NCBI GenBank assembly: GCA_905235655.1
Contig: CAJOMA010000003.1
Location: 4,067-68,066, forward strand
Direction: 5' to 3'
Length of the DNA stretch: 64,000 nt
Source of the DNA: an uncultured Oscillospiraceae bacterium
Lineage (GTDB): Bacteria > Bacillota > Clostridia > Oscillospirales > Oscillospiraceae
Shown: piece by piece, positions 1-64,000 of the stretch
How positions within the stretch are numbered: the first letter of the stretch is position 1
How the letters are laid out: each line of letters starts with the position of its first letter
The notes under the pieces: generated by a model
The model's database searches: none
The model's input: the letters and a program-made list of their open reading frames with translations, nothing else
Told to the model about the DNA's origin: nothing
Made by a program: the position numbers and the translations under genes

Positions 1-912
1 GAAGAACCGACTGAGGAAACTGCCATGCCTCCAGAGCCGGACTCCCCTGCTCCGCTGCTTTGGCGCGTTACGGATGCAGACGGACACGAGTTGTATCTCT
101 TCGGTACGATCCACGTCGGCGACGAGCGCAACGACGATGTGTTGGAGCGCATTTCTCCGGTGTTCGAGGGCTGTGACGCGCTGGCGGTGGAATTTGATCT
201 CGTTGCCTACGAAAAGAATACGCAGATGTTGATGAGCGACATGGTGCAGTATGTGCTCACTGACGGCAGCGTTGTTTCCGACTATATGCCGGAGGAGCTG
301 TATCAAAGCACCTACGAGCTTCTGCAGAAGGCCGGACTGTTTCCGTCTGTTTTCAGACAGTACAATCTGGCATGGTGGTCGCAGATGGTCGATTCGGCTA
401 TGCTGGAGGTCTACTCCAGTTTGGACGCCAACAAGGGCATGGACAGAATGCTGATCCGCAGCGCCTATGAGAAAAATATTCCCGTGCTGGATGTGGAATC
501 GGCCGCGTTCCAGATGGCGCTGCTCAACAGCTTTGACAACGAGCTCTATCTGCTGAAGATCGAGGAAGCCTTGAACAGTACGGAAACCTATGACAGCGAT
601 CTTACCAAGCTGTATGAGCTTTGGCTTTCCGGTGACAGAGACACATTCTGGAAGTATATTGCCGGTGATAATGATGCCGGTGAAACGGACGGAGATTACA
701 CACAAGAGCAGCAAGCGATGATCGAGGATTACAACCGTCAGATTCTTGACGAGCGCAATCTTGGCATGCGAGATAAAGCAATTGAATATCTCAACAGCGG
801 CGAGACCGTGTTCTTTGCCGTCGGCGCAGCGCACATGGCAAATGATGCCGGTCTTGTAAAGCTCTTGACCGACGCAGGTTATACCGTCGAGCTTTATATT
901 TACGGAGACTGA
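1..912 (+). CDS. TraB/GumN family protein (5' end outside window)
   Basis: Frame is open from base 1; LYLFGTIHVG, ILDERNLGM and FFAVGAAHM motifs typical of TraB/GumN/TIKI proteins. Confidence 0.8.
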   Translation, partial: EEPTEETAMPPEPDSPAPLLWRVTDADGHELYLFGTIHVGDERNDDVLERISPVFEGCDALAVEFDLVAYEKNTQMLMSDMVQYVLTDGSVVSDYMPEELYQSTYELLQKAGLFPSVFRQYNLAWWSQMVDSAMLEVYSSLDANKGMDRMLIRSAYEKNIPVLDVESAAFQMALLNSFDNELYLLKIEEALNSTETYDSDLTKLYELWLSGDRDTFWKYIAGDNDAGETDGDYTQEQQAMIEDYNRQILDERNLGMRDKAIEYLNSGETVFFAVGAAHMANDAGLVKLLTDAGYTVELYIYGD

Positions 913-919
913 TCGTACG

Positions 920-1573
920 ATGCTGAATCAAGAATGGGTATCGAAAACGGAGCAATTTCTAAAAGAAAAGTTCGACGGCGCGCAGTATTTGAACGCGCAC
1001 CCCGTCGATAAAGCCTACCGGCTCGAGCATACCTACCGCGTAGCAAACATCGGCAGACAGATTGCCGTGAACGAGAATTTCGACGAAACGGAGCTTGTAC
1101 TCGCCTGCCTTCTGCACGACATTTCCTACTGCGAGGAGTTCGGCGAGGAAGGGTGGATCGAACACGGCAGGCGCGCCGCTAAGATCGCCCGTCCGTTCCT
1201 GCGGGAGCTTGGTATGGCAGAGGACCGGATTCAGGATATCTGCTACGGCATTGCGATCCATGTGGACGATAAAGCCGACTTTGACGGGGAACGCACGCCC
1301 TTTGCCCTCTCCGTCGGCGACGCAGACAATATTGACCGTTTCGACGCCTACCGCATCCACGAAACGCTGTATCACGACGGATTTCTTGATAAACCGCTGG
1401 AGGAAAAGCGCGAATATGTGGAAAAACGACTTGGCAGAGTGCGGGAGCTGACGGAGATGCCGCTCGGCACGAAAACGGCGGAAGAACTGTGGAAATCACG
1501 GCTTGCGTTCTATATTGAATTCTACGAAAAGCTCGCAGCACAGATCGCCTGTAGCGAATGCGTCCGGCCATAA
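920..1573 (+). CDS. HD-domain phosphohydrolase
   Basis: RLEHTYRV, CLLHDI, IAIHVD and DADNID HD-family motifs. Confidence 0.85.
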   Translation: MLNQEWVSKTEQFLKEKFDGAQYLNAHPVDKAYRLEHTYRVANIGRQIAVNENFDETELVLACLLHDISYCEEFGEEGWIEHGRRAAKIARPFLRELGMAEDRIQDICYGIAIHVDDKADFDGERTPFALSVGDADNIDRFDAYRIHETLYHDGFLDKPLEEKREYVEKRLGRVRELTEMPLGTKTAEELWKSRLAFYIEFYEKLAAQIACSECVRP

Positions 1574-1587
1574 TTGAGGGTCAAGAC

Positions 1588-2061
1588 ATGAAAAGGTACG
1601 ATCAAACCGCAAAGTATTGGTTTTTAGCTCTGACGCTTCTGCCGTTTGCTTGCATTGCTGTCGGCGTGGTATTGCGCTTCTTATTCTCTGACAGATCACA
1701 ATTCATTTGGTCTCTGATTTTTGTAGGTATCCCCTTGTTTATTCTGTTTTTTGTGGTCTATATCGCTACTGCGCGCTCCTATCTCTTGATCGACAGCGAA
1801 AAGATCGTTTTCCCGGTGACGCGCATTCCGAAAACAACGCTCAAACGAAACACAGTGTATTTTTCAGATATTTCTTGGGTCGAAGAAAGATTTTCCAAAG
1901 GAGATTTTATATCACAGACATTGGATACATATTACTATACCTTCCACATGAATAGCGGAGATTCCTTCACGGAAACGCTGTATTCATACGGAAAGAAGCA
2001 GGAGTCCGAGATTGTCTCAATCCTCAAAAGCAGAACAAAATTTAAATTTAAGCAAGTATAA
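1588..2061 (+). CDS. Hypothetical membrane protein (2 N-terminal TM helices plus soluble domain), low GC
   Basis: ATG at 1588 after GAGG; two hydrophobic stretches; 32-35% GC in hand-counted 60-nt lines. Confidence 0.6.
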   Translation: MKRYDQTAKYWFLALTLLPFACIAVGVVLRFLFSDRSQFIWSLIFVGIPLFILFFVVYIATARSYLLIDSEKIVFPVTRIPKTTLKRNTVYFSDISWVEERFSKGDFISQTLDTYYYTFHMNSGDSFTETLYSYGKKQESEIVSILKSRTKFKFKQV

Positions 2062-2062
2062 T

Positions 2063-2105
2063 AAGACACCGGCTCTCCCCTCTTCGGGGAAAGCCGGCGT
2101 CTTTT
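2063..2105 (+). terminator. Intrinsic terminator
   Basis: Imperfect stem gacaccggctctcccc / ggggaaagccggcgtc followed by tttt. Confidence 0.65.
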
Positions 2106-2307
2106 CAGACTGTTAAAGAACGTAGAGAGGCAGAGATCCGGAAGCCTTTTTGAAAACCAAACACAATTCAGTGTTTATTCCAATTTCGTTCATAGTTTCG
2201 TCAAAATTGCCTTTTATACTCAAGATGTAAGAAGGATAAATCTTCTTGCAAGAGCCACAGTACGATTCATCTTTTCATTTTATCTCTCTTTTTCCCTCTC
2301 TCTTTTC

Positions 2308-2355
2308 AAAAGCACATTCCCGGTTACCCTCAAAAGTAACCGGGAATGTGCTTTT
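2308..2355 (-). terminator. Intrinsic terminator of the rplU-prp-rpmA-obgE unit
   Basis: Perfect 20-bp inverted repeat aaaagcacattcccggttac / gtaaccgggaatgtgctttt just past the obgE stop. Confidence 0.85.
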
Positions 2356-2361
2356 TCTGCG

Positions 2362-3636
2362 TTATCGCTCGTAATCAAATTCAAAATCATAGATACTGAC
2401 CGTGTCGCCGTCCTCGATGCCCATACTCTCGAGGCGTTCAAACAAACCGCTCTTGCGGAGCTGGCGGTCGAAGTACATTCTCGACTCATAGTCTGCGAAG
2501 TTGATATCCATAATGAGCTGCTGCAGCCATTTGCCGGAGACGATCCACAGATCATCGATATGCTCGATCGTCAGATCGTCCGCCGCGCCTGCCTCAGCAA
2601 GCGGCTTGACGTATTCCGGTTCATAGACGATGACGGGAGGCAGCTCCTTGAGCCTTTCCGCAATTGCGCGGACAAGCTGCTTCGTGCCCTGCGTCGTCGC
2701 GGCGGAAATCTCAAAGAACGGATAGCCGCGTCGCTCGACGTACTCGCGCAGACGGTCTAAGTTGTCGCTTCCCTCAGGGATCAGATCGCACTTGTTGGCG
2801 GCGACGAGCATGGGGCGGGACGCAAGCTCGGAAGAGTACTGCGTAAGCTCCTCGTTGATCTTTTCAAAGTCCTCGATCGGATCGCGGTCCTCGGAGCCCG
2901 ACACGTCGACGATGTGCACGAGCAGACGGCAGCGGTCGATATGGCGCAGGAAGTCGTGACCGAGACCTGCGCCCTCCGCCGCGCCCTCGATAATGCCGGG
3001 AATATCCGCCATGACGAAGGAAACGCCGTCGTCGACGTAGATCACGCCGAGATTCGGATAAAGGGTCGTAAAATGGTAGTTGGCGATCTTCGGATGGGCG
3101 TTCGAGGTCACGGAGAGCAGCGTCGACTTCCCGACGTTCGGGAACCCGACCAGTCCGACGTCCGCGAGCAGCTTCAGCTCCAGAACGACCTCATGCTCCT
3201 CGCCGGGAAGACCTGCCTTCGCAAAGCGCGGCACCTGTCTGGTCGGCGTGGCGAAATGCTTATTGCCCCAGCCGCCTCTGCCGCCCTTACAGAGAATGAA
3301 GTCCTCGCTGTCGGACATATCCTTGATGATCTCGTTCGTCTCCGCGTCGCGGACGACCGTACCGCGCGGAATCTGGATGACAAGGTCTTCACCGCGCTTG
3401 CCGCTGCAGCGGGAGCCCTGACCGTCCTGACCGTTTGGCGCGACGTACTTGCGTTTGAAACGAAAATCCATCAGCGTGGAGAGATTATCGTTGACGCGCA
3501 GGACAATATTGCCGCCCTTGCCGCCGTCGCCGCCGTCAGGTCCTCCTGCCGCGACGTATTTCTCGCGGTGGAACGCAACCGCGCCGTTGCCGCCGTTTCC
3601 GGCCTTGACGAAGATTTTTACTTTATCTACAAACAT
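2362..3636 (-). CDS. obgE: GTPase ObgE/CgtA
   Basis: MFVD start, Gly-rich Obg fold, GFPNVGKS, DIPG, NKCD and C-terminal OCT domain. Confidence 0.97.
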   Translation of the reverse strand: MFVDKVKIFVKAGNGGNGAVAFHREKYVAAGGPDGGDGGKGGNIVLRVNDNLSTLMDFRFKRKYVAPNGQDGQGSRCSGKRGEDLVIQIPRGTVVRDAETNEIIKDMSDSEDFILCKGGRGGWGNKHFATPTRQVPRFAKAGLPGEEHEVVLELKLLADVGLVGFPNVGKSTLLSVTSNAHPKIANYHFTTLYPNLGVIYVDDGVSFVMADIPGIIEGAAEGAGLGHDFLRHIDRCRLLVHIVDVSGSEDRDPIEDFEKINEELTQYSSELASRPMLVAANKCDLIPEGSDNLDRLREYVERRGYPFFEISAATTQGTKQLVRAIAERLKELPPVIVYEPEYVKPLAEAGAADDLTIEHIDDLWIVSGKWLQQLIMDINFADYESRMYFDRQLRKSGLFERLESMGIEDGDTVSIYDFEFDYER

Positions 3637-3702
3637 ACACCATCTCCCCTTCCTCAAAAAAATCCCGAACATAAAAGATATGTTCGGGATTCCTTATGCA
3701 TC

Positions 3703-3987
3703 TTACTGCTCTACCGGATAAACAGAGCACATTTTGCGATCCTTGCCCAGACGCTCGAATTTGACGTGACCGTCGACCTTTGCGAACAGGGTGTCGTCGC
3801 TGCCGATACCGACGTTGGTACCCGGATGGATGTGCGTGCCTCTCTGGCGAACCAGAATGTTGCCCGCGAGAACGAACTGGCCGTCCGCGCGCTTCACGCC
3901 CAATCTCTTGGACTCGGAATCACGGCCGTTCTTGGTAGAACCGCCGCCCTTCTTATGAGCGAAGAACTGAAAACCGATTTTCAGCAT
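3703..3987 (-). CDS. rpmA: 50S ribosomal protein L27 with Prp-cleaved N-terminal extension
   Basis: MLKIGFQFF|[15 protein letters not shown] matches Firmicutes long L27. Confidence 0.97.
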
Positions 3988-3990
3988 GTG

Positions 3991-4314
3991 TTACACCTCC
4001 ATAACTTCGATATAATCAGGATAATCATCCCGCAGGGAGCACATGGTCAGCATAAAGCCGGTCAGCACTGCCTGAACTGCGTCCTCATCATCGCAAACTG
4101 CGGGAAGCGTGAGGGTGATACGGGGCTCGTCCTCAATGACCTTCGTGTTGGCGTGATTGCCGAGCACGTCATTGATCGTACACTCAGCGAATTTCACCGC
4201 GGAAGAAACGGCCGCGCAAACGACGTCGCTTCCCTCCTCGGCGTATCCGCTGTGCCCCGATACGGCAAAACCGTTGATCCTGCCGTCACGATTGAAAATT
4301 TCTACTCTCGTCAT
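3991..4314 (-). CDS. prp: Ribosomal-processing cysteine protease Prp
   Basis: GHSGY and DVVCAAVS motifs; lies between rplU and rpmA. Confidence 0.92.
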   Translation of the reverse strand: MTRVEIFNRDGRINGFAVSGHSGYAEEGSDVVCAAVSSAVKFAECTINDVLGNHANTKVIEDEPRITLTLPAVCDDEDAVQAVLTGFMLTMCSLRDDYPDYIEVMEV

Positions 4315-4322
4315 AAAGCAAA

Positions 4323-4634
4323 TTAACCGACGATCTTCTCAATCTGCACCTTGGTGTACGGCTGTCTGTGACCGCGGATGGACTTGGAGTCCTTCTTCGG
4401 ACGGTACTTGAAGACAACGATCTTCTTGGACTTGCCTTCCTTCAGCACCTTTGCTTCGACAGAAGCACCTGCGACCACGGGAGCGCCGAACTTGGAGTTC
4501 TCACCGTCCACGATTGCCAGGACCTGATCGAAGGTTACGGTTGTGTCAGCCTCAACGCCGAGCTTTTCGACGAAAATGACGTCGCCTTCCTTGACGTTAT
4601 ACTGCTTACCACCGGTAACGATAACTGCCTGCAT
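4323..4634 (-). CDS. rplU: 50S ribosomal protein L21
   Basis: [10 protein letters not shown] and GHRQPYT motifs; ATG at 4634. Confidence 0.97.
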
Positions 4635-4644
4635 GTTTTGCACC

Positions 4645-4716
4645 TACCTTTTCTGTAGTCTCGCTCTGGAGGCGTGAGGGCGCGCCTCAGCTTCTACCTC
4701 TTCAATGCGGCGCGAC
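4645..4716 (-). promoter_or_regulatory. Probable L21 leader RNA
   Basis: 5' UTR of rplU containing gcgccgca ... cacgcct ... gcgagac blocks resembling the Firmicutes L21 leader; recognised by eye only. Confidence 0.5.
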
Positions 4717-4717
4717 T

Positions 4718-4746
4718 ATTCTATCATCGATTTTTCCAAATGTCAA
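4718..4746 (-). promoter_or_regulatory. sigma-A promoter of rplU operon
   Basis: TTGACA-N17-TAGAAT with extended TG. Confidence 0.8.
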
Positions 4747-4753
4747 ATAGTAT

Positions 4754-4782
4754 TTGACACTTTTTTTACTTTTTGCTATACT
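4754..4782 (+). promoter_or_regulatory. sigma-A promoter of apbE
   Basis: TTGACA-N17-TATACT. Confidence 0.75.
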
Positions 4783-4813
4783 TTTTTTGTAATTATTCAT
4801 AGAATCCGGTGAT

Positions 4814-5803
4814 GTGATGAAAAAACTATGCGCCATTTCCCTGCTTCTTGTGTGTTTGCTCTGCGGATGCACGGAATCCGTGCCTGCCGAGCGGGAGATT
4901 TTCGCGATGGATACGCTGATGACACTTCGCGTCTGGGGCGACGATACCCTCGTTTCCGACGCGGTTTCCGAGATCAACCGTCTTGACGCGCTGCTCTCCG
5001 TGACGAACGAAAACAGCGAGATTTTTGCGCTGAACCGGGACGGTGAAGCGGAATTAAGCGCAGATACGTATGACCTGCTGGTAAAAGCGATCGCAGTCAG
5101 CCGTCGGACGGACGGCGCGTTCGATCCGACCGTCTATCCGCTGGTGGTGGCGTGGGGCTTTACGAAGGACGAACAGCACGTTCCCACGCAGGAAGCGCTT
5201 GACGCAGCGCGTTCTCTTGTCGGCTATGAACGGCTTTTGAACCGGTTAGACGTTACGTGCGTATCCTTTGACGGCAGGATCGACCTCGGCGGCATTGCCA
5301 AGGGTTACACTGCGCAGAGAATTGTTGACTTCCTGCGAAGCAAGGGCGTCGAAACGGCGTTTCTCTCCCTCGGCGGCAACGTCCAGACCCTCGGCAGCAA
5401 GCCGGACGGCGAGGCATGGGTCGTCGGGATCGCCGATCCGGATCGTCCCTCGCAGGCGATCGGCTGCCTGCGTTTTAGCGGCTCTCTTGCCCTTGTGACT
5501 TCCGGCGGATATCAGCGATACTTTGATGAGAACGGCGTGCGGTATCATCACATTCTTGACCCGAAAACGGGTTATCCCGCTGACAGCGGACTTGCTTCCG
5601 TGACCGTGCTTGCTCATGACGGCGCGCTCGCGGACGGTTTATCCACCGCGCTGTTTGTGATGGGTATGGAGAAAGCGACCGCGCTATGGCGCGAAAGCGA
5701 TGATTTTGAAGCGGTCTTTTTGACGGAGGACGGCGGTATCTTTGTGACGGAGGGCGCCGCTTCCCTGCTGAGGGACTGCGAGTTTACGGTGATCGAACGA
5801 TGA
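4814..5803 (+). CDS. apbE: FAD:protein FMN transferase (lipoprotein)
   Basis: Lipobox LLCGC; FDPTV, IDLGGIAKGY, TSGGYQRY, HHILDP and ADGLSTA motifs. Confidence 0.93.
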   Translation: MMKKLCAISLLLVCLLCGCTESVPAEREIFAMDTLMTLRVWGDDTLVSDAVSEINRLDALLSVTNENSEIFALNRDGEAELSADTYDLLVKAIAVSRRTDGAFDPTVYPLVVAWGFTKDEQHVPTQEALDAARSLVGYERLLNRLDVTCVSFDGRIDLGGIAKGYTAQRIVDFLRSKGVETAFLSLGGNVQTLGSKPDGEAWVVGIADPDRPSQAIGCLRFSGSLALVTSGGYQRYFDENGVRYHHILDPKTGYPADSGLASVTVLAHDGALADGLSTALFVMGMEKATALWRESDDFEAVFLTEDGGIFVTEGAASLLRDCEFTVIER

Positions 5804-6156
5804 AGACACGGACTTGGATTCTTCTGTTTACTGCGCTTGCGGCAGTCTGCCTGCTGTGCAGTTATTTCATCTTTTTCGGCGGTACGTCCGGCACGACGGC
5901 GACGGTCGCCTCGGACGGCGTGACGGTCATGACCCTCGACCTCTCCGCAGACGGAGAATACCGAATCGTGTCGGACTACGGCGTGAACACGATCCGCGTC
6001 GCAGACGGCAGGGTTTCGGTCGTTTATGCCGACTGCCCTACGCAGGACTGCGTGCGCCACGCGCCTTCAAATTCCGGCGCGCCGATCGTCTGCCTGCCGA
6101 ACCGGCTGGTGATTACTTTTTCATCATCAGAGGAATTTGACGCGATCATTGGCTAA
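5800..6156 (+). CDS. NusG domain II-containing exported protein (Lin0431/DUF1312-like)
   Basis: N-terminal TM helix; ADCPTQDCV and IVCLPNRLVI motifs; overlaps apbE stop. Confidence 0.8.
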   Translation: MKTRTWILLFTALAAVCLLCSYFIFFGGTSGTTATVASDGVTVMTLDLSADGEYRIVSDYGVNTIRVADGRVSVVYADCPTQDCVRHAPSNSGAPIVCLPNRLVITFSSSEEFDAIIG

Positions 6157-6183
6157 AGGCAGGGGCAAACATGCCCCTGCCTT
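6156..6183. terminator. Bidirectional terminator between convergent genes
   Basis: 11-bp perfect stem aaggcaggggc / gcccctgcctt. Confidence 0.75.
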
Positions 6184-6184
6184 C

Positions 6185-6613
6185 TTAATAGGTACGGATA
6201 TTGCTCGTGATCTCGTTGAACGCCTGCGTCGCCTGACGGGTGCACTGGGGCTGCTTGGAAATGTCGGACAGCGACACCATGCCGACCAGCCGATTTTTGT
6301 CCTGTACCGGCAGCCTGCGGATTTTTTCCTTTGCCATCAGTGCGGACGCCTCGTCGACCGTCTGCTGCGCACTGACGGAAAAGATTCTGCGCGTCATAAT
6401 GTCAGATACCTTAACGCACAAGGGGTCTTCCTCCGCCGCAACGCAGCGCAGAACGATATCGCGATCCGTTACCATGCCGCGCAGTCTGCCGTCCTTCGTA
6501 CAGACCGGAAGCGCGCCGATATTGTAATGCGACAGCAATCTTGCCGCGACGGCGGCGTTTTCGTCCGGCGAAACGCTGATGATTCGCCTGCTCATAACGT
6601 CTTGAACTTTCAT
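6185..6613 (-). CDS. Tandem CBS-domain protein
   Basis: IGALPV, GMVTDRDIV and GMVSLSDI CBS motifs. Confidence 0.9.
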   Translation of the reverse strand: MKVQDVMSRRIISVSPDENAAVAARLLSHYNIGALPVCTKDGRLRGMVTDRDIVLRCVAAEEDPLCVKVSDIMTRRIFSVSAQQTVDEASALMAKEKIRRLPVQDKNRLVGMVSLSDISKQPQCTRQATQAFNEITSNIRTY

Positions 6614-6624
6614 GATTTACCTCC

Positions 6625-6662
6625 CAAAAAATCAGCCTCTGCCGAACAAAGCCGGCAGAGGC
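6625..6662 (-). terminator. Terminator of nfnAB
   Basis: 10-bp stem gcctctgccg / cggcagaggc with T-tract on the minus strand. Confidence 0.7.
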
Positions 6663-6706
6663 GTTTGTCATTTGGAAGTATGGGAAAAGAACTGAATAAT
6701 TATACT

Positions 6707-8089
6707 CTATTTGTGAAATCTCGCGTCGATCGCCGCGGCGGCCTTTTTTCCCGCACCCATGGCAAGAATGACGGTCGCTGCGCCGGTCACGGCGTCGCCG
6801 CCGGCATAGACGCCCTCGCGGGTCGTCATATTGTCCTCGTTGACGATCAGACAGCCTTTCTTGTTGGTTTCCAGACCGGGCGTTGTGGAGCGGATCAGCG
6901 GATTGGGAGATGTGCCGAGCGCCATAATGACCGTATCGACCGGTAGCTCAAACTCGCTGCCGGGGATCGCGATGGGGCTGCGCCTGCCGGAGGCGTCCGG
7001 CTCGCCGAGCTCCATGCGGAGGCACTGCATCGCGCCGACTCTTCCCGCTCCGTCGTCGAGAATTTTCACGGGATTGGTGAGGGTGAGGAATTCGATCCCC
7101 TCTTCCTTGGCGTGGTGCTGCTCCTCCAGCCGCGCGGGCATTTCCTTTTCCGTGCGGCGATAGACGATATAAACGTGCTCCGCGCCGAGCCGCTTTGCCG
7201 AGCGGGCGGCGTCCATTGCTACGTTGCCGCCGCCGACCACGGCGACGGCGTTGGAGACGATGACCGGCGTATCGCTTTCCGGTTTGTATGCTTTCATCAG
7301 ATTGATTCTCGTCAGGAATTCATTTGCCGACAGGACGCCCTTCAGCGCTTCACCTTCGATGTTCATAAATATCGGCAGACCTGCGCCGGAGCCGATGAAA
7401 ATCGCCTGATAGCCCATTTCGAACAGCTCGTCGACAGACAGTACCTTGCCGATGATCATGTTCGTCATGACCTGAACGCCCATTGCCTCTAATTTTTTAA
7501 TCTCGTTTGCAACGAGCGCCTTCGGAAGACGGAATTCGGGAATGCCGTAGACCAGAACGCCGCCGGCGGTATGAAGCGCCTCAAAAATGCGGACCTCGTA
7601 GCCCTTCTTGGCAAGCTCGCTCGCGCAGGTCAGACCGGAAGGCCCGGAGCCGACCACTGCGACCTTCACGCCGTTTGATTCCGGCTTTTCCGGCATTTTG
7701 TTGACGTTCTCTCGGTACCAGTCCGCGACGAAGCGCTCCAAGCGTCCGATTGCGACCGGCTCGCCCTTCACGCCGCGGACGCACTTGCTTTCACACTGAC
7801 GTTCCTGCGGGCAGACTCTGCCGGACAGGGCGGGAAGCGCGTTCGTCGATGTAACGATCTCATACGCCGCGAGGAAATCTCCTTCTGCGACCTTGGCGAT
7901 GAATTCGGGAATGCGGATACTGACGGGGCAGGCGGTCACGCACTGCGGATTCTTGCAATGCAGGCAGCGCTGCGCTTCATTGACCGCCATTTCCGCCGTG
8001 TAGCCGAGGGTAACCTCCCTGAAATTGCGGTTGCGGACGTTCGGCTCCTGCTCCGGCATGGGGGTTTTTGTCATCTGCATATTCGGCAT
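6707..8089 (-). CDS. nfnB: NfnB-like large subunit of the electron-bifurcating transhydrogenase (GltD-like flavoprotein)
   Basis: RCLHC..C..ACP Fe-S motif, GRVCPQE, GSGPSG and GGGNVAMD; paired with an nfnA-like gene and no gltB in window. Confidence 0.8.
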   Translation of the reverse strand: MPNMQMTKTPMPEQEPNVRNRNFREVTLGYTAEMAVNEAQRCLHCKNPQCVTACPVSIRIPEFIAKVAEGDFLAAYEIVTSTNALPALSGRVCPQERQCESKCVRGVKGEPVAIGRLERFVADWYRENVNKMPEKPESNGVKVAVVGSGPSGLTCASELAKKGYEVRIFEALHTAGGVLVYGIPEFRLPKALVANEIKKLEAMGVQVMTNMIIGKVLSVDELFEMGYQAIFIGSGAGLPIFMNIEGEALKGVLSANEFLTRINLMKAYKPESDTPVIVSNAVAVVGGGNVAMDAARSAKRLGAEHVYIVYRRTEKEMPARLEEQHHAKEEGIEFLTLTNPVKILDDGAGRVGAMQCLRMELGEPDASGRRSPIAIPGSEFELPVDTVIMALGTSPNPLIRSTTPGLETNKKGCLIVNEDNMTTREGVYAGGDAVTGAATVILAMGAGKKAAAAIDARFHK

Positions 8090-8102
8090 TGTTCTACCTC
8101 CC

Positions 8103-8957
8103 TCAAGGAATCATCGCCTTGCCGAGCACTTCGATCCGGCAAACATGTTCTCTTTCATCCTGCGCTTCCTGATCGCGGTAGACGCTGTTGCGGTTCATCA
8201 GCTCCGCGAAATCTACCTTGTGACCGTCGAAATCAGGCCCCTCGACGCAGGCGAAGCGAACCACGCCGTCGACCGTGACACGGCAGCCGCCGCACATGCC
8301 GGTGCCGTCGACCATGATCGGGTTGAGCGAAACGATCGTCTTTACGCCGAACGGCTCCGTCGTCTTCGCGACAAATTTCATCATCGGGATCGGTCCGATG
8401 GCAAGCACCTCGTCGTATTGTTTGCCTGCCTCCAGCAGCTCCTGAAGCTTGACCGTGACGAACCCGTGCTCGCCGTAGGAGCCGTCGTCCGTCATCAGAT
8501 AGAGATTGTCGCTGCAGGCGCGGAATTCGTCCTCCAGAATGACAAGCTCCCGATTGCGGAAGCCGACGATGACGTCGACCTCGCAGCCTGCTTCCTTGAA
8601 CGCCTGCGCGGAGGGCAGCGCGATGGCGCAGCCGACGCCGCCGCCGACCACGCAGACGCGCTTGAGACCGTCGGTATCCGTCGGTCTGCCGAGCGGCCCG
8701 ACAAAGTCAAGGACCGCGTCGCCCTCGTTCAGCGCGCCGAGCATTTTGGTCGAAAGACCGACTTTTTGGAAAATGATGGTGACCGTTCCCTTCTCGCGGT
8801 CATAGCCCGCGATGGTCAACGGTACGCGCTCGCCGTATTCATCCACACGGAAAATAATAAACTGACCGGCCTTTGCTTTCCTTGCAACAAACGGAGCTTC
8901 GATCTCCATCAGCGTAACAGCGGCGTTCAGCTCCTTCTTTCTGACGATCTTGAACAT
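8103..8957 (-). CDS. nfnA: NfnA-like small subunit (PyrK/FNR-like with 2Fe-2S cluster)
   Basis: ERVPLTI, GPLG, GGGVG and MVDGTGMCGGCRV..CVEGP motifs. Confidence 0.8.
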   Translation of the reverse strand: MFKIVRKKELNAAVTLMEIEAPFVARKAKAGQFIIFRVDEYGERVPLTIAGYDREKGTVTIIFQKVGLSTKMLGALNEGDAVLDFVGPLGRPTDTDGLKRVCVVGGGVGCAIALPSAQAFKEAGCEVDVIVGFRNRELVILEDEFRACSDNLYLMTDDGSYGEHGFVTVKLQELLEAGKQYDEVLAIGPIPMMKFVAKTTEPFGVKTIVSLNPIMVDGTGMCGGCRVTVDGVVRFACVEGPDFDGHKVDFAELMNRNSVYRDQEAQDEREHVCRIEVLGKAMIP

Positions 8958-9029
8958 TCGCATCCACCTCTCAATGTGATGTAGGTACAGTATAGCATAT
9001 TTCTTGCTAAAAACAAAGCGTTTTACAAA

Positions 9030-9923
9030 TTATAACTTCGAATTTACGATAATCGGACTTGTTCCGATCATGTCCCAGGAAAAGACTTCGATCAGCTCCG
9101 CCGCGCTGACAGGCGCAGGGGTATCTGTCAGTTTCGCAAGAAAGGCAAGATAGCCGATCAGCTCCTGCGGGCGGTATCGCTCGCGCAGGTGCGCCATATC
9201 CAGACTCTTTTCGCGCTTGCTGAGACGTTTGCCGTCTGGCGCGACCAGCAGCGGCACGTGATAAAAACGCGGCACGGGCATATTTAGCGTCTGATACAGC
9301 CAAATCTGACGCGGGGTGGAGCGCAAAAGATCGCAGCCTCGCACGACCTCCGTCACGCCGCCGTCCGCGTCGTCGCAGACCACGGCGAGCTGATAGGCGT
9401 ACACCCCGTCGGAGCGGCGGACGATGAAGTCGCCGCATTCTGCAGCGAGCTTCTCGCGCTGTGCGCCGAATACGCCGTCCGTGAACACAATGTCCCTATA
9501 CGGCACACGGACGCGCCACGCGGGAGTTCTTTTCTTTGCGGCACGTTCCGCCTCGCTCAGATCACGGCAGGTTCCGGGATAGATCAGCGTTCCGTCTGAG
9601 GCGTGCGGCGCGGAGGCGTCGTGCAGCTCGCTGCGGCTGCAGTAACACGGATAGGTCGGCAAAAGCCCAAAAGCCTCGGCATAACGCGCGGTGCGCGCGC
9701 TTTGCAGCGGCGTTTCTTCATCATAGGTCAGTCCGAGCCACGCAAGATCGTCCTTGATCGCGTCGATGTACTCCCGCCTGCTGCGTTCGGGGTCAAGGTC
9801 CTCAATGCGAAGCAGCATTTTCCCGTTCTGCGAACGGACGGACAGCCAAGCAAGCAGCGCGGTAAAGAGATTTCCGAGGTGCATCCGTCCCGAAGGGCTC
9901 GGCGCAAAGCGTCCGACCGTCAT
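9030..9923 (-). CDS. gluQ: Glutamyl-queuosine tRNA(Asp) synthetase
   Basis: GRFAPSPSGRMHLGN, YQLAVVCDD and KRLSKR; 297 aa with no anticodon-binding domain. Confidence 0.88.
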   Translation of the reverse strand: MTVGRFAPSPSGRMHLGNLFTALLAWLSVRSQNGKMLLRIEDLDPERSRREYIDAIKDDLAWLGLTYDEETPLQSARTARYAEAFGLLPTYPCYCSRSELHDASAPHASDGTLIYPGTCRDLSEAERAAKKRTPAWRVRVPYRDIVFTDGVFGAQREKLAAECGDFIVRRSDGVYAYQLAVVCDDADGGVTEVVRGCDLLRSTPRQIWLYQTLNMPVPRFYHVPLLVAPDGKRLSKREKSLDMAHLRERYRPQELIGYLAFLAKLTDTPAPVSAAELIEVFSWDMIGTSPIIVNSKL

Positions 9924-10852
9924 GGAAGACTCACCAGATTTCTCAGCGGTCTGCCCCCCAGATAATTTTGAATATTTTCGCGGCAGATCGCCCAGATTAT
10001 TTCCTCAGTCTCGGGCAGATGACCGAAGCTCACGCCGGCGACATGCGGCGTCAGAATGACGTTCGGCATTGTCCACAGCGGATGCGCTGCAGGCAGCGGC
10101 TCCGGTTCCGTCACGTCCAGACCGACGCCGAAAAATTTTCCGCGATGCAGCAGCGCTGTTAACGAATTCAGGTCAATCAGATCGCCTCTTCCGACGTTGA
10201 TCAGCACGGCGTCGTCCCTGCAAAGAGACAGGCGTTCCTCATCAAAATAACGCGCAGTTTCCGCATTGGACGGCAGGGCGCATACGATAAAGTCCGCTTC
10301 AGGCAGAAAGGCCTCGGCGCAGAATAACGTGGTCAACGCCTCAAAATGCGCTCTCGTCTGACGCGCAGCGCGGCAGACGCCGATCGTATGCACGCCGAGC
10401 GCCTGTAAACGCTTTGCAATTTCCGTGCCGATATTGCCGCAGCCGAAAATCAGAGCGGTGCTTCCCGCAATACGTTTTTCGCAGCCGAGGTCGCGCCATT
10501 GCCCTGCCTGTTGATAAGCGGGCAGTCTGCGGCAAAGTGCGAACAGCATGGCAAGCGCGTGCTCGGCGATCGTCTCGCCGAACGCGCCAGACGCAGTTGT
10601 CAGCAGAACGTCCTTCGGAAACCCGCCGCGCAGATAACGGTCAGCGCCCGCCCATGTCATCTGCACCCATTTGAGTTTCTTTGCTGCAGAAAGCTCCTCC
10701 AGGCGCGGCTCGCCGATGACGACCTCCGCGTCCGTGATTTCCCGCAGCCGCAGATCGGCGTCTGCGTCACAAGGCAGCGCAATCGTTTCAAATTCGTCCG
10801 TCAGGTGCGGCACATTCTGCCCGCAGTCGGACAGGATCAGCAGTTTTCGCAT
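9920..10852 (-). CDS. D-2-hydroxyacid dehydrogenase family protein
   Basis: GCGNIG Rossmann motif; NVGRG, EPEP and TPHVAG catalytic motifs; ATG at 10852 after GGAGG. Confidence 0.88.
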   Translation of the reverse strand: MRKLLILSDCGQNVPHLTDEFETIALPCDADADLRLREITDAEVVIGEPRLEELSAAKKLKWVQMTWAGADRYLRGGFPKDVLLTTASGAFGETIAEHALAMLFALCRRLPAYQQAGQWRDLGCEKRIAGSTALIFGCGNIGTEIAKRLQALGVHTIGVCRAARQTRAHFEALTTLFCAEAFLPEADFIVCALPSNAETARYFDEERLSLCRDDAVLINVGRGDLIDLNSLTALLHRGKFFGVGLDVTEPEPLPAAHPLWTMPNVILTPHVAGVSFGHLPETEEIIWAICRENIQNYLGGRPLRNLVSLP

Positions 10853-10868
10853 GGTACACCTCCGTTCG

Positions 10869-11972
10869 TCACTCGGCAGCGTCAAAATCGTCCCATGTCA
10901 CGGGCGCGTTGTACGGATTAAAATGAGCATTGATTAAATCAATATAGTCCTGATCCAAATCGACGCAGACGTAAACGTCGCTGAAATAGAACGGCATGAC
11001 AGTGGAATACATTGCATCCGCTTCGCAGACGAAAGCCGATTCCGCCAGCCAGTAAAGCTCCAAAAATGACAGATCGGTCATGCTGTTTTTTACGATCTTC
11101 GATAGCGCGGAGGGCAGCTTGAACGCATTGATCATTCTCGCCCACTGCTTGATCGCCGCTTTGATAAAGTCGCGCTGAACGCGAATTCTTCCGATATCGG
11201 CGTTTTCATAGCCGGAACGGAAGCGGACAAGTCCCATCGCCTGCTCCCCGTTCAGCCTCTGCATGCCGGCAGGGATCGCGATATGGAGCGCCTGCGCCGG
11301 GTCGTCATAGTACATATCGAGCGGCACGTCAAACTCCACGCCGCCGAAGAGATCGACGAGCGCAATAAACACGTTAAGATCGACAAGAATATAGCCGTCC
11401 GGACGAAAGCCAATGCAGTCTGCGGTATAGTCCATCAGCGCTTCCATTCCTTCTTTTCCGCAGCCGTTCGCGGCATACGCGCCGTTGATCTTGTGCGGCG
11501 TGTAGGATGAATGGACTTTGGTGTCCCGAGGAATACTCATAATACTGATTGCGCGGCTCGGCCGGTCGACGTTCAGCAGCAGAATGGTATCCGTGCTGCT
11601 GCTCGCAGCGTCCTCGCCGACAAGGAGGATCGTACAGCAGTCGTCCTTCCTTCCCGCGGTGCGGTACATCGGTTCATGGGAGAGAAAGTGCACGGCAGCG
11701 GCGGCAAGAAGCAAAAGGATAAACAATACAAGCAGTATGACGAGGAAGAATTTCAAAAAGCGGCGCTTTCTGCGCGGCTTATCGCCCTGCGCATAATACT
11801 GGTTTACCTTACGCTCCGACACGGCAGGACGCGCGGGCGCAGAATCGTCCTCAAGCTCCGCAGCGTCCGGGTATTCGTCTTTGTTGCGTTGATCGTCAAT
11901 GTCCGCGTCGATCGGATCGTCCTGCGGCGGAATCGGACGCGGCTTCCATTCCTGATTGAATCGGTTCTTCAA
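10869..11972 (-). CDS. LytR-CpsA-Psr (LCP) family protein
   Basis: Single TM helix; TDTILL, SIPRDT, KINGAY, VRFRSGY and RIRVQRDF motifs. Confidence 0.9.
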   Translation of the reverse strand: MKNRFNQEWKPRPIPPQDDPIDADIDDQRNKDEYPDAAELEDDSAPARPAVSERKVNQYYAQGDKPRRKRRFLKFFLVILLVLFILLLLAAAAVHFLSHEPMYRTAGRKDDCCTILLVGEDAASSSTDTILLLNVDRPSRAISIMSIPRDTKVHSSYTPHKINGAYAANGCGKEGMEALMDYTADCIGFRPDGYILVDLNVFIALVDLFGGVEFDVPLDMYYDDPAQALHIAIPAGMQRLNGEQAMGLVRFRSGYENADIGRIRVQRDFIKAAIKQWARMINAFKLPSALSKIVKNSMTDLSFLELYWLAESAFVCEADAMYSTVMPFYFSDVYVCVDLDQDYIDLINAHFNPYNAPVTWDDFDAAE

Positions 11973-12082
11973 GCGCTCACCTTCTTATCCCTATTTTACA
12001 ACATATTGCAAGGCTTGTAAATAATGAAAACAGCTCCGGTTTTTCGCTCGGGAAATTTGTGCAAAATTTCACCAGATTGTTG

Positions 12083-12136
12083 TTGACAATTCCAAGATAT
12101 GTATGTATACTTGTCAAAGGACACAAGATATTGTGG
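12083..12136 (+). promoter_or_regulatory. sigma-A promoter with tandem NrdR boxes
   Basis: TTGACA(12083)-N17-TATACT; NrdR-like box acacaagatattgtgg (12121-12136) and a weaker box ttccaagatatgtatg (12090-12105) 31 bp upstream. Confidence 0.7.
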
Positions 12137-12196
12137 TGACCATGCGATTCTTCCACAAAATAATCCAAACCCTTTTTCTGATTTTCGGAGGCGATT

Positions 12197-12877
12197 ATGC
12201 GTATCGGAGGCCTTCAAAAGCTGACATTACTCGACTTTCCGGGTCATGTTGCCTGCACGGTGTTTCTGCAGGGCTGCAATTTCCGCTGCCCCTTCTGCCA
12301 TAATTCTTCCCTTGTTCTGGGGACGGATTCGCTCGGTGAAGATGAAATTTTCCGCTTTCTGAATACGCGTCAGGGTCTTTTGGACGGCGTTGCGATCACC
12401 GGCGGCGAGCCGCTGCTGACACCCGAGCTTCCGGACTTCCTTCGGAAAGTCAAAGCCCTCGGCTACAAAACCAAGGTCGATACGAACGGCAGCTTCCCCG
12501 ATAAGCTGCGGCTGCTGCTTGACGAGGGTCTGGTCGATTACGTTGCGATGGACATTAAGAACAGTCCGGAAAAGTACGCCGAGACAGCCGGCGCGGAAGG
12601 GATGCTCGAAGCGGTCGGAAAGAGCGTTGCAATTCTGAAAAACGGAACCATCCCCTATGAATTCCGCACCACGGTGGTCGACGAGCTGCACGAGCCTTCG
12701 GACTTCGAAGCGATCGGCAAATGGCTTGCCGGCGCGCAGCGGTACTATCTGCAGGGCTTCGTCGATTCCGGCGACCTCCTGCGCCCGGGTCTTCACGCCG
12801 CGAGCAAGGAAAAAATGGAGCAATGTCTGGCGATTGCCGTTCAATATATACCGGCTTCAAACATCAGAGGAATATAA
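12197..12877 (+). CDS. nrdG: Anaerobic ribonucleotide reductase activating radical SAM enzyme
   Basis: CNFRCPFC radical-SAM motif, TGGEP; directly upstream of nrdD. Confidence 0.92.
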   Translation: MRIGGLQKLTLLDFPGHVACTVFLQGCNFRCPFCHNSSLVLGTDSLGEDEIFRFLNTRQGLLDGVAITGGEPLLTPELPDFLRKVKALGYKTKVDTNGSFPDKLRLLLDEGLVDYVAMDIKNSPEKYAETAGAEGMLEAVGKSVAILKNGTIPYEFRTTVVDELHEPSDFEAIGKWLAGAQRYYLQGFVDSGDLLRPGLHAASKEKMEQCLAIAVQYIPASNIRGI

Positions 12878-12898
12878 TATGAATAGAGGAGAAAAATT

Positions 12899-15280
12899 AT
12901 GTATCAGGTAGTAAAACGAAATGACAAGGTCGTTGATTTTGACCTGTCGAAAATCTGTCTCGCCATTCAAAAGGCATTCGACGCCCTCGGCAAGGACTAC
13001 AACAAGGACACCATCGACTTCCTCGCGCTCAAGGTAACGGCTGACTTTGAGCCGAAGATCAAGGATGGCAAGGTCGCGGTCGAGGACGTGCAGGACAGCG
13101 TAGAGACTGTTCTGATCCGCGCGGGCTACGACGACGTGGCAAAGGCGTATATCCTTTACCGCCGTCAGAGAGAAAAGCTCCGCAACATGAAGTCCACCAT
13201 CCTCGACTACAAGGAGCTTGTGGACAGCTACGTCAAGGTGCAGGACTGGCGCGTCAAGGAGAATTCCACCGTCACCTACTCCGTCGGCGGTCTGATCCTC
13301 TCCAACTCCGGCGCGATCACCGCGAATTACTGGCTCAGCGAAATCTACGACGATGAGATCGCAAACGCGCACAAAAACTGCGATCTGCACATCCACGACA
13401 TGTCCATGCTGACCGGCTACTGCGCGGGCTGGTCGCTGCGCCAGCTCATTCAGGAGGGTCTCGGCGGCGTACCCGGCAAGATCACCTCCGCGCCTGCGAA
13501 GCACCTGGCTTCCCTGTGCAACCAGATGGTCAACTTCCTCGGCATCATGCAGAACGAATGGGCGGGCGCGCAGGCGTTCTCGTCCTTCGACACCTATCTT
13601 GCTCCCTTCGTCAAGGTGGACAACCTGAACTACGATCAGGTAAAGAAGTGCGTCGAGTCCTTCATCTACGGCGTCAATACCCCGTCCAGATGGGGTACGC
13701 AGGCGCCCTTCTCCAACATCACGCTTGACTGGACCGTGCCGGACGACATGGCGGAGCTTCCCGCGATCGTCGGCGGCAAGGAAATGCCATTCAAATACAA
13801 GGACTGCAAGGCGGAAATGGACATGGTCAACCGCGCCTTCATCGAGACGATGATCGAAGGCGACGCAAACGGCCGCGGCTTCCAGTACCCGATTCCCACC
13901 TATTCGATCACCCGCGACTTCGACTGGTCGGAGACCGAGAACAACAAGCTGCTGTTCGAGATGACCGCGAAGTACGGCACCCCCTATTTCTCCAACTACG
14001 TCAACAGCGACATGCAGCCGAGCGACGTGCGCTCCATGTGCTGCCGTCTGCGTCTTGACCTGCGCGAGCTGCGCAAGAAGTCCGGCGGCTTCTTCGGCAG
14101 CGGCGAGTCCACCGGCTCTGTCGGCGTCGTTACGATCAATATGCCGAAGATCGCGTATCTTTCCAAGACGCCGCAGGAATTCTACAAGCGTCTGGATCAC
14201 CTGATGGACATTGCCGCCCGTTCGCTGAAGATCAAGCGCACCGTCATCACCCGTCTGATGGAAGAAGGGCTTTATCCCTACACGAAGCGCTACCTCGGTA
14301 CCTTTGAAAACCACTTCTCCACCCTCGGTCTGATCGGCATGAACGAGGTCGGCCTGAACGCGGCTTGGCTGCGCAAGGACATGAGTCATAAAGAAACCCA
14401 GGAGTTCACGAAGGAAGTTCTGAACCACATGCGAGAGCGCCTGTCCGACTATCAGGAGCAGTACGGCGATCTATACAACCTCGAGGCGACTCCGGCGGAG
14501 TCCACCACCTACCGTCTTGCCAAGCACGACAAGAAAGACTTCCCCGACATCATCACCGCCAACGAGAACGGCACTCCGTACTACACCAACTCCTCTCACC
14601 TGCCCGTCGGCTACACCGAGGACATCTTCTCCGCGCTGGACGTGCAGGACGAGCTGCAGACGCTCTATACCTCCGGCACCGTCTTCCACGCCTTCCTTGG
14701 CGAGAAGCTGCCTGACTGGCGTTCTGCCGCCGCGCTGGTGCGCAAGATCGCAGAGAACTACCGTCTGCCGTATTACACCCTCTCTCCGACCTACTCCGTC
14801 TGCCGCGAGCACGGCTATATTACCGGCGAACAGTATACCTGCCCGATCTGCGGTCAGCCGACCGAGGTCTACAGCCGTATCACCGGATACTACCGCCCCG
14901 TACAAAACTTCAACGACGGCAAGGCGCAGGAATTCAAGGATCGCTTGGAATACAACGTCGCAAGCTCCATGAAGAACCGTTTCGGCGGCGCGGAAGCTTC
15001 CGCACAGACTGAAAAAGAAGTTTCTGTCGCTCCCTGCGCGGATGGCAGACTGGTGCTCTTCACCACGAGCACCTGCCCGAAGTGCGTGATGGCGAAGAAA
15101 TTCCTCGCAGACGCCGGTATCTCCTATGAAACCGTCGTCGTGAACGAAACGCCTGATGAGGCGAGAAAGTACGGCGTTCGTCAGGCGCCTACCCTCCTGA
15201 TCCTCGACGGAGACAAAGAAATCGACCGCGTGGAGAATCCGTCCAACATCCGCGCCTTTGCGGAAGCGCACATGGCGTAA
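12899..15280 (+). CDS. nrdD: Class III ribonucleotide reductase with ATP cone and fused C-terminal CxxC redoxin domain
   Basis: ATP cone, RSMCCRL finger loop, Zn motifs CREH/CPIC, YSRITGYYRP glycyl-radical motif, then TCPKC..QAPT domain. Confidence 0.93.
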   Translation: MYQVVKRNDKVVDFDLSKICLAIQKAFDALGKDYNKDTIDFLALKVTADFEPKIKDGKVAVEDVQDSVETVLIRAGYDDVAKAYILYRRQREKLRNMKSTILDYKELVDSYVKVQDWRVKENSTVTYSVGGLILSNSGAITANYWLSEIYDDEIANAHKNCDLHIHDMSMLTGYCAGWSLRQLIQEGLGGVPGKITSAPAKHLASLCNQMVNFLGIMQNEWAGAQAFSSFDTYLAPFVKVDNLNYDQVKKCVESFIYGVNTPSRWGTQAPFSNITLDWTVPDDMAELPAIVGGKEMPFKYKDCKAEMDMVNRAFIETMIEGDANGRGFQYPIPTYSITRDFDWSETENNKLLFEMTAKYGTPYFSNYVNSDMQPSDVRSMCCRLRLDLRELRKKSGGFFGSGESTGSVGVVTINMPKIAYLSKTPQEFYKRLDHLMDIAARSLKIKRTVITRLMEEGLYPYTKRYLGTFENHFSTLGLIGMNEVGLNAAWLRKDMSHKETQEFTKEVLNHMRERLSDYQEQYGDLYNLEATPAESTTYRLAKHDKKDFPDIITANENGTPYYTNSSHLPVGYTEDIFSALDVQDELQTLYTSGTVFHAFLGEKLPDWRSAAALVRKIAENYRLPYYTLSPTYSVCREHGYITGEQYTCPICGQPTEVYSRITGYYRPVQNFNDGKAQEFKDRLEYNVASSMKNRFGGAEASAQTEKEVSVAPCADGRLVLFTTSTCPKCVMAKKFLADAGISYETVVVNETPDEARKYGVRQAPTLLILDGDKEIDRVENPSNIRAFAEAHMA

Positions 15281-15291
15281 GAGGTCGTCGT

Positions 15292-16194
15292 ATGTATGAT
15301 ATCATTATCGTCGGCGCAGGTCCCGCGGGTCTGACTGCGGCGATCTACGCGCGGCGCGCCGGAAAAACCGTCTTAGTCCTCGAAAAGGACACCTTCGGCG
15401 GGCAGGTCACCTACTCGCCGAAGCTGGAAAACTATCCGGGCTTTACGGAGATCAGCGGCAACGAGCTGGCGCAGAAGATGCTCGAGCAGGCGCTCGCGCT
15501 CGGTGCGGAGGTCGATATGGACACCGTGACCGACGTTAAGGACGGCGCAGTAAAAACCGTTGTCGGCGAGGCGGCGACCTATGAAGCGAAAGCCGTGATC
15601 ATCGCAGCGGGCGCGCGTCACCGCCGTCTGCATCTTCCCAATGAGGAAGCACTGATCGGTAATGGCATCTCCTTCTGCGCGGTCTGCGACGGCGCGTTCT
15701 ACAAGGGACAGCACGTCGCGGTCATCGGCGGCGGCAATACCGCCCTGCAGGAGATTCTGCTTCTGTCCGAGGTCTGCAGCAAGGTAACGGTCGTGCAGAA
15801 CCTTGCCTTCCTGACCGGAGAACAGAAGATGATCGACTTGGTGAAGTCCAGAGACAACATCGAAGTGATCTATTCGACCGTCGTGAAAGCCTACGAGGGC
15901 GAAAGCAGCCTCGAGGCGATCCGCCTGATCAACACAGCGACGAACGAGGAAAGCCGCCTTGAAGTAGACGGCATCTTCCTCGCCATCGGCACGGTGCCGG
16001 AAAACGGCGCCTATCATAAGGTCGCGAAGCTCAACGAGCAGGGCTATATCGAAGCAGACGAGCGCTGCATGACCGGAACGCCCGGCGTGTTCGTTGCCGG
16101 AGACTGCCGCACGAAGACGTACCGTCAAGTCGCGACGGCGATCGCGGACGGCGCAGCCGCCGCGCTCAACGCCTGCCGTTATCTGGACGCATAG
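15292..16194 (+). CDS. trxB: Thioredoxin reductase
   Basis: GAGPAG, FCAVCDG active site, GGGNTA and AGDCR motifs. Confidence 0.9.
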   Translation: MYDIIIVGAGPAGLTAAIYARRAGKTVLVLEKDTFGGQVTYSPKLENYPGFTEISGNELAQKMLEQALALGAEVDMDTVTDVKDGAVKTVVGEAATYEAKAVIIAAGARHRRLHLPNEEALIGNGISFCAVCDGAFYKGQHVAVIGGGNTALQEILLLSEVCSKVTVVQNLAFLTGEQKMIDLVKSRDNIEVIYSTVVKAYEGESSLEAIRLINTATNEESRLEVDGIFLAIGTVPENGAYHKVAKLNEQGYIEADERCMTGTPGVFVAGDCRTKTYRQVATAIADGAAAALNACRYLDA

Positions 16195-16200
16195 AAAATA

Positions 16201-16229
16201 AGATGACTTCTCAAACTGAGAAGTCATCT
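16201..16229 (+). terminator. trxB terminator; left direct repeat of MITE copy 1
   Basis: 12-bp perfect stem agatgacttctc-aaact-gagaagtcatct; identical 29-mer at 16471-16499. Confidence 0.8.
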
Positions 16230-16470
16230 CAGACTGTCAAAAGAGTCCGTAACCGTCAAAATCAATCAAACATTTTGAGTATTTTGCGCTGATTGATCTT
16301 TTATGTTAATTCGGAGTTTTTAAACTTTCGAGACGCTAAAAATGCTTGCTTCGCAAGGATTTTGACTTACTGCGCAACTTGCACTCTACCGTATCTATAT
16401 ACGCCTACGAGTGCAAGTTGCTTGTCTTCCGAACTTTTTGGCTGTCGAAAAAAGGTTTTTCGACACGCTG
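16230..16470. mobile_element. Non-autonomous MITE-like element, copy 1 (241 bp)
   Basis: Ends cagactgtcaaaa and tttttcgacacgctg form imperfect TIRs; flanked by a 29-bp direct repeat; homologous to 44522-44772. Confidence 0.78.
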
Positions 16471-16499
16471 AGATGACTTCTCAAACTGAGAAGTCATCT
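16471..16499 (+). repeat. Right direct repeat (duplicated terminator hairpin) of MITE copy 1
   Basis: Exact copy of 16201-16229, followed by tttttt. Confidence 0.85.
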
Positions 16500-16526
16500 T
16501 TTTCATTTACGATCAAATATTGTCAT

Positions 16527-16555
16527 TGATAATCGTTCAAATTGCGGTGAAACTA
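16527..16555 (+). promoter_or_regulatory. Possible sigma-G promoter of the SASP gene
   Basis: TGATA-N17-GAAACTA, loosely matching sigma-G consensus; SASP genes are sigma-G targets. Confidence 0.3.
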
Positions 16556-16611
16556 CAGTTGAGGTCATCGAAAGCGATTTGATGATCAAACTGTAAAAGG
16601 AGATGACAACA

Positions 16612-16806
16612 ATGAAAAACAACAACCAGATCAACGTTCCGGAAGCACGCGACGCGATGGACAAGTTCAAGATGGAAGCTGCCAGCGAGGTTGGCGTCAA
16701 CCTTAAGAACGGCTACAACGGCGACCTGACCTCCCGTGAGGCGGGCAGCGTCGGCGGTCAGATGGTCAAGAAGATGATCGAGTCCTACGAGCGCAATATG
16801 AAGTAA
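16612..16806 (+). CDS. Alpha/beta-type small acid-soluble spore protein
   Basis: KFKMEAASEVGV and DLTSREAGSVGGQMVKKMI; AAAGGAG RBS 9 nt before ATG 16612. Confidence 0.93.
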   Translation: MKNNNQINVPEARDAMDKFKMEAASEVGVNLKNGYNGDLTSREAGSVGGQMVKKMIESYERNMK

Positions 16807-16810
16807 TAAT

Positions 16811-16841
16811 AAGCCGGTGTCTCAAACAGAGCCACCGGCTT
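16811..16841. terminator. Bidirectional terminator between SASP and ACT genes
   Basis: Stem aagccggtg / caccggctt between convergent genes. Confidence 0.7.
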
Positions 16842-16851
16842 ATTCTACCCA

Positions 16852-17280
16852 TCAGTGCAGTCCGATCTCTTCCGGGTCGATGGTCCGAACGCCGTTCTTT
16901 TCCAATAGCGCGATCAAACGATCTTCGTCGGATACGCGGAAGACCATATAGGCATCTTCCCTGCCACGGTTAAAGAGCGAATACATATATTCGATGTCGA
17001 TCTTTTCCTGTGCCATCAGTTCCAGCACGTTCGCAAGCGAGCCCGGCACATCCGGAACGGCGACAATCACGACGTCGTTGACCTTCACGATGCAATTCTG
17101 ACCGGTGAGCGCTTCCTTTGCAGTATTGACGTCGCTGACGAGCATACGGAGAATGCCGAAATCCGTCGTATCGGCGATGGAAAGCGCGCGGATGTCCACG
17201 CCCGCCTGATACAAGGCGCGGGTAATGCCGGCAATTTTGCCGGCTTTATTCTGCAAAAAAACGGAAAGCTGCGATACCAT
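16852..17280 (-). CDS. Tandem ACT-domain protein
   Basis: QLSVFLQNKAG, IRALSIADTTDFGILR and DVPGSLA; this family usually follows paaK. Confidence 0.88.
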   Translation of the reverse strand: MVSQLSVFLQNKAGKIAGITRALYQAGVDIRALSIADTTDFGILRMLVSDVNTAKEALTGQNCIVKVNDVVIVAVPDVPGSLANVLELMAQEKIDIEYMYSLFNRGREDAYMVFRVSDEDRLIALLEKNGVRTIDPEEIGLH

Positions 17281-17292
17281 AAGTCTACCTCC

Positions 17293-18600
17293 TTAATCCA
17301 AGAGCTTGCGCTTGTCGATGACGCGGACGGCCTTTCCCTCGGAGCGCGGGATGGTGTTCGGCTCCACCAGAGAGACTTTTGCGCCGATACCGAGCAGCGT
17401 CCGGAGCGCGGCCTCGAGCTCCTTTGCGCGCTGCGCCAGACCGCGCACCGTATCGGAGAATATCTCGTTGCTGATCTCAACCTGTACCTCGATGCTGTCG
17501 GTATGGTTTGTCCGATCGACAACGATCTGATAGTTCGCGGTATACCCCTTGTCGAGCAGGACGGTCTCGATCTGCGACGGGAAGACGTTCACACCGCGAA
17601 TGATGAGCATGTCGTCCGTTCTGCCGCGCGGCTTCGTCATCTTGACGAGCGTGCGTCCGCAGGCGCATTTTTCCCGCGTGATAACGCCGATATCGCGGGT
17701 GCGGTAGCGCAGGATCGGAAAGGCTTCCTTCGTAATGCAGGAGAAGACCAGCTCGCCCTGCGTGCCCTCCGGCAGCACCTCGCCGGTGTCGGGGTCGATG
17801 ACCTCGACGATGAAGTGATCCTCGTTGATGTGCATACCGGTCTGTTCGCTGCATTCAAACGCGACGCCTGGACCCATTACCTCGGTCAAGCCGTAGATGT
17901 CAAAGGCTTTAAGCCCGAGCTTGTCCTCGATCTGACGGCGCATTTCGTTCGTCCAAGGCTCCGCGCCGAAGATGCCCGCCTTCAAGGAGATGTCGTCCTT
18001 CGTCAGCCCGCTTGCCTCGAGCACCTCCGCAAGATGCAGCGCGTAAGACGGCGTAGAGCAGAGCACCGTGCTGCCGAAGTCGTGCATAATGGTGATCTGA
18101 CGCTGTGTATTGCCGGTGGACGCCGGGATCGCAGTCGCGCCGAGGCGCATCGCGCCTCCATCCGCGCCGAGACCGCCGGTGAAGAGGCCGTAACCGTAGG
18201 AGACCTGCACGACGTCTTCGTTCGTGCAGCCCGCAGCGGTCAGCGCTCTGGCGCAGCAGTCCGCCCAAATATCCAAATCATGCTGCGTGTAGCCGACGAC
18301 GATCTGCTTGCCAGTCGTGCCGGAGGAGGCGTGGATGCGCACAACGTCCTTCATCGGAACGGCGAACAGTCCGTACGGATAGGTGTCGCGCAGATCCTTT
18401 TTGTAGCTGAACGGCAGCTTGTGCAGGTCGTCGATCGAACGGATATCATCCGGCGTGACGCCCGCCTCTTTCATCTTGTCTCGGTAGAACGGAACGCATT
18501 CGTAGACGCGCCTGACCGTAGCGGCCAGCCGTTCATTTTGCAGAGAAACAATCGTTTCTCTTGAAGCTGTTTCGATTTCCTTCTGATAATACTTTTCCAT
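17293..18600 (-). CDS. paaK: Phenylacetate-CoA ligase
   Basis: [26 protein letters not shown] and [13 protein letters not shown] motifs. Confidence 0.92.
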
Positions 18601-19172
18601 TATGTTCCTGCCCCCAAAGCAAACGCTTTCTGATTCATTTCGAGGAATTTGGGCGGGACGCTCTGCACGATCGCCTCATTCCATTCCTCCGGTGAAAAGT
18701 CAAAGTATTTTGATAATCTGCCCATCAGGACAAGGTTGACCGCCTTGGAGGAGCCCGCCTTCTCCGCAAGAGAAAGCGCGTCAAAGGCGTCGACCCTGAT
18801 CCCCGCAGCCTTCATCTTTTCGACAAGCTCTGCGGGGTATTCCGCCGCGCCGGTGATCACCGGCATCGGATTGATCTGCTGCGTATTCGTGATGATCGTG
18901 CCGTCGGGTTTTAGGTATTGCGTCCAGCGCGCCGCCTCCAGCAGTTCAAAGGAGACGATAAAGTCCGCTTCGCCGAGGTCGATGATCGGAGAGCAGACGC
19001 GGTCGCCGTAGCGAACGTAAGTCACGACGCTGCCGCCGCGCTGACTCATGCCGTGTACCTCGGAAACCTTGACGTCATAGCCGCGCGACAGCAGGAGCTT
19101 TCCGAGCAGCTTGCTCGCAAGCAGACTTCCCTGCCCGCCGACGCCGACGATCATGATATTCTTTGTTTTCAT
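18600..19172 (-). CDS. iorB: Indolepyruvate/arylpyruvate:ferredoxin oxidoreductase beta subunit
   Basis: GVGGQG and [13 protein letters not shown] motifs. Confidence 0.92.
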
Positions 19173-19174
19173 GC

Positions 19175-20908
19175 TCACCCCTCCTGCAATGCGTCGAATT
19201 TGCAGAGCTGACGGCATACGCCGCAGCCGGTGCAGAGGGTGGAATCAACCTTTGCCTTGCCATCCGTCATGCTGATGGCGGGACAGCCGATCCTCATGCA
19301 CGCCTTGCAGCTCTTGCATTTTTCACTGTCGACATGAAGCGGAGCTTTGTGCTTCACATACTTTAACAGCGCGCAGGGTCTTCTGGAGATGATGACCGAC
19401 GCCTCCGGCGCGGCAAGCTCCTCCTTGATGACGCGCTCGCATTGCGCAAGGTCATAAGGATCGACGACGCTGACGCGGCGAATGCCGAGCGCATGGCAGA
19501 GCGCTTCCAGATCGACCTTTGCCGCAGGATCGCCCTTGAGGTTAAAGCCGGTGGTCGGATTCTGCTGATGGCCGGTCATGCCGGTGATGGAGTTGTCCAG
19601 AATGATCACAGTGCTGTTTGAATCGTTGTAGGCGATGTTGACCAGACCCGTCATGCCGGAATGCATAAAGGTCGAGTCGCCGATGACCGCGACGGTATTG
19701 CCGTCGGTCTTCCCTTCGTTCGCCTTGTTAAAGCCGTGAATTCCGGAAACGGACGCGCCCATGCAGATTACGCTGTCGACCGCGTTCAGCGGCGCGACTG
19801 CGCCGAGGGTATAGCAGCCGATATCGCCGATCACGTTGAGCTTCAGCTTTTTGAGCGTGTAGAACAGACCGCGGTGCGGACAGCCGGCGCACATGACAGG
19901 CGGACGCGCCGGAATGACCTCGTTCAGCGCGCTGCCCTGCGATACGGGAAGTCCGAGTCCTGCGGCGATTTTGTTCTGTGACAGCTCGTCGATGTTGGAG
20001 AACAGATTCTTTCCTTCGACCGTTAATCCGATCGTTTTGCAGTAATCCTCCACAAAGCCGTCCAGCTCCTCCACGACCACGACGCGGTCGACAGACGCGG
20101 CAAAATCGCGTAGCAGCTTATCCGGCAGCGGCCAGATCATGCCGAGCTTTAAGACGCTGACGTCTTCGCCGCAGACCTCGCGCACATACTGATAGCAGGT
20201 GCTGGAGGTGATGATACCGAGCTTGCGGTCCGTTCCCTTTTCCCAGCGGTTGCAGGGGGCGGTTTCCGCGTAGTCCTGCAGCGACTTCAGCCGCGCTTCC
20301 ACGATCGGATGGCGCTTTTTGGCGTAGCCTGGCATCATGATGTACTTCATCGGGTTCTTTTCGTAGGCCTTCTGCGGAAGCTCCGCGCGCTCGGACGGCT
20401 CGACGATGCTCTGCGAATGCGCCACTCTGGTGCACATTTTCAGCAGGACGGGCGTATCGAACCGCTCGGAAATCTCATAAGCGAGCTTGGCGAACGCGAT
20501 TCCCTCTCCGGCGTCCGAAGGCTCGAGCATCGGCACCTTCGCAGCCTTGGCGTAGTTTCTGGAATCCTGCTCGTTCTGCGAGCTGTGCATGCCGGCGTCG
20601 TCCGCGACGGCGATGATCATGCCCGCGTTCACGCCCGTATAGGAGATCGTAAAGAGTGGATCGGCGGCGACGTTCATGCCGACGTGCTTCATGCCGCAGA
20701 AGCTGCGCTTGCCTGCCATCGACGCGCCGAACGCCGCTTCCACAGCGACCTTCTCATTCGGCGCCCACTCGGCGTAGATTTCGGGATATTTTGCGGCGCA
20801 TTCCGTGATCTCCGTACTCGGCGTGCCGGGATAGCTGGATACAAAGGAGCAGCCGGCCTCATATAAGCCTCTGGCAACGGCCTCGTTGCCGAGCATCAAT
20901 TGTTTCAT
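19175..20908 (-). CDS. iorA: Indolepyruvate/arylpyruvate:ferredoxin oxidoreductase alpha subunit
   Basis: YPGTPSTE, NEKVA, CAGCPHR, GDIGCY, TPP motif GDST..N and C-terminal 2x[4Fe-4S] Cys motifs. Confidence 0.93.
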   Translation of the reverse strand: MKQLMLGNEAVARGLYEAGCSFVSSYPGTPSTEITECAAKYPEIYAEWAPNEKVAVEAAFGASMAGKRSFCGMKHVGMNVAADPLFTISYTGVNAGMIIAVADDAGMHSSQNEQDSRNYAKAAKVPMLEPSDAGEGIAFAKLAYEISERFDTPVLLKMCTRVAHSQSIVEPSERAELPQKAYEKNPMKYIMMPGYAKKRHPIVEARLKSLQDYAETAPCNRWEKGTDRKLGIITSSTCYQYVREVCGEDVSVLKLGMIWPLPDKLLRDFAASVDRVVVVEELDGFVEDYCKTIGLTVEGKNLFSNIDELSQNKIAAGLGLPVSQGSALNEVIPARPPVMCAGCPHRGLFYTLKKLKLNVIGDIGCYTLGAVAPLNAVDSVICMGASVSGIHGFNKANEGKTDGNTVAVIGDSTFMHSGMTGLVNIAYNDSNSTVIILDNSITGMTGHQQNPTTGFNLKGDPAAKVDLEALCHALGIRRVSVVDPYDLAQCERVIKEELAAPEASVIISRRPCALLKYVKHKAPLHVDSEKCKSCKACMRIGCPAISMTDGKAKVDSTLCTGCGVCRQLCKFDALQEG

Positions 20909-20925
20909 ATTCCGCCTCCACTCTA

Positions 20926-22563
20926 TCAGTTTGTGATCTGCGCTTCGACCAGACGGCCGTGGCAGTATTTCTCGCGCAGGACGGGCTTTTCGATCTTGCC
21001 GGTCGGGTTGCGCGGAACCTTCTCGAAGATGATTTTGCGCGGCCGCTTGTAGCGCGGCATACCGAGGCAGAATTCGTTGATCTCCTCCTCGGTGCAGGTC
21101 ACGCCGTCCTTCAGTTCGATGATCGCGGCGGCGATTTCGCCGAGACGCGGGTCGGGCAGACCGATGACCGCGACATCCTTGATCTTTTCGTTCGCCCGCA
21201 GGAAGTCCTCGATCTGCACGGGATAGAGGTTTTCGCCGCCGGTGATGATAACGTCCTTTTTACGGTCGACGAGATAGATAAAGCCGTCCTCGTCGTACTT
21301 CGCCATATCGCCGGTATAGAGCCAGCCGTCCTTGAGGACTTCGTTCGTCGCTTCTTTGTTTTTGTAGTAGCAGAGCATGACGCCCGGGCCATGGACGATC
21401 AGCTCGCCGACCTCGCCGCCGGAAACGGGCTTCCCCTGCTCGTCGACGATCTTCGCCTCCCAGCCGAAGCCGGGCTTTCCGATCGCGCCGACTTTATGGA
21501 TATTCTCCACGCCGAGATGGACACAGCCGGGTCCGATCGATTCGGAAAGACCGTAATTCGTGTCGTACTGATGGTGCGGGAAGATCGCCTTCCAGCGCTT
21601 GATCAGACTCGGCGGAACGGGCTGCGCGCCGATATGCATCAAGCGCCACTGATCGAGCATGTAGTGCGAAAGATCGACTCTGCCGGAATCAATCGCGTCC
21701 AGAATATCCTGCGCCCAAGGCACAAGCAGCCAGACGATTGTGCACTTTTCTTCCGTTACGGCGCGCAGAATCCATTCGGGCTTCACGCCGCGCAGCAGAA
21801 CGGCGCGGCTGGCGGAGAGCAGACTGCCGAACCAGTGCATTTTCGCGCCGGTATGGTATAGCGGCGGAATGCAGAGGAAAACGTCGTCACGGGTTTGTCC
21901 GTGGTGATTCTGCTCCGTGCGGCAGGAGCTGACGAGGGCGCGGTGATTGTGCAGTATCGCCTTCGGAAAGCCCGTCGTGCCGGAGGAGAAATAGATCGCC
22001 GCATAATCGTCCTCGTCGAGCAGTACGGGAGGCGCAGACTGGGAGCAGTAGTTGACAAGCTCCAGATAGGACTCCGCAAAGGGCGGCACGTCCTTGCCGA
22101 CGTAGAACATAAACTTTACGCGATCCATACGCTTTACAATCGGCTTGATCCGGTCGGTAAACTCCGGTCCGAAGATCAGCACCTCCACGTCGGCAAGATC
22201 AACGCAGTATTCGATTTCGTCGCTCGAATAGCGGAAGTTCATCGGCACGGCAAGCGCGCCGGTTTTCAGAATGCCGAAATAGATCGGCAGCCATTCCAGA
22301 CAGTTCATCAGCAGAATGCCGACCTTCTGTCCTTTCTTAATCCCACGGCTCAGCAGCAGGTTGGCAAAGCGGTTTGCGCGATGATCAAATTGCTGCCAGG
22401 TCATCTCTCTGCGGTAAGGCTGATCCGTGCTCGTATTCTCAATCAGTCGGAATTCGCTCCACGTCTTCGCACGGTCGCGTTCCTCCGAGGGATTGATCTC
22501 CACCAGCGCAACCTCCGCTCCGTAAAATCGCGCGTTTCGTTCCAGAAAATCGGTAATTACCAT
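20926..22563 (-). CDS. AMP-forming acyl-CoA ligase, first gene of the T-box operon
   Basis: FSSGTTGFPK, YGLSE, TGD, DRKKD and PTGK motifs; ATG at 22563 after AAAGGAG. Confidence 0.88.
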   Translation of the reverse strand: MVITDFLERNARFYGAEVALVEINPSEERDRAKTWSEFRLIENTSTDQPYRREMTWQQFDHRANRFANLLLSRGIKKGQKVGILLMNCLEWLPIYFGILKTGALAVPMNFRYSSDEIEYCVDLADVEVLIFGPEFTDRIKPIVKRMDRVKFMFYVGKDVPPFAESYLELVNYCSQSAPPVLLDEDDYAAIYFSSGTTGFPKAILHNHRALVSSCRTEQNHHGQTRDDVFLCIPPLYHTGAKMHWFGSLLSASRAVLLRGVKPEWILRAVTEEKCTIVWLLVPWAQDILDAIDSGRVDLSHYMLDQWRLMHIGAQPVPPSLIKRWKAIFPHHQYDTNYGLSESIGPGCVHLGVENIHKVGAIGKPGFGWEAKIVDEQGKPVSGGEVGELIVHGPGVMLCYYKNKEATNEVLKDGWLYTGDMAKYDEDGFIYLVDRKKDVIITGGENLYPVQIEDFLRANEKIKDVAVIGLPDPRLGEIAAAIIELKDGVTCTEEEINEFCLGMPRYKRPRKIIFEKVPRNPTGKIEKPVLREKYCHGRLVEAQITN

Positions 22564-22584
22564 TTCTTGACTCCTTTGTAATGA

Positions 22585-22818
22585 AAATCGCCCTCTGCTT
22601 TCGCAGAGGACGAGAATTTCCCGTGGTACCACCTCTATTGGGTCTCAGCGGATCGTGTGATCCCGCGCTGTAACGGGCGCAGCCGTTTCCGCCTACTGGA
22701 AAGCCGTTCGGCAGAACCGCTCGGAAAGGAATTCCGCCTGTGCGCCGCCGCTGTCTTGCACCGACCGGCAGTTCTCTGTAGGCGCATTCACAGGTGTACT
22801 TGGTTTCGTCATCGCGTT
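22585..22818 (-). ncRNA. T-box riboswitch with Phe (UUC) specifier
   Basis: Minus strand shows GCGAUGA GA-motif, AGUA, AGAGA, GGUGCAAGA, GAA-UUC specifier (22731-22729), GAGCG, T-box AAUAGAGGUGGUACCACG and terminator hairpin 22589-22612 with U-tract. Confidence 0.9.
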
Positions 22819-22831
22819 TTCTATTAGGAAC

Positions 22832-22860
22832 ACTTTAGCACTTTTAATCGTTAAAGTCAA
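22832..22860 (-). promoter_or_regulatory. sigma-A promoter of the T-box leader
   Basis: TTGACT-N17-TAAAGT; the -35 overlaps the paaI-like stop codon. Confidence 0.6.
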
Positions 22861-23285
22861 GTGTTTTTTTCAACGGGAAACGGCGTGCTGAGAACGTAGC
22901 CGTTCATGCCCGCCTTTGCGACCAGCGTGCCGAGCTCGTCGCGGATAACGACGTCGTAAAGCGCGGTTGTGCGACCCTGTCTGACGACGTCGGCGGCGGC
23001 GATCAGCGTCTTCCCCTTCGCGGGCGAAAGATAAGTAATATCCCCGTGCAGCGTGATCGTATTGGTCTGCTCCGCGTGCGCGTTGGCGGCGACGGCGGAG
23101 GCAAAATCGGCAAGCGTAAAGATCGCGCCGCCCATGACGGTGCCTCTTGCGTTCAGGTGCTTCGGAAGAATCGGCATTTTGCAGACCGCGTGGCCGCGAT
23201 CGGCTGTCTCTATCGTTATCTCCGCAGCCTCCGTCGCAAAGCGATCGGCGGCAAAGGCGCGGCGGATTTCTTCGAGCGTTCTCAT
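22857..23285 (-). CDS. PaaI-family hotdog thioesterase
   Basis: HLNARGTVMGGAIFTLAD, TYLSPA and GRTT motifs; ATG at 23285 after GGAGG. Confidence 0.85.
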   Translation of the reverse strand: MRTLEEIRRAFAADRFATEAAEITIETADRGHAVCKMPILPKHLNARGTVMGGAIFTLADFASAVAANAHAEQTNTITLHGDITYLSPAKGKTLIAAADVVRQGRTTALYDVVIRDELGTLVAKAGMNGYVLSTPFPVEKNT

Positions 23286-23351
23286 GATGTATCCTCCTTC
23301 CGGATTTTGATGATAGTATAACATTTTGTGTGGAAAATGCAAGGATAATTA

Positions 23352-23380
23352 TTGCAAAAACGGCCTCGCGGTGGTAAAAT
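23352..23380 (+). promoter_or_regulatory. sigma-A promoter of the COG0523 pair
   Basis: TTGCAA-N17-TAAAAT. Confidence 0.55.
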
Positions 23381-23430
23381 ATATTGGAATTTCAGGAAGT
23401 CTGTGAACAGACTTGAAAGGAAGCGTATTT

Positions 23431-24579
23431 ATGACTACAATTGACATTTATTCCGGCTTTCTCGGCGCGGGGAAAACGACCCTGATCAAGAAGATGATCA
23501 AGGAAGCCTATTGCGGCGAAAAGATCGTCCTGATCGAGAACGAATTCGGCGAGATCGGCATCGACGGCGGTTTCATGCAGGAGGCGGGAATCCAGATTAA
23601 CGAGATGAATTCCGGCTGTATATGCTGCTCCCTCGTCGGCGATTTCAGCAAGGCGCTGCAGCAGGTCATCAGCGAGTATGCGCCCGACCGCATTTTGATC
23701 GAGCCGTCCGGCGTCGGCAAACTCAGCGACGTGATCGCCGCGGTGCAGCGCTCCGTCGGCGCTGAGGTGCAGCTCGGCTGCTTCGTCACCGTCGCAGATG
23801 CGACGAAATGCAGGGTGTATCTGAAGAATTTCGGCGAATTCTACAGCAATCAGATCGAAACGGCGTCGGCGATCATTCTCAGCCGCACCGCGACCATTGC
23901 CGAGGACAAGCTGGATACCGCCGTTTCCCTGCTCCGCGAGCACAACAAAGAGGCCGTCATTATCACGACTCCGTGGGAGGAGCTGACTGGCGCGCAGATT
24001 CTGGACGCCATGCGCCACCAAAACAGTCTGACGGAAGAACTGGCGGAGTTGATCGAACACGAGCATCACCATCACGACGATGAGGAATGCGACGATCCCG
24101 ATTGCTCCTGCCACCACCATCATCATGACCACGAGGACGGCGAGGAGCATCACCACCACCATCACCACGATCATGAGGACGGTGAGGAGCATCACCATCA
24201 TCACCACGATCATGAGGACGGCGAGGAGCATCACCACCACCATCACCACGATCATGAGGACGGCGAGGAGCATCACCATCATCACCACCACGGTCACGAC
24301 GCAGACGAGGTCTTCCAGAGCTGGGGCGTGGAAACACACAAGAAGTTCAGCAGAGACGACCTCAACGAGATTCTTTCCGCGCTCGACAGCGACGAAGTTT
24401 ACGGTATCGTGCTTCGCGCGAAGGGCATCGTCCAGTCGCCGGACGGCGGATGGCTGCATTTTGACCATGTTCCCGGCGAGATCGACATTCGCAGCGGCTG
24501 CGCCGCCGTGACCGGCAGACTCTGCGTGATCGGCTCAAAGCTGAAGGAAGCGGAAATCGTCAACCTTTTTGGAGTGTAA
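23431..24579 (+). CDS. COG0523/CobW-family metallochaperone GTPase with His-rich insert
   Basis: GFLGAGKTT, NEFGEIGID, GCICCS (CxCC) and EPSG motifs; CobW-type C-terminal domain. Confidence 0.9.
   Translation: MTTIDIYSGFLGAGKTTLIKKMIKEAYCGEKIVLIENEFGEIGIDGGFMQEAGIQINEMNSGCICCSLVGDFSKALQQVISEYAPDRILIEPSGVGKLSDVIAAVQRSVGAEVQLGCFVTVADATKCRVYLKNFGEFYSNQIETASAIILSRTATIAEDKLDTAVSLLREHNKEAVIITTPWEELTGAQILDAMRHQNSLTEELAELIEHEHHHHDDEECDDPDCSCHHHHHDHEDGEEHHHHHHHDHEDGEEHHHHHHDHEDGEEHHHHHHHDHEDGEEHHHHHHHGHDADEVFQSWGVETHKKFSRDDLNEILSALDSDEVYGIVLRAKGIVQSPDGGWLHFDHVPGEIDIRSGCAAVTGRLCVIGSKLKEAEIVNLFGV
24127..24291 (+). repeat. In-frame tandem repeat, 4 units of 39-42 bp encoding DHEDGEE(H)6-7
   Basis: Units start at 24127, 24169, 24208 and 24250. 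Confidence 0.9.
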
Positions 24580-24582
24580 ACT

Positions 24583-25518
24583 ATGCCTGTTCCCGTTTAT
24601 GCATTCACCGGATTCTTAGACGCCGGCAAGACAAAATTCATACAGGATACGCTGTGCGACACGCGCTTTAACGCCGGCGAGCGCACCCTGCTTCTGATCT
24701 GCGAGGAGGGCGAAGAGGAATACGATACCTCCGTCTATCCGTACCATCACGTCTACCCGGAGGTCGTCGACCAGGAGAGCGTGACGACGCAGGAGCTGGA
24801 AGCCCTGTGCAAAAGGCACCGCTGTGAGCGCGTGGTCGTCGAGCTGAACGGCATGCTGCAGGTCGGTTTATTCTATCAGAAAATGCCGCAGGACTGGCAG
24901 ATCGCGCAGGAGGTCATGTTTGTCGACGCAACGACAATCCTGCAATACAACGCCAATATGCGCTCTCTCGTCGTGGACAAGCTGACCGGCTGCGAGATGG
25001 TCGTATTCAACCGCGTGCCGGCAGGTATGGACATCATGCCGCTGCACAAGCTGGCGCGTGCCCTCAACCGGCGCGTCGGCATTCTCTATGAGTACGCCGA
25101 CGGCAGGATGGATTATGACGATATTGAGGATCCCCTGCCCTTTGATATCAACGCGCCTGTCATCGAGATCGGCGACGAGGATTTCGCCCTCTGGTACCGC
25201 GATATCAGCGAAGAGCCGAAAAAATACAAGGATAAGACCGTGCGCTTCAAGGGGCAGGTCGCCCGTTTGAAAAAGGAAAAGGACGGCTTCTTCGCGCCCG
25301 GCCGCTTTGTGATGACCTGCTGCGTCGAGGACATCCAGTTTATGGGGATTCCCTGTAAATATGAAAAGAGCGACGAGCTGCGCGCCCGCGACTGGGTTAT
25401 GGTGACGGCGAAGATCAACGTCCGGTTCCACTCCATCTACCGCGGGATCGGCCCCGTGCTGGAGGCGCTGGAAGTCTCCCCTGCCGAACCCGCGCAAAAC
25501 GAGGTCGCTACCTTTTGA
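24583..25518 (+). CDS. CobW-like GTPase N-domain fused to a DUF1980/TIGR03943-like C-domain
   Basis: GFLDAGKT at N-terminus with no CxCC; C-terminal GRFVMTCCVED motif. Confidence 0.65.
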   Translation: MPVPVYAFTGFLDAGKTKFIQDTLCDTRFNAGERTLLLICEEGEEEYDTSVYPYHHVYPEVVDQESVTTQELEALCKRHRCERVVVELNGMLQVGLFYQKMPQDWQIAQEVMFVDATTILQYNANMRSLVVDKLTGCEMVVFNRVPAGMDIMPLHKLARALNRRVGILYEYADGRMDYDDIEDPLPFDINAPVIEIGDEDFALWYRDISEEPKKYKDKTVRFKGQVARLKKEKDGFFAPGRFVMTCCVEDIQFMGIPCKYEKSDELRARDWVMVTAKINVRFHSIYRGIGPVLEALEVSPAEPAQNEVATF

Positions 25519-25522
25519 CAGC

Positions 25523-25560
25523 AAAAACCACCTTCACTGCTTTTGTGAAGGCGGTTTTTT
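25523..25560. terminator. Bidirectional terminator
   Basis: aaaaaccaccttcac / gtgaaggcggttttt between convergent genes. Confidence 0.75.
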
Positions 25561-26113
25561 ATTCCTCTGCGAAGGGTTTATCCTTCAGAACAACTTCGCG
25601 AATGAAGCGGAAGGTATCTTTTTCTCCCCGGTCACGCAGCATGGTCAGAAGGAAAACCAGCTCGCGCATCGTCTGCGGATGCATCATGGACGCTTCTTTT
25701 GCTTCGATCGAACGCTCTAAGTATGCCAGTGCGTCCCCTTCCTTGTAATTCTTGCCGTGGTAGGTCTTGCAGGCAGCGATTCGATCCATCACCATCTCTG
25801 CCAGATACCTGCGTGGCATCAGCACCGGCTCATACCGCCGAGTTTTGATATTGATATCCGTCCAGTATTCAAAATGATGCTTGTTTCTTCCCTTGTGGTG
25901 CATCCACGCCAGGGAATAGCCGAAGAGCTCGCGCTCCTTCGAGTTTGGACTGCGCGTGCCCTGATAATACTTCAGTCCGGAGTGGAATTCCGTCCAAGCG
26001 TATTTTGACAGATCGTGCGTCAATCCCTGCCGGTAAAGACCGACCGCAAAACAGCCCTTGCGGACAAGGCGGCGGTGCTTTGCCACGGTGCGAAAATGTT
26101 TCCAAAAGTACAT
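25559..26113 (-). CDS. DUF5662-like HD-type protein
   Basis: HRRLV, THDLSK, HHKGRNKHHFEYW and EMVMDRIAACK motifs. Confidence 0.7.
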   Translation of the reverse strand: MYFWKHFRTVAKHRRLVRKGCFAVGLYRQGLTHDLSKYAWTEFHSGLKYYQGTRSPNSKERELFGYSLAWMHHKGRNKHHFEYWTDINIKTRRYEPVLMPRRYLAEMVMDRIAACKTYHGKNYKEGDALAYLERSIEAKEASMMHPQTMRELVFLLTMLRDRGEKDTFRFIREVVLKDKPFAEE

Positions 26114-26122
26114 GATGATCCT

Positions 26123-26809
26123 CTATTCTTCCAACGCTTTTTCCAGCTTTTGCAGCGCTTTCTTTTCGATCCTGCTGACGTAGCTGCGGCTGATCCCGCA
26201 TTTTAGCGCGATTTCCCGCTGGGTCAGCGGCTTGCGGTTGCCGATGCCGTAGCGCAGCAGAACGATCTGTTTTTCTCTCGGGTCAAGACAGGTTTCGATC
26301 TTCTGATAGAGCTTCGCATAGATTTCCTTATCGGAAAGCTGCTCGAACAGATCGTCGTCCGAGCAGATCACGTCCATCAGGGACAAGGCGGTGCCGTCCT
26401 TCCCCGTTTCGATGAATTCCGACAGGGAGACGTCGGCAGCGCTCTTTTTTTGACCGCGAAAGTACATCAGAATCTCATTTTCCACGCACCGCGCCGCATA
26501 GGTCGCGAGCCGCGCGCCCTTCGAGGCGTCAAAGGTCGAAATCCCCTTGATCAGACCGATCGTTCCGATCGAGATTAAATCCTCCTGATCGGCGGTCTGC
26601 GTATAGTATTTCTTCATGATGTGCGCGACCAGACGCAGGTTTCGCTCGATCAAAATGTTTCTTGCGTGCAGATCGCCCTGCGCGGAAAGCTCCAGATAGT
26701 GCGCTTCCTCCTTCGCGCTCAGCGGCTTCGGAAAAGAGCCCGAGCCGTTGGACAGCCGCAGGGAGTACAGAATGCTGCTGATCATCAGCCAGACAGCCGC
26801 GCCCAGCAT
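26123..26809 (-). CDS. sigK: Sporulation sigma factor pro-sigma-K (uninterrupted)
   Basis: Hydrophobic pro-peptide, SFPKPLS, NLRLVAHI, RCVENEILM and SRSYVSRIEKKAL motifs. Confidence 0.9.
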   Translation of the reverse strand: MLGAAVWLMISSILYSLRLSNGSGSFPKPLSAKEEAHYLELSAQGDLHARNILIERNLRLVAHIMKKYYTQTADQEDLISIGTIGLIKGISTFDASKGARLATYAARCVENEILMYFRGQKKSAADVSLSEFIETGKDGTALSLMDVICSDDDLFEQLSDKEIYAKLYQKIETCLDPREKQIVLLRYGIGNRKPLTQREIALKCGISRSYVSRIEKKALQKLEKALEE

Positions 26810-26826
26810 TCAATCACCTCCGAATC

Positions 26827-26854
26827 AGCGTATTCAGAGGCGGCAAGTCCGTAT
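26827..26854 (-). promoter_or_regulatory. Possible sigma-E promoter of sigK
   Basis: ATA-N17-AATACGCT, close to the ATa-N16/18-cATAcanT consensus. Confidence 0.35.
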
Positions 26855-26858
26855 TACT

Positions 26859-27710
26859 TCAATTTTCGCGCGAAATCAGACGGTTTGCTGTATCAATCAA
26901 AAAGTCCGGATGATCAAAGCAAGTCAGCGCGTCAATCGCCCTGCGCGTTTCCTCCGCGACCATCGTTCCGCATTTCTCCACACCGTACAGCCGGACAAAG
27001 GTGTTTTTGTTTTCGTCCACGCCGGTCGCCTTGCCGAGCTTGTCCCGATCGCCGATCACGTCGAGGATGTCGTCGCGAATCTGGAACGCCAGTCCCAAAT
27101 GTTCGGCGTATTCCGCTGCGGCGTTTTGCTGCGCGTTCGAGCCGCCCGCGGCGATCACACCGAGCTGACAGGCGGCGGAAATCAGCGCGCCGGTCTTGCG
27201 CGATTGGATATCATAGACCTCCTGCGCAGTGCAAAGACGGTTTTCGGCGTCCATATCGAGAATCTGACCGCCGACCATGCCGAGCTCGCCGGCGCAGAGG
27301 CTGAGCACGCGTACAGCCTGCACGATGCGCTCCGACGGCAGTTTTGCGCAAGCAAGCTGCCCAAACGCCGCCGTCAGCAGCGCGTCGCCCGCAAGGCATG
27401 CCGTAGCTTCGCCGTAGACTCTGTGATTGGTCGGCTTTCCTCTGCGGTAGTCGTCATTATCCATGCACGGCAGATCGTCGTGGATCAGACTGTAGGTATG
27501 CACCATCTCCATCGCCGCGCCGAACGGCAGCGCGGCTTCGGTATCGCCGCCGCAGAGGTCGCAGAACGCAAGCACGAAGATCGGGCGAAGCCGCTTTCCG
27601 CCCGCAAGCAGACTGTAGCGCATGGAATTGAATAGCACCTGCTGCGGCTGATCATCCGTAAAGCAGCCTCGCAGATACGCTTCGATCCGCTCAAGATAGT
27701 TCTGCATCAT
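26859..27710 (-). CDS. ispA: Farnesyl/geranyl diphosphate synthase
   Basis: GGKRLRP, IHDDLPCMDNDD and FQIRDDILD motifs. Confidence 0.92.
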   Translation of the reverse strand: MMQNYLERIEAYLRGCFTDDQPQQVLFNSMRYSLLAGGKRLRPIFVLAFCDLCGGDTEAALPFGAAMEMVHTYSLIHDDLPCMDNDDYRRGKPTNHRVYGEATACLAGDALLTAAFGQLACAKLPSERIVQAVRVLSLCAGELGMVGGQILDMDAENRLCTAQEVYDIQSRKTGALISAACQLGVIAAGGSNAQQNAAAEYAEHLGLAFQIRDDILDVIGDRDKLGKATGVDENKNTFVRLYGVEKCGTMVAEETRRAIDALTCFDHPDFLIDTANRLISREN

Positions 27711-27933
27711 CGCGAAACTCCGTTTCGACCGGCGCACCGTCCGCACCCTTTGTCAGACGGGTAACCTTTAATTCCGCCTCGTCGAGCAGCTTGGTGCAGG
27801 AGGCGACCAACTGCGTCCCCTCTTCAAACAGCTTCAGCGCGTCCTCCAGCGGCACGTCGCCGCGCTCCATCTTCTGCACGATTTCGTCCAGCCGCGTGAC
27901 GGACGCCTCAAAGCTCTGAGATTTTGATTTCAT
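27691..27933 (-). CDS. xseB: Exodeoxyribonuclease VII small subunit
   Basis: SFEAS..RLDEIV..MERGDVPLEDALKLFEEG. Confidence 0.93.
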   Translation of the reverse strand: MKSKSQSFEASVTRLDEIVQKMERGDVPLEDALKLFEEGTQLVASCTKLLDEAELKVTRLTKGADGAPVETEFRDDAELS

Positions 27934-29132
27934 TTTTGTACCTCCTGTACCTCCGTGATCGCCGCGCCATCGGAAAACTGTACGGTGATCCGATCTCCGA
28001 CCGATACCGCGTGAACGAATTTAATCAGCTCGCCCGCTCCGTCCGTCGCCATGCTGTAGCCGCGGGAGAGAACCTTCAAGGGGCTCATCGCGTCGAGCTT
28101 CGACGTCAGCCGGACGAACTGCTCGCGCTTGCGGCTGAGCAACTGCGCAGACGCGCCGCACAGCCGCTGATGGGTATGATCCAGGAGCAATCTGCGGTCG
28201 TTGAGATAATTGACCGGACTGCGCAGCGATCTTGCCGAGGCAAGCGCGTTCAGTCGCTGCCGCTCCTGCTTCAGACGCTTTTGCATAAGCGTCTGAAGCA
28301 GCATATTCTTAGCTTGCAGAGCTTTTCGCAGCTCGGCTTGATCCGGTACGGCGAGCTCCGCCGCGTTGGACGGCGTCGCAGCGCGCAGGTCTGCGACAAA
28401 GTCCGCGATCGTCACATCCGGCTCATGCCCGACGGCGGAGATCACGGGGATGGCGGAGTCCGCGATCGCATAAGCGACGCGCTCGTCGTTGAACGCCCAC
28501 AAATCCTCGATCGAGCCGCCGCCGCGCCCTGTAATGATCAGATCGGCGAGCTGAAAACGGTTTGCATAGCGGATCGCGGCGGCAATCTCCGCAGGTGCTT
28601 CCTCTCCCTGCACGCGAACAGCCAACAGCTTGACCTGCGTCAGCGGATACCGCTTGCGCAGAATGCGGAGCATATCGTGCAGCGCGGCGCCGGCAGCGGA
28701 GGTGACGATCGCAATGCGGTGCGGATATTGGGGCAGCGGCTTCTTTCGATCCAGCGAAAACAGCCCCTGCGCCTGCAATTTTTCCTTGAGCTGCTCGAAC
28801 GCTGCGTGCAGGTCTCCAACCCCGTCCGGCGTCATCGCCTCGCAGTAGAGCTGATAAACGCCGTCTCTCGGATAAACCGCGACACGCCCGAACGCGATGA
28901 CCTTCATGCCGTTTTTCGGCTGAAAGCGCAGACGAAACGCGCTGCCCTTGAACATGACGCAGCGGATCGCGCCGTCCGCGTCTTTTAGGGAAAAGTAATG
29001 GTGTCCCGACGGATAAAGCTTGTAATTGCTGATCTCGCCACGGATAAAAATTGCGGACAGAAATTCGTCGTCCTCAAAGCGCAGCTTGAGGTATTCATTG
29101 ACCTGCGAGACCTCATATACTTCCAGCTGCAT
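27930..29132 (-). CDS. xseA: Exodeoxyribonuclease VII large subunit
   Basis: GEISNY, GRGGGSIEDLWAFN, AVGHEPD and TPSNAAE motifs. Confidence 0.95.
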   Translation of the reverse strand: MQLEVYEVSQVNEYLKLRFEDDEFLSAIFIRGEISNYKLYPSGHHYFSLKDADGAIRCVMFKGSAFRLRFQPKNGMKVIAFGRVAVYPRDGVYQLYCEAMTPDGVGDLHAAFEQLKEKLQAQGLFSLDRKKPLPQYPHRIAIVTSAAGAALHDMLRILRKRYPLTQVKLLAVRVQGEEAPAEIAAAIRYANRFQLADLIITGRGGGSIEDLWAFNDERVAYAIADSAIPVISAVGHEPDVTIADFVADLRAATPSNAAELAVPDQAELRKALQAKNMLLQTLMQKRLKQERQRLNALASARSLRSPVNYLNDRRLLLDHTHQRLCGASAQLLSRKREQFVRLTSKLDAMSPLKVLSRGYSMATDGAGELIKFVHAVSVGDRITVQFSDGAAITEVQEVQK

Positions 29133-30042
29133 GATGCGCCCTCCATGTCAAGACCGCCGTACCGAGCGCGTTGTCCGTTGCATACTGCGGCGGGCAGAAG
29201 ATCGCCGGAAGATCGGCGCAGGCTTCCCGCAGCATTGTGTTTGAGGCGACGCCGCCGGCAAATACCACGGTGCAATTCGGATACTCTGTCAGCGCATTCT
29301 TCGTCGCCGCAACAATCGCGCCGATCAGACTGCGCAGCGCATAGCCCGCAGTTTCGGTGGGATTGCCGCAGTGGTAGTCCTCCATCTTATTTTGCACGCC
29401 GGAAAGAGAAAACTCCGTTCCGTTCACCCTCACGCGAAAGAAGGAGCGGTCTGTCGCTTCCCTGCTCAATGCGTCAAGCTGCTTACCTGCGGGAAAGGAC
29501 AGTCCGAGGAGCTTTCCCGTGCGGTCGATGAGCTGACCGGCGGAGATATCCGTCGTGCCGCCGATCTTCTCGGCGTGCACGCTCACGCCCTCCGGCGTGA
29601 CAAGCAGCAGCTCCGTCGTTCCGCCGGAAAGGTGCCAGGCAAGGTGCGGTCTGTCCATCAGCTCCATGCGCTCCGACGACCACAGAGATGCGGCAATATG
29701 CCCCTGCTGATGAGAAAATTCATACACCGGAACGCCGAGCGCGGCGCCGAGTACCTTTGCCTGTGACAGTCCCGCCAGAAAGCAGGGCATATAGGAGCCC
29801 TCCACCGCTCTGGGACGGGCGCTGACGCCGACGGCGTCGATTTTTGCCGCGCCAATATCCGAAAACAGCCTGTCGGTCAATTCCGGCAGGCGTTTGATAT
29901 GCGAAAAGAGCGCGTCGCTCTGGCGCAGACCGAGAAGACCCGGCTCCACGTCCAGAAGACGCGAAACATTATGCGCCTCCGCGCCGTCAAAGGCGGCGAC
30001 GGAGGTCGTATAGTTGCTGGTGTCAAAGGCAAGAACGGTCAT
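29113..30042 (-). CDS. TsaD/Kae1-family paralog
   Basis: FDTSNYTTS, HQQGH, LSGG, DISAGQLID, GGVASN and TDN motifs; shorter and divergent relative to TsaD. Confidence 0.75.
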   Translation of the reverse strand: MTVLAFDTSNYTTSVAAFDGAEAHNVSRLLDVEPGLLGLRQSDALFSHIKRLPELTDRLFSDIGAAKIDAVGVSARPRAVEGSYMPCFLAGLSQAKVLGAALGVPVYEFSHQQGHIAASLWSSERMELMDRPHLAWHLSGGTTELLLVTPEGVSVHAEKIGGTTDISAGQLIDRTGKLLGLSFPAGKQLDALSREATDRSFFRVRVNGTEFSLSGVQNKMEDYHCGNPTETAGYALRSLIGAIVAATKNALTEYPNCTVVFAGGVASNTMLREACADLPAIFCPPQYATDNALGTAVLTWRAHHAAGSI

Positions 30043-30494
30043 TGTTCCTGCTCCTTCCTGCTGCGCACGAACGAGCCGAGAATGCCGTTGACGAATGAAA
30101 CAGTTTCCTCGTCCTCATACTTACGCGTCAGCTCGACGCATTCGTTGATGGCAACGCCCGTCGGCACATCGTCGACATAAAGAATCTCGAAGATCGCAAG
30201 CCGCAGCGCAGCCTTGGTGAAGCGCGAGATACGGTGGAGATTCCAGCCGATTGCATACTTTGAGATCAGCGCGTCAAGCTCCTCCGCACGATCTGCCACA
30301 CCGAGAACGCAGGCGCGGATATAGTCCATCTGCTTCTTGTTGGGACGCTCCGCATAGACGGCGTTCTCCTGCGCAAGCTCTTCATAATAGCCGCGCTCCA
30401 GCCGCGTCTGAATCGCCTGTTCCGGAGGGGCGTCGGTGTAGTCAAGCTCGTAGATCAAATGAGCGGCAAGCTCTCTGGCGTTGGATCGTGTCAT
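30039..30494 (-). CDS. nusB: Transcription antitermination factor NusB
   Basis: TRSNARE, LRLAIFEI, AINECVEL and FVNGILG motifs. Confidence 0.93.
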   Translation of the reverse strand: MTRSNARELAAHLIYELDYTDAPPEQAIQTRLERGYYEELAQENAVYAERPNKKQMDYIRACVLGVADRAEELDALISKYAIGWNLHRISRFTKAALRLAIFEILYVDDVPTGVAINECVELTRKYEDEETVSFVNGILGSFVRSRKEQEQ

Positions 30495-30540
30495 TGGGAA
30501 TCTCCTTTATGTACGGTGTCTGATGCGGCGGAACAACGCC

Positions 30541-30924
30541 TTATTTATTGGCGGCAGACTTGGGCAAAGCGACGCCGCAGACGTTGACGTTGACGCGAAC
30601 GGGACGGGTGCCGGTCATGGAAGCGACTTCGTCGGCAATGGCTTCCTGAACGTTCTTGGCAACGGTCATGACCGCCGTGCCCATCTTCACGATCAGATTG
30701 CAGGCGATGGAGATTTCGTCGCCGTTCAGAGAAACACGGATACCCTTGCGGAGATTCTTCTTGCCGAGCATATTGGCGATATCGAAATTTGTCGAAGAGC
30801 TCAGACCGTAGACGCCCTCGACCTCGCGAACTGCCAGCGCGGCGATGGAAGCGATGACTTCCTCGGAGATCAGAATGCTGCCGCTTTCCTGTGCCTGAAC
30901 GAGATATTCTTTGGTTTCAGCCAT
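30541..30924 (-). CDS. Asp23/Gls24 family protein
   Basis: ISEEVIASIAA, EVEGV, KGIRV and VNVNV motifs; conserved position before nusB. Confidence 0.88.
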   Translation of the reverse strand: MAETKEYLVQAQESGSILISEEVIASIAALAVREVEGVYGLSSSTNFDIANMLGKKNLRKGIRVSLNGDEISIACNLIVKMGTAVMTVAKNVQEAIADEVASMTGTRPVRVNVNVCGVALPKSAANK

Positions 30925-31011
30925 GATGATTGGTTCCTTTCTGTGTACGCGGTCAAACTGCCGCTTATATTCCTATATATTTTACCACATTTTGAGAAAA
31001 TTACAATACCT

Positions 31012-31563
31012 TTATTCCACTCCGATGACACGAATGTCGGAAAGAGAGAAATCCGTCTGACCCATCACGATGTCCGCGAGCAGAGAAACGTCGCTCTGCG
31101 TCAGTCCTTCGGCGGGAGAGGCGACCGCAAGCGAGATTCCGCCGTCCGAGATATAGGCAACGCAATCCTGATAACCCTTCGCGACGACAAGGCTTTCAAT
31201 CTCCGATTCCGCCAGCGCGTCCGCGATAATTCCCTCCAGCTTCCGGCTGGTCTCGGAGGTGTCCTCCCCCTCGGCATAGGAGATCGTCTCCTGCAGAAGC
31301 AGGATCGCATCGTCGCGCGCGGTTTGTCTGGAAAGGCGCATTTGCGCAAAGTATTCGTCCATGCTGTCCTGGCGGCTGACCTGAGACGCCTGCGGCAATG
31401 CCGCGCCGTTCATTACCAGCGTCGCTTCGCCGAGCACCTTATCGGCGTCCAGCGTCTGCGTCAGCTCGGGCGTATGACCGCCGTAAAGCCAATTGAGATA
31501 GATTCCGGCGCAGACAAGCACCAACACGCCGGCGATCACTGCGTTTCGTTTCCATGTTTTCAT
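31012..31563 (-). CDS. spoIIIAH: Stage III sporulation protein AH
   Basis: N-terminal TM helix, YFAQMRLSR, IESLVVAKGY; last gene of the spoIIIA operon. Confidence 0.85.
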   Translation of the reverse strand: MKTWKRNAVIAGVLVLVCAGIYLNWLYGGHTPELTQTLDADKVLGEATLVMNGAALPQASQVSRQDSMDEYFAQMRLSRQTARDDAILLLQETISYAEGEDTSETSRKLEGIIADALAESEIESLVVAKGYQDCVAYISDGGISLAVASPAEGLTQSDVSLLADIVMGQTDFSLSDIRVIGVE

Positions 31564-31576
31564 CGTGTTTCCTCCA

Positions 31577-32110
31577 TCATTTTAGTTTTACAACCGTGAT
31601 TTGGCTGCTGTTCAAACCGGTCAGCGCCGCTACCGCATGGATCAGATCGAGCCGCACAGACGGAGAATCGCCTCCCTCGCTGACGATCAGCGCGCCCTGA
31701 AACTGCGGATATCGCACTGCGGATACTGCTGCTTTATCGTATGCGCTCCCCTCGGACAAAATGACCGTTTTCCGTTCCTCGCTGCTGCGGTTGTCCGTGC
31801 CGTTCGCATCGCTCGACTTCTGCAGGTCTGTCTGATATTCCGTTCTGCTGCCGGTTTGGAGCGTCAGCATGACCTGCACCGCGCCCGCGCCCTTGATCTG
31901 TGACAGAAGCGCTGCCAATCTGGTTTCCAGCTCGCTGACGTAAGCCTCGTCCGAACGCTCCGCGCTGACCGGCGCTTCCTCCTGCTTTTTCGTGGATTTG
32001 CCGATCGGCAGGATTAAAAGCGCAATCCCGATAACAAAGACCAACGCGGCGTATTTGTACTTTTTCAGCAGTGCGACGAGCTTTTTCGGTAGGTTGTTCC
32101 AGTTAGCCAT
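31577..32110 (-). CDS. spoIIIAG: Stage III sporulation protein AG
   Basis: LETRLAALLSQIKGAG.V.VMLT and GALIVSEGG motifs; operon order. Confidence 0.85.
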   Translation of the reverse strand: MANWNNLPKKLVALLKKYKYAALVFVIGIALLILPIGKSTKKQEEAPVSAERSDEAYVSELETRLAALLSQIKGAGAVQVMLTLQTGSRTEYQTDLQKSSDANGTDNRSSEERKTVILSEGSAYDKAAVSAVRYPQFQGALIVSEGGDSPSVRLDLIHAVAALTGLNSSQITVVKLK

Positions 32111-32582
32111 ATAACCTCCATTCCTGTCTGCTTTGCGGGATATGCAGCGCGGTTTCGATACAGGCGCTGACCGCCTGTATCTGCTCCGGCGTCAGCGTGC
32201 CGATGAGCTTAACGCTGACCGGCTCGGGATATTCCCCGTCCGAGAGCGTGACCTCCGCCTGCAGCATTCCCCCGACAGCCTTCGCCTCATTTTCAATGTA
32301 TGCCTCGGCAGACTGCTTGACCTGCCGGCGCAGCAGCTCATCCTGCGTCCTTTTGATCTTTGCCGAATCAAACTGATAGTTCGAATTGAACTGCTCCAGA
32401 TATGCGCTGAGCCCTTTCATGTCCAGAGACAGCAGCGGCCGCACCGCGACCAGCAGCACGAGAACGCCGCCGATCAGACGAACGATCTTTTTCAGCGCGC
32501 TCTTTTGAATCAGCACGTCCGCAATCACGGTGATCATGCAGACGGCTACGACAGAAATCAAATATGCTCGAATCCCATCCAT
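32103..32582 (-). CDS. spoIIIAF: Stage III sporulation protein AF
   Basis: Two N-terminal TM helices, LVAVRPL; operon position. Confidence 0.75.
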   Translation of the reverse strand: MDGIRAYLISVVAVCMITVIADVLIQKSALKKIVRLIGGVLVLLVAVRPLLSLDMKGLSAYLEQFNSNYQFDSAKIKRTQDELLRRQVKQSAEAYIENEAKAVGGMLQAEVTLSDGEYPEPVSVKLIGTLTPEQIQAVSACIETALHIPQSRQEWRLYG

Positions 32583-33658
32583 CACACAGCCACCTTGATA
32601 AAGCAAACACAGGAGACAAGCAGCAGAAGTCCGCAGGTGCCGCACATGGCAAGCAGATATCCCATCGCCGTGGAGAAATTCTTCAAAAGCGAGATGTGCG
32701 GCTTTAAGCCCACTGTTCCGCTGATCGCAGCGGTTACTTTGAGGAGCAGATACTGAATCCCGACCTTCAAAAACGGCAGGATGCAGATTGACAGAACGGC
32801 GATCATGCCGAAAACACCGATCGAGTTTTTAATCACGGCCGCGCCGGCAATCAGCGTTTCCGAGGCGTCGGATATCATCCCGCCGACCACCGGCACCATG
32901 CCGGACATCGCGGCCTTCGTCGTCTTGACCGCCACGGCGTCTGCCGCGCCGCCGATCACGCCCGTAACGGAAAGAAAGGCAAGGAAAACATAGACCATGA
33001 TCCGCAGGCTTTTGGAAATCAGCCAGCCGATCAGCTCCCGCAGCTCCTTGAGCGCGTCGCTGGATAACGCCGCCTCCGCGGTCGCAACAGCGAGATAAAA
33101 GAACACGCCGGGAATCAAAAGCTTGCAAATGAGCTGCATCAGAAGCTGCGAGAACAGAAGCGTTCCCGCGTGCAGCGCAGCTGCAGCGTTCAAATTCCCG
33201 CTCATTGCCGCCGCAGAGGCAAGCACGGGCAGCAGACACGCGCTGTAGCCGGAAAGCGATTGAATCGTCTCCTGCGCCATCGTTACCATGGCGTGAAACT
33301 CACCGACAAACGCCGCGCATATTCCCAGCGCGCCCGCCGCGCTGACCGCGCCGCCGAATTTGCTGACGGAGGACATATCCGCGACAGAGCAAAGCGTCAC
33401 AAGGCCGATCAAAACCGCGCAAAGGCGCAGTCCGCTTTGCAGACTTCCGTCCGTTTTCGCAATCGCGCGAAGAATGACGCTTTTTGCGCCGATCCACAGA
33501 TCAGGCTCCTCCTGCGGGGAAAGCTCCGGCATCAATTCGCTCGCTTCGGCTGGAAGCTCCTGCTCCAAAACGTCCGTATCAATCCCGATATCCTCTGCGG
33601 CGGACGCCGGAAGCGCGAAGAAAAGCAGGAGAAACAGGAGAAGAAAAGCACGTTTCAC
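32582..33658 (-). CDS. spoIIIAE: Stage III sporulation protein AE
   Basis: Multi-TM protein; VPVVGGMISDA and IKNSIGVFG motifs; GTG start after GGGAGG. Confidence 0.85.
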   Translation of the reverse strand: MKRAFLLLFLLLFFALPASAAEDIGIDTDVLEQELPAEASELMPELSPQEEPDLWIGAKSVILRAIAKTDGSLQSGLRLCAVLIGLVTLCSVADMSSVSKFGGAVSAAGALGICAAFVGEFHAMVTMAQETIQSLSGYSACLLPVLASAAAMSGNLNAAAALHAGTLLFSQLLMQLICKLLIPGVFFYLAVATAEAALSSDALKELRELIGWLISKSLRIMVYVFLAFLSVTGVIGGAADAVAVKTTKAAMSGMVPVVGGMISDASETLIAGAAVIKNSIGVFGMIAVLSICILPFLKVGIQYLLLKVTAAISGTVGLKPHISLLKNFSTAMGYLLAMCGTCGLLLLVSCVCFIKVAV

Positions 33659-33659
33659 A

Positions 33660-34052
33660 TTATCCTCCCGACATCGTATCAATCAGAGAAAGCACCGCCT
33701 CCAGAAGCGGAAGCGAAACATAGAGCGCAAGAATGCCGCCGCATACCTCGATCAGCTTAGCGATCGCATTCTCGCCCGCGTCTGCGCATACCGTCGCCCC
33801 GATCTGGGTAATCAGACCGATGCCAATGGTTTTAAGAATTGGTTCGGTCAGCGTCTTGTCCAACCCCGCGATATTGCGCAGCTTTGCCAGAAACTCAATG
33901 ACCGGCTCCGCAAGCTGAACAAGCAGCAGCCCGATCAAAACGCAGGCGGCAAGCGTCAGCAGAATCCCGAGCTCCGGACTGTTTTTCCGGAGCATGGCGG
34001 TCAGCAGCACCGTGACGATCCCGATTACCGCCGCTTGAAGCAGTCCCTGCAT
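33660..34052 (-). CDS. spoIIIAD: Stage III sporulation protein AD
   Basis: ILKTIGIGLITQ, CADAGENAIAK motifs. Confidence 0.88.
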   Translation of the reverse strand: MQGLLQAAVIGIVTVLLTAMLRKNSPELGILLTLAACVLIGLLLVQLAEPVIEFLAKLRNIAGLDKTLTEPILKTIGIGLITQIGATVCADAGENAIAKLIEVCGGILALYVSLPLLEAVLSLIDTMSGG

Positions 34053-34246
34053 CAGAAATGAAACAGACCTTTCACAAGGTCGAAGAGGTCTGCGACCTTC
34101 TGAACGACAATGATCAGCACGACCACGAGTCCTGCGAGCGTCGTCATGGTCGCCTGCTCTTCTCTGCCGGATCGGACAAGCACCTGATTGAGAATCGAAA
34201 CGATAATCCCGACGGCGGCAATTTTGAAAATCAGATCAATATCCAT
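34052..34246 (-). CDS. spoIIIAC: Stage III sporulation protein AC
   Basis: MDIDLIFKIAAVGIIV..LNQVL.RSGREEQA. Confidence 0.92.
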   Translation of the reverse strand: MDIDLIFKIAAVGIIVSILNQVLVRSGREEQATMTTLAGLVVVLIIVVQKVADLFDLVKGLFHF

Positions 34247-34249
34247 GCT

Positions 34250-34752
34250 TCACACCAGCAGAATCGCGATCGCGGCGCCGGTGCAGAGTCCAAGGAGGGC
34301 GTAGCCCCTCGCCATCGGCCGTTTTTCCGTTTCTCCGCGCTCCAAAGCCGTTTTTAAGCGGTGCTGTGTCAGCCGCAGGAGGTTATCCTCCCCTTCCAGA
34401 TCATATCGCCCCAGCGTACTGAAAAGCTCCAGCAGCGCCATTGTCGCATCCGGCGGCAGGACGCACTTGATTTTGAAAAACGCCTTCTGCGCGGCGGCGC
34501 TCCGGCACGAGCCGCTGTCCAGCGCGTCCGCGTATTCTCTCAGAAAATCCGCGCAAATTCTGTCGGAACGCTCCGCAGTGATCCGGCAGAGCTTCGGAAG
34601 TGGAAAGAGCGTATAGCTCAGCTCGCATTTCAGGATTTCCAGCATATTCAAAAAGGCGCGAAGCTGACGCTGCGGTAAAACTGCATGGTTTTCGCAATGC
34701 CGAAGCTTCCCGCGCCGAGGACGATCATCGCCGCGCCGATCCAACGAATCAT
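34250..34752 (-). pseudogene. spoIIIAB: Stage III sporulation protein AB, split by a 1-bp deletion (or assembly error)
   Basis: ATG 34752 gives MIRWIGAAMIVLGAGSFG..FYR then a stop; the remainder (RQLRAFLNMLEIL..GRYDLEGE..YALLG) is in another frame; span is 503 nt, one short of a codon multiple. Confidence 0.75.
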
Positions 34753-35615
34753 ATTGTCATCCTTTCCGCAGTAACAGTTCGATCCTTCCGGATCGTCACA
34801 AGATTTTGAAAAATACCGGACGTCAAAAGCCTTCGATACAACTCGCGCTGCTTCAGCTCCTCATGATTTCCCGCGTGCGCCGTTGCAATGAAATTCACGC
34901 CGCAGTAGGAGCCGCGCAGCATGGCTTCGATATCCTCCGCCGCCGTGATCTCATCGACGGCGATCCATTCGGGGCTCATCGTGCGCAGCAGAAATTCCAC
35001 GGCCGCCTCCTTCTTTACGCCGGACAGCACGTCCGTATGCCTGCCGAGGTCAAACTGCGGCGTGCCGTTCCGGCACGCGCCGATCTCCATTCGCTCGTCG
35101 GCAACACCGATCCGAAAGGAAAAGCGGTCGGATAGCTGCCGGATCAGGTCGCGCAGCAGCGTCGTCTTCCCGACGCCCGGCGCGCCGATGATCAGCGTTG
35201 ATTTTGAGCGCAGCCAAAGCGCGTCCGCCGTTTTTGCCGCGATCCCCTTGATCTGTCTCGCGATACGAAGATTGACGGAGGAAAGCTCTTGAAAGCCGCA
35301 GATATCAGCCCCTTGATACACCGCCTTCCCGCAAATGCCAATGCGATGTCCGCCCGGAATCGTAATAAAGCCGTTTTTCAGCATTTGCTGCGCGGAGAAA
35401 ACGGCATGTCCGGTCGCTTTTGCAATGATTTCTTCCAGCAAGTCGGCGTTCACAGCCGCCGTATTCAAGCAGCGCTCTTTCCCGTTAACGGCGACAAGCG
35501 GCGGCTGTCCGCAACGCAGACGAATTTCTTCAATCTCTGCTGCAAACGGCAGGCGCAGAATTGGGTCTCTCACCTCCGGCGCAAGAACCGTGCATGCCTG
35601 TCTGATCTCGTCCAT
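34749..35615 (-). CDS. spoIIIAA: Stage III sporulation protein AA (ATPase)
   Basis: IEEIRLR, GGHRIGICG, GAPGVGKTTLLRD, DER and LRTMSP..VDEI motifs. Confidence 0.92.
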   Translation of the reverse strand: MDEIRQACTVLAPEVRDPILRLPFAAEIEEIRLRCGQPPLVAVNGKERCLNTAAVNADLLEEIIAKATGHAVFSAQQMLKNGFITIPGGHRIGICGKAVYQGADICGFQELSSVNLRIARQIKGIAAKTADALWLRSKSTLIIGAPGVGKTTLLRDLIRQLSDRFSFRIGVADERMEIGACRNGTPQFDLGRHTDVLSGVKKEAAVEFLLRTMSPEWIAVDEITAAEDIEAMLRGSYCGVNFIATAHAGNHEELKQRELYRRLLTSGIFQNLVTIRKDRTVTAERMTI

Positions 35616-35635
35616 CGCTATCTCACTCCTGCAAC

Positions 35636-35664
35636 ACTCTATGCGGACAAGACCTCCGTTAGGA
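35636..35664 (-). promoter_or_regulatory. Probable sigma-E promoter of spoIIIA
   Basis: TCCTAA-N15-CATAGAGT upstream of spoIIIAA; spoIIIA is sigma-E dependent in Bacillus subtilis. Confidence 0.4.
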
Positions 35665-35667
35665 CAC

Positions 35668-35696
35668 AAAAAAAGAGTGCTGCCGAAGCAGCACTC
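35668..35696 (-). terminator. Terminator of the ECF S-component gene
   Basis: gagtgctgc-TTCG-gcagcactc stem with T-tract on the minus strand. Confidence 0.85.
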
Positions 35697-35711
35697 AAAT
35701 GCGGTGATGAT

Positions 35712-36254
35712 TTATTGCTTTCTCCCTTGATTGATCAGACGCAGAATCGTCGGCGCAAGCAGCATATTGATACCGAGCTCAACAAGGAAATTGACTAAAA
35801 TAACGCTGATAATCAGATTTCGAATTTCTTCCCAAAAGAAGAATCGACAACCAATCAGGAACAAGCCGGTGTTCACTACCGGACAGACAATACTTGCAGC
35901 AAACACAGCCAGATATTGATTGTGCTTTTTCAGAAGTCTGTAGGTTAGACCGGCGATCAGACCTGCGCAACATCCTTTCACCAGCGTAGTAATGATAGCT
36001 CCGATGGGATTAATCTCGAGAAAAAACGTAGCGGCGCCTGAAAGCAGCACAGTAACGCCAAAGACGAAGCCAAGCCAAGCCCCAGCCCATACGCCAAGCA
36101 GCGCTGCACCGATCACCACCGGAACAAGAACCAGCGTGATAGAAACGCCGGGTATGGGCTGTACAAAGTTTGCGATGATCTGAAGCACTACCACAATTGC
36201 AGTCAGTATGGCTGCAAGCGCGATCTGCCGAGTTTCGGTTTTTTTGATATTCAT
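35712..36254 (-). CDS. ECF transporter S component (PanT-like), low GC
   Basis: Hydrophobic; IALAAILTAI, SITLVLVPVVIGA..G..LGFVFG and CPVVNTGLF motifs; substrate uncertain. Confidence 0.75.
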   Translation of the reverse strand: MNIKKTETRQIALAAILTAIVVVLQIIANFVQPIPGVSITLVLVPVVIGAALLGVWAGAWLGFVFGVTVLLSGAATFFLEINPIGAIITTLVKGCCAGLIAGLTYRLLKKHNQYLAVFAASIVCPVVNTGLFLIGCRFFFWEEIRNLIISVILVNFLVELGINMLLAPTILRLINQGRKQ

Positions 36255-36333
36255 TTTTCCTCCTGCTGTCGCTCCATATTTAGGATGCAACGCAAATCAT
36301 GTATTTAGTACAATGTATCAGGGATACACAGGA

Positions 36334-38811
36334 CTACGGGATTTCCTCCTCCACCGGAGGGTTGGGGTCAAAGGTGCCGTTTTGCATCTGCTCCCACTGC
36401 TCTTTCGTAATCAGGAGCTGCCGCGGCTTCGCGCCCTCAAAGGGACCGACAATGCCGCGCTCTTCCATCTCGTCGACGATTCGCGCGGCTCTGGCATAGC
36501 CGAGCTTCAAGCGGCGCTGGAGCATGGAAACGGACGCCTGACCGGTTTCCAGAATGACCTCCACGGCGGCGGGCAGCAGCTCGTCGCCCTCGGTTTCCTC
36601 CGCGCCTCGAACAGGATCGGCAGCGGCAGCAGCCGATTTTCCGGTCTGCTCCGCGCGTTTTTCGATCTGCTCGATGATTTCCGTGGAGTAATTGCTCTGC
36701 GACTGCGCCTTGATCGAGGAGACGACAGCCTGCACTTCATCATCGGTGATGAAGCAGCCCTGAATACGCTTGGGTTTTCCCTGTCCGAGCGGTGCAAAGA
36801 GCATGTCGCCCTTGCCGACGAGCTTTTCCGCGCCCTGCGTGTCGAGTATGATACGAGACTCCATCGCAGACGAGACAGCGAAGGCGATTCTCGACGGAAT
36901 GTTTGCCTTCATCAGACCCGTAATAACGTCTGCGGAGGGACGCTGCGTGGCGATCACGAGGTGGATGCCGGACGCGCGGCCCATCTGCGCGATACGGCAG
37001 ATGGATTCTTCGACTTCCTTCGCCGCAACAAGCATCAGATCGGCAAGCTCGTCGATCACGACCACGATCTGCGGCATGGGCTGCTGATCGGGATCGTTGA
37101 CGATCGCCTTGTTGTACGATTCGAGATCGCGCACGCCCTCTTCGGACATCATGCGGTAGCGGCGCATCATTTCGGTCACCGTCCACTGCAGCGCGCCTGC
37201 CGCCTTCTTCGGGTCGGTCACAACGGGGATCAGCAGGTGCGGAATGCCGTTGTACACGCCGAGCTCGACCATCTTCGGGTCGACCATGATGAGCTTGACC
37301 TCATCCGGCTTCGCCTTATACAGCAGAGATAGAATGAGGGTGTTCATGCAGACGGATTTACCGGAGCCGGTCGTGCCTGCAATCAGCATGTGCGGCAGCT
37401 TGGAGATATCGCCGACAATACAGTTGCCGCTGATATCCTTGCCGACGGCGAAGGATATCTTGGACTTGCTGTTTTTGAACGACGGCGAGTCGATGACCTC
37501 GCGGGCGTAGACCACGTTGATCGCCTTGTTCGGCACCTCGATGCCGACGACGGAGATTTTATCGGGGATCGCGGAAATTCGCACGCCGGTCGCGCCGAGC
37601 GAGAGCGCGATATCGTCCGCAAGGTTGGTGATCTTGGACAGCTTCACGCCGCGATCGAGTTCGAGCTCATAGCGCGTGACGGACGGACCGCGGATGACGT
37701 CGACAATATGCGGCTCAATGCCGAAGCTTTCCAGCGTGTCTGCCAGACGCTTGGAGTTTTCACGCATTTCACCGGTTGCGTCGATCATGCTCTGGCGGCG
37801 AAGGTCAAGCAGGGAGATCGGCGGAAATTTGTATTCCTGCGCTTTCTCCTCCGCTTTCTTTTCGATTTCCTGCGTGATTTCAGCAGCTTCGGCGGCAGCC
37901 TCGCCCTTTTTGATCTTTTCCGGCTCCTGCGCAGCGGGCTTCGGCTTCGGCGCAGGCGGCATCAGCTCGATCTCGTCGATCGTGACCTGCTTCTTCTCTG
38001 CGTCGATCAGCGGCAGCGGCTTGTCCTCCGCCGGCGCTTCCTCCGCGTTCTGCGCACGAGGCTTCCTTCCCTTCTTCTCCTTCAAACCGGGAGGATCGTC
38101 GACCGGAAGGTCATAATCGGAAATCCTTTGCGGATGTCTGCGCTCATAACGCTCTATGCGCTTGTTCTGCACATGATTGACCAGTCGTTCTGCGGGATCA
38201 ATCTCCGCGGCAGGCTCTTTCTCCGCCTTCGGCATCGGCGGACGGTTTTTGATCGCCGTGATCAGGCTGTTGATCGTGATACCGAAAATCGTCATCACCT
38301 GCAGGATAATGAGGATCAAAAATACGATCAAGCCGCCGAATTTCGTGATCGCGGCTTCCAGAAGCTCCGCGATCAGACCGGGAATCAGGCCGCCGCTTGA
38401 CCAGTCCTTGCCACCCGCCCAAAGCGCCGACACGGACAGCAGCGTATTGCTGCCGGAGAAAATCTCATAGAGCAGGTGCGCAACACCGGAGACCGTGACG
38501 ATCAGAGTGAGCATGCAGAAGATTCGCAGCTTCACGGGTCTGTCCTTGCTCTTAAACAGCGTAATCGCAATCGCGACCAGCGCGATCGGTAATATGTACC
38601 TGCCCAACTGACCGAACAGACCGCCGACCAGACCAGCGCCGGTCGAGAGCAGGAAGGCGTCCGTAGGCAGACAGCACAAGAAGGCAAGGATCGCTATGAG
38701 CAGGAGCAGAATCCCCGTAAACTCCCGGCGGTTCTGCTGCTCGCGCATCGTCGCGGTCACATGCTTGCTCGACTGGGACGTATTTTTCTTGTTTTTGGAT
38801 TTATTCGACAT
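36334..38811 (-). CDS. ftsK: FtsK/SpoIIIE DNA translocase
   Basis: N-terminal TMs, GTTGSGKS, VIDELADLM, ATQRPS and gamma-domain LQRRLKLGYARAARI. Confidence 0.95.
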   Translation of the reverse strand: MSNKSKNKKNTSQSSKHVTATMREQQNRREFTGILLLLIAILAFLCCLPTDAFLLSTGAGLVGGLFGQLGRYILPIALVAIAITLFKSKDRPVKLRIFCMLTLIVTVSGVAHLLYEIFSGSNTLLSVSALWAGGKDWSSGGLIPGLIAELLEAAITKFGGLIVFLILIILQVMTIFGITINSLITAIKNRPPMPKAEKEPAAEIDPAERLVNHVQNKRIERYERRHPQRISDYDLPVDDPPGLKEKKGRKPRAQNAEEAPAEDKPLPLIDAEKKQVTIDEIELMPPAPKPKPAAQEPEKIKKGEAAAEAAEITQEIEKKAEEKAQEYKFPPISLLDLRRQSMIDATGEMRENSKRLADTLESFGIEPHIVDVIRGPSVTRYELELDRGVKLSKITNLADDIALSLGATGVRISAIPDKISVVGIEVPNKAINVVYAREVIDSPSFKNSKSKISFAVGKDISGNCIVGDISKLPHMLIAGTTGSGKSVCMNTLILSLLYKAKPDEVKLIMVDPKMVELGVYNGIPHLLIPVVTDPKKAAGALQWTVTEMMRRYRMMSEEGVRDLESYNKAIVNDPDQQPMPQIVVVIDELADLMLVAAKEVEESICRIAQMGRASGIHLVIATQRPSADVITGLMKANIPSRIAFAVSSAMESRIILDTQGAEKLVGKGDMLFAPLGQGKPKRIQGCFITDDEVQAVVSSIKAQSQSNYSTEIIEQIEKRAEQTGKSAAAAADPVRGAEETEGDELLPAAVEVILETGQASVSMLQRRLKLGYARAARIVDEMEERGIVGPFEGAKPRQLLITKEQWEQMQNGTFDPNPPVEEEIP

Positions 38812-38823
38812 TCCGTTTCCTCC

Positions 38824-39663
38824 TTACGAGTTGATCAGCGCGAGGATCAGCACGATCGCTGCGGCTTCCCAACTGTAATAAGCAAAGAGATTGAGCTTGT
38901 TTCGCTGCATCAGATAGCGGAAATACTGGATCGCGAAATAGCCTGCAGCCGCCGCGAAAGCGACGGTGAGCAGCATCGGCAGCAGGATCGCAAAGGTAAA
39001 CGAGCCGTAAAGAAAGGCGCGGATGAGATGATAGAAAAATGCGACAAATTCAAAGGCAAGCGTCAGCATATAGGCGAGGCGGACGTTGTATTCGTTTTTC
39101 AGTCCGCGCAGTCTGCCTACGGAAAGCGATATCCCGAGAGAGGAAAGACCCGGTAGCACCCAAAAGGCTCTGCCGATGCCGATCCACAGCATATCGGACA
39201 AGAGCACGCGGCGCTCATCCCTGCCGCCCTCGCGCGTGCGGAAGCAGAGAAACAGGATTAAACCGTTCAGAATAAACAGCAGCGCGACGTAAACCAAGCC
39301 GGAGAAATGATCGACCAGCGTCGCAAAAATCAGCGACAGCAGCATCGGCAGCAGCGCAAACAGACCGAGCACAATGCTGCGGACGCGCAGCCGGTCGTAA
39401 CGCTCCTTGCGTCTGCGCTTTTTGATTCCGGTGATTATCAGAACTTCCCTGCCGAGCGTCCGCGATTCCGGACGGAAGGCGATATTGATCGCGAGGATCA
39501 CGCCGATGCAGATCGCAAGGCGGATATAGTATCCGCCGCCCTCATTCAGCGGCGCCATATTAAACGCACTGCGCGCAAGCGCATAGTGACCCGTGAAGGA
39601 GATCGGCAGCAGCTCGGAAACGCCGCCGAACAGACCGTAAAGGATCGCTTCCCAAATCTTCAA
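38824..39663 (-). CDS. UppP/BacA-like membrane protein with degenerate catalytic motifs
   Basis: ELLPISFTGH and PGLSSLG correspond to the BacA motifs EFLPVSSTGH and PGxSRSG; TTG start after GAGGAG. Confidence 0.75.
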   Translation of the reverse strand: MKIWEAILYGLFGGVSELLPISFTGHYALARSAFNMAPLNEGGGYYIRLAICIGVILAINIAFRPESRTLGREVLIITGIKKRRRKERYDRLRVRSIVLGLFALLPMLLSLIFATLVDHFSGLVYVALLFILNGLILFLCFRTREGGRDERRVLLSDMLWIGIGRAFWVLPGLSSLGISLSVGRLRGLKNEYNVRLAYMLTLAFEFVAFFYHLIRAFLYGSFTFAILLPMLLTVAFAAAAGYFAIQYFRYLMQRNKLNLFAYYSWEAAAIVLILALINS

Positions 39664-39747
39664 GTTCCAGTCTCCTCTGTTTATTTTGGAACAGTCTTTC
39701 GCATTCTGAATGATTATATCACATTCCGCTTGAAATTTCCATCATTT

Positions 39748-40434
39748 TTATGAATTTCTCTTTGCGTTCTTCTTTTTTGCCGCAATCATGCGGTGCAGCG
39801 TGTCCAAGGCGTCGTGCAAGCTCCCGAGCCGGTCGATCAGACCGCTTTGCACCGCTTCCCTGCCGTAGACGATCGTGCCGACGTCGGTTGCGATCTGACC
39901 CGTCGCCATCATATATTCGGAGAACTTCTCCCTGCTAATTCTGGAGTTTGCGGTCACAAAATCCGTGATCTGCTCCTGAATCCGCTGGAAATAATGATAC
40001 GTTGCCGGTGCGCCGACGACCAGACCGCTCATTCTGACGGGATGGATCATCATACTGGCGGACGGCGCGATCATGCTTTTCTTTGCGGAAACAGCGAGCG
40101 GAATGCCGATCGAATGTCCGCCGCCAAGCACCAGAGAGACGGTCGGCTTCTTCATGCCGGAGATCAGCTCCGAGATCGCAAGCCCCGCCTCGATATCGCC
40201 GCCGACCGTATTGAGCAGCAGCAGGAGTCCGTCAATATCGTCGCTTTCCTCAATCGTCGCAAGCAGCGGCAGAACATGTTCGTATTTCGTCGTCTTTACC
40301 GTCTCTGGCGCGACCTGATGCCCCTCGATCTGACCGATGATCGTCAGAGTATAAATACAGCCGCGGTCTGTCCTCGTCAGACCCGCGCCCAAATCCTCCA
40401 TACGCTCCTGCGTCAGCGTTCTTTCTTCTTCCAT
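39748..40434 (-). CDS. tepA: ClpP-like protease TepA
   Basis: IIGQIEGH, TTKYEHVLP, LNTVGGD and LGGGHSIG motifs; tepA-ftsK synteny. Confidence 0.85.
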   Translation of the reverse strand: MEEERTLTQERMEDLGAGLTRTDRGCIYTLTIIGQIEGHQVAPETVKTTKYEHVLPLLATIEESDDIDGLLLLLNTVGGDIEAGLAISELISGMKKPTVSLVLGGGHSIGIPLAVSAKKSMIAPSASMMIHPVRMSGLVVGAPATYHYFQRIQEQITDFVTANSRISREKFSEYMMATGQIATDVGTIVYGREAVQSGLIDRLGSLHDALDTLHRMIAAKKKNAKRNS

Positions 40435-40458
40435 CGTTTGCCTCCAAGATTTTTCGCT

Positions 40459-40487
40459 TAGTATTCCACAGATTGGAAGAAGTAAAC
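40459..40487 (-). promoter_or_regulatory. Possible sigma-G promoter of tepA
   Basis: GTTTA-N17-AATACTA; tepA is forespore-expressed in B. subtilis. Confidence 0.4.
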
Positions 40488-40494
40488 ATAGAAC

Positions 40495-40523
40495 TTGAAA
40501 AAACCGCGGCTTCCTGTTATAAT
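40495..40523 (+). promoter_or_regulatory. sigma-A promoter of the TSCPD-domain gene
   Basis: TTGAAA-N17-TATAAT with extended TG. Confidence 0.7.
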
Positions 40524-40544
40524 GCAAAAAAAGGAGGGATTCAG

Positions 40545-40796
40545 ATGCATTATGAATATAAAACGCGCGGCGTCTGCGCGTCGAAAATCGTTTTTGATCT
40601 CGAAGACGGCGTTGTCGACAACATTCGATTCATCGGCGGCTGCTCCGGAAACACCCAGGGCGTTGCCGCCCTTGCAAACGGAAAGCCGGCGGACGAGGTA
40701 ATCTCCATTTTGCAGGGCATCCGCTGCGGTTTCAAGCAATCTTCCTGCCCCGACCAGCTCGCGCAGGCGCTGCTCGCCGCAAAGGAGCAACAATAA
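40545..40796 (+). CDS. Stand-alone TSCPD-domain protein (TIGR03905-like)
   Basis: GVCASKI, GGCSGN and IRCG..SSCPDQLA motifs; ATG after AAGGAGG. Confidence 0.85.
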   Translation: MHYEYKTRGVCASKIVFDLEDGVVDNIRFIGGCSGNTQGVAALANGKPADEVISILQGIRCGFKQSSCPDQLAQALLAAKEQQ

Positions 40797-40798
40797 AT

Positions 40799-40830
40799 AA
40801 GGAAGCTGCTGTTAATTCGGCAGCTTCCTT
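40799..40830. terminator. Bidirectional terminator
   Basis: aaggaagctgc / gcagcttcctt 11-bp stem between convergent genes. Confidence 0.8.
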
Positions 40831-40841
40831 TGTTATGTCTC

Positions 40842-42734
40842 TCAGATCATCAGACTGCAAACAAGATCGCTGAACGACGTCGGGTCTTCCAGCGGCAGAT
40901 TCGCCATCAGCAGACCCTGCTGATACAGCAAATCTGCATATTTCTTCGCCTTATCGGGATCGGACGCAACGCACGCGCGCAGGACAGACAGCGCCGCGTG
41001 ATCCGGATTGATCTGCAGCACCTTGCCGGCCTTGAGGTCGGCGTTCGGGTCCATCGCGCGAAAATACTTCTCCATCTCAAAGCTCATGCCGCCGTCCGGC
41101 ACCATGGAGACCGCGTGCGAGCCGAGTTCGTTCGAAACGCGCACGTCCGCGACCTTGTCGCCGAGTGTTTCCTTGAGGAAGGCAACGCAGTCCTTGAACT
41201 GCTCCGCTTTTTCCTCTGCGGCCTTCTTTTCCTCGTCCGTCGCAAGATCGAGCTCGTCCGTCAGGATATTGCGGAATTCATGCTCCTCATACTTGTTCAG
41301 CGTCTGCGGGATGAATTCATCGACCTGCTCCGTCAGAAGCAGCACGTCGAAGCCGCGCTCGCGTAGCAGGGTCGTCTGCGGCAGCTTGGAAAGCTGCTGC
41401 GCCGTATTGCCGGTCACAAAGTAGATGTGCTTTTGCGACTGCGGCATCTTCTCGCAGTATTCCTTGAGGGTCACGAGCTTCCCTTCCTTGTCGGAATGGA
41501 ATTCAACCAGGTCCTGCAGCATTTCCTTGTGCATGCCGTAATCGGAGACAAGACCGTACTTGAGATTGCGTCCGAAGGCGGCGTAGAACTTTTCATATGC
41601 CGCTCTGTCCTGCTCCAGCAGGCGAAGCAGCTCCGCCTTGATCTTCTTTTCGAGATTAGACGCAATTGTTTTCAGCTCTCTCGTGTGCTGCAGCAGCTCG
41701 CGGCTGATGTTCAGACTCAGATCCTGCGTATCCACTACGCCGCGGACGAAACGGAAATGCTCCGGCAGGAGGTCTTCGCAGTGATCCATGATCATCACGC
41801 CGGAGGAATAGAGCTGCAGACCGGACTTATAATCCTTCGTGTAGAAATCATACGGCGCTTTCGCAGGAATGTAGAGCAGCGCCTTATAGGTGACCGTGCC
41901 CTCGACGGAGATCGGGATCACGCTCACCGGCTCCTCGTAATCAAAGAACTTCTCGCGGTAGAAGGCTTTGTATTCCTCGTCCGTGACGTCCTTCTTGTTC
42001 TTTTGCCAGAGCGGCACCATGGAGTTCAGCGTCTGATCCTCAAGAACCGTCTCATATTTCGGCTCGTCGGCGTCCATCGTTTCCTCCGTCGGCTTGCGCT
42101 CCTCCACCTCCATACGGATCGGATAGCGGATATAGTCAGAATACTTTTTCACCAGGCCGCGCAGGCGGTAGTCCCCGAGATAGTCGCTGTAACGCTCTTC
42201 CTCCGTATCGGGCTTGAGCTTCAGAATGATCTGCGTGCCCGCGCTCTCCTTTTCGCATTCCGTGACCGTATAGCCGTCTGCGCCGGAGGAGTGCCATTTC
42301 CACGCCTGATCTTCCCCGTACCTCTTCGAGATCACGGTGACCTCCTCGGCGACCATGAACGCGGAATAGAAGCCGACGCCGAACTGACCGATGATGTCGA
42401 TATCCTCCTGCTTTTCCATCGCCGCCTTGAAATTCAGAGAGCCGCTGTGCGCGATTGTGCCGAGGTTTTCTTCCATTTCCTCCCTGCTCATGCCGATGCC
42501 GTTATCGGAAACGGTCAGCGTTCCTGCCTCCTTATCGGCGGCGAGGCGGATATAGAAATCGCTTCTGCTCAAGCCGACGGACTGATCCGTCAGCGCCAGA
42601 TATGCGAGCTTATCAATCGCGTCAGAGGCGTTCGAAATCAGCTCCCGAAGAAAAATCTCCTTATGCGTATAAATCGAATTGATCATCAAGTCCAGCAGGC
42701 GCTTGGATTCCGCCTTAAACTGCTTCTTTGCCAT
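40842..42734 (-). CDS. htpG: Molecular chaperone HtpG (Hsp90)
   Basis: FLRELISNASDA, DNGIGM, IGQFGVGFYSAFMV and GVVDTQDL motifs. Confidence 0.96.
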   Translation of the reverse strand: MAKKQFKAESKRLLDLMINSIYTHKEIFLRELISNASDAIDKLAYLALTDQSVGLSRSDFYIRLAADKEAGTLTVSDNGIGMSREEMEENLGTIAHSGSLNFKAAMEKQEDIDIIGQFGVGFYSAFMVAEEVTVISKRYGEDQAWKWHSSGADGYTVTECEKESAGTQIILKLKPDTEEERYSDYLGDYRLRGLVKKYSDYIRYPIRMEVEERKPTEETMDADEPKYETVLEDQTLNSMVPLWQKNKKDVTDEEYKAFYREKFFDYEEPVSVIPISVEGTVTYKALLYIPAKAPYDFYTKDYKSGLQLYSSGVMIMDHCEDLLPEHFRFVRGVVDTQDLSLNISRELLQHTRELKTIASNLEKKIKAELLRLLEQDRAAYEKFYAAFGRNLKYGLVSDYGMHKEMLQDLVEFHSDKEGKLVTLKEYCEKMPQSQKHIYFVTGNTAQQLSKLPQTTLLRERGFDVLLLTEQVDEFIPQTLNKYEEHEFRNILTDELDLATDEEKKAAEEKAEQFKDCVAFLKETLGDKVADVRVSNELGSHAVSMVPDGGMSFEMEKYFRAMDPNADLKAGKVLQINPDHAALSVLRACVASDPDKAKKYADLLYQQGLLMANLPLEDPTSFSDLVCSLMI

Positions 42735-42757
42735 GTAAATCATCTTCCTTTGTAGTT

Positions 42758-42784
42758 TTGGCACTCTGCGCTTTTGAGTGCTAA
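42758..42784 (-). promoter_or_regulatory. CIRCE operator (HrcA)
   Basis: TTAGCACTC-N9-GAGTGCCAA, one mismatch to consensus, just downstream of TTGCAA-N16-TATAAT. Confidence 0.88.
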
Positions 42785-42886
42785 TCCTATTATATCGCGG
42801 AAAAATAAAATTGCAAGCCCCGTAACAAAGAATTCATACTTTATTTCTTTGCCGCTGTGTGATACACTGAAAACGAGGTGAAACAC

Positions 42887-44488
42887 ATGATTACAGTCAG
42901 CGATGTGGCGCTGCAATTCGGCGGCACTTACCTGTTTCAGCACGTTGATCTGCAATTCACTGCGGGTAACTGCTACGGCGTGATCGGCGCGAACGGGGCG
43001 GGAAAATCGACGTTTTTGAAGCTCCTTTCCGGCGAACTGGAAACGACGAAGGGCGAAATCACGATCAAACCCGGTCTGCGCATGTCCGTATTGAAGCAGA
43101 ATCAGTTTGAATATGACGCATATTCGGTGATCGACACGGTGATTATGGGCAACAAACGTCTTTATGACGTGATGAAGCAGAAGGACGCGCTATACGCAAA
43201 GCCTGATTTTTCCGATGATGACGGCATTCTCGCCTCTGAGCTGGAGATCGAATTTGCCGAGATGAACGGCTGGGAGGCGGAGTCAGACGCGAGCCGCATT
43301 CTGCAGGGGCTTGGGATTCCCGTCGAGCTGCATGAGGACGCGATGGCGGACACCGACCCGCGTCTGAAGGTCAAGGTTCTGCTTGCGCAGGCGCTGTTCG
43401 GCAATCCGGATATTATTCTTCTGGACGAGCCGACCAACAACCTCGATATCGAGTCGATCAACTGGCTGGAAAACTTCCTGCTGGACTATGAGGACAACGG
43501 CACGGTGATCGTCGTCAGTCACGACCGTCACTTTCTTAACACCGTCTGCACGCACATCGTGGACATCGACTACGGCAAGATCAAAATGTACGTCGGCAAC
43601 TACGATTTCTGGTATGAATCCAGTCAGCTTGTGCAGACCCTGCTGCGCAACAAGAACAAGCGTAATGAGGAAAAGATCGCGGAGCTGCAGGAATTTATCT
43701 CCCGCTTCTCCGCGAACAAGGCAAAGAGCAAGCAGGCAACGGCGCGCCGCCGCCTGCTGGAAAAGCTGAGCATCGAAGAGATTCCGATGTCCTCCCGCCG
43801 CTACCCCTTCGTCGGCTTTACCAGAGAACGTGAGGTTGGCAAGGATATTCTGTTTGTCACGGAAATCAGCAAAACCTTGGACGGCGTCAAGCTGCTCGAC
43901 AAGGTCTCCTTTACCGTGAACAAGAACGACAAGATCGCCTTCGTCGGCGAAAACGAGCTGGCGCAGACGACAATGTTCAAGATACTGATGGGAGAATCAG
44001 AGCCGGACGAGGGCAGCGTCCACTGGGGCGTGACGACCTCGCAAAGCTATTTCCCGAAAGACAATTCTGCATTCTTTGAGGGCTGCGACGATTCCCTTGT
44101 AGACTGGCTGCGGCAGTTCTCCGCAAAGAAGGACGACGTTTATCTGCGCAGTTTTCTCGGCAGAATGCTCTTTTCCGGCGACGATGTGTTCAAGCCGGTC
44201 AGCGTCCTGTCCGGCGGCGAGAAGGTACGCTGCATGCTTTCCAAAATGATGCTGTCCGGCGCAAACGTACTCCTGCTCGATCAGCCGACCAACCATCTCG
44301 ATATGGAATCCATCCAGGCGGTCAACAACGGCATGGCAGCTTTCCCGGGAAATATCCTGTTCGCAAGCCACGATCATGAGCTTTTGCAGTCGGTCGCCAA
44401 CCGGATTATTGAGTTCCGCCCCGACGGGACGATCACCGATTACCTCGGCACTTATGACGAATATCTGGAATACAGAAAAGACCAATAA
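42887..44488 (+). CDS. ABC-F family ATPase (YbiT-like)
   Basis: Two NBDs and no TM helices; GANGAGKST, LLDEPTN and LSGGEK motifs; PtIM-type linker. Confidence 0.9.
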   Translation: MITVSDVALQFGGTYLFQHVDLQFTAGNCYGVIGANGAGKSTFLKLLSGELETTKGEITIKPGLRMSVLKQNQFEYDAYSVIDTVIMGNKRLYDVMKQKDALYAKPDFSDDDGILASELEIEFAEMNGWEAESDASRILQGLGIPVELHEDAMADTDPRLKVKVLLAQALFGNPDIILLDEPTNNLDIESINWLENFLLDYEDNGTVIVVSHDRHFLNTVCTHIVDIDYGKIKMYVGNYDFWYESSQLVQTLLRNKNKRNEEKIAELQEFISRFSANKAKSKQATARRRLLEKLSIEEIPMSSRRYPFVGFTREREVGKDILFVTEISKTLDGVKLLDKVSFTVNKNDKIAFVGENELAQTTMFKILMGESEPDEGSVHWGVTTSQSYFPKDNSAFFEGCDDSLVDWLRQFSAKKDDVYLRSFLGRMLFSGDDVFKPVSVLSGGEKVRCMLSKMMLSGANVLLLDQPTNHLDMESIQAVNNGMAAFPGNILFASHDHELLQSVANRIIEFRPDGTITDYLGTYDEYLEYRKDQ

Positions 44489-44490
44489 TA

Positions 44491-44521
44491 AACGGTGCGC
44501 TGCTAACACAGCGCACCCGAT
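44491..44521. repeat. Terminator hairpin; left direct repeat of MITE copy 2
   Basis: aacggtgcgctgctaacacagcgcacccgat; repeated at 44773-44804 with one extra G. Confidence 0.82.
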
Positions 44522-44772
44522 CAGACTGTCAAAAAGTCCGTAACCGTCAAAATCAGCAAAGATTTTTCGGCCTATTTCGCGGACTATGCATTTTTCGATT
44601 TCTTAAATTTCCTAACTTTTTGGTTAAACAAACGCTTGCTTCGCAAGGATTTTGACTTACTGCGCAACTCACGACCTACCGTATCTATTATACGCCGACG
44701 GTCGTGAGTTGCTTGTCTTCCGAACTTTTTGGCAGCCTGCCAGCGTGTCGAAAAAGGTTTTTCGACACGCTG
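44522..44772. mobile_element. Non-autonomous MITE-like element, copy 2 (251 bp)
   Basis: Same ends as copy 1 (cagactgtcaaaaag ... tttttcgacacgctg); shared internal blocks; flanked by about 31-bp direct repeats. Confidence 0.78.
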
Positions 44773-44804
44773 AACGGGTGCGCTGCTAACACAGCGCACC
44801 CGAT
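44773..44804. terminator. ispH-rpsA terminator; right direct repeat of MITE copy 2
   Basis: 11-bp stem cgggtgcgctg-ctaaca-cagcgcacccg. Confidence 0.8.
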
Positions 44805-44813
44805 ATTTTTCGC

Positions 44814-46931
44814 TTATTCTGCGGGAGCCTCTTCAACTGGCGCAGTTTCCTCAACGGGAGCTTCTTCCACGGAAGCAGCTTCCTCGGCGGGAGCCTCTTC
44901 CACAGGAGCGGCTTCCTCAACGGGAGCCTCATCCACAGGTGCAGCTTCCTCAACAGAAGCTTCGTCGACAGGCTCTTCCTCCTCTGCAGGAGCTTCCTCC
45001 TCTGCAGGAACCGGCACAAGCAGCGCGCGGATGGAGAGGGAGATACGCTTGCGCTCGGAGTCGATCTCGATGATCTTCGCTTCGACTTCCTGACCTTCGC
45101 TCAAGGCGTCGGAAACCTTCTCGACGCGATGATCCGAGACCTGCGAAATATGGATCAGACCGTCAACCCCGGGCAGAATCTCTGCGAACGCGCCGAAATC
45201 GACAATCTTCACGATCTTGACCTGCGCAACGTCGCCGACGGAATACTTCTCGCAGAACTGGTTCCACGGATTCATCTCCGGCGTCTTGTAGCCGAGAGAA
45301 ATCTTCTTCTTCTCGGGATCGGCCTTTATGACGAAGACCTCGATGGTATCGCCGACCTTTACGACCTCGTCGGGAGTCTTAATGCGTCCCCAAGACAGCT
45401 CGGAGATATGGACCATGCCGTCCACGCCGCCGATGTCGACAAAGGCGCCGTAGCTGGTGAGGGACTTAACGGTGCCGGTGTACTTCTTGCCGACCTCGAT
45501 CTCGCTCCAAACCTTCTCAATCGCAGCTCTGCGAGCCTCGCCGCTCAGGGCGCGGATAGAGCCGACGACTCTGCGGCGGGCGCGGTTGAATTCGGTGATC
45601 TTCATTTTCAGGGTCTTGCCCTTGAGCTCGCTCAGGTCGCCGCCCTTGGCGACGCCGGTCTGAGAAGCCGGAATGAACACGCGGACGCCCTTGACGTTGG
45701 CGACCAGACCGCCCTTGTTCTCTTCGGTAATGACGCCTTCAACGGGAGTCTTTTCCTCGCAGGCCTTTTCGACCTCGTCCCACACCTTCATGCCCTCGAG
45801 CTTTTTGCGGCTGAGCTGAACGGTGCCCTCCTGATCGTTGACGCGAACGACGAACACTTCGATCTCGTCGCCGACCTTCAGGACTTCCTCGGGTTTTACG
45901 TTGGGGTCTGCGCTGACTTCGTCATACGGGATGTAGCCGGCATGCTTCGTGCCCAGATCGACCTGGACTTCGGTGGAACCGATCGCGGTAACGGTGCCAA
46001 AAACCTTATCTCCTGTATTTAAAGTCTTGATGGAGTTTTCGAGCAAAGCCTCAAAGCTCTCCTCTGCGACTGCATCAACATTAGAAATTTCGCTCATAGT
46101 CTTATTGACCTCCTTTATAATCCACGCAGGCGTCGACGCGCCTGCAGTGATGCCGATGGTAGCGCAATTCTGATATACGGCAGGATCGAGCTCGTCCGCG
46201 CAGTCGATCAGGTCGACCCTCGCGCAGTGCTCTGCGCAGATATGCGCCAGACGACCGGTATTGGAGCTGTTGCGGTCTCCGACGACGATCATGGCGTCGC
46301 AATTCGCCGCCAGTTCCGCGGCTTCTGCCTGCCTGTTTTCAGTTGCTCTGCATATTGTATCAAAGATTTCTCGATTTGTACACACTTTTTTTACGATTTT
46401 CTTGCAAGATTCCCATAAAAATTGCGTACTTGTCGTCTGAGAAACCATTGTGACGGGCAAATCCTTATTATTTTCCGAAGAATTCAGCCAGTTTTCGAGC
46501 TCCTCTGCGCTGGAAAAGACCAAAGGATGCCTGCACCAGCCGGCGATCGCTATGATCTCGGGATGGGTCGGCGTGCCGATGATGATCGGCTGTCTGCCAT
46601 CCTCCTCCGCCTTGGCGACAAGAGAATGGATGCGCTTGACGGACGGACAGGTCGCGTCGATGATCTCGACGTTTTTTGCCTCCAACGCTTCATACGTCGC
46701 GCGCGGAATGCCGTGAGAACGGATGATGACCGTCGAGCCGTCCGGAATATCGTCAAGGGAGGAAATCTCCTTGACGCCCAGCTCCTCAAAATGGCGTACC
46801 AGATGCCGGTTGTGTGCGATCGGGCCGAAGGTCACGGTGGACTTCCCTTCCACGATCGCCTGTTCGACCAGACCGACCGCGCGGCTGACGCCGTAGCAGA
46901 AGCCGGCGGTTTTCGCTGCTACAATCTTCAC
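44814..46931 (-). CDS. ispH: Bifunctional IspH (HMBPP reductase) / 30S ribosomal protein S1 fusion
   Basis: AGFCYGV, IAHN, DATCP, TIC.AT..RQ and SSNT IspH motifs, then four S1 repeats and an acidic tail. Confidence 0.92.
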   Translation of the reverse strand: MKIVAAKTAGFCYGVSRAVGLVEQAIVEGKSTVTFGPIAHNRHLVRHFEELGVKEISSLDDIPDGSTVIIRSHGIPRATYEALEAKNVEIIDATCPSVKRIHSLVAKAEEDGRQPIIIGTPTHPEIIAIAGWCRHPLVFSSAEELENWLNSSENNKDLPVTMVSQTTSTQFLWESCKKIVKKVCTNREIFDTICRATENRQAEAAELAANCDAMIVVGDRNSSNTGRLAHICAEHCARVDLIDCADELDPAVYQNCATIGITAGASTPAWIIKEVNKTMSEISNVDAVAEESFEALLENSIKTLNTGDKVFGTVTAIGSTEVQVDLGTKHAGYIPYDEVSADPNVKPEEVLKVGDEIEVFVVRVNDQEGTVQLSRKKLEGMKVWDEVEKACEEKTPVEGVITEENKGGLVANVKGVRVFIPASQTGVAKGGDLSELKGKTLKMKITEFNRARRRVVGSIRALSGEARRAAIEKVWSEIEVGKKYTGTVKSLTSYGAFVDIGGVDGMVHISELSWGRIKTPDEVVKVGDTIEVFVIKADPEKKKISLGYKTPEMNPWNQFCEKYSVGDVAQVKIVKIVDFGAFAEILPGVDGLIHISQVSDHRVEKVSDALSEGQEVEAKIIEIDSERKRISLSIRALLVPVPAEEEAPAEEEEPVDEASVEEAAPVDEAPVEEAAPVEEAPAEEAASVEEAPVEETAPVEEAPAE

Positions 46932-47533
46932 AGCCCTTCACCCAAGCGATAGATTTTCTTCAAAAGCTCCGCAGACAAGTCGTTCAATTCCTGTTCGGTC
47001 GCATGCTTGTCCGCCGTTTGCGGCTGATAGGACTCGCCGTAGACGACGTTAATCCTCCGGAAGAGCTTTTTCTTTGCCGTCACATAGACCGGTAAAACCC
47101 TTGTCTGCGTCCTTGTTGCGATCAGCACAACGCCGTTGTGCGGCTCAGACTTTTTTCCCTTGCGAACGCGCGTTCCCTCGGGGAAAATCAGCAGTTTGCT
47201 GCCGTCGCGGATCGTCTTCATCGCCGTCTTGATCGCGCCGATGTCCGCCCCCTCCCGGTCAACGGGAAAAACGCTGAGCTTTTTCAGCAACCAGCCGAGA
47301 ATCGGCGTCTTCAAAAGCTCCTTTTTCGCCATGGTACGCGGAATGACCGGCAGGTCGGCGCAGCCGATGACCCAGATCGGGTCGGAGAAGGCGCTGTGGT
47401 TGGCGGCAAAGATCACCGGCCCATCGGGAATATTCTCCCGTCCGGTCACGTGAACGGCCGGATGCACCAAACGCAGGAAAAACAAAGCGACAGCGCGTAG
47501 AAAGCGATATGTCCTTGCGGAAAACATCTTCAT
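46928..47533 (-). CDS. plsC: 1-acyl-sn-glycerol-3-phosphate acyltransferase
   Basis: NHSAFSDP, FPVDRE and IFPEGTR motifs. Confidence 0.9.
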   Translation of the reverse strand: MKMFSARTYRFLRAVALFFLRLVHPAVHVTGRENIPDGPVIFAANHSAFSDPIWVIGCADLPVIPRTMAKKELLKTPILGWLLKKLSVFPVDREGADIGAIKTAMKTIRDGSKLLIFPEGTRVRKGKKSEPHNGVVLIATRTQTRVLPVYVTAKKKLFRRINVVYGESYQPQTADKHATEQELNDLSAELLKKIYRLGEGL

Positions 47534-48207
47534 AAAGCAAGCTTCTCCCGTATGATTTTTAGTAAGGCAGCAACGCTTTCCTCCAAAGAAAGCTCGGAGG
47601 TGTCGAGCAATACGGCGTCGTCCGCCTGTCTGAGCGGCGCAATCTCGCGGTGCATATCGCGGTAATCGCGCTCGATCATATCCTTAAGAACATCCTCATA
47701 GACGTCGTTCCTTCCCTGCGCCTGCAGCTCAAGGAAGCGGCGCTTTGCGCGAACCTCTGCGGAGGCGCTGAGGTAGATTTTTACATCCGCATTCGGCAGA
47801 ACGACCGTTCCGATATCGCGGCCGTCCATGATGACGCTGTTCGTTTCGGCGACGTTTCTCTGCGTGTCAAGCAGGAACGCGCGGACGGACGGCAGCGCGG
47901 AAACCTTTGAAGCCATGGAGGAGACCTCCGGCAGTCGAATCTTCTTCGATACGTCCGCGCCGCCGAGATATGTATGCTGCACGCCGTCCTTCCAGGAAAG
48001 CTTCACGCGAAGCCGCGGCAGAAGCGCGTCGATCTTCTCCGCTTCTTCCGGAAGAATGCCGCTTTTGAGAACGGCATAGGCGACCGTGCGATAGATCGCG
48101 CCTGTGTCCACATAAACAAAATTCAGTTCTGCCGCGGCGCGGCGCGCCATAGTGCTTTTTCCCGCGCCGGCGGGACCGTCGATCGCAACACTGTAAACCT
48201 TGTTCAT
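47530..48207 (-). CDS. cmk: Cytidylate kinase
   Basis: IDGPAGAGKST, DTGAIYR and MDGRDIGTVVLP motifs. Confidence 0.95.
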   Translation of the reverse strand: MNKVYSVAIDGPAGAGKSTMARRAAAELNFVYVDTGAIYRTVAYAVLKSGILPEEAEKIDALLPRLRVKLSWKDGVQHTYLGGADVSKKIRLPEVSSMASKVSALPSVRAFLLDTQRNVAETNSVIMDGRDIGTVVLPNADVKIYLSASAEVRAKRRFLELQAQGRNDVYEDVLKDMIERDYRDMHREIAPLRQADDAVLLDTSELSLEESVAALLKIIREKLAL

Positions 48208-48220
48208 GCAGCTCACCTCT

Positions 48221-49498
48221 TCAAAAACTTTCAATATTATACCGTTTATCTGCCGGTTTGTCAAACCGTGAATCTGCGATTGCGTATACTGCGGAATATG
48301 CGGTCGCCCACGCGATCTGCAGATTAAAACCGCCGGTGTAGGCGTCGCAGTCAATGATCTCGCCGGCAAAATACAAGCCTTCGACCAGCTTGGATTCCAT
48401 CGTTTTGGGATGGATCTGTTTGACGTCCACGCCGCCGCGGGTGATGATCGCTTCCTCCACCGGTCTCGTCCCCGAAATTGGGATGATAAACCGTTTTGTC
48501 TGCTCCAAAAGCGATCTTCGCAGGCGCTTTGTCAGCGCGTTTGCCTGCATGGACGGATCAATGCCGCACCGCTCCAGCAGGACGGGAATCATCGAACGCG
48601 GGTAGAGATCGGCAAGCGCGTTTTCCATGCTGCGATTGGCGTACTTTTCAAGGTCGCGCAGGAATCTCGCGTCGAGCTTCGACTCGTTGAGCGCGGGCTT
48701 TAAGTCGAGCGATACGCTGTAGTGCTCTCCCTCTTTCATCTGCGCGGAGGCGGACAGCGCCATCGGGCCGGAGATACCGAAATGCGTGAACAGCAGCTCG
48801 CCGAATTCCTGAAAAACGGTCTTTCCCTTTTTGTCCAGCAGCTTCAATTCCGTATTGCGCAGGGACAGCCCCTGCAGCCTCACGCAATCGCTGTCGCTGA
48901 TAAGCGGAACGAGCGAGCCGGTCGGCGCAATGATGTTGTGCCCGAGCTCTTTCGCCATCCGGTAGCCGTCGCCGGTCGAACCCGTCAAGGGATAGGACGC
49001 GCCGCCCGTACAGAGCAGAACCTTTTCGCAGGAAATGACGCCGTTTTGCGTCTTAACGCCGACGATCCTGCCCTCCTGCGCAAGCAGACCGCGGACAGCC
49101 TCCTGTCTGCGCTCCAAAAGCGGCGACCTCATTGCGCGCTCCAGCGCGGCGATTACGTCCGCAGAGCGGTCGGATACGGGAAAGACGCGATTGCCGCGTT
49201 CCGTTTTCAAAGGACAGCCGTTTTCTTCAAAGAACGCCATCGTCCGCTCGGGCGGAAAGCCGCAGATCGCGCTGTAGAGGAAGCGCGGATTGCGCGGGAT
49301 ATTCTTTAAAACATCTTCCGGCGCGCAGCGGTTTGTCACATTGCAGCGACCCTTGCCGGTGATCGCGAGCTTTTTGCCAAGGCGGTCGTTCTGCTCCAGA
49401 AGCAGAACGCGAAGCCCCCGCTTCACCGCCTGCGCAGCGGCGAACATCCCCGCCGCACCGCCGCCGACGATCACAAGATCATTCGTCGATCTTTTCAT
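48221..49498 (-). CDS. HI0933/BaiN-like NAD(P)/FAD-dependent oxidoreductase
   Basis: GGGAAGM, KLAITGKGRCNVTN, GRVFP, TGSTGDGY and TGGFNLQ motifs. Confidence 0.9.
   Translation of the reverse strand: MKRSTNDLVIVGGGAAGMFAAAQAVKRGLRVLLLEQNDRLGKKLAITGKGRCNVTNRCAPEDVLKNIPRNPRFLYSAICGFPPERTMAFFEENGCPLKTERGNRVFPVSDRSADVIAALERAMRSPLLERRQEAVRGLLAQEGRIVGVKTQNGVISCEKVLLCTGGASYPLTGSTGDGYRMAKELGHNIIAPTGSLVPLISDSDCVRLQGLSLRNTELKLLDKKGKTVFQEFGELLFTHFGISGPMALSASAQMKEGEHYSVSLDLKPALNESKLDARFLRDLEKYANRSMENALADLYPRSMIPVLLERCGIDPSMQANALTKRLRRSLLEQTKRFIIPISGTRPVEEAIITRGGVDVKQIHPKTMESKLVEGLYFAGEIIDCDAYTGGFNLQIAWATAYSAVYAIADSRFDKPADKRYNIESF
48236..48264 (-). promoter_or_regulatory. Perfect sigma-A promoter for cmk-plsC-ispH/rpsA inside the upstream CDS
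   Basis: TTGACA-N17-TATAAT. Confidence 0.8.
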
Positions 49499-50342
49499 AG
49501 ACATGGTATACGTCCCAGATCTCCTCCAATTTGTTGAAGATCCGTGTTGTTTCGAGCTTCTTTTTGGAGGCGGCGGCAACGATCAGCGCGTTGAGGACGC
49601 TCATCGGCGCGACAAGGGAATCGACAAGCGAGATCATGTCGCTCTTTGCCGTCAGCAGATAGTCTGCGAATTGCGCAAGCGGAGAAGAGGCGCAGTCCGT
49701 CAGCGCAATCGTCTTTGCGCCGGAGGTATGGGCATACTCTGCCGCCTGAATCGCCGCCGAGGAATAGCGCGGGAAGCTGATGCAGATCAGCGCGTCCTGC
49801 GGCGAAATGCGCACGATCTGCTCGAAGACCTCGCTGTCAGAGGCGGAGGTGATCAGCCGGACGTCGCGGAACATGTACTTGAAATAGTAGCACAAAAAGG
49901 ACGAAAGGGCGGAAGAGGAACGCACGCCGACAATATAGATCGTCTGCGCGTTCAGAAGGGCGTCGACCGCGCCGTTGAAGGCATCCGGCGCGATCTGTTC
50001 GTTTGTGGCGCGGATCAAATCCATATCCGTCTGCAAAACCGTGGATAGCACATGCTTCTCCGGCATGCGCTTTTCGCCGACCTCGATCCGCTGCACGGAG
50101 GTCAGTCGGGTCAATACCATTTCCTGCATGGCCTTCTGCATTTCGGGGTAGCCGTCGTAACCGAGCTCCGCCGCAAAACGCACTACGGTGGATTCGGATA
50201 CCTGAACGGTCTTGCCCAGCACGCCTGCCGTCAGAAACGCCGCTTTATCATAGCTCTCGAGAATATATTCTGCAATTTTACGCTGTCCTTTAGAGAACGA
50301 ATTCATTTTGTTATGTATGCAGGTCAGAATGTCCGCTGTCAT
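49479..50342 (-). CDS. MurR/RpiR family transcriptional regulator
   Basis: VSESTVVRFA.ELGYDGY HTH followed by a SIS domain. Confidence 0.9.
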   Translation of the reverse strand: MTADILTCIHNKMNSFSKGQRKIAEYILESYDKAAFLTAGVLGKTVQVSESTVVRFAAELGYDGYPEMQKAMQEMVLTRLTSVQRIEVGEKRMPEKHVLSTVLQTDMDLIRATNEQIAPDAFNGAVDALLNAQTIYIVGVRSSSALSSFLCYYFKYMFRDVRLITSASDSEVFEQIVRISPQDALICISFPRYSSAAIQAAEYAHTSGAKTIALTDCASSPLAQFADYLLTAKSDMISLVDSLVAPMSVLNALIVAAASKKKLETTRIFNKLEEIWDVYHVYEKIDE

Positions 50343-51046
50343 TTCTTACCCTCCAATGCTTTGTATTCTTCCTTCGTCAGATACCGCCATTTTCCGACCG
50401 GCAGATCGCCGAGCGAAAGACTGCCCTCGCGCACGCGGCAAAGCCGCAGGACGCTGAGTCCTGCCGCTTCACACATGCGGCGAATCTGGCGGTTTCTGCC
50501 CTCGTGAATCGTGATTTCGTAAGTTGCTTTCTTTTCGCTTTGCCGCAGAAGGACGACCTTCGGCGGCGCAATTTTTCTTCCGTCCAGCACAATCGGACGC
50601 GCGAGGCGCTCCTGCGCGGTATCCAAGGCGCCGGCTACGGTAACCTCATATACCTTTTCAACGGCGTGGCTCGGGTGCATGAGGCGATTGGCAAGGTCGC
50701 CGTCGTTGGTAAAGAGAAGCAGACCCTCCGAGGCACAGTCCAGTCTGCCGACCGGATAGACGCGGCAGCCGCAGTTTACCAGGGAAGCGGCGGTTCTTCG
50801 CCCAAGCTCGTCAGAAAGCGTCGTAACATAGCCGCGCGGTTTGTAGAGCATGATGCAGACCGTCTCCGCTTTCTTCGGCAGCGGGCTTCCGTCCACGCGG
50901 ATATCGTCCGTTTCGGGATCGGCGCTCTGACCGAGGACGGCAGGAAGGCCGTTCACCGTGATTCTGCCCTCCCGCAAAAGTTTTTCAGCCGCGCGACGGG
51001 AGGCGATTCCATACGTGGAAAGGATTTTCTGTAACCGTTCTGTCAT
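50339..51046 (-). CDS. rluB: 23S rRNA pseudouridine synthase (RluB/RsuA family)
   Basis: S4 domain ASRRAAE, GRLD catalytic motif, EGRNRQIRRM. Confidence 0.88.
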   Translation of the reverse strand: MTERLQKILSTYGIASRRAAEKLLREGRITVNGLPAVLGQSADPETDDIRVDGSPLPKKAETVCIMLYKPRGYVTTLSDELGRRTAASLVNCGCRVYPVGRLDCASEGLLLFTNDGDLANRLMHPSHAVEKVYEVTVAGALDTAQERLARPIVLDGRKIAPPKVVLLRQSEKKATYEITIHEGRNRQIRRMCEAAGLSVLRLCRVREGSLSLGDLPVGKWRYLTKEEYKALEGKK

Positions 51047-52079
51047 CCTGCTCCCGTCCTTTCCAAAGAAGCGTTACCGTTCCGATTTCTCTGTCACCGA
51101 TCGTTACGGTTCCGTAACCTGCAGGCGTTCCGGCAGCGCCGGGCGCAAAGCAGAACTTCGGATACTGCACCGTAACGCGGACATTCTCGTTTTCGTAAGC
51201 AGGATAGGAAACGTCCTCCCCTGCGGTCAAATAAGCGCGGTTTCCGTCCATGCAGTCCACCCAGCCGACGTCCTCACCTGCCGAGATCAGCGTGCGCTCC
51301 GGATACTGCGCGAAACCGTAGTCGTAGAGGGCTTTGTGATCCTGCCAGTCGTTGCCGTCCGATATCGTGACGGCAATCAGCCGCCTGCCGTTCCGTTCCG
51401 CTGCGCTGACGAGGATTCTGCCCGCCGCCTTGGTATAGCCGGTTTTCACGCCGATCGCGCCGTCGACAGACCACAGCAGTTTGTTGTGATTTGTCAGACT
51501 GCGATCTCCGATCCGGACGGACTTCGTGGAAACGATATCTTCAAAATCTGAATTTTTCAGCGCGTACTGCGTCAGTCTTGCCAGATCTGCGGCGGTGGAA
51601 TAATGCGCCTCGCCGTCCAGCCCGTTCGGGTTTTCAAAATGCGTCCGGTGCAGACCGAGCTGCTGCGCCTTCAGATTCATCAAATCGACAAATTCCGCAA
51701 CGCTGTCGCTGCACGCAAGGGCAAGCGCGACTGCAGCGTCGTTGCCGGACTGGAGCATCATGCCGTAGAGCAGGTCGCGGATCGTCAGCCGCTCGCCCGC
51801 CTGCAGATAGATCGAAGAGCCTTCGATATTCGTCGCCTGCGGCGGAATCTCATAAACCTCGTCGAGCTGACAGTGCTCCAAAACGACGATTGCCGTCATG
51901 ATCTTCGTTGTGCTTGCGATCAGGCTTTTACAGTCGCTGTTTTTTGCGTAGAGGATTCTGCCGGTGTCGGCGTCCATCAGAATCGCGCTCTTTGCGCTGT
52001 CAGACGGCGCGGCATAGCAAACCGACAGGAAAAGGACGGCAGCAGCAAAGGCGGCCGCCGTCCTGAAAAGCCATTTCAT
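50985..52079 (-). CDS. D-alanyl-D-alanine carboxypeptidase (S11; DacB/DacF-like)
   Basis: Signal peptide; ASTTK, SGN and KTG motifs; sits between ytfJ and rluB. Confidence 0.88.
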   Translation of the reverse strand: MKWLFRTAAAFAAAVLFLSVCYAAPSDSAKSAILMDADTGRILYAKNSDCKSLIASTTKIMTAIVVLEHCQLDEVYEIPPQATNIEGSSIYLQAGERLTIRDLLYGMMLQSGNDAAVALALACSDSVAEFVDLMNLKAQQLGLHRTHFENPNGLDGEAHYSTAADLARLTQYALKNSDFEDIVSTKSVRIGDRSLTNHNKLLWSVDGAIGVKTGYTKAAGRILVSAAERNGRRLIAVTISDGNDWQDHKALYDYGFAQYPERTLISAGEDVGWVDCMDGNRAYLTAGEDVSYPAYENENVRVTVQYPKFCFAPGAAGTPAGYGTVTIGDREIGTVTLLWKGREQDDRTVTENPFHVWNRLPSRG

Positions 52080-52127
52080 TTCTCATCACCCCTGCTATTT
52101 TTTGCCGGAGTCATGAGAATACGCCTG

Positions 52128-52520
52128 TTAAATATCGGAAATGTCGGACTTTTTCTTTCCGATCATGTCTGACAGCTTATCGACAAAGCCGGGAAGCTGC
52201 TCGATCACGCGCTCTGCAGCGGAGCTCGCAGGCTCGTCCACCGGCAGCACACGCACTCGATCATTCTGAATGACGATGATCGCGACCGGCGTGATCTTCA
52301 CGCCGCAGCCTGCGCCGCCGCTGAACGTGCCGTTCGTATCGGCGATCTTCGCGGCAAGATCGGCGCCGCCGGAGGCGAGACCGAATGAAATCTTGGAGAT
52401 CGGTATCAGCGTCACGCCCTCGGCGGCGGCAATCGGCGCGCCGACGACGGTGTTCGCGTCCACCATTTCTCTGACCTTTGACATGGATGCGCCGAGGACA
52501 TCCGCTACGTTCTTACTCAT
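52128..52520 (-). CDS. ytfJ: GerW/YtfJ sporulation protein
   Basis: VDANTVVG, IPISKISFG..GG and GAGCGVKITPVA motifs. Confidence 0.85.
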   Translation of the reverse strand: MSKNVADVLGASMSKVREMVDANTVVGAPIAAAEGVTLIPISKISFGLASGGADLAAKIADTNGTFSGGAGCGVKITPVAIIVIQNDRVRVLPVDEPASSAAERVIEQLPGFVDKLSDMIGKKKSDISDI

Positions 52521-53094
52521 GTTCTGCTACCTCCTCAACGATTTCGGTTGGTTCATCCATCGGCAAGTCTTTCTTGCCGAACTGCATTTTTTCAATTTCC
52601 GGCAGCTCGTCCAGCGAGGACAGTCCGAAGGTGCGCAGGAAATCCGGCGTCGTGCGGTAGAGGATCGGTCTTCCGGGTACATTCAGTCTGCCGCATTCCT
52701 CAATCAGCCGCTTATTCAGCAGCGCGCTGACCGAATACGAGCTGTCAACGCCGCGAATCTGCTCGATATAAGCTTTCGTTGCCGGCTGGTAATAGGCGAC
52801 AATCGTCAGCGTTTCCAATTGCGAAGCCGAGAGCTTCGGCGGCTTTCTCGTCTCCAGCGCCTTCGTGATATACGAGGACATTTCCACGGAGGAACACATC
52901 TGATATGCCTTTTCCAGTTTGATTACGCGAAGTCCGCGCCGGTCGTAAGAAAGCCGATCCATCAGCGATTTCGCCGCAGCGTCGACCTCGTCCGGGTCGC
53001 ACTCGGCCGCCAACGCGATCCGATTCGTCTCGACCGGTTCACCCGCGGCAAAGAGGATCGCCTCGATCACGCGCTCTAATTCAGTTCGTTCCAT
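52513..53094 (-). CDS. scpB: SMC-Scp complex subunit ScpB
   Basis: IEAILFAAGEP, LETLTIVAY.QP, IRGVDS and TFGLSSLDELP motifs. Confidence 0.93.
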   Translation of the reverse strand: MERTELERVIEAILFAAGEPVETNRIALAAECDPDEVDAAAKSLMDRLSYDRRGLRVIKLEKAYQMCSSVEMSSYITKALETRKPPKLSASQLETLTIVAYYQPATKAYIEQIRGVDSSYSVSALLNKRLIEECGRLNVPGRPILYRTTPDFLRTFGLSSLDELPEIEKMQFGKKDLPMDEPTEIVEEVAEHE

Positions 53095-53881
53095 CCAGTG
53101 ACTCCATTTCTCCCTCCGGCATTTTTAAGAAGCGGACATTGACATCGTCGCCGCCGTCCTCCAGCTCAATGGAGCGGATACGGCAAAGCTCCAAAACGGC
53201 AAGGAAGGTCGCCACGATCTCGCTGCGGGAGCGGCTTCCCTTGAACAGACTGCGGAATTTGGATACGCCGCGCATCAGAAGACGCTTGAGCACCTGCGCC
53301 GCCTTCTTTGTGACGGGATACGGCTCTGCGCCGACGATGCCGCGGAAGTTCGACACGGGCGGCGGAAGCGCACGTTCACTGCGCTCGGCGATCATGGAAA
53401 AGGCGCGCAGCAGGTCTTCCGGCTCATGCTGATAGCGATAGGTTTTGTCCGCCTGATACGGCTCCGGCTGCTTGATAAAGGAATTACAGCCGATCTCGTT
53501 GCGCGGTTCCAGATAGCTTATCGCCGTGCGAATCTGCTCCAAGGCGTCGGCGCGCTGCCGCTCTTCCAGAGAACGGATCAGAAGCTCCATCTCCGAGAGA
53601 GCTTCCTCGCGTTCGGCGGCGGACAAAAGCATTTTCGTTTTAATCAACATCAGATGGGACGCCATGGCGATAAACTCGCTGGCAATCTCCATGTCCAGCC
53701 GCTTCATCTCATCCAGATACGCAAGATACTGCTCCAGAATCGACGTAATGCTGACGTCCTGAATCTCTATTTTGTTTTTGCTGAGCAGAAGCAAAATCAC
53801 GTCCAGCGGGCCGTCAAAGTCCTCCGGCAGCGCGTCCTGTTTCCGCATGACTCCGGTCAGATGATATCTCGGTTCGTCCAT
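53081..53881 (-). CDS. scpA: Segregation/condensation protein ScpA
   Basis: FDGPLDVILLL, EFIAMASHL and FLAVLEL motifs. Confidence 0.92.
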   Translation of the reverse strand: MDEPRYHLTGVMRKQDALPEDFDGPLDVILLLLSKNKIEIQDVSITSILEQYLAYLDEMKRLDMEIASEFIAMASHLMLIKTKMLLSAAEREEALSEMELLIRSLEERQRADALEQIRTAISYLEPRNEIGCNSFIKQPEPYQADKTYRYQHEPEDLLRAFSMIAERSERALPPPVSNFRGIVGAEPYPVTKKAAQVLKRLLMRGVSKFRSLFKGSRSRSEIVATFLAVLELCRIRSIELEDGGDDVNVRFLKMPEGEMESLDGTN

Positions 53882-53910
53882 GCGTATCCTCTTACAGTTT
53901 AATCCAAGTT

Positions 53911-53939
53911 ATTATAGCATTTTCTTGCCTTTCTTGCAA
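53911..53939 (-). promoter_or_regulatory. sigma-A promoter of scpAB
   Basis: TTGCAA-N17-TATAAT with extended TG. Confidence 0.7.
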
Positions 53940-53943
53940 GAAT

Positions 53944-53978
53944 AAAATGAGCGTGTTTCCTGCAAACACGCTCATTTT
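53944..53978 (-). terminator. Terminator of lon-engB
   Basis: 15-bp perfect stem aaaatgagcgtgttt / aaacacgctcatttt. Confidence 0.85.
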
Positions 53979-53982
53979 TTCT

Positions 53983-54570
53983 CTATTTTTCCACCGCGCG
54001 GAAGATCGCGCTGACGAGCTCGGCTCTGCCGGTCCCCTTTTCCGCGGAAAATGGGATCAGTGCGGTATCGGGCGAGAGCTTCAGGCCGGCGCGGATGCGC
54101 GCCATGTTCGGCGCAACCTCGCTCTTTTTTAGCTTGTCGAGCTTGTTGGCGACGACCACAAACGGACGGTCGGCGCTCTGAAACAGTTCCGCCATAACCA
54201 CGTCCAGCTTTGTCGGCGCATGGCGCGCGTCGACGATCATCACGCCGAGCGTGACTCGATCCGCCTGCGCGAAATACGCCTCCATCAGCCTGCCCCAGCG
54301 TTCCTTTTCGCTCTCGGCGACCTGCGCGTAGCCGTAGCCCGGCAGATCGACAAAATAAGCCTTGTCGTCTACCTTGAAATAATTGATGTGGACGGTCTTT
54401 CCGGGCTTCTGGCCGACGCGGGCGAAGTTTCTCCGCTGCAGGACGCAGTTGAGGACGGAGGACTTGCCGACGTTGGATTTTCCGGAGAAGGCGATCTGCG
54501 GCAGCGCGTCGTTCAAAAAGGCGTTCGGCTGCGCCGCAGATTTGATAAACTCGACCTTTTGCAGATTCAT
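53983..54570 (-). CDS. engB: Ribosome biogenesis GTPase YihA/YsxC
   Basis: GKSNVGKSS, DLPGYGYA and NKLDK motifs. Confidence 0.93.
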   Translation of the reverse strand: MNLQKVEFIKSAAQPNAFLNDALPQIAFSGKSNVGKSSVLNCVLQRRNFARVGQKPGKTVHINYFKVDDKAYFVDLPGYGYAQVAESEKERWGRLMEAYFAQADRVTLGVMIVDARHAPTKLDVVMAELFQSADRPFVVVANKLDKLKKSEVAPNMARIRAGLKLSPDTALIPFSAEKGTGRAELVSAIFRAVEK

Positions 54571-56990
54571 TGCCGGATCCTCGTCTTCGGCTTCGGCTGT
54601 TCGTGCGGCACGCTGACCGGAGGAACGGCCTTCTGCTGCAGCCTGCATTCTCTGTCCTCCTCTGCGGGCAGGATAAGCGCGGCGTCGATCACGGCGTCGG
54701 CATAATCCACAAGGATGAAGTTCAGCGACTTTCTGACCGTCTGGTCGATCTCATCCAAGTCCTTCTCATTTGCGCGCGGAAGGATGACCGTCTTCACGCC
54801 GTGGCGCAGCGCGGCCATGGTTTTCTCCTTCAGACCGCCGATCGGCAGCACGCGACCGCGGATCGAAATTTCGCCGGTCATGGCGATATCGCGACGTACC
54901 GGCGCGCCGGTCAGCGCGGAAACCATCGCCGTGCAGACGGTAATGCCGGCGGACGGGCCGTCCTTCGGAACCGCGCCCTCGGGGAAATGCACATGAATAT
55001 CCTTTGTTTTGTAGAAATCCTGCGGGATATGCAGGCTTTCTGCGCGGGAGCGGATAAAGCTCATCGCCGCCTGGACGGACTCCTTCATCACGTCGCCGAG
55101 ATTGCCGGTCAGATTGAGCTTGCCGGAGCCTTCGGTGACGTTGCATTCGACCTCGAGCGTTTCGCCGCCGACCGCCGTCCACGCAAGTCCCGTGACCAGA
55201 CCGACCGTGTCGGCAGGCGCGAGCTTATCGGGGAGAATCCTGCGCACGCCGAGATAATTCTGCAGCTCCGAGCCATTGACGCGGATGCGTCTAAGCTCCG
55301 GATCGGAAACGAAGCGCATCGCGCATTTTCTGCAAAGCGCTGCAAGCTCGCGTTCGAGATTCCGAACGCCGGATTCTCTCGTGTAGCACTGAATCATCTC
55401 GCGGATCGCGTCGTCTGTCACGGTGACCTGCGACTTTTTGAGTCCGTGCTTCTTGAGCTGCTTCGGCAGCAGGTGCCGCTTTGCGATCATCAGCTTTTCC
55501 TCATCTGTATAGGAATTGAGCTCGATGACCTCCATGCGGTCGAGGAGCGGACGCGGAATCGTATCCGCTGTATTCGCCGTCGTAATGAACATGCAGTCGC
55601 TCAGATCGAACGGGATTTCGAGATAGTTGTCGCGGAAGGCGCTGTTCTGCTCCGCATCCAGCACCTCAAGCAGCGCCGCAGACGGATCGCCTCGGTAGTC
55701 GCTGCCGAGCTTGTCGATCTCGTCGAGCAGCAAAAGCGGATTGGAAGAGCCCGCCTGCTGCAGCGCGGTCAGAATTCTGCCAGGCATCGCGCCGATGTAG
55801 GTTTTTCTGTGCCCGCGAATTTCCGCCTCGTCGTGAATGCCGCCGAGGGAAATGCGCGCAAGCTTTCGATTCAGCGCGCGGGCGACGCTCATGGCAACGG
55901 AGGTCTTGCCGACGCCCGGAGGGCCTACCAGACAGATGATCTGCCCCGGAAGATCCGGCGCAAGCTGCTTGACCGCAAGAATCTCAAGAATGCGCTCCTT
56001 GACCTTCTGCAGACCGAAATGATCCTCGTCCAGAATCTTTCTCGCAGCGCTGACGTCGAGGCGTTCCTTCGTCTTCTTATTCCACGGCAGCTCCAGCGCA
56101 ACGTCCAGATAGTTCCGGATGACGGACGCCTCGGAGGAGCCGTAGGGCTGCTTCGCAAGCCGCTGGACTTCCTTTTCGAGCTTTTCCTCGGCTTCCTTCG
56201 GAAGCTCCGCCTTTGCGATCTTCTCTCTGTATTCCTCCAATTCGGCCTCGTCGTCGTTTTCGCCGAGCTCCGAACGGATGACCTTCATCTGCTCGCGCAG
56301 GAAATAGTCGCGCTGTCCCTTGTCAATGCTCTGCTGTGTCTCGTCCTGCAGATGATTCTCCATCTCAAGTACGTCAAGCTCCCGCGAAAGAAGCTTAATC
56401 GTCGTTTCCAGACGGTGGACGGGATGCAGCTGCTTGAGCACGGTCATTTTGTCGGCGTAGCCGAAGGTCGCCGCCTGCGCAATCAGGTCGGCGATCAGGC
56501 CGGGCTCCTGCGTTGCCAGTATCCGCAGCATATACTCCTGCACCGGCCGCTGCGACAGCTCGGTGAACTCTTCAAAAAGTTGGATCGCCTGCCGTTTCAG
56601 CGCTTCGATCTTCGTCGTTCCGGCGACGTAATCCAGATCGGGGACGGATTCGGTGCGGGCAAGCAGATACGGGGTTTTCTGGACTGCCTCTGTGATTCTG
56701 GCGCGGTATTCGCCGAACACCAGCACGCGCACGGAATCGCCGGGCATTTTCAGCACCTGCCGCACATGGGCGACCGTGCCGATCGAATACAAATCCATAA
56801 AGCCCGGATCGTCCTGCAGAATATCCTTCTGCGTAATTAACAGAATCCGCTGATCGCCTGCCATCGCCTTATCCAGCGCGCGGACGGACTTCTCCCTGCC
56901 GACGTCGAAATGCGTCGTCGTCTGGGGAAACGCCGTCAAACCGCGCAGGGCAAGCACCGGCATGCGCTCGGAAATAATAATCTCGTTCAT
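54567..56990 (-). CDS. lon: Lon protease
   Basis: GPPGVGKT, LLDEIDK, PKDGPSAG and IGGLKEK motifs. Confidence 0.96.
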   Translation of the reverse strand: MNEIIISERMPVLALRGLTAFPQTTTHFDVGREKSVRALDKAMAGDQRILLITQKDILQDDPGFMDLYSIGTVAHVRQVLKMPGDSVRVLVFGEYRARITEAVQKTPYLLARTESVPDLDYVAGTTKIEALKRQAIQLFEEFTELSQRPVQEYMLRILATQEPGLIADLIAQAATFGYADKMTVLKQLHPVHRLETTIKLLSRELDVLEMENHLQDETQQSIDKGQRDYFLREQMKVIRSELGENDDEAELEEYREKIAKAELPKEAEEKLEKEVQRLAKQPYGSSEASVIRNYLDVALELPWNKKTKERLDVSAARKILDEDHFGLQKVKERILEILAVKQLAPDLPGQIICLVGPPGVGKTSVAMSVARALNRKLARISLGGIHDEAEIRGHRKTYIGAMPGRILTALQQAGSSNPLLLLDEIDKLGSDYRGDPSAALLEVLDAEQNSAFRDNYLEIPFDLSDCMFITTANTADTIPRPLLDRMEVIELNSYTDEEKLMIAKRHLLPKQLKKHGLKKSQVTVTDDAIREMIQCYTRESGVRNLERELAALCRKCAMRFVSDPELRRIRVNGSELQNYLGVRRILPDKLAPADTVGLVTGLAWTAVGGETLEVECNVTEGSGKLNLTGNLGDVMKESVQAAMSFIRSRAESLHIPQDFYKTKDIHVHFPEGAVPKDGPSAGITVCTAMVSALTGAPVRRDIAMTGEISIRGRVLPIGGLKEKTMAALRHGVKTVILPRANEKDLDEIDQTVRKSLNFILVDYADAVIDAALILPAEEDRECRLQQKAVPPVSVPHEQPKPKTRIRQ

Positions 56991-57020
56991 ATAGTCTCCT
57001 TTCGCGGGGTGCAGAAACAA

Positions 57021-57052
57021 GAAAAGGGGGCAAATATCAATTGCTCCCCCTT
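57021..57052 (-). terminator. Possible terminator between clpX and lon
   Basis: aagggggcaa / ttgctccccctt stem with one bulge and T-rich tail on the minus strand. Confidence 0.5.
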
Positions 57053-57057
57053 ACCTG

Positions 57058-58299
<1,242 letters not shown>

Positions 58300-58315
58300 A
58301 ACAATCTCCCCTTAA

Positions 58316-58897
58316 TTATCTCTGATAGATCACCTGATCGACCAGACCGTATTCCTTTGCCTCCTCGGCGGAGAGGAAGTGATCGCGCTCGCAGTCGGCG
58401 GCGACCTGTTCATACGGCTTGCCCGTATTTTCAGCAAGGATTTCATTCAAGCGCTTCTTGATCTGAGCAATGCGCTGCGCGTGAATCTGGATATCGGTGA
58501 CCTGACCCTGCGCGCCGCCGGAGGGCTGGTGGATCATGATCTCGGCATTCGGAAGCGCATAGCGCTTGCCCTTCGTGCCGGAGGACAGCAGAAACGCGCC
58601 CATGGACGCCGCCATACCCACGCAGATCGTCGAAACGTCGCACTTGATATACTTCATCGTGTCGTAGATCGCCATGCCGGCGGTCACACTGCCGCCGGGG
58701 CTGTTGATGTAGAACTGGATATCCTTGTCGGGGTCCTGCGCCTCCAGATACAGAAGCTGCGCGACGACGAGGCTCGCCGTGGTATCGTTGACCTCCTCCG
58801 ACAGGAAGATGATGCGGTCGTTCAGCAGGCGGGAGAAAATGTCATACGAACGCTCGCCGCGGCTGGTTTGTTCAACAACATAAGGTACTAAGCTCAT
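58316..58897 (-). CDS. clpP: ATP-dependent Clp protease proteolytic subunit
   Basis: [21 protein letters not shown] and MIHQP motifs. Confidence 0.96.
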
Positions 58898-58942
58898 AGC
58901 AATGCTCCTTTCTCGAAACATTCTAACCGTTCCGAAAGAGGA

Positions 58943-60250
58943 TTATTCCTCTTCCTTCTTCTCCTCGGCCTTGGGCGCGACGGCGACCGCGCTGTCCGCG
59001 ATCAGCTTCGCAGCCTTGCGAACCTGCAGGTCTCCCTCCATGCCCTTGCGGTCAAGGATTTCCTTGATCTTTTCCACGTCCATCTTATAGGACTCCGCCA
59101 GTTTCGTATACTCTTCTTCACATTCCTCGTCGGTGACCTCGAGCTTTTCCGCGTCGACGACGGCGTCGAGCAGGACGTTGGTCTTCACTGCGTTCAGCGC
59201 GCCCGAACGGAGACTGTTCTTGATGTTTTCCATCGTGCCGCCCATCATCTGCGCGTAGGCTTCCAGAGAAGCGCCCTGCGAACGAAGCTCATAGTCCATG
59301 CGCTCCATTTCGCGTTCAAGCTCTTCTTCGACCATGCTGTCGGGGATCTCGACGGTCATGTTGGCGACTGCCTTCTCGATCGCGGCGTTCTCAAACGCGC
59401 GGTCGATCCCCGCCTGCTTTTCGGTGCGGATGCGGTTTTCGATGTCGGCGCGAAGCTCCGCCATGGTGTCGAATTCGGAAACGTCCTTCACAAACTCGTC
59501 GTCCTTCTCGGGAACGGCGGTCTCCTTGACCTCATGGAGCTTTACCTTAAAGACGACAGGCGCGCCCTTGAGCTCCTCGGCGTGGTAGTTTTCCGGGAAG
59601 GTCACATTGATGTCCTTCTCCTCGCCCGCGCTCATGCCGACGACCTGCTCCTCAAAGCCGGGGATGAAGCTGCCGGAGCCGAGCTTCAGCTCGTAGCTTT
59701 CGCCCTTGCCGCCCTCGAACGCGACGCCGTCCTTGAAGCCCTCAAAGTCGATCACGGCGGTATCGCCGTCCTGCGCCGGACGGTCGACTGTGGTGATACG
59801 GGCGACGTTCTGCGCCATACGGTCGATCTCCGCGTCGATCTCGGATTCGGCGACCTCCGCGTCAGCCTTCTCGACCTCAAGTCCCTTGTACTGGCCGAGG
59901 GTGACCTCAGGGTACAGATCAGTCTCGATGGTCAGCGTGACGGAATCGTCGTCGTTGATGACCAGGGCGGAAACGCTCGGACGGCCGACGGGCTTGATTT
60001 CCTGCGTGAGCACGCATTCCTTATAGATTTCAGAGAACAGCTCCTCGATCGCGTCCTCAAAGAAGACGTGCTTGCCGTAAGCGGCCTCGATGACCATGCG
60101 CGGCGCCTTGCCCTTGCGGAAGCCGGGGATGGAGATGTCCTTACGGATTTTCAGATAGACCTTGTTGATCGCCGGCTCCAGCTCCGTGCGGCTGACGAGC
60201 GCGGTCACCTTTGCGTGGACGGCTTCTTTTTCTACGTTTTTAACGTTCAT
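58943..60250 (-). CDS. tig: Trigger factor
   Basis: IPGFRKGKAP signature; FKBP domain IDFEG..FIPGFEE. Confidence 0.95.
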   Translation of the reverse strand: MNVKNVEKEAVHAKVTALVSRTELEPAINKVYLKIRKDISIPGFRKGKAPRMVIEAAYGKHVFFEDAIEELFSEIYKECVLTQEIKPVGRPSVSALVINDDDSVTLTIETDLYPEVTLGQYKGLEVEKADAEVAESEIDAEIDRMAQNVARITTVDRPAQDGDTAVIDFEGFKDGVAFEGGKGESYELKLGSGSFIPGFEEQVVGMSAGEEKDINVTFPENYHAEELKGAPVVFKVKLHEVKETAVPEKDDEFVKDVSEFDTMAELRADIENRIRTEKQAGIDRAFENAAIEKAVANMTVEIPDSMVEEELEREMERMDYELRSQGASLEAYAQMMGGTMENIKNSLRSGALNAVKTNVLLDAVVDAEKLEVTDEECEEEYTKLAESYKMDVEKIKEILDRKGMEGDLQVRKAAKLIADSAVAVAPKAEEKKEEE

Positions 60251-60307
60251 GGTTGGTATCCTCCTGTGTGTTGCGCCAAGCTGCGCACTATTACATATAG
60301 CCGAAAT

Positions 60308-60336
60308 ATTTTAACAGATAATTGCGCATATTTCAA
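60308..60336 (-). promoter_or_regulatory. sigma-A promoter of tig
   Basis: TTGAAA-N17-TAAAAT with extended TG. Confidence 0.65.
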
Positions 60337-60346
60337 CTGTTTTTTA

Positions 60347-61036
60347 CTATTTCAGCCGAACCGGTCTGAATTTGAGGAAATCTGCAGCGCAAAGACGGAA
60401 GTTGACCCCGTCATAACTTCCCTCGATCGCGAGCTTGTGGCTGTCGCCGTGCAGATGTCCGTAGCAGCATTCCTTCACCCCGTATTTTTTGAGCAGCGCG
60501 AGAATTTCAGGGCATTCATAGCCGCGGTAGCGCGGCGGATAATGCAGGAAACAGAAGATTTCCTCACGTTCCGCTGCCTGCAGGGACGTTTCCAGACGGA
60601 TCAGCTCCCGCTTGAACACCTTGTCGTTATGACTTCCTGCTTCTGCTTCCTCCTCAAAGAACCAGCCACGCGTTCCGCAGATTGCAATATCTTCGTAGAC
60701 ATAGGCGTTGTTGTTCAAAATGTACATGTCGGAAAAACCGTGTTCCGTGCAGAATTTATAAAATTTCGTCGCGGTTGTCCACCAGAAGTCGTGATTTCCC
60801 TTGAGGATGATCTTTCTGCCGGGAATGGAGTTGATAAAGGAAAAATCCTCCGCCGCGCCTTCCATATCGAGCGCCCACGAAAGATCGCCGAGCAGAACCG
60901 TCGTATCCTCCGGCTGAATGACGGACAGCCCTTCGCGCAGCTTGTCGACATAATTGTTCCACGCGCCGCCGAATACGTCCATCGGCTTATCCGAGCCGAA
61001 GGACAAATGCAGATCGCCGATCGCATAAAGCGCCAT
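60347..61036 (-). CDS. Calcineurin-like metallophosphoesterase
   Basis: GDLH, GDLSW, GNHD, HYPP and GHLH motifs. Confidence 0.9.
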   Translation of the reverse strand: MALYAIGDLHLSFGSDKPMDVFGGAWNNYVDKLREGLSVIQPEDTTVLLGDLSWALDMEGAAEDFSFINSIPGRKIILKGNHDFWWTTATKFYKFCTEHGFSDMYILNNNAYVYEDIAICGTRGWFFEEEAEAGSHNDKVFKRELIRLETSLQAAEREEIFCFLHYPPRYRGYECPEILALLKKYGVKECCYGHLHGDSHKLAIEGSYDGVNFRLCAADFLKFRPVRLK

Positions 61037-61051
61037 CCGTCTTCCCCCCTT

Positions 61052-61978
61052 TCAGAACAAACGGCATAAATTGTCATAAAAAATGCAATTCAGCAGAGTT
61101 TCGGAATATCCGCAGTTCTGCAGATATTCATAAAATTTTGAGTAATCAGATAAATCGTGAAAGCCCTGTGGCAGCAGATCACATCCGTCCATATCGCCGC
61201 CGAGGGCGACGTGCGTTTCCCCGCAGAGCGTCATCATGCGCTCTAAATGCGCCCGCATCGTGCCGAAATCAGCGTTATCTCCCAAAAACGGCTGATAGAG
61301 ATTCAAACCCACCGTGCCGCCGGTGTCCGCGATTGCGCGGAGCTGATCGTCCGTCAGATTGCGGGTATGATTGCAGAGCGCGCGGCAATTGGAGTGGCTT
61401 GCGAGGATCGGCTTCCTTGTAACATCGACAACGTCCCAAAAAGAGGACTCTGAGATATGGCTGACGTCGATCAAAATGTTGTTTTCCTGCGCCGCCTTGA
61501 CAAAAGCCCTGCCACGATCCGTCAAGCTCCTGTTACCGCTGTGACAGCCTGCCAGCGCGTTGTCCGAGTTCCACGTCAGCGTGGACATGCAGAAGCCGTC
61601 CGCGCGAAGCTGCGGCAGGCGTTCCGGATCGCAGCCGATGACCTCCGGTCCTTCAATGGAAAGCAGCGCAGCAACCTTCCCCTGCGCATTCTCTTTCGTG
61701 ATATCAGCGGCGGTTGCGGCGAAGGCGACGCACTCGCTGTTCTTCTCCACTTCCTCGCGCAGAAGCCGCAGCGGAACCGTCAGATACTCCTCCTGCGTGC
61801 CGGGCAATCGATCCGGCATGCCGGCGTAGCTGCAAAAAGCAAACACCTGCGCATAAGCGTGAAACGCACGCGCTTTCACGAGATCGACATGGCAGGTGTT
61901 TTGCAGCAGGGGCTGATTTTCAGTCCACAGCATGTACGCAGTATCGCAGTGTCCGTCGAATAAACGAAGCTTACTCAA
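61052..61978 (-). CDS. Membrane dipeptidase family (M19) metallopeptidase
   Basis: DGHCD, SIEG, LTWN, DVSH, SHSN and GGDMDG motifs; TTG start inferred. Confidence 0.85.
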   Translation of the reverse strand: MSKLRLFDGHCDTAYMLWTENQPLLQNTCHVDLVKARAFHAYAQVFAFCSYAGMPDRLPGTQEEYLTVPLRLLREEVEKNSECVAFAATAADITKENAQGKVAALLSIEGPEVIGCDPERLPQLRADGFCMSTLTWNSDNALAGCHSGNRSLTDRGRAFVKAAQENNILIDVSHISESSFWDVVDVTRKPILASHSNCRALCNHTRNLTDDQLRAIADTGGTVGLNLYQPFLGDNADFGTMRAHLERMMTLCGETHVALGGDMDGCDLLPQGFHDLSDYSKFYEYLQNCGYSETLLNCIFYDNLCRLF

Positions 61979-62336
61979 AGGCGTCCTCCCAATGCTTGAT
62001 TTCCGGACGCTTGGTATCCATGCCGTCCGGCGCATAGATCTCGATCACGTCAAATCGCGGCTGTTTCGAGGCTTCCTCGTTCTGCGACAGATAGATCGCG
62101 GCGGTCTGCTTTAAGCGTTCCTGCTTTCTGCGGTCGACGAATTCCATTGCCTGCCCGAAGTCCGCATTCTTGCGGAGCTTCACTTCCACAAACACAAGAA
62201 ACCGCCGGTTCTCCGCGATCAGGTCAATCTCGCCGAAGCGGGAGCGGTAATTCGCCGCCGTGATCATATAACGTTTCTTTCGCAGGTAGTCTGCCGCGAG
62301 GCTTTCGCCCCAGCGACCCAAATAATCACGCGCCAT
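61971..62336 (-). CDS. YraN/UPF0102 family endonuclease
   Basis: GRWGESLA, GEIDLIA, VFVEVK and RFDVIEI motifs. Confidence 0.9.
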   Translation of the reverse strand: MARDYLGRWGESLAADYLRKKRYMITAANYRSRFGEIDLIAENRRFLVFVEVKLRKNADFGQAMEFVDRRKQERLKQTAAIYLSQNEEASKQPRFDVIEIYAPDGMDTKRPEIKHWEDAFE

Positions 62337-62934
62337 AGAGCTTCTTGAGGAAGGTCATGCGGTGGATCGGGCAAGGTCCGTATTCGCGCAGCGCGGCGTA
62401 ATGCGCCTGCGTGCCGTAGCCCTTATGTACCGCAAAGCCGTACTGCGGATAGCGCGCATCCTGCTCTTCCATGAAGCGGTCACGCGTGACCTTCGCAAGG
62501 ATCGACGCCGCGGCGATGTTCGCGCTCAAGCTGTCGCCCTTGATGATCGTCTCTACGGGAATATCCCCGAAATCCGGCTCGCGGTTGCCGTCCACCAGCG
62601 CAAGGGCAGGCTTTACGGAAAGCTGCTCCACCGCCTGCCGCATGGCGAGGAAGGTCGCCTGCAGGATATTAATCTCGTCAATCGTCTTTTCATCGACCAT
62701 GGCGATGCCAAAGGCAATCGCCCGATCCGTAATCACGTCATACAGCGCGCGGCGGCGTTTGTCGGAAAGCTTTTTGGAGTCGTTCAGTCCCTCGATCTCC
62801 AAGTCGCGCGGCAGAATAACGGCGGCGGCGCAGACCGGTCCTGCCAAGGGGCCTCTGCCCGCCTCGTCGACGCCGCAGATCAGGTCAAAGCCCTTTGCAA
62901 AGGCGGCGTGCTCATACTTCCAAAGCTCACTCAT
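62326..62934 (-). CDS. rnhB: Ribonuclease HII
   Basis: GVDEAGRGPLAGPV, DSKKL, LVDGN and HKGYGT motifs. Confidence 0.95.
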   Translation of the reverse strand: MSELWKYEHAAFAKGFDLICGVDEAGRGPLAGPVCAAAVILPRDLEIEGLNDSKKLSDKRRRALYDVITDRAIAFGIAMVDEKTIDEINILQATFLAMRQAVEQLSVKPALALVDGNREPDFGDIPVETIIKGDSLSANIAAASILAKVTRDRFMEEQDARYPQYGFAVHKGYGTQAHYAALREYGPCPIHRMTFLKKLYGA

Positions 62935-63794
62935 GTTTCAGGCTCCTCTAACGTAAATCGTCCGATTTTGCAGCTCCGGTATTCCTCCAAAAGCACTCTT
63001 GCCATGCGCTCCGTGTCGATTTCCCCGCGCGCAAGAAGAAAACCGCGTCTTCTGCCGGCTTCCACCAGCAGCTCGTAGCCCTTCGCGTCCTCCGGCAGGT
63101 CGATATTATAGCGTTCGCGCAGCGCGTCCGGATAGCGTTTCCAAAGCAGGGCGATCAGATTGCAGGCAAGCGCCTCCATATCGAGGATGTCGTCCTTGAC
63201 CGCGCCGGTGTAGGCAAGCCGTCTGCCGACCTCTTCGTCGTCGAATTTCGGCCAGAGAATGCCGGGCGTATCCAGAAGCAGCAGGCCGTTATCCACCGTG
63301 ATCCACTGCGTTCCCCGGGTTACGCCGGGGCGGTTTTCCGCCTTTGCGCCCTTGCGGCCGGAAATCTGATTGATAAAGGTCGATTTGCCGACGTTCGGAA
63401 TGCCGACGATCATCAGCTTGAGCGGCTTATTGACAAAGCCGCGCTCCTGATATCGCCGCAGCTTTTCGGAAAGCAGCTCGCGTACCGCCGGGATAAAGCG
63501 GTCGATCCCCTTGCGGCTCTTGCAGTCCGTTTTCAGAACGCAATCGCCCTTGCTCTTAAAATACTCGCTCCACCGCGCAGTCGCGGCAGGATCGGCAAGG
63601 TCGATCCGATTCAGGATCACCATGCGCGGCTTTTTGCCGCAGATCGCGTCGATATCCGGATTGCGGCTCGCCATCGGGATGCGCGCGTCTAAAAGCTCGC
63701 AGACGGCGTCCACCAGCTTGAGATCCTCCTCCATCCGGCGGCGCGTTTTTGTCATGTGTCCCGGATACCATTGGATATTCATTTTATCGTCCAT
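62931..63794 (-). CDS. rbgA: Ribosome biogenesis GTPase RbgA/YlqF
   Basis: QWYPGHM, LDARIP, GIPNVGKST and LDTPGILWP motifs. Confidence 0.95.
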   Translation of the reverse strand: MDDKMNIQWYPGHMTKTRRRMEEDLKLVDAVCELLDARIPMASRNPDIDAICGKKPRMVILNRIDLADPAATARWSEYFKSKGDCVLKTDCKSRKGIDRFIPAVRELLSEKLRRYQERGFVNKPLKLMIVGIPNVGKSTFINQISGRKGAKAENRPGVTRGTQWITVDNGLLLLDTPGILWPKFDDEEVGRRLAYTGAVKDDILDMEALACNLIALLWKRYPDALRERYNIDLPEDAKGYELLVEAGRRRGFLLARGEIDTERMARVLLEEYRSCKIGRFTLEEPET

Positions 63795-64000
63795 TATGAC
63801 ACCGATCCGATCCGTCCGAAATTACGAGAACCGGTTCCGTCTTCTCCCGGCAGGACGATCATCAGCACCTTGCCGAGCACCTGATTCAGCTTGATCTGTC
63901 CGATCTCCGCATAGCGGCTGTCGGCGGAGTTGTTGCGGTTATCGCCCATCACGAAAACGCAGTCCTTGTCAACCGTGACAACCATCGGCACGGTATATCT
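63794..64000 (-). CDS. lepB: Signal peptidase I (3' part only)
   Basis: VFVMGDNRNNSADSR motif; frame open to window edge; lepB-rbgA-rnhB synteny. Confidence 0.88.
   Translation of the reverse strand, partial: RYTVPMVVTVDKDCVFVMGDNRNNSADSRYAEIGQIKLNQVLGKVLMIVLPGEDGTGSRNFGRIGSVS

Follow-up and report, generated by a model that had tools for sequence, protein, structure and literature searches.

As far as we could find, duplication of an entire hairpin upon insertion is known for only a few full-size insertion sequences, and no miniature family with such behavior was found in the literature. IS1630 was reportedly shown by Calcutt et al. in 1999 to duplicate inverted repeats derived from rho-independent terminators. 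This IS30-family element of Mycoplasma fermentans targets and duplicates inverted repeats of variable length and variable sequence, the duplications ranging from 19 to 26 bp (PMC2853133). IS1272 and TnSha1, members of the IS1182 family in staphylococci, likewise insert at terminator hairpins (21-38 bp) without primary-sequence specificity, and a given hairpin can be hit more than once and in either orientation. Direct repeats listed for the IS1182 family in ISfinder span 0-60 bp. A cruciform model has been proposed for IS1272/TnSha1, and a scheme in which both 5' feet of the cruciform are attacked and the whole stem-loop is duplicated was presented as a hypothetical pathway for IS1272 (PMC5678879). 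PMC5678879 and PMC4923244 (citing Siguier 2015) describe the IS1182 family as targeting palindromes and generating direct repeats of variable length. Nine IS1630 copies and the hypothetical IS1272 branch were the earlier basis for structure-directed targeting that duplicates terminators.

IS1634 and IS1549, which are IS4-related, also generate long direct repeats of variable length on insertion; unlike those described below, these duplications are neither palindromic nor tied to terminators. IS1397, ISKpn1 and IS1111-type elements resemble our family in using extragenic palindromes (REP or BIME) as targets, but they recognize a single palindrome family in a sequence-specific manner, insert inside it and leave a short duplication or none; IS1111, for example, recognizes a REP inside QMITE2 (PMC10969869). 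Among miniature elements, Correia, RUP, Chunjie and MITEAba12 are comparable in being small, non-coding, multi-copy, intergenic and strongly folded, with terminal inverted repeats. Duplication of a terminator or hairpin by a MITE was not described in the MITE reviews or the other literature searched.

We analyzed a 64,000-nucleotide stretch of DNA from an uncultured Oscillospiraceae bacterium (hereafter the window), in which a profile built from 54 relatives detected exactly two copies of a short element. By direct reading, copy A occupies 16230-16470 on the plus strand (241 bp; nhmmer E = 1e-60), and the full-length copy B occupies 44522-44772, also on the plus strand (251 bp; E = 2.3e-73). 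Copy A is flanked by agatgacttctcaaactgagaagtcatct at 16201-16229 and 16471-16499, identical at 29 of 29 positions and folding into a hairpin whose stem is 13 bp and whose loop is 3 nt. The repeat on either side of copy B is ggtgcgctgctaacacagcgcacccgat (44494-44521 and 44777-44804; 28 of 28 identical), which lengthens to 32 bp if a one-base indel is allowed. Each target palindrome is complete, and the two have no sequence in common. A preliminary description of this DNA had given the coordinates, the repeat sequences and the lack of shared target sequence, and direct reading found all of them to be right. The two copies can be aligned end to end, with near-identical ends, a near-identical core of about 100 nt and an unconserved stretch of about 85 nt. 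Relative to the same insertion in a metagenome contig (L002), copy A is missing 11 bp in its right inverted repeat/terminal palindrome.

At site A, the neighbors are a trxB-like gene (15292-16194) and a small acid-soluble spore protein gene; the left repeat is the terminator palindrome 3' of the trxB-like gene, with a T-tail on the minus strand only, and the original T-tail (16500-16508) stands directly 3' of the right repeat. The genes on either side of site B converge on it: an ABC-F gene (42878-44488, plus strand) and an ispH-rpsA fusion gene (44814-46931, minus strand). Here the left repeat corresponds to the bidirectional terminator between the two genes, and the right repeat is followed by a T-tail.

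An exact scan of GTDB species-representative genomes with a 20-mer of the left end recovered 79 stretches, which were MITEs apart from three chance matches, and a tip-pattern scan of JGI metagenomes recovered a further 111 that were MITEs or chance matches. The GTDB sources were almost all MAGs of Oscillospiraceae/Clostridiales recovered from the guts of humans, goats and other hosts, together with one Faecousia intestinalis isolate. Together, the two scans gave 190 related loci (about 1.4 Mb), nearly all from gut and rumen Oscillospiraceae, and distinct left flanks among them indicate at least 170 distinct copies. Copies measure 241-257 bp, and the family length is about 253 bp. In four gut metagenomes in which the window's strain occurs, depth was 250-3700x at the left end versus 10-15x at the unique flanks. 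Three metagenome contigs encoding the identical TrxB all carry the insertion and each breaks inside the element, one of them revealing the 11-bp loss in copy A, and the same element junctions were seen again across independent assemblies. Short-read assemblies of abundant gut Clostridia are fragmented by such elements, with contigs ending inside them. Coding capacity is absent, the recorded ORFs of 42-81 aa being spurious.

The two window loci very probably belong to a non-autonomous MITE family of gut and rumen Oscillospiraceae, in which structure-directed insertion duplicates the whole hairpin and mobilization would occur in trans. The family is short and without a transposase gene, has terminal inverted repeats, is associated with target duplications and empty sites, and occurs as many dispersed copies; an autonomous element with the same ends was not found in the window, the 190 loci, or the plasmid, phage and viral collections searched. 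The earlier characterization of the element as multi-copy and non-coding with inverted-repeat ends is borne out by the 170 distinct left flanks, the purely spurious ORFs and the match between its two inverted repeats.

The conserved left end (IRL) of the family comprises 34 nt, CAGACTGTCAAAAAAGTCCGTAACCGTCAAAATC, after which the roughly 85 unconserved nucleotides follow. In copy A it reads CAGACTGTCAAAAGAGTCCGTAACCGTCAAAATC (16230-16263, plus strand), is near-invariant across 54 aligned copies and contains two GTCAAAA motifs; in copy B it occupies 44522-44554 (plus strand). Several GTC(A/G)AAA motifs occur per element, and the tips consist of about 14 nt, CAGNNTGTCRAAAA. A first small hairpin, H1 (CTTGC-TTC-GCAAG at 16345-16357 in copy A; 44635-44647 in copy B), has T-rich tails on both strands and was weakly terminator-like on both strands of copy A in a terminator scan; it could serve as a weak stop within the element. 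The segment ATTTTGACTTACT located 3' of H1 is the complement of the second half of the left end. The internal hairpin H2, with 13 + 5 bp, spans 16374-16421 in copy A. Its counterpart in copy B (44664-44712) is formed by GCAACTCACGACC and GGTCGTGAGTTGC and has a conserved apical CGTAT/ATACG stem.

The right side of the element is more complex. An internal right inverted repeat (IRR) lies at 44713-44739 on the minus strand of copy B (reverse complement CAGGCTGCCAAAAAGTTCGGAAGACAA). Read as reverse complement, both this repeat and the family version, CAGGCTGTCAAAAAGTTCGGAAGACAA, agree with the left end in about 19 of 24 positions, and alignment columns 1-20 pair with columns 222-242. A spacer of 1-2 bp separates the IRR from H3, a terminal 32-bp palindrome (CAGCGTGTCGAAAAAGGTTTTTCGACACGCTG, 44741-44772 in copy B) in which two IR-like arms stand back to back. 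Its outer arm, which agrees with the left end in about 12 of 16 positions, borders the target duplication. The TIR-like ends noted in the preliminary description hold insofar as inverted-repeat ends are present, but the outermost match, CAGACTGTC / GACACGCTG, amounts to just 7 of 9 positions, and the right inverted repeat that matches better begins some way in, about 33 bp from the right end. The extra or alternative inverted repeats at one end of IS1272 (IS1272L) and TnSha1 (IRL') recall this right end, and the abutment of IRR, 1-2 bp spacer and IRL' resembles an IS30-type IR-IR junction; both are likenesses of layout rather than tests of family membership.

Some relatives depart from this plan. 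Two mini-derivatives, L012 (57 bp) and L190 (54 bp), have kept nothing but the left end together with either an inverted tip or the IRR. In L190 and L010 the IRR abuts the host hairpin directly, with neither H3 nor a left hairpin, an arrangement that suggests that H3 may have originated as a captured target hairpin. Nested small repeat families were observed inside copies at L074, L016, L050, L062, L104 and L192, often in or beside H2. The insert in L074 is about 50 bp and lies between 8-bp duplications, CTGCGCAG; other nested inserts are larger and rich in motifs of the GTCATTGCGAGG...CGCAATGAC type. These genomes contain several additional MITE-like families. The L071 copy ends after about 90 nt at DNA that, translated by eye, resembles the C-terminal region of a large serine recombinase, and this copy was probably interrupted by another mobile element.

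We then compared the flanks of all copies. In a first set, 16 copies had exact direct repeats of 24-38 bp, each a whole hairpin, and in further copies the repeats differ at a few positions, chiefly within the loop. Across the 190 loci, 65 complete copies provided 51 distinct duplications of 17-41 bp (median 31), compared with the fixed 2-9 bp of classical bacterial MITEs. The duplication exceeds the stem-loop by 0-2 nt per side (4 at most), the palindrome cannot be extended past it in 35 of 51 cases, and in 38 of 51 its first base is A and its last base T. A perfect stem of at least 7 bp ending no more than 3 nt from the left end was found in 119 of 170 distinct left flanks (70%), far above chance, since 168 of 20,000 positions drawn at random from these loci (0.84%) have such a stem. 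The targets have features of intrinsic terminators in a sequence scan, namely a GC-rich hairpin, a T-run and a stop codon just upstream. Where ORFs are clear, the distance between the element and the stop codon of a convergent gene is about 35-45 nt, duplication included; the ORF-context table is noisy in this GC-rich DNA and was relied on for the convergent-gene cases only. An orientation bias relative to the T-tail was considered and dropped, as the flanks, A-rich upstream and T-rich downstream, are near-symmetric (3.8 A versus 4.3 T per 8 nt). The proposal that the element lands on terminator palindromes that have no sequence in common and duplicates each in full, to be checked in other copies, is thus upheld by the 51 duplications: insertion at the foot of a terminator hairpin with duplication of the whole hairpin is confirmed.

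Unoccupied alleles, sought on the expectation that sister genomes would have one hairpin, were found in three cases. Each has a single hairpin where the occupied allele has two: L094 empty versus L147 occupied, with flanks 94.5% identical; L052 empty versus L135 occupied; and L022 empty versus L155 occupied. An empty allele of site A was not detected in contigs of the four metagenomes holding the window's strain. One hairpin (L168 and L166) carries the element in opposite orientations; the flanks are identical and the element interiors differ, which indicates independent insertions. The site A orthologue in Clostridiales bacterium ZC3RG02 (L029; TrxB 90% and NrdD 94% identical) is also occupied. 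The hairpin copies are identical within each genome and differ between the window and L029, compensated pairs included, and the unconstrained element interior is 47% identical compared with 66% for the adjoining intergenic DNA. For these reasons we read the two occupied sites as separate hits on one hot spot, with gene conversion as the alternative. In the window (12899-16194), NrdD with a C-terminal glutaredoxin-like domain (Pfam) is encoded directly upstream of the trxB-like gene, and this arrangement is kept in L029.

About 10 of the 65 complete copies have unlike hairpins on their two sides, or no hairpin on one side; those with unlike hairpins include L049, L094, L119, L133, L141 and L129. 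We infer that they arose through recombination between dispersed copies and through decay. In some older insertions (L191, L120 and L017) the stems are identical and the loop of one hairpin is approximately the reverse complement of the other, which looks like inversion of the loop within the palindrome after duplication. In L142, a 2.1-kb lipoprotein gene lies natively between two identical 21-bp hairpins. The element adjoins both of those hairpins in L141, where the DNA beyond one of them differs from L142, a difference that indicates rearrangement at a MITE copy. The chimeric flanks seen in the family suggest that these elements seed rearrangements.

The duplicated segment is the stem-loop without its T-tail, and this has consequences for transcription. 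At both sites the plus strand gives a terminator score at the right copy only (16471-16499 and 44777-44804) and the minus strand at the left copy only. The earlier suggestion that each flanking gene keeps a terminator, leaving the insertion insulated, was not sustained, since on either strand the distal copy is the only one with a terminator score. As the T-tail is left out of the duplication, transcription entering from either neighbor should run through the proximal hairpin and on through the element, which is probably part of the 3'-UTR of the flanking genes and would lengthen it. Judged from the same terminator scores, the neighboring genes should remain insulated from each other and downstream genes protected.

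In its targets the family behaves as IS1630 does, whole terminator inverted repeats being duplicated. IS1630 is an autonomous 1.4-kb insertion sequence of a mollicute with its own transposase, whereas our element is 253 bp, non-coding and clostridial, and its duplications reach 41 bp versus 19-26 bp for IS1630. The palindromic targets and direct repeats of variable length that typify the IS1182 family are likewise present. IS1272, however, removes the hairpin wholly or partly without duplicating it and is autonomous with a 548-aa transposase, in contrast to our non-coding, hairpin-duplicating element. To the earlier basis, the MITE family adds dozens of independent events in which the duplication follows the stem and single-hairpin empty sites exist. 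Events of this kind separate an enzyme that measures shape from one that measures distance.

A cruciform pathway like that proposed for IS1272/TnSha1 could generate these footprints. The target palindrome would be extruded as a cruciform, which would bring its two 5' feet side by side at the four-way junction. A DDE-type transposase supplied in trans would then join both 3' ends of the element to the palindrome's 5' feet, on two strands, and an ordinary short stagger with gap repair would yield a duplication equal to the palindrome plus 0-4 nt. Target positions would be set by the foot of the palindrome and thus by DNA shape rather than sequence. Joining at cruciform feet predicts that duplication length follows the target stem without a fixed ruler, and that orientation preference is absent. 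Each insertion would create a new copy of the target and so permit tandem re-insertion; L104 contains two tandem elements and three hairpin copies. Recombination among dispersed copies would produce chimeric flanks and rearrangements. The same footprint could result from a dimeric enzyme that reads the duplex palindrome, or from hairpins on single-stranded DNA.

A candidate transposase was sought in several ways. Consistent with the preliminary description, which placed no transposase in the window, none with compatible ends was found there, and the expected gene bounded by the same terminal repeats was likewise missing from the 190 loci (about 1.4 Mb; 79 genome and 111 metagenome stretches). 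None of these loci contained compatible tip pairs 0.4-4 kb apart, and all-against-all clustering of their ORFs revealed no multi-copy transposase-like ORF. Searches of plasmids and phages by blastn gave nothing beyond a 35-nt chance match, and a scan of viral contigs gave no match. Plasmid pUSA300HOUMR, considered as a source of IS1182 ends for comparison, has no IS1182 copy. One reading frame of the element is open through the core to the right tip, and a protein search with it returned only ORFs of 42-81 aa inside other copies; two contigs around such ORFs contained no transposase Pfam domains. A generic hunt for other hairpin-duplicating inserts yielded a single 2.1-kb case, rejected as an autonomous partner because it is a host gene with the same hairpin natively on both sides. 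MAGs and short-read contigs retain insertion sequence copies poorly, so a partner may exist and be unassembled. With no partner found, mobilization in trans and the class of enzyme are inferred only, and an IS1182-type enzyme is one candidate.

The family may be orphaned, or may be cross-mobilized through its tips of about 14 nt. A more specific version of this idea, which we consider rather unlikely, holds that the element is an orphan or is cross-mobilized by an undescribed transposase that reads shape and requires a hairpin or cruciform in the donor as well as in the target. The strictly Watson-Crick H2 and the terminal H3 would then be cis-acting cruciforms that serve as target mimics or synapsis sites, and H3 would be a captured target hairpin that provides an alternative end, like the IRL' of TnSha1. 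If true, more than 170 natural events would define a rule of structure-guided integration. An enzyme able to integrate at terminators while leaving genes uncut would be an attractive tool, as suggested earlier for IS1630; such use depends on identifying the transposase of the MITE.

We also considered whether the element serves its host first of all as a structured RNA or 3'-UTR module, for example a small RNA or a determinant of stability or termination; selection would then drive its spread, transposition would be just the vehicle, and the conserved H1/H2 core would be the functional part. The core is much more conserved than the ~85-nt left interior, co-transcription with the flanking genes is expected, and the folding z-scores are -4.5 and -8.1. 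In 54 copies the named hairpins were 98.2% paired, compared with 29-50% for slid controls, and H3 (helix 4 of the covariation analysis) reached 99.3%; H1 (helix 1) has three pairs with both sides changed. Five mid-stem positions of H2 differ between copies A and B and every one is compensated, and H2 has 114 doubly changed, still-paired cells compared with 24.7 +/- 4 in shuffles, none of 500 of which scored as high. One-sided changes of the G-U type, however, numbered only about 10 against these 114. G-U pairs are normally tolerated in helices under selection as RNA, but not in a palindrome that has to pair on both strands of DNA. The near-absence of G-U changes in H2 therefore favors a DNA-level role over an RNA helix, and H2 may be a protein-binding palindrome or cruciform. 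The element had no Rfam match at the gathering score, and a permissive Rfam scan of copy B gave just sub-threshold matches, to the flanking hairpins. Copies occur in both orientations relative to their neighbors, and the sole metatranscriptome found provided a 2x contig of another copy. These observations make an RNA module improbable as the primary identity of the element, and a MITE mobilized in trans is preferred. The window's sole Rfam match lies elsewhere, a T-box leader at 22603-22821 on the minus strand (117 bits versus a gathering score of 93).

Still less credible is a HUH/Y1 transposase that recognizes hairpins in single-stranded DNA, as in an IS200/IS605 or REP/RAYT-type element targeting hairpins on the lagging-strand template. 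Hairpin targets without sequence consensus and conserved hairpins near one element end would agree with such an enzyme. Those systems, however, insert without target duplication and adjoin a short specific sequence, whereas 51 long duplications were found here. Our element also has terminal inverted repeats and shows no orientation bias (7 to 11 in tandem gene contexts, from the noisy ORF table), and a single hairpin was hit in both orientations. The traits of IS200/IS605-type and REP elements, namely lack of duplication, lack of terminal inverted repeats and strand-specific insertion, are accordingly not those of the family. Group II introns of class C, which leave no long duplication and have unfitting ends, and bridge-RNA or omega-RNA elements, which likewise lack a long duplication and do not match in their ends, were rejected as candidates.

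That the flanking repeats pre-date the insertion, through recombination into tandem terminators or as a repeat assembly artefact, is very hard to credit: L142 does have its hairpin twice without an element, either side of a 2.1-kb gene, and many copies sit at contig ends, but three single-hairpin empty alleles occur exactly where occupied alleles have two, 51 different hairpins are each precisely duplicated at the element ends, and the junctions recur across independent assemblies.

Two other repetitive tracts were observed in the window. Tandem repeats of 9, 33 and 42 nt at 24061-24324 consist of CAC, CAT, GAC and GAG codons and form histidine/acidic-rich, low-complexity coding sequence. The ispH-rpsA fusion gene beside site B (44814-46931, minus strand) encodes 705 aa, and its C-terminal tail contains a Glu/Ala/Pro/Val repeat with 15/18-nt periodicity (44812-45009) that ends about 10 nt from the right hairpin of site B.

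Follow-up and report, generated by a model that had tools for sequence, protein, structure and literature searches.

Why would a leader RNA that reads a phenylalanine codon stand in front of genes that are more often associated with breakdown than with synthesis? We addressed this question in a 64,000-nucleotide stretch of DNA (the window) from an uncultured Oscillospiraceae bacterium that was detected in gut metagenomes of sheep, goat, and bovine origin. The first-pass annotation had proposed that phenylalanine starvation turns on five genes that make phenylalanine from phenylacetate. We analyzed the leader, its codon, and the genes downstream, both in the window (Table 1) and in relatives.

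Table 1. Leader elements and genes of the locus, by position in the window.
Feature	Position	Strand	Basis
Hairpin, likely operon end, between convergent ACT and SASP genes	16811..16841	.	Sequence: AAGCCGGUG...CACCGGCUU then AUUAUUA
Gene 5, ACT-domain-pair protein, 142 aa	16852..17280	-	Pfam ACT_8 E 1e-21; PDB 2F06 E 5e-26
Gene 4, PaaK-family phenylacetate-CoA ligase, 435 aa	17293..18600	-	TIGR02155, PDB comparison
Gene 3, IorB, beta subunit, 190 aa	18600..19172	-	NF005325, 272 bits vs cut-off 230; Pfam POR
Gene 2, IorA, indolepyruvate (arylpyruvate):ferredoxin oxidoreductase alpha subunit	19175..20908	-	TIGR03336, Pfam
Gene 1, FadD-like class I adenylate-forming acyl-CoA ligase, 545 aa	20926..22563	-	Pfam AMP-binding + AMP-binding_C
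T-box leader, transcription-attenuation type	22588..22821	-	RF00230, Stem I covariation, folding energies
Intrinsic terminator of the leader: 11-bp stem, GAAA loop, then UUUUCAUU	22588..22613	-	Sequence scan, folding
UGGU, antiterminator bulge, within AAUAGAGGUGGUACCACGG	22628..22631	-	Complementary to ACCA-3' of uncharged discriminator-A tRNA
Specifier codon UUC (Phe)	22729..22731	-	Alignment, covariation, sequencing runs
Promoter-like site TTGACT-17 nt-TAAAGT, extended-10 TG	22832..22860	-	9/12 consensus matches + TG
PaaI-like hotdog thioesterase, 142 aa	22857..23285	-	Pfam 4HBT; TIGR02286 PaaI 74 bits, under cut-off

The leader RNA and its codon

The leader is a member of the T-box family. 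The Rfam model RF00230 matched positions 22821..22603 (minus strand) over model positions 1-219 with a score of 117.3 bits (E 2.7e-25), above the gathering score of 93 bits, and this was the sole Rfam match across the 64-kb window. The first-pass annotation had described a complete T-box leader and suggested a covariance model as a check; the full-length match bears out that description, and each element that it named was found on the minus strand where it had been placed. Stem I contains a GA/K-turn motif, an AGUA/GAA specifier loop, an AGAGA bulge, and a GGUGCAA distal loop, and is followed by Stem II, a IIA/B region, Stem III, the T-box sequence, and the antiterminator and terminator helices. 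When 36 homologous leaders were aligned, the Stem I motifs (GA/K-turn base, AGUA, GAA with the codon, AGAGA, and GGUGNRA) were invariant or nearly so, and there were compensatory changes at 20 of 20 predicted Stem I pairs. The promoter-like site directly 5' of the T-box was kept in relatives, including those from which the sensor is deleted; the sequence TTGACTTTAGC...AAAGTG(C/A)TAAAGT was common to relatives L001, L082, L083, L085, and L002.

The antiterminator and terminator helices overlap and compete. The antiterminator, which has a 7-nt bulge, had a calculated folding energy of -9.7 kcal/mol, compared to -20.4 kcal/mol for the terminator, which ends in a U-run. The tRNA-Phe(GAA) gene of one relative (L032) ends in ...CUGGGC-A-CCA, so its discriminator is A (A73) and the UGGU in the bulge fits it, as had been noted earlier. 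However, discriminator A also suits tRNA-Tyr, and the bulge therefore cannot tell phenylalanine from tyrosine; the fit stands, but not as evidence for one amino acid over the other. The switch itself is ordinary, a standard T-box.

The specifier codon was UUC, and it followed the conserved GAA in Stem I (...AGUA.../...GGCG-GAA-UUC-C-UUUC-CGAGC), just as the first reading of the sequence had it. The helix that begins one base past the codon covaries (one pair was A-U in 23 leaders and G-C in 13 of the 36), which places the codon in the '+0' frame preferred by the T-box database TBDB (PMC7778990). Of the specifiers in TBDB, 99% of those for Phe are UUC and 99% of those for Tyr are UAC (PMC7778990). 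The leader thus has the two features of a Phe-specific T-box: UUC in the '+0' frame and a UGGU complementary to A73 of tRNA-Phe. The base 3' of a T-box specifier codon is usually a purine, and because this feature is frequent rather than defining, membership in the family stands despite the C found in the window. Across the leader family this base was C or A (U in one strain), with C in approximately half. Contigs from five sequencing runs (three studies) all had UUC unchanged, as did those of a sixth run, from a further study, whose strain is more divergent (24 differences per 600 nt). Its constancy across these six runs (X1-X6) excludes an assembly error.

In the mechanism that we propose, transcription would begin at the promoter-like site (22860-22832), the anticodon of uncharged tRNA-Phe(GAA) would pair with UUC in the specifier loop, and the free ACCA end of the same tRNA would pair with UGGU in the antiterminator bulge. 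These pairings would stabilize the weak antiterminator over the stronger terminator, allowing RNA polymerase to read into the five genes. Induction by uncharged tRNA-Phe, as originally suggested, would agree with every feature of the sequence. A search for RNA-seq runs found none.

Tyrosine and phenylalanine codons among related leaders

The leader family is, judging from its codons, mainly tyrosine-specific. A homologous T-box was found 5' of the operon in 36 of 80 species-level relatives. Among 40 homologous leaders, the specifier was UAC (Tyr) in 31 and UUC (Phe) in nine, and no other codon was found. The nearest relative (L082), whose ligase is 93% identical and whose five-gene layout is the same, has UAC; its specifier differs from that in the window only at the middle position (22730), indicating that the Phe setting of the window is a recent one-base change. 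On the ligase tree, UUC arose in at least five separate places. In the explanation that best accounts for these distributions, the operon family was ancestrally controlled by tyrosine (UAC) and a single A-to-U change would have retargeted the lineage of the window to phenylalanine. A precedent is the tyrS leader of Bacillus subtilis, in which changing UAC to UUC is by itself enough to shift induction from tyrosine limitation to phenylalanine limitation (PMC7430163).

The UUC codon might instead be a recent neutral or damaging mutation in a tyrosine T-box, with phenylalanine control accidental or non-functional and the operon making tyrosine from 4-hydroxyphenylacetate. The UAC codon in the sister lineage L082 and in the majority of leaders fits such a history. 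So do the deletion of the sensor from congeners (L083-L086 and L002) and from the strain of run X7, the loss of a symporter gene and an aminotransferase gene (see below) from the lineage of the window, and the tyrosine control of the ligase gene in loci that have two T-boxes. The UAC in the nearest relative, taken with the congeners that have no sensor, indicates that the leader may be under relaxed selection in the genus. We nonetheless consider this history unlikely. Outside the codon, the leader is fully intact (117 bits). The UUC is fixed across six runs (at least three studies), even in a strain whose leader has diverged at other positions, and of the nine possible one-base changes, only the one to UUC arose, at least five times independently. 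The same mutation yields a working Phe sensor in tyrS (PMC7430163), and two relatives (L016 and L060) have dedicated Phe T-boxes 5' of IorAB-PaaK-ACT-AT.

T-box control appears to be dispensable for the working of the operon. The T-box was missing in about half of the species examined, and in a sample anchored on IorA it was present at only one of 80 loci. It was almost never present at IOR-PaaK-ACT clusters elsewhere.

The operon and the direction of its pathway

The five genes behind the leader are tightly packed, with gaps of 17, 2, -1, and 12 nt, in agreement with the first description, and no internal terminator was found between them on the strand of the operon. A simple terminator scan did not call the hairpin at the likely end of the operon.

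Gene 1, which has the ribosome binding site AAAGGAG, fell under the cut-off of every NCBIfam model. Its nearest PDB entries were FadD13, FadD5, and feruloyl-CoA synthetase, with no characterized close homologue. Relatives of this gene were present in at least 594 species genomes, usually as the first gene of IorAB operons, and we propose that it encodes an arylacetate-CoA ligase, possibly for 4-hydroxyphenylacetate. Genes 2 and 3 encode IorAB: both subunits scored over the NCBIfam equivalog cut-offs (704 bits against 651 for IorA with TIGR03336), and IorA has the Pfam domains POR_N, TPP_enzyme_C, and Fer4, with a C-terminal domain for 2x[4Fe-4S]. The true start of iorB is the ATG at 19172, 2 nt past the iorA stop, and the orthologue in L082 is also 190 aa. 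The start of gene 4 and the stop of iorB share 1 nt. Its product scored 553 bits with TIGR02155, under the equivalog cut-off of 646, and matched PDB entries over its full length (E 4e-134 to Burkholderia PaaK1, 2Y27; E 4e-124 to Bacteroides PaaK, 4R1L; PaaK2 was also matched). It belongs to the PaaK family, with phenylacetate as the putative substrate. The ACT-pair gene comes after paaK in nearly all loci. ACT domains are typical of feedback-controlled biosynthetic enzymes, and we presume that this protein is an amino-acid-binding regulatory partner of PaaK or IOR; it probably senses the amino acid product and restrains one of the two.

Both ligases are of the AMP-forming type, which drives the conversion of an acid to its thioester. 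In the proposed pathway, the FadD-like ligase and PaaK would convert imported arylacetate to phenylacetyl-CoA or 4-hydroxyphenylacetyl-CoA, IorAB would use the thioester, CO2, and reduced ferredoxin to make the arylpyruvate by reductive carboxylation, and an aminotransferase would convert the arylpyruvate to phenylalanine or tyrosine. The conserved core of the operon is the ligase with IorAB; a Na+/solute symporter, PaaK-ACT, and a class I aminotransferase are frequent additions. Orthologous operons in many species include the symporter and the aminotransferase, the latter nearest to YbdL and to kynurenine and aromatic aminotransferases, and the combined genes of these relatives would suffice for uptake, activation, reductive carboxylation, and transamination. 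The operon in the window has the ligases and IorAB without the symporter and aminotransferase, indicating that the first and last steps are encoded elsewhere in the genome. No aromatic biosynthesis genes were found within the 64-kb window. Methanococcus maripaludis is known to make aromatic amino acids from aryl acids by way of IOR (PMC4162585), and rumen cultures make phenylalanine from phenylacetate (PMC7356843).

We weighed whether the pathway could run in the opposite direction, with IorAB oxidatively decarboxylating phenylpyruvate to phenylacetyl-CoA and the ligases serving another purpose or recycling CoA. IOR does this in peptide-fermenting anaerobes, annotations usually place IOR and PaaK in catabolism, 2-oxoacid:ferredoxin oxidoreductases run both ways, and a gene for a PaaI-like thioesterase lies directly upstream. 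However, that gene, 5' of the T-box promoter, does not belong to the T-box-controlled unit, an arrangement that is syntenic in relatives. The logic of a T-box is induction upon starvation, and a cell would work against itself by degrading an amino acid whose tRNA is uncharged. For ATP conservation, the cluster encodes neither an ADP-forming acyl-CoA synthetase nor a phosphotransacylase and kinase, and AMP-forming ligases coupled to a catabolic IOR would form a futile cycle. The importer in the operons of relatives and the ACT regulator are better suited to assimilation. Based on these considerations, a catabolic or fermentative role seems very improbable.

The acid that is assimilated could also be a different one, such as indoleacetate (to tryptophan), phenylpropionate, or other aryl or branched acids, with phenylalanine or tyrosine control serving as a signal of general aromatic shortage. 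IOR enzymes act on several arylpyruvates, no substrate has been assigned to the FadD-like ligase, and in many other clusters IorAB has two PaaK paralogues around it, a hint that several substrates are used. But neither UGG (Trp) nor other specifiers occurred among the 40 leaders, PaaK very closely resembles proven phenylacetate-CoA ligases, and the chemistry of IOR needs an arylacetyl-CoA, not an arylpropionyl-CoA. We therefore give little credence to a different acid.

Based on the leader, the comparative gene content, and the codon distribution, we believe, with a probability of roughly 0.6, that the leader is a functional attenuation T-box tuned to tRNA-Phe, that the operon rebuilds aromatic amino acids from arylacetate, and that the lineage was retuned from tyrosine. 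The first proposal, phenylalanine from phenylacetate, gains comparative support from the symporter and aminotransferase of relatives, but is too narrow for a leader family that is mainly for tyrosine. With most leaders and the nearest relative carrying UAC, a more fitting description of the operon would be aromatic (Tyr/Phe) salvage from arylacetate, under a sensor that was recently switched to phenylalanine in this lineage. Phenylacetate is a fermentation product, and the operon most likely rebuilds aromatic amino acids from it. In the literature that we searched, no paper dealt with a T-box together with IOR or PaaK; the T-box-regulated operon type and the natural toggling between tyrosine and phenylalanine are new and testable.

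Comparison with known systems

The locus shares a PaaK-family ligase and an adjoining PaaI-like hotdog thioesterase with the aerobic phenylacetate catabolon of Proteobacteria. Unlike the catabolon, it has no PaaABCDE oxygenase or ring-opening genes, it links PaaK with IorAB and an ACT protein, its host is an anaerobic sporeformer, and its predicted control is by amino acid starvation rather than by phenylacetyl-CoA and PaaX.

The proposed route from arylacetate through arylacetyl-CoA and arylpyruvate to transamination is like those reported for M. maripaludis (Porat et al., cited in PMC4162585) and for rumen bacteria (cited in PMC7356843). The IorAB family and a ruminant-gut habitat are common to the operon and these pathways. 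The Oscillospiraceae operon, whose activity we infer, differs from the archaeal system in adding a FadD-like ligase, PaaK-ACT, an optional symporter and aminotransferase, and tRNA-sensing control. To our knowledge, no description of the archaeal system includes any of these additions.

The RNA family, the UUC and UAC specifiers, and the predicted turning on of supply genes by uncharged tRNA are shared with the phenylalanine and tyrosine T-box regulons of Firmicutes, which control pheS/pheT, tyrS, aromatic biosynthesis, and transporter genes (TBDB, PMC7778990). The target here would be different: a route that salvages a fermentation acid, rather than a synthetase, the shikimate/prephenate pathway, or an amino acid importer.

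The closest parallel to the switch is the B. subtilis tyrS leader, which is likewise an attenuation T-box with a specifier loop in Stem I, recognition of the discriminator by a UGGN bulge, and terminator and antiterminator helices that compete. In both cases, tyrosine and phenylalanine differ only at the middle base of the codon and both tRNAs have discriminator A (for tyrS, Grundy and Henkin, cited in PMC7430163). The leader in the window, whose response to tRNA is predicted, differs in having a C after the codon and in controlling a metabolic operon rather than an aminoacyl-tRNA synthetase. The window and L082 are together a natural copy of the UAC-to-UUC experiment done with tyrS.

The T-box leader and the genes that it precedes

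By its anatomy, the RNA ahead of the operon is a T-box leader of the usual, well-formed kind. A check against the T-box covariance model gave a full-length match to RF00230 on the minus strand of the window (22821-22603; 117.3 bits versus a gathering score of 93, E 2.7e-25), and there were no other Rfam matches in the 64-kb window besides this leader. The first-pass annotation had described a complete T-box leader with a UUC specifier followed by five tightly packed genes, and that description proved correct in every particular, from the elements of the leader to the positions of the genes (see table). T-boxes cause induction when the cognate tRNA is uncharged. The leader in the window has the classical layout: the antiterminator (-9.7 kcal/mol) carries a 7-nt UGGUACC bulge and its 3' strand is common to the terminator (-20.4 kcal/mol), such that read-through is favoured only by bound uncharged tRNA. 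Minimum free energy predictions for the complete leader and for Stem I by itself failed to recover the T-box fold. This was expected because the T-box structure is stabilised by tRNA, and we therefore used covariation instead.

Features of the window and of homologous loci in relatives (L followed by a number; coordinates are within the locus named)
Feature	Locus	Coordinates	Strand	Details
Promoter-like site	window	22860-22832	-	TTGACT-17-TAAAGT with extended TG
GA/K-turn base	window, T-box leader		-	GCGAUGA ... CGAGC; sequence reading
Specifier loop	window, T-box leader		-	5' side AGUA, 3' side GAA-UUC-C; sequence reading
AGAGA bulge and GGUGCAA distal loop	window, T-box leader		-	sequence reading
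Stem II, IIA/B region, Stem III	window, T-box leader		-	sequence reading
T-box sequence	window, T-box leader		-	AAUAGAGGUGGUACCACGG; sequence reading
Terminator	window	22613-22588	-	11-bp stem, then UUUUCAUU
FadD-like AMP-forming ligase	window	22563-20926	-	
IorA	window	20908-19175	-	TIGR03336, 704 bits, over cut-off
IorB	window	19172-18600	-	NF005325, 272 bits, over cut-off
PaaK-family ligase	window	18600-17293	-	
ACT-pair protein	window	17280-16852	-	
Sensor-deleted leader	L083	7909-7976		
Sensor-deleted leader	L085	about 7875-7990		
Sensor-deleted leader	L002	about 9890-9990		
Two T-boxes	L016	9694-9953 and 11718-11974		
Two T-boxes	L060	7329-7575 and 11072-11335		symporter also under Tyr T-box
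Stand-alone unit	L039	7581-9505		
Stand-alone unit	L044	9689-11629		
Stand-alone unit	L055	9693-11635		
Stand-alone unit	L081	8108-11629		

The intergenic gaps from ligase to ACT gene are 17, 2, -1 and 12 nt, and the operon probably ends at a hairpin that it has in common with a convergent SASP gene. The PaaK protein matches proven phenylacetate-CoA ligases very closely (E 4e-134). The FadD-like ligase is over no NCBIfam cut-off and its closest relatives are generic ones only; members of its own family occur in at least 594 species genomes. We found no tRNA genes and no aro, phe or tyr genes of aromatic biosynthesis in the window, and none of the RNA-seq runs that we searched for the locus contained it.

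Several other genes of the window caught our attention. Two adjacent genes for CobW-family GTPases (23413-25518, plus strand), the second with a DUF1980 C-terminal domain, are divergent from the thioesterase gene, are syntenic in all close relatives, and probably encode metallochaperones. A 297-aa protein (9030-9923, minus strand) has only the catalytic domain of a class Ic (Glu/Gln) tRNA synthetase and resembles a tRNA-modifying paralogue of the GluQ-RS/YadB type more than a full synthetase. The window also encodes an anaerobic ribonucleotide reductase, NrdD, with a C-terminal glutaredoxin domain (12899-15280, plus strand) and an IspH (LytB) fused to several S1 RNA-binding domains (44814-46931, minus strand).

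Gene content and the direction of the pathway

Orthologous operons have a conserved core of the ligase and IorAB (indolepyruvate:ferredoxin oxidoreductase, IOR), to which three modules are frequently added: an SSF-family Na+/solute symporter before or after the ligase, PaaK-ACT, and a 388-aa class I aminotransferase at the 3' end. The closest solved relative of the aminotransferase is Rv0858c of M. tuberculosis (N-succinyldiaminopimelate aminotransferase), followed by YbdL, kynurenine/glutamine-K aminotransferases and the aromatic aminotransferase of Pyrococcus. Judged from its genes, an operon with all of the modules would cover uptake and activation, followed by reductive carboxylation and transamination. 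In the lineage of the window, the symporter and aminotransferase genes have been lost from it.

The best explanation for this predicted pathway is starvation-induced conversion of phenylacetate to Phe, or of 4-hydroxyphenylacetate to Tyr in most relatives, based on the logic of the T-box, the AMP-forming ligases, precedents for IOR, and gene content. AMP-forming ligases drive acids to thioesters. A shortage of Phe would switch on the use of phenylacetate as a source of Phe in the lineage of the window, and in most relatives a shortage of Tyr would do the same for 4-hydroxyphenylacetate as a source of Tyr. In M. maripaludis, IOR supports synthesis of aromatic amino acids from aryl acids (PMC4162585), and formation of Phe from phenylacetate is known for rumen microbes (PMC7356843). 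The route from phenylacetate to Phe had been proposed in the first-pass annotation; its logic appears to be right and is strengthened by the comparative gene content, with the reservation that two genes of the pathway are missing from the copy in the window. That the operon is catabolic is unlikely, as degradation induced by starvation would defeat its own purpose, no step conserves ATP, a futile cycle would arise from the ligases, and the PaaI-like thioesterase is outside the T-box unit.

When anaerobes of the gut and rumen carry IOR and PaaK genes, they are routinely taken for producers of phenylacetate and related acids. A starvation-induced tRNA sensor would be direct regulatory evidence for consumption of the acids, at least in these Oscillospiraceae, and the importer and aminotransferase genes in the operons of relatives point in the same direction, from acids to amino acids. 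Our joint reading, to which as a whole we give slightly less than an even chance (about 0.45), is that this is a widespread, undescribed bacterial operon for conversion of 4-hydroxyphenylacetate and phenylacetate to Tyr and Phe. Its core would be a new FadD-like arylacetate-CoA ligase with IorAB, the symporter, PaaK-ACT and aminotransferase being optional, and the codon would toggle between UAC and UUC, or the sensor would be lost, according to the aromatic amino acid that a lineage cannot make. If this is true, the specifier would predict auxotrophy, and the IorAB-PaaK-ACT clusters of gut anaerobes would consume, not produce, phenylacetate and 4-hydroxyphenylacetate, the precursors of phenylacetylglutamine and p-cresol in the host. 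The operon would also give genes and a control mechanism to the observation from the 1960s that rumen bacteria make Phe from phenylacetate, and the FadD-like ligase is a candidate for a new family of arylacetate-CoA ligases.

What appears to be new is a target for T-boxes: a putative operon for salvage of arylacetates into aromatic amino acids, with an uncharacterised ligase. We found no paper that combines T-boxes with indolepyruvate, IOR or phenylacetate-CoA ligase in a literature search that did not cover the Vitreschak 2008 survey of T-boxes; TBDB may list such leaders without comment.

Loss and rearrangement of the switch

A T-box is present ahead of the operon in 36 of 80 species loci, and a re-check of seven negative loci with Rfam found it absent in all seven. 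The gathering score alone is an unsafe test of absence: the Tyr-type T-box of L001 (9644-9857) was missed at 90 bits and was found by direct alignment and a search by E-value. It scores below the threshold because of a 223-nt insertion, which interrupts the region of Stem II; the rest of this T-box is intact. One of the loci without a T-box, L004, has an azaaromatic (yjdF) riboswitch about 5 kb upstream of the ligase (4713-4813; 85 bits).

Loci of the same genus have lost the sensor at the syntenic spot. L083 and L084 keep the promoter, a 3' remnant of the T-box, and the terminator; in L085, L086 and L002, the first bases of Stem I are fused directly to the terminator. These leaders have lost Stems I-III but retain the promoter, and the terminator that they keep is strong (-20 to -29 kcal/mol). 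In a strain from sequencing run X7, 20 nt stand in place of the complete leader (over 22563-22824 of the window). Judging from these deletions, the switch is dispensable.

Control by a T-box is not general for IOR operons. In a sample of 80 metagenome loci anchored on IorA, IorAB-PaaK-ACT clusters were common and only one locus had this T-box (UAC). Together with the frequency among the species loci, this indicates that control by the T-box is a trait of operons that start with the ligase, in some of the Oscillospirales. An alternative layout, PaaK-IorA-IorB-PaaK-ACT, sometimes with two ACT genes, was common in the metagenome loci (L098, L100, L114, L126, L145, L147, L154, L155, L160 and others), none of these with the T-box. 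Its second PaaK is at the place of the FadD-like ligase, and the two PaaK paralogues are about 50% identical to each other's family. In L118 (3480-3700) and L119 (8490-8710), a different T-box, whose specifier appears to be GCC (Ala), comes after IorB and a terminator; it is unrelated to the aromatic switch, and in L118 it precedes an 883-aa open reading frame, probably alaS.

Two loci, L016 and L060, have two T-boxes in series, a Tyr T-box (UAC) ahead of the ligase and a Phe T-box (UUC) ahead of IorA-IorB-PaaK-ACT-aminotransferase. A transcript begun at the first promoter of these operons would need to read through both switches. Stand-alone units occur in some species: a Tyr T-box precedes the ligase and sometimes a symporter, and unrelated housekeeping genes come next. 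The FadD-like ligase can thus be a Tyr-controlled module away from any IOR. These two arrangements hint that the ligase might act on 4-hydroxyphenylacetate and PaaK on phenylacetate. A strict tie between the ligase and Tyr, and between PaaK and Phe, fits L016, L060 and the stand-alone units. It is not a general rule, as five lineages have Phe T-boxes ahead of the ligase.

L017 has an ordinary Tyr T-box over tyrS (17802-19484), directly past the ACT gene. The salvage operon in L017 is without a T-box of its own. The tyrS T-box matches our leader profile (E 5e-26), which hints that the T-box of the operon may derive from a tyrS leader.

Tyr and Phe specifiers among relatives

The specifier was read from homologous leaders found among 80 loci from a ligase-anchored, species-level genome scan and five more from contigs encoding close homologues. 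A plain regular expression for T-box and specifier missed several leaders and frames, and we used alignment to an nhmmer profile built from 26 leaders in its place. The RNAalifold structure of 36 aligned Stem I sequences had compensatory changes in 20 of 20 pairs. The helix that closes the specifier loop starts exactly one base past the codon and covaries, with GAAA/UUUC, GGAA/UUCC, GGAG/CUCC and GAGA/UCUC all seen. The position of the codon matches the '+0' frame that is preferred in TBDB (PMC7778990). In leaders with an extra base after GAA (GAAUUAC, GAAAUAC), the codon stays beside the helix and not beside GAA, ruling out the -1 and +1 frames. The alternatives AUU (Ile) and UCC (Ser) were rejected, as only the +0 frame yields aromatic codons throughout.

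The U of UUC is real and fixed in the lineage of the window. Five sequencing runs, from three studies, have public metagenome contigs that carry the leader of the window with its UUC unchanged. UUC is also present in a sixth strain, which is more divergent (24 differences over 600 nt). The hosts are sheep, goats and cattle, in whose guts the lineage was found.

Every leader specified UAC (Tyr) or UUC (Phe) and no other codon. UAC was found in 31 leaders, which are followed by the ligase or by a pair of symporter and ligase. UUC stands before the ligase in seven (the window, L011, L013, L014, L025, L030 and L061) and before iorA in two (L016 and L060). The first-pass annotation had read the switch as specific for Phe; as a family, the system is Tyr/Phe (31 UAC versus 9 UUC leaders). 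On a tree of the ligases, the Phe-type leaders are scattered among the Tyr-type ones, in at least five separate places. tRNA-Phe and tRNA-Tyr both have discriminator A, and tRNA-Phe of one relative (L032) ends in A-CCA. The UGGU bulge, invariant among the leaders, thus suits both tRNAs, and to retarget the switch a single base change suffices.

The main rival explanation is that UUC arose by accident in a Tyr leader that is decaying. That UUC recurs and persists speaks against it. Of nine possible one-base changes, only UUC has been fixed, and repeatedly, which speaks for selection of a signal for aromatic amino acids and not for drift, as far as can be judged from the distribution of codons. 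The natural toggling between Tyr and Phe and the decay series around the T-box are new, and the Tyr setting, Phe setting, tandem switches and deleted sensors form a natural series for the evolution of T-box specificity.

The nearest relative, L082, has a ligase that is 93% identical, the same five-gene layout and the same chromosomal neighbourhood, and its leader reads GGAAUACCUUUCC where the window has GGAAUUCCUUUCC. In B. subtilis tyrS, a laboratory change of UAC to UUC shifted induction from Tyr limitation to Phe limitation (PMC7430163), and the UAC/UUC difference of that laboratory variant is exactly the one between L082 and the window.

What the first reader, a model, noticed from the sequence alone, without database searches (positions are those of the whole stretch)
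38824..39663. UppP/BacA homolog missing its catalytic residues, coupled to ftsK
Aligned by eye to E. coli BacA: E17-G-L-T-E21-F-L-P-V-S26-S27-T-G-H becomes G-G-V-S-E-L-L-P-I-S-F-T-G-H (E17G, S27F), and P-G-F-S-R174-S-G becomes P-G-L-S-S-L-G (R174S). S27 is the nucleophile and R174 binds phosphate. The ORF is full length, has a good RBS and ends 12 nt before ftsK, so it looks maintained. Inference: a pseudo-phosphatase that may keep lipid-carrier binding, the flippase role proposed for BacA, or a septal scaffolding role.
Basis: partly seen in the sequence, partly recalled or inferred. Interest (0 to 1): 0.6.

Follow-up and report, generated by a model that had tools for sequence, protein, structure and literature searches.

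The report
Catalytically dead UppP kept before ftsK
A gut Oscillospiraceae bacterium keeps, under clear purifying selection, a full-length copy of the cell-wall lipid-recycling enzyme UppP/BacA whose essential catalytic serine and arginine are gone, next to a second normal UppP elsewhere in the genome, so it is a natural test of whether this membrane fold has a job other than hydrolysis.

Summary
Window 38824-39663 (-) encodes a 279-aa, full-length BacA/UppP-fold protein: Pfam 117 bits, AlphaFold pLDDT 88.8, TM 0.76-0.78 to E. coli BacA 5OON. E. coli S27 is Phe, R174 is Ser and E17 is Gly.

This is not one decaying allele.
- All 120 protein homologues and 44 of 44 genomic orthologues in the genus carry F/Y at S27, and all but one lack R174. 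S26, H30 and S173 are invariant and E21 nearly so.
- Close species pairs give dN/dS of 0.06-0.15.
- 54 of 55 genomes of the genus also hold a canonical uppP; the own genome's copy scores 284 bits.

The gene descends from the intact uppP that lies between a ClpP-like gene and ftsK in over 100 other Oscillospiraceae genera. The ftsK coupling is therefore inherited and is no evidence for a new septal role. Similar catalytic losses recur independently in this ftsK-linked clade, mostly where a second uppP exists; in two genera the gene is deleted.

Pocket positions are re-fixed in new states (Q164 to Arg), which points to remodelling rather than decay. My best reading is a non-hydrolytic protein that binds polyprenyl-phosphate; its function is untested. 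The scan noted the same thing earlier on other DNA (e1-5267606, e1-5200728). No paper describing it was found.

The parts
38824..39663 (-). 279-aa BacA/UppP-fold paralogue lacking S27, R174, R189 and E17 (E. coli numbering)
39586..39627 (-). BacA motif 1, residues 13-26 (GGVSELLPISFTGH). Gly replaces E17/Q17 and Phe replaces the nucleophile S27. E21, S26 and H30 are kept.
   Evidence: mutant data from PMC4641660
39133..39153 (-). BacA motif 2, residues 171-177 (PGLSSLG). S173 is kept, R174 becomes Ser and S175 becomes Leu.
39169..39171 (-). Arg165 at the position of E. coli Q164. It is Gln in all intact ftsK-linked and canonical copies, and Arg in 98% of the dead clade (a re-fixed pocket position).
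39379..39426 (-). Strongly basic loop, residues 80-95 (KKRRRKERYDR...R95, with R95 invariant)
38812..38823 (-). 12-nt spacer GGAGGAAACGGA between the stop codon and the ftsK ATG, carrying the ftsK ribosome-binding site
36334..38811 (-). ftsK/spoIIIE (825 aa), the only FtsK-family gene found in the genome
39748..40527 (-). ClpP-family (TepA-like) gene upstream. It is the conserved neighbour in the genus and in the family.
39713..39741 (-). Sigma-70-like promoter match (TGGAAA, 17 nt, TG-TATAAT) in the 84-nt gap before the gene. This is a consensus match only.

Best explanation
The gene encodes a UppP/BacA-fold membrane protein that can no longer hydrolyse undecaprenyl pyrophosphate by the known Ser27 mechanism. 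It is nevertheless kept by selection for a non-hydrolytic job.

Shown: it descends from the housekeeping uppP that sits between a ClpP-like gene and ftsK in Oscillospiraceae. In the ancestor of this genus it lost S27, R174 and R189. The genus also carries a second, canonical uppP. The dead copy then evolved about twice as fast as the canonical one but stayed under purifying selection. Several pocket positions became fixed in new states: Gly at 17, Phe/Tyr at 27, Arg at 164 and Ser at 178.

Inferred: the two re-entrant loops (P-x-S and P-G-x-S), E21, S26, H30, S173 and the new Arg165 still form a phosphate-binding pocket. The aromatic residue at position 27 fills the site of the leaving beta-phosphate. 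The protein would therefore bind a polyprenyl-phosphate head group, most likely C55-P, without cleaving it. It would act as a carrier-lipid holder or translocator for wall synthesis during division or sporulation.
For: Fold and family: Pfam BacA full length; AF2 pLDDT 88.8; Foldseek 5OON/6FMT at TM 0.73-0.80 and E about 7e-8.

Loss of catalysis: in E. coli, S27A keeps 0.013% activity, R174A 0.13% and R189A 12%; S27A and R174A do not complement (PMC4641660; PMC5852022).

Fixation: 119 of 120 homologues have F/Y at position 27 and none has Arg at 174. In 44 genus loci, S27 is F/Y in 44 and R174 is replaced in 43.

Selection: NG86 dN/dS is 0.06-0.15 for close pairs, against 0.02-0.10 for the canonical uppP and 0-0.07 for tepA. 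Polymorphisms between metagenomes are 5 synonymous and 3 conservative.

Redundancy: 54 of 55 genus genomes have a canonical uppP and 52 of 55 have the dead copy.

Origin: the synteny tepA, X, ftsK holds with intact motifs in 19 of 19 other genera first examined. In the tree, the dead clade (support 100) sits inside the ftsK-linked clade on a stem of 1.31 substitutions per site, apart from the canonical clade (support 99).

Remodelling rather than decay: conserved switches at pocket positions, including Q164 to R at 98%.

Recurrence: eleven other genera of the family carry changes in these motifs in the ftsK-linked copy. Ten affect E21, S27, H30 or R174; the eleventh has only P24A, S175C and G176A. 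Eight of the eleven also hold a second canonical uppP. Three species of another family show similar losses.
Against: No biochemical, expression or localisation data exist for this protein or any member of the clade. Lipid binding is inferred only from retained motifs.

Invariant S26, H30 and E21 could also mean residual or altered catalysis.

[quoted passage not shown] The genome also already has a DedA-family protein, a candidate UndP flippase.

In two well-assembled genera that have only the canonical type, the ftsK-linked gene is simply deleted and tepA directly abuts ftsK. Any second function is therefore not universally needed.

The pairwise dN/dS used a simple method, and distant pairs are saturated at synonymous sites.
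Confidence: 0.55

Rival explanations
1. It is a rewired enzyme. The protein still hydrolyses a phosphate ester using the invariant S26, H30 and E21 with the new Arg165 in place of R174. The substrate might be a different one, for example C55-P to undecaprenol, or another lipid pyrophosphate.
For: S26, H30 and S173 are 100% conserved and E21 about 90% in the dead clade, which is more than a pure scaffold would seem to need. Q164 to Arg is fixed at a pocket position. Many UppP-like representatives elsewhere carry Ala or Gly at S27 while keeping R174, so S27 is not universal in the wider family.
Against: In E. coli, S26A keeps 15% activity while S27A keeps 0.013%, so S26 does not substitute for S27 there. 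R174 and R189 are both gone, and their positions are variable rather than re-fixed. A bulky Phe sits where the nucleophile was, and Phe rather than Tyr is the majority state.
Confidence: 0.17
2. It is a protein-protein scaffold or regulator. The membrane protein is kept because it binds FtsK/SpoIIIE, the TepA-like protease or wall synthases, independently of any lipid ligand.
For: The gene order with the tepA-like gene and ftsK is conserved, with a 12-nt gap to ftsK. ftsK here is the only FtsK/SpoIIIE gene in a genome that keeps spoIVA, so it probably serves both division and sporulation. A conserved basic loop with invariant R95 could be an interaction site.
Against: The synteny is inherited from the active enzyme, so it carries no specific information. 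The re-fixed residues cluster in the former active-site motifs rather than on an outer face, as far as sequence mapping shows. No interaction data exist.
Confidence: 0.15
3. It is a relic. The ORF is a decaying former uppP that is kept open only because its translation or transcription is needed to express ftsK downstream.
For: The 12-nt spacing to ftsK suggests translational coupling. The protein evolves about 2.3 times faster than the canonical uppP (median dN 0.47 against 0.20). Other genera have deleted the gene outright.
Against: dN/dS is about 0.1 and not near 1. About 23 columns are invariant across sequences down to 38% identity, with new conserved states. Length is constant at about 279 aa in 55 species. 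The AF2 model is confident.
Confidence: 0.04

Closest known systems
E. coli BacA/UppP, undecaprenyl-pyrophosphate phosphatase (PDB 5OON, 6CB2)
   Same: Same Pfam family over its full length, and the same interdigitated inverted-repeat fold (TM 0.76-0.78). The two re-entrant loop motifs are recognisable, and E21, S26, H30 and S173 are kept.
   Different: About 21% identity. S27, R174, S175, R189 and E17 are replaced, and Q164 is Arg. It scores below all NCBIfam UppP equivalog cut-offs, and phmmer against PDB sequences does not find BacA. It is predicted to be inactive by the Ser27 mechanism.
ftsK-linked UppP of other Oscillospiraceae/Oscillospirales genera (QG-x-x-EFLP-x-SSSGH and PGLSRSG), e.g. 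loci L007-L025
   Same: Orthologous position between the ClpP-like gene and ftsK, the same clade in the tree and similar length. 28-33% identity.
   Different: Those copies keep every catalytic residue and are the sole BacA-family gene in most genomes. The window's clade sits on a long stem with the catalytic residues lost.
Canonical second UppP of the same genome (G000:C31:10627-11475; EGITEWLPISSTGH and PGTSRSG)
   Same: Same family and the same genome.
   Different: 26% identity. It scores 284 bits on Pfam against 117, belongs to a different deep clade, is not next to ftsK and has an intact catalytic set.
UndP translocases UptA (DedA family) and PopT (DUF368)
   Same: A possible functional analogy only: membrane proteins that handle C55-P without hydrolysing it.
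   Different: They are not in the same Pfam family (PF02673 against PF09335 and PF04018). The genome has one DedA gene and no DUF368 was found. No transport evidence exists for this protein.

Membership tests
BacA/UppP family (Pfam PF02673) | Full-length profile match above the gathering score | tested here: met
   117.2 bits against a cut-off of 33.4, residues 6-268 on profile positions 1-255 of 257
BacA/UppP family (Pfam PF02673) | BacA fold (interdigitated inverted repeat with two re-entrant helix-loop-helix elements) | tested here: met
   AF2 pLDDT 88.8 and pTM 0.86. Foldseek top hits are 5OON and 6FMT at TM 0.73-0.80; the next hits have TM below 0.4.
Undecaprenyl-diphosphatase UppP (functional equivalog, EC 3.6.1.27) | Motif 1 with the nucleophile Ser27 | tested here: not met
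   Phe23 in the window, and F/Y in 119 of 120 homologues and 44 of 44 genus loci
Undecaprenyl-diphosphatase UppP (functional equivalog, EC 3.6.1.27) | Motif 2 with Arg174 (also Arg189) | tested here: not met
   Ser175 in the window; no Arg in 120 of 120 homologues. The R189 position is variable.
Undecaprenyl-diphosphatase UppP (functional equivalog, EC 3.6.1.27) | Score above the NCBIfam equivalog cut-off | tested here: not met
   Best is TIGR00753 at 82.7 bits against a cut-off of 217.5; all 12 models fall below their cut-offs
Undecaprenyl-diphosphatase UppP (functional equivalog, EC 3.6.1.27) | C55-PP phosphatase activity or complementation | not testable with these tools
   Needs a bench assay
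ftsK-linked UppP clade of Oscillospirales | Position between the ClpP-like (tepA-like) gene and ftsK | tested here: met
   Window. Of the 43 other genus loci fetched (the window's own region was run as a control), ftsK was found in all but one, which ends at its contig end, and the tepA-like gene in all but two. ftsK follows in 19 of 19 other genera first examined.
ftsK-linked UppP clade of Oscillospirales | Phylogenetic placement inside that clade, apart from the canonical second type | tested here: met
   The split between the two types has SH-aLRT 99 and the dead clade has 100 inside the ftsK-linked side. Its exact sister is unresolved, and long-branch attraction to other degenerate copies is possible.
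UndP translocases (DedA/UptA, DUF368/PopT) | DedA (PF09335) or DUF368 (PF04018) domain | tested here: not met
   Only BacA is significant on this protein. DedA lies elsewhere in the genome and no DUF368 was found.

The most novel reading that the evidence does not exclude
The BacA/UppP fold has a second, hydrolysis-independent activity: translocating C55-P, or handing it to the wall-synthesis machinery at division and sporulation septa. This genus-wide clade, together with the independent S27/R174 losses in other ftsK-linked copies (some of them the only BacA gene in their genome), would be nature's separation-of-function alleles. In them only that second activity is left.
Probability: 0.22. 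Interest if true: 0.75.

Novelty: new variant of a known kind. Interest (0 to 1): 0.52.

Why it matters
UppP/BacA recycles the lipid carrier for peptidoglycan and other surface polymers. It is an antibiotic and bacteriocin target. Both 2018 crystal structures raised the idea that its transporter-like fold might also flip C55-P, and this has not been settled.

A clade of 55 species keeps the fold under selection with the hydrolytic residues removed and the pocket re-fixed. Repeated independent losses occur in the same ftsK-linked lineage. Together these give ready-made proteins for asking what the fold does besides hydrolysis.

The finding also matters for annotation. These genes are currently named 'undecaprenyl-diphosphate phosphatase'. 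In lineages where such a copy is the only BacA gene, pathway reconstruction would wrongly credit UppP activity.

Tried and rejected
Synteny was obtained with the genome search and the fetch from genomes instead.
- phmmer of the protein against PDB sequences found no BacA, only chance FXYD hits. The relation to 5OON needed the paralogue bridge and the fold search.
- No RNA holder was listed for the stretch, so nothing can be said about expression or co-transcription.
- A literature search for TepA/YlzJ and sporulation gave nothing useful. The B. subtilis order tepA, ylzJ, spoIIIE is only my recollection.
- Searches for papers on UppP pseudoenzymes or paralogues found none describing this clade.
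- In the tree, rows L100 and L072 had absurd branch lengths (8.0 and 5.1). These are most likely errors of my regex-based ORF extraction, and they were ignored and left out of the conservation table.
- A first regex for motif extraction failed and was corrected.
- The association between a second uppP and loss of catalytic residues was tested with 8 of 19 against 3 of about 88 genomes (Fisher p = 3e-5). It treats genera as independent, and the motif state of about 65 single-copy genomes was inferred from Pfam scores of 224 bits or more, so it is only indicative.
- The idea that the coupling to ftsK signals a new septal role was rejected, because the linkage is ancestral.
- A bacteriocin-receptor decoy role (UppP is a receptor for some two-peptide bacteriocins) was considered but nothing here bears on it.
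- The model's coordinates could not be inspected, so pocket geometry was not analysed.

Full report
**1. What is there**

Window 38824-39663 on the minus strand holds a 279-codon ORF. It has a TTG start preceded by GAGGAG. Its TAA stop is followed by the 12-nt GGAGGAAACGGA and then the ATG of an 825-aa ftsK (36334-38811). Upstream, after an 84-nt gap, lies a ClpP-family gene (39748-40527).

The protein matches Pfam BacA over its whole length (117.2 bits, cut-off 33.4). It misses every NCBIfam UppP equivalog cut-off by a wide margin (82.7 against 217.5 at best). An AlphaFold2 model built on 25 homologues is confident (pLDDT 88.8, pTM 0.86). Its only real structural neighbours are E. coli BacA entries 5OON and 6FMT (TM 0.73-0.80). 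The fold is therefore intact.

**2. The substitutions**

The same genome holds a second BacA gene on another contig (G000:C31:10627-11475, 284 bits). It carries the canonical motifs and aligns to PDB 5OON/6CB2.

Using it as a bridge, the window protein reads G-G-V-S-E-L-L-P-I-S-F-T-G-H and P-G-L-S-S-L-G. In E. coli numbering this means:
- E17 to G, S27 to F, R174 to S and S175 to L.
- E21, S26, H30 and S173 are kept.

A better alignment also shows loss of R189, P202 and G206, and a change of Q164 to Arg.

The functional weight of these residues comes from the literature. In E. coli, S27A keeps 0.013% of activity, R174A 0.13%, E21A 1.4% and R189A 12%. S27A, R174A and E21A fail to complement (PMC4641660). 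S27 is the proposed nucleophile and R174 stabilises the pentavalent intermediate (PMC5852022).

**3. It is a clade, not an allele**

A search of 5.8 billion proteins returned 130 homologues, of which the 120 best are listed, from 100% down to 38% identity and nearly all 273-281 aa. Across the 120:
- Position 27 is F or Y in 119.
- Position 174 is never Arg.
- Position 17 is Gly in 118.
- S26, H30 and S173 are invariant, and E21 is kept in 112.

In the genome collection, the window's genus has 55 species genomes. 52 carry this divergent copy (98-138 bits on Pfam) and 54 carry the canonical one (231-298 bits). The exceptions are incomplete assemblies.

I fetched 43 further genus loci and ran the window's own region alongside them as a control. 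All show the order tepA-like, this gene, ftsK wherever the contig allows. Across the 44, S27 is F/Y in 44 of 44 and R174 is replaced in 43 of 44.

Contigs of four runs from two independent studies carry the same ORF with no indel. They show eight differences inside the ORF: five synonymous and three conservative (V/A, I/V, I/L).

**4. Selection**

I computed Nei-Gojobori dN/dS on the same genome pairs for four genes. For close pairs (dS below 1):

| Gene | dN/dS, close pairs |
|---|---|
| Dead copy | 0.06-0.15 |
| Canonical uppP | 0.02-0.10 |
| tepA-like gene | 0-0.07 |

Over all pairs, the dead copy's dN is about 2.3 times that of the canonical copy (median 0.47 against 0.20). It is similar to that of the variable N-terminal part of FtsK.

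The gene is therefore more relaxed than a housekeeping enzyme but clearly constrained. It is not a pseudogene kept open for the sake of ftsK.

**5. Where it came from**

In 120 other genera of the same family, a profile of the dead clade finds one full-length hit per genome at 28-33% identity. In 19 of 19 loci examined it lies directly before ftsK, and usually after the tepA-like gene.

A Pfam scan of the same genomes shows three situations:
- About 85 have only this ftsK-linked type.
- About 20 also have the second type (E-G-I-T-E-W-L-P-I-S-S-T-G-H).
- Four have only the second type.

A maximum-likelihood tree (LG+C20, quick search) separates the two types (support 99). It places the genus's dead clade (support 100) inside the ftsK-linked side on a stem of 1.31 substitutions per site. 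Typical internal branches are 0.1-0.3. The exact sister group is unresolved, and its weak grouping with other degenerate copies may be long-branch attraction.

The ftsK coupling is therefore inherited from an active enzyme and cannot be read as evidence for a new septal function.

**6. The loss is recurrent**

Low-scoring ftsK-linked copies in other genera of the family turned out to have changes in the same motifs. One of them (L064, not listed below) has only P24A, S175C and G176A and keeps every catalytic residue. The other ten have changes of their own at E21, S27, H30 or R174:
- E21R, S27V, R174I
- E21A, S27A
- S27G, H30I
- E21S, S27T
- S27R
- S27V
- S27G
- R174S (in two genera)
- E21V, S27A, R174G

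These copies have long terminal branches (0.7-2.9, against about 0.35 for intact copies).

Eight of 19 genomes with a second uppP have lost E21, S27 or R174 in the ftsK-linked copy. This compares with three of about 88 genomes without a second copy (Fisher p = 3e-5). The test is indicative only, because genera are not independent and most single-copy states were inferred from score.

In two well-assembled genera that keep only the second type, the tepA-like gene abuts ftsK directly and the BacA gene is gone.

In another family of the order, three species (98-100% complete) carry a ftsK-linked copy without S27 as their only BacA gene. Among the 150 representatives nearest to the clade's profile in a 1.8-billion-protein library, only five full-length clusters belong to this clade. 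Many others carry Ala or Gly at S27, or Gly, Ser, Gln or His at R174.

After redundancy arises, the ftsK-linked copy can thus stay intact, be deleted, or lose catalysis yet persist. The window's genus is the largest and oldest example seen of the third outcome.

**7. Remodelling, not erosion**

I compared 42 dead, 27 intact ftsK-linked and 26 canonical sequences column by column.
- Some catalytic positions became variable: R174, S175, R189, P202 and G206.
- Others are fixed in a new state in at least 93% of the dead clade: Gly at 17, Phe/Tyr at 27, Arg at 164, Ser at 178, Tyr at 13 and Asn at query position 133. Tyr at 197 is fixed in 86%.
- New invariant residues appear: R249, S110, G44 and L39.
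- The loop skeletons P-x-S and P-G-x-S, with E21, S26, H30 and S173, stay invariant or nearly so.

This pattern argues for a pocket that still does something.

**8. How it most likely works**

Shown:
- The fold is intact.
- The Ser27 mechanism is impossible.
- The gene is under selection.
- A canonical UppP and two PAP2 genes are available for C55-PP hydrolysis.

Inferred:
- The remodelled pocket still binds a polyprenyl-phosphate head group through the loop amides, S26, S173, H30 and the new Arg165.
- The aromatic side chain occupies the beta-phosphate site, which would favour the monophosphate C55-P.
- The protein holds or moves the carrier lipid without cleaving it.

Context that fits but does not prove this:
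- ftsK here is the only FtsK/SpoIIIE gene, and the genome keeps spoIVA, so the locus probably serves both division and sporulation.
- In B. subtilis, UppP rather than BcrC is needed for normal sporulation (PMC5723303).

Against a flippase reading:
- Canonical UppP showed no UndP-transport signal in B. subtilis or S. aureus screens.
- A DedA-family gene is present in this genome, although no DUF368 was found.

I put 0.55 on 'dead for C55-PP hydrolysis and kept for non-hydrolytic lipid-carrier handling'. I put 0.17 on a rewired enzyme, 0.15 on a lipid-independent scaffold or regulator, and 0.04 on a relic.

**9. Comparison and novelty**

The protein is a member of the BacA Pfam family and fold, and of the ftsK-linked UppP clade. 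It fails the defining features of the UppP enzyme equivalog: S27, R174 and the curated score. Public records name such proteins 'undecaprenyl-diphosphate phosphatase'.

Full-text searches found no paper describing catalytically dead UppP paralogues.

Earlier notes of this scan had reached the same reading on other genomes. My searches test it independently here and extend it to recurrent losses and deletions.

I class it as a new variant of a known kind, of moderate interest. It is well supported as an evolutionary fact, but its function is open.

Noticed in passing
L140 (G089:C2) and L141 (G115:C27): In two Oscillospiraceae genera (96% complete) that carry only the canonical second-type uppP, the tepA-like gene directly abuts ftsK. 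The ftsK-linked BacA gene has been deleted rather than degraded.
   Followed up: partly
L175, L177, L178 (genus g138, family f18 of the same order): Three species carry a ftsK-linked copy lacking S27 as their only BacA-family gene (S26C with S27G; S27R; S27A with G29A). C55-PP recycling there presumably relies on PAP2 enzymes.
   Followed up: partly
window 39748-40527 (-): The ClpP-family (TepA-like) gene is much more conserved than its BacA neighbour (74-96% against 38-91% identity within the genus) and is almost always adjacent. Its catalytic residues and role were not examined.
   Followed up: no
window 36334-38811 (-) and G000:C49:1853-2551: ftsK in the window is the only FtsK/SpoIIIE-family gene found in this 1.6-Mb genome, which also keeps spoIVA. 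One translocase probably serves both division and sporulation.
   Followed up: partly
window 40473-40796 (+): A 107-aa ORF rich in conserved Cys and Gly lies between the tepA-like gene and htpG (40842-42764, -). It has a strong promoter-like site at 40495-40523 and a terminator-like hairpin at 40799-40830. It was not identified.
   Followed up: no
proteins P0126-P0270: Among UppP-like representatives from all public data nearest to this clade's profile, many have Ala, Gly, Glu or Arg at S27, or Gly, Ser, Gln or His at R174, with the rest of the motifs intact. Loss of the 'essential' residues seems widespread in this part of the family.
   Followed up: partly

Follow-up and report, generated by a model that had tools for sequence, protein, structure and literature searches.

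Each ATP site of an ABC protein is formed by the Walker motifs of one nucleotide-binding domain (NBD) and the signature of the other, and the ABC-F factors are commonly depicted as clamps that work with two ATP, a mechanism that has been studied with double E-to-Q mutants. In the window analysed here, a stretch of 64,000 nucleotides from an uncultured Oscillospiraceae bacterium, a predicted ABC-F gene carries its non-consensus motifs in only one of the two composite sites, which makes it a natural test case for whether one ATP suffices for a translation factor of this kind. A sequence-only reading of the locus had pointed to three changes, i.e. TDPRL at the signature of NBD1, Lys to Gln in the Walker A of NBD2 and Glu to Gln in its Walker B, had assigned them all to one site and had proposed a naturally asymmetric factor that binds the ribosome. 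We recomputed the motif coordinates from the ORF and fixed the homologous positions by HMMER alignment to E. coli YbiT (Table 1). Every motif that had been quoted was recovered at its position and all three changes indeed belong to one composite site (site 2), but the list was incomplete. Besides the Walker A Lys, the catalytic Glu and the partner signature, site 2 lacks the A-loop aromatic residue, two P-loop glycines (Gly4 and Gly6) and the Q-loop Gln, all of which had been missed. Site 1 is fully canonical in the A-loop, Walker A, Q-loop, Walker B and H-loop of NBD1 and in the LSGGE signature of NBD2.

Table 1. Features of the predicted ABC-F gene and its 3' flank, with positions in the window
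Feature	Position	Strand	Remark
Shine-Dalgarno sequence GAGGTG	42875..42880	+	6 nt 5' of ATG 42887
ABC-F gene, assigned to the YbiT/YkpA type	42887..44488	+	ORF, 533 aa
NBD1 Walker A GANGAGKST (site 1), canonical	42986..43012	+	
NBD1 Q-loop Gln71 (site 1)	43097..43099	+	invariant
NBD1 signature position TDPRL (site 2), degenerate	43352..43366	+	aligns with VAPGW of E. coli YbiT
NBD1 Walker B ...LLDE, catalytic Glu181 (site 1)	43412..43429	+	Asp180 and Glu181 invariant
NBD1 H-loop His212 (site 1)	43520..43522	+	invariant
Interdomain linker / P-site tRNA interaction motif (Pfam ABC_tran_Xtn)	43559..43795	+	PF12848, E 1.1e-21, residues 225-303
NBD2 A-loop position, Leu331 for aromatic (site 2)	43877..43879	+	
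NBD2 Walker A position GENELAQTT (site 2): Gly4 to Glu, Gly6 to Ala, Lys to Gln	43946..43972	+	aligns with GTNGVGKST of YbiT
NBD2 Q-loop position, Lys391 for Gln (site 2)	44057..44059	+	
NBD2 signature LSGGE (site 1), canonical	44207..44221	+	
NBD2 Walker B ...LLDQ, Gln466 for catalytic Glu (site 2)	44267..44284	+	Gln codon CAG 44282-44284
NBD2 H-loop His495, kept	44369..44371	+	His in 102/112 rows, lost in some relatives
Two identical 28-nt GC-rich terminator hairpins, 3' flank	44494-44521 and 44777-44804		direct orientation; outside the ABC-F feature

The gene begins at ATG 42887 and not at GTG 42878, the start (42878-42880) given by the ORF finder, which lies inside the Shine-Dalgarno sequence; the N-termini of the orthologues match the ATG. 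Pfam detected two ABC_tran domains (PF00005) and one ABC_tran_Xtn (PF12848) and no other domains. The best NCBIfam model was PRK15064 (YbiT type) with 653.9 bits, the next model reaching 327, and this score is below the NCBI curated equivalog cut-off of 762 bits; PRK15064 was built on proteobacterial YbiT, and the Firmicutes YkpA-type proteins are similarly distant from it. By sequence, the best match in the PDB was E. coli YbiT (E 1.9e-159, compared with 1.5e-73 for EttA); the sequence identity of the protein is ~43-45% with E. coli YbiT and 64% with B. subtilis YkpA. Phylogenetically it was placed inside the clade holding YkpA with a support of 99-100. On these sequence comparisons the protein is a YbiT/YkpA-subfamily ABC-F ATPase, and from its 43-45% identity to the ribosome-bound structures of YbiT we infer that it binds the E site in its ATP-bound form.

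An AF2 model built on 37 sequences (pLDDT 89.2) showed a soluble two-NBD fold in which the linker consists of two long helices (239-274 and 278-293). The model was closest to ribosome-bound YbiT, with a TM of 0.83 to a "non-hydrolytic" and 0.74 to a "hydrolytic" conformation. In the model, the helix after the NBD2 P-loop begins three residues early, and half of the P-loop is folded into the helix. The genome (1.6 Mb, 95% complete) holds no second YbiT-type gene and one other ABC-F, of a different type (622 aa; L002:1225-3090, minus strand, on contig C9 of the same genome), which has fully canonical motifs and matches the NCBIfam model 'ribosomal protection-like ABC-F' above its cut-off (517 vs 380 bits). 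An EttA-type gene was not found in this genome with the ABC-F queries used.

Orthologues with 56-79% identity were present in 52 of the 201 genomes sampled from the order and in 94 of the 401 sampled from the phylum, and the sampled genomes without an orthologue held only a paralogue type of ~32% identity. A scan of named genomes yielded 80 loci, ranging from Faecousia, Lawsonibacter, Anaerotruncus, Acetobacterium and Clostridium to Paenibacillus and Bacillus subtilis. Motifs were tabulated for 208 extracted sequences, of which 112 had neither the Lys nor the Glu of site 2, 84 had both, 10 lacked only the Lys and 2 lacked only the Glu. When the phylum was sampled evenly, both residues were kept in 61 of 89 orthologues and both were gone in 22. 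Outside the YbiT-like group, the other full-length ABC-F proteins that represent clusters (~45, with 30-42% identity) have the canonical Walker A Lys and Walker B Glu in NBD2, with the exception of P0147; as these representatives are canonical and more than 100 orthologues share the degenerate pattern, the pattern is not due to chance. The alignment of orthologues that had been suggested as a check on the sequence-only reading thus shows the changes to be conserved. A strain-private change or a sequencing error was rejected, as the pattern recurs in more than 100 orthologues.

In the 112 forms without the site-2 Lys and Glu, the catalytic positions of site 1 are invariant and those of site 2 reach entropies of up to 2.9 bits. 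The G, N, G, G, K and T of the NBD1 Walker A are invariant across 112 + 75 orthologues. LSGGE shows no variation at any of its five residues in the 112 forms, and among the 75 forms with Lys and Glu it varies at the first position alone (Ile in 4). At site 2, the NBD1 signature has an entropy of 1.3-2.9 bits across orthologues and the Lys position 2.77 bits, and the A-loop position, where the canonical YbiT-like representatives and the paralogue of the same genome have F or Y, is I, V or L in all YkpA-type rows. Some residues of site 2 are still or newly constrained, i.e. the P-loop Glu357 (101/112), Thr361 (109/112), Asp465 (111/112), His495 (102/112) and Gln466 (95/112, the others being H, R, D, G or N), and their conservation could reflect the binding of some non-canonical ligand in this site.

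The linker is the best-conserved part of the protein (mean entropy 0.76). The mean entropy is 1.07 for NBD2 and 0.94 for NBD1, and pairwise dN/dS is 0.04-0.15 in each of NBD1, the linker and NBD2, dS being close to saturation. Since the entropy of NBD2 is near that of NBD1 and dN/dS is equally low in both, the domain is maintained by purifying selection of the same strength as in NBD1, and its pocket alone is released from constraint. A decaying redundant paralogue was excluded on account of the same low dN/dS and of the gene being the only YbiT-type gene in the genome. Apart from the motifs, only four positions (89, 278, 419 and 438) differ systematically from the forms that keep Lys and Glu, none of them interpretable, which suggests that YkpA-type proteins as a group already made little use of site 2.

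Trees were constructed without the motif columns, using FastTree on 119 and 208 rows and IQ-TREE (LG+G4) on 65 rows. Outside the YkpA clade were YbiT-like representatives of other phyla, including Ralstonia YbiT, which have canonical Walker A, A-loop, Q-loop and Walker B in NBD2 and NBD1 signatures that vary (VAPGW, IDAAI, IPTDR and others). Throughout the YkpA clade (support 99-100), B. subtilis included, the A-loop aromatic residue, the Q-loop Gln and one or both P-loop glycines are gone. The premise of the sequence-only reading that studied ABC-Fs usually have two working sites therefore breaks down in this subfamily, where the signature of YbiT is degenerate and site 2 of YkpA is already depleted. 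Nested within the YkpA clade was one main Lys-less clade with an Asp-Gln Walker B (SH-aLRT 93) that covers Clostridiaceae, Oscillospiraceae, Acetobacterium and many other families. The Asp-Asp and Glu-Asn variants of Walker B have separate origins in other Lys-less lineages, and the signature form xD[PGA]R[LQ] is confined to an Oscillospiraceae subclade that includes the window protein.

The two Lys-bearing Gln forms, those that lack only the Glu, nest within the Lys-less clade. An order in which the Lys goes first and the Glu is then free to change fits both the counts and the nesting. The co-loss of Lys and Glu is dominated by one large clade, and an independent-contrast test had too few contrasts (p at least 0.25), with none in the opposite direction. 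Parsimony on the 208-row FastTree tree gave an ambiguous polarity, one loss with regains or parallel losses, and the 65-row IQ-TREE tree recovered a single main Asp-Gln clade, with small events apart from it. Jointly with the single-ATP mechanism set out below, we consider it likely that the window protein is the end point of a stepwise decay of site 2 in the YbiT family, with B. subtilis YkpA as an intermediate.

The explanation that we favour as a whole, and regard as likely, is that the protein is the sole YbiT/YkpA-type factor of the cell and acts as an E-site translation factor on a single ATP at site 1. By homology, it would bind the ribosomal E site when ATP-closed, its interdomain linker would reach the P-site tRNA and the peptidyl-transferase centre, and it would aid translation through difficult, charged stretches of the nascent peptide. 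One ATP would be bound and hydrolysed, at site 1, and NBD2 would be retained for the signature that it gives to site 1 and for its ribosome contacts. The interface at site 2 would shut by protein-protein contact without nucleotide, the Glu to Gln change taking away a buried negative charge that has no Mg-ATP to balance it, and hydrolysis at site 1 alone would open the sandwich and release the factor. The stoichiometry of one ATP and the binding to the ribosome are both what we infer from sequence. With site 1 invariant and ribosome binding predicted by homology, the naturally asymmetric ribosome-binding ABC-F proposed earlier is still the best reading of the protein.

Site 2 is probably without nucleotide, since it has lost the residues by which phosphate and adenine are held, its former anion hole is occupied by a conserved Glu and the P-loop of the model lies half in a helix. 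More tentatively, at somewhat less than even chances, we propose a housekeeping ABC-F factor whose whole cycle of binding to the ribosome and release runs on one ATP and whose second pocket is permanently nucleotide-free, closed by contacts of the P-loop Glu and the Q-loop Lys in the place formerly taken by Mg-ATP. If this is true, two-site cooperativity would be dispensable for ABC-F function and site 2 of B. subtilis YkpA would already be vestigial. An E-to-Q change traps an ABC protein only if ATP sits in that site. The sequence-only reading had likened the Gln of NBD2 to the laboratory trapping mutation; the residue change is indeed the same, but the analogy probably does not carry over, as the Walker A Lys, the glycines and the A-loop residue are gone from a site that is likely to be without ATP. 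The toxicity of a trapping allele may account for the near absence of Gln from forms with an ancestral Lys. As a caveat to the single-ATP mechanism, in MsrD it is site II that is the more important catalytic site (bioRxiv 10.1101/2021.11.29.470318), so that it is not evident that ABC-Fs at large can lose site 2 without harm.

The constrained residues of site 2 bear on a different reading, in which the site remains tightly occupied by ATP or some other nucleotide that it does not hydrolyse, the ligand serving as a glue for structure or regulation, and Gln466 is a natural trap at site 2 only. The conservation of Thr361/Thr362, Asp465 and His495 and the strong preference for Gln at 466 would suit this reading, as would the heterodimeric ABC exporters, CFTR, TAP and MRP1, in which the non-consensus motifs likewise all fall in one composite site with the other canonical, and where exporter-type degenerate sites keep their Walker A and hold ATP through many cycles (PMC7756269). 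These proteins are transporters, whereas the window protein is predicted to be a soluble ribosome factor, and it lacks the ATP-binding elements that they keep, so that its site is probably empty. We consider a nucleotide-holding site 2 unlikely, given that there is no Walker A Lys and almost no constraint at its position (2.77 bits), that two P-loop glycines are replaced, one of them by a conserved Glu expected to repel phosphate, that the adenine-stacking aromatic residue and the Q-loop Gln are gone and that the AF2 model puts half of the P-loop in a helix.

It is also conceivable that the protein does not cycle as a translation factor and is a passive or slow-release binder of the E site, or has a role off the ribosome. 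The loss of one catalytic site could slow release, and in E. coli YbiT the strongly degenerate NBD1 (site-2) signature has been linked to closed non-hydrolytic conformations (bioRxiv 10.1101/2023.06.15.543498), the conformation to which our model is nearest. We regard this as quite improbable, as the catalytic residues of site 1 are all invariant, the linker is the best-conserved region, dN/dS is low and the four non-motif positions that alone differ from the Lys- and Glu-bearing forms (e.g. B. subtilis YkpA) imply that the rest of the machine is unchanged. Least probable, and by our estimate very improbable, is an antibiotic-resistance or efflux-linked ABC protein like CD2068, the YkpA homologue of C. 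difficile (with a reported identity of 67% to YkpA, PMC8144104), which has been reported to raise resistance on expression in E. coli and whose disruption increased susceptibility in C. difficile (PMC5577244), since the window protein consists of two NBDs and the ABC-F linker with no further domain, scores only 180-270 bits with the models of antibiotic-resistance ABC-Fs (Vga, Msr, Lsa, Sal, OptrA, CplR) against cut-offs of 680-1450, and is encoded by a chromosomal gene of broadly vertical distribution with no linked transporter genes and no conserved neighbourhood.

CD2068 itself has been treated as a multidrug efflux ABC transporter and drug target (PMC5577244, PMC8144104, PMC11928863). Its ABC-F architecture and lack of a membrane domain suggest a ribosomal role instead of efflux.

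E. coli YbiT (PDB 9njf, 9nlf and related) resembles the window protein in its subfamily, linker, length (530 vs 533 aa) and degenerate NBD1 signature; it binds the E site of the 70S ribosome and its site 2 is already imperfect (VAPGW). Unlike the window protein, it is still canonical in the Walker A, A-loop, Q-loop and catalytic Glu of NBD2 and has ATP in site 2. B. subtilis YkpA belongs to the same clade and shares the lost P-loop glycines (GNNEIAKTT in YkpA), the change of the Q-loop Gln to Lys, the lost A-loop aromatic residue and a non-consensus signature, but it keeps the site-2 Walker A Lys and Walker B Glu, both of which are Gln in the window protein, and the signature of the latter is the more divergent. 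Engineered EQ2 and single-EQ mutants of ABC-Fs (e.g. MsrD E434Q) carry the same change at the catalytic position of the NBD2 Walker B; the laboratory mutants keep ATP binding, are trapped on the ribosome and are toxic (PMC6723617; bioRxiv 10.1101/2021.11.29.470318), whereas the natural form is without the Lys, the glycines and the A-loop residue and is kept under selection as the sole factor of the YbiT type.

ABC-F proteins have been reported to bind the E site when ATP-closed and to be trapped by E-to-Q changes (PMC6723617), and YbiT-EQ2 inhibits translation and binds 70S ribosomes (PMC6723617; bioRxiv 10.1101/2023.06.15.543498). YkpA/YbiT promotes the translation of charged motifs, for which there is genetic evidence for B. 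subtilis YkpA (PMC11381351). As quoted in PMC8144104, through which alone the work is known to us, Quentin et al. 1999 held YkpA to be "assumed to not fully function". A literature search returned no paper on the loss of the site-2 Walker A, Q-loop or A-loop in YkpA types or on Lys-less Gln forms. The degeneracy of the YbiT signature is already published, and what is added here is the B. subtilis intermediate, the further lost motifs and the frequencies at the level of the phylum.

The one-site state is common to many Clostridia, and the clade is abundant in those of the gut and rumen. A large natural clade with one intact site would offer a clean system for what each site contributes, and a test of the ATP cost per rescue event and of whether the non-hydrolytic conformations of YbiT belong to the same trend. 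In the "EQ2" constructs of YkpA-type proteins, the E-to-Q change at site 2 may be irrelevant, and the change at site 1 may do all the trapping.

Two YbiT-like proteins from outside the Firmicutes also show an altered site 2. P0123, from a Spirochaete MAG cluster, is without the Walker A Lys and keeps Asp-Glu, and P0147 has a scrambled Walker A and Asp-Asp. Judged by these sequences, site 2 seems to have decayed independently in the two, and its decay seems recurrent in the YbiT-like subfamily.

The ABC-F gene is apparently monocistronic. Upstream lies htpG (40842-42764, minus strand) in divergent orientation and downstream ispH-S1 (44814-46931, minus strand) in convergent orientation. No conserved gene neighbourhood was found around the orthologues at 138 loci; htpG was next to the orthologue in 10 of these, mostly in close relatives, and ispH-S1 in 3, which were the three closest relatives. 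The product of ispH-S1 is a fusion of IspH with ribosomal protein S1 whose final 60-odd residues form a very acidic repeat rich in Glu, Pro, Ala and Val, and YbiT/YkpA-type factors are reported to aid the translation of acidic stretches. As this adjacency is confined to the three closest relatives, it is probably a coincidence.

The two hairpins of the 3' flank enclose a small inserted element of ~255 bp where the ABC-F and ispH-S1 genes converge. An Rfam scan of the locus gave a sub-threshold match on the hairpin repeat and nothing else. The second hairpin is followed by a T-run and would terminate transcription of the plus strand, and the first, which follows an A-rich run, would terminate that of the minus strand.
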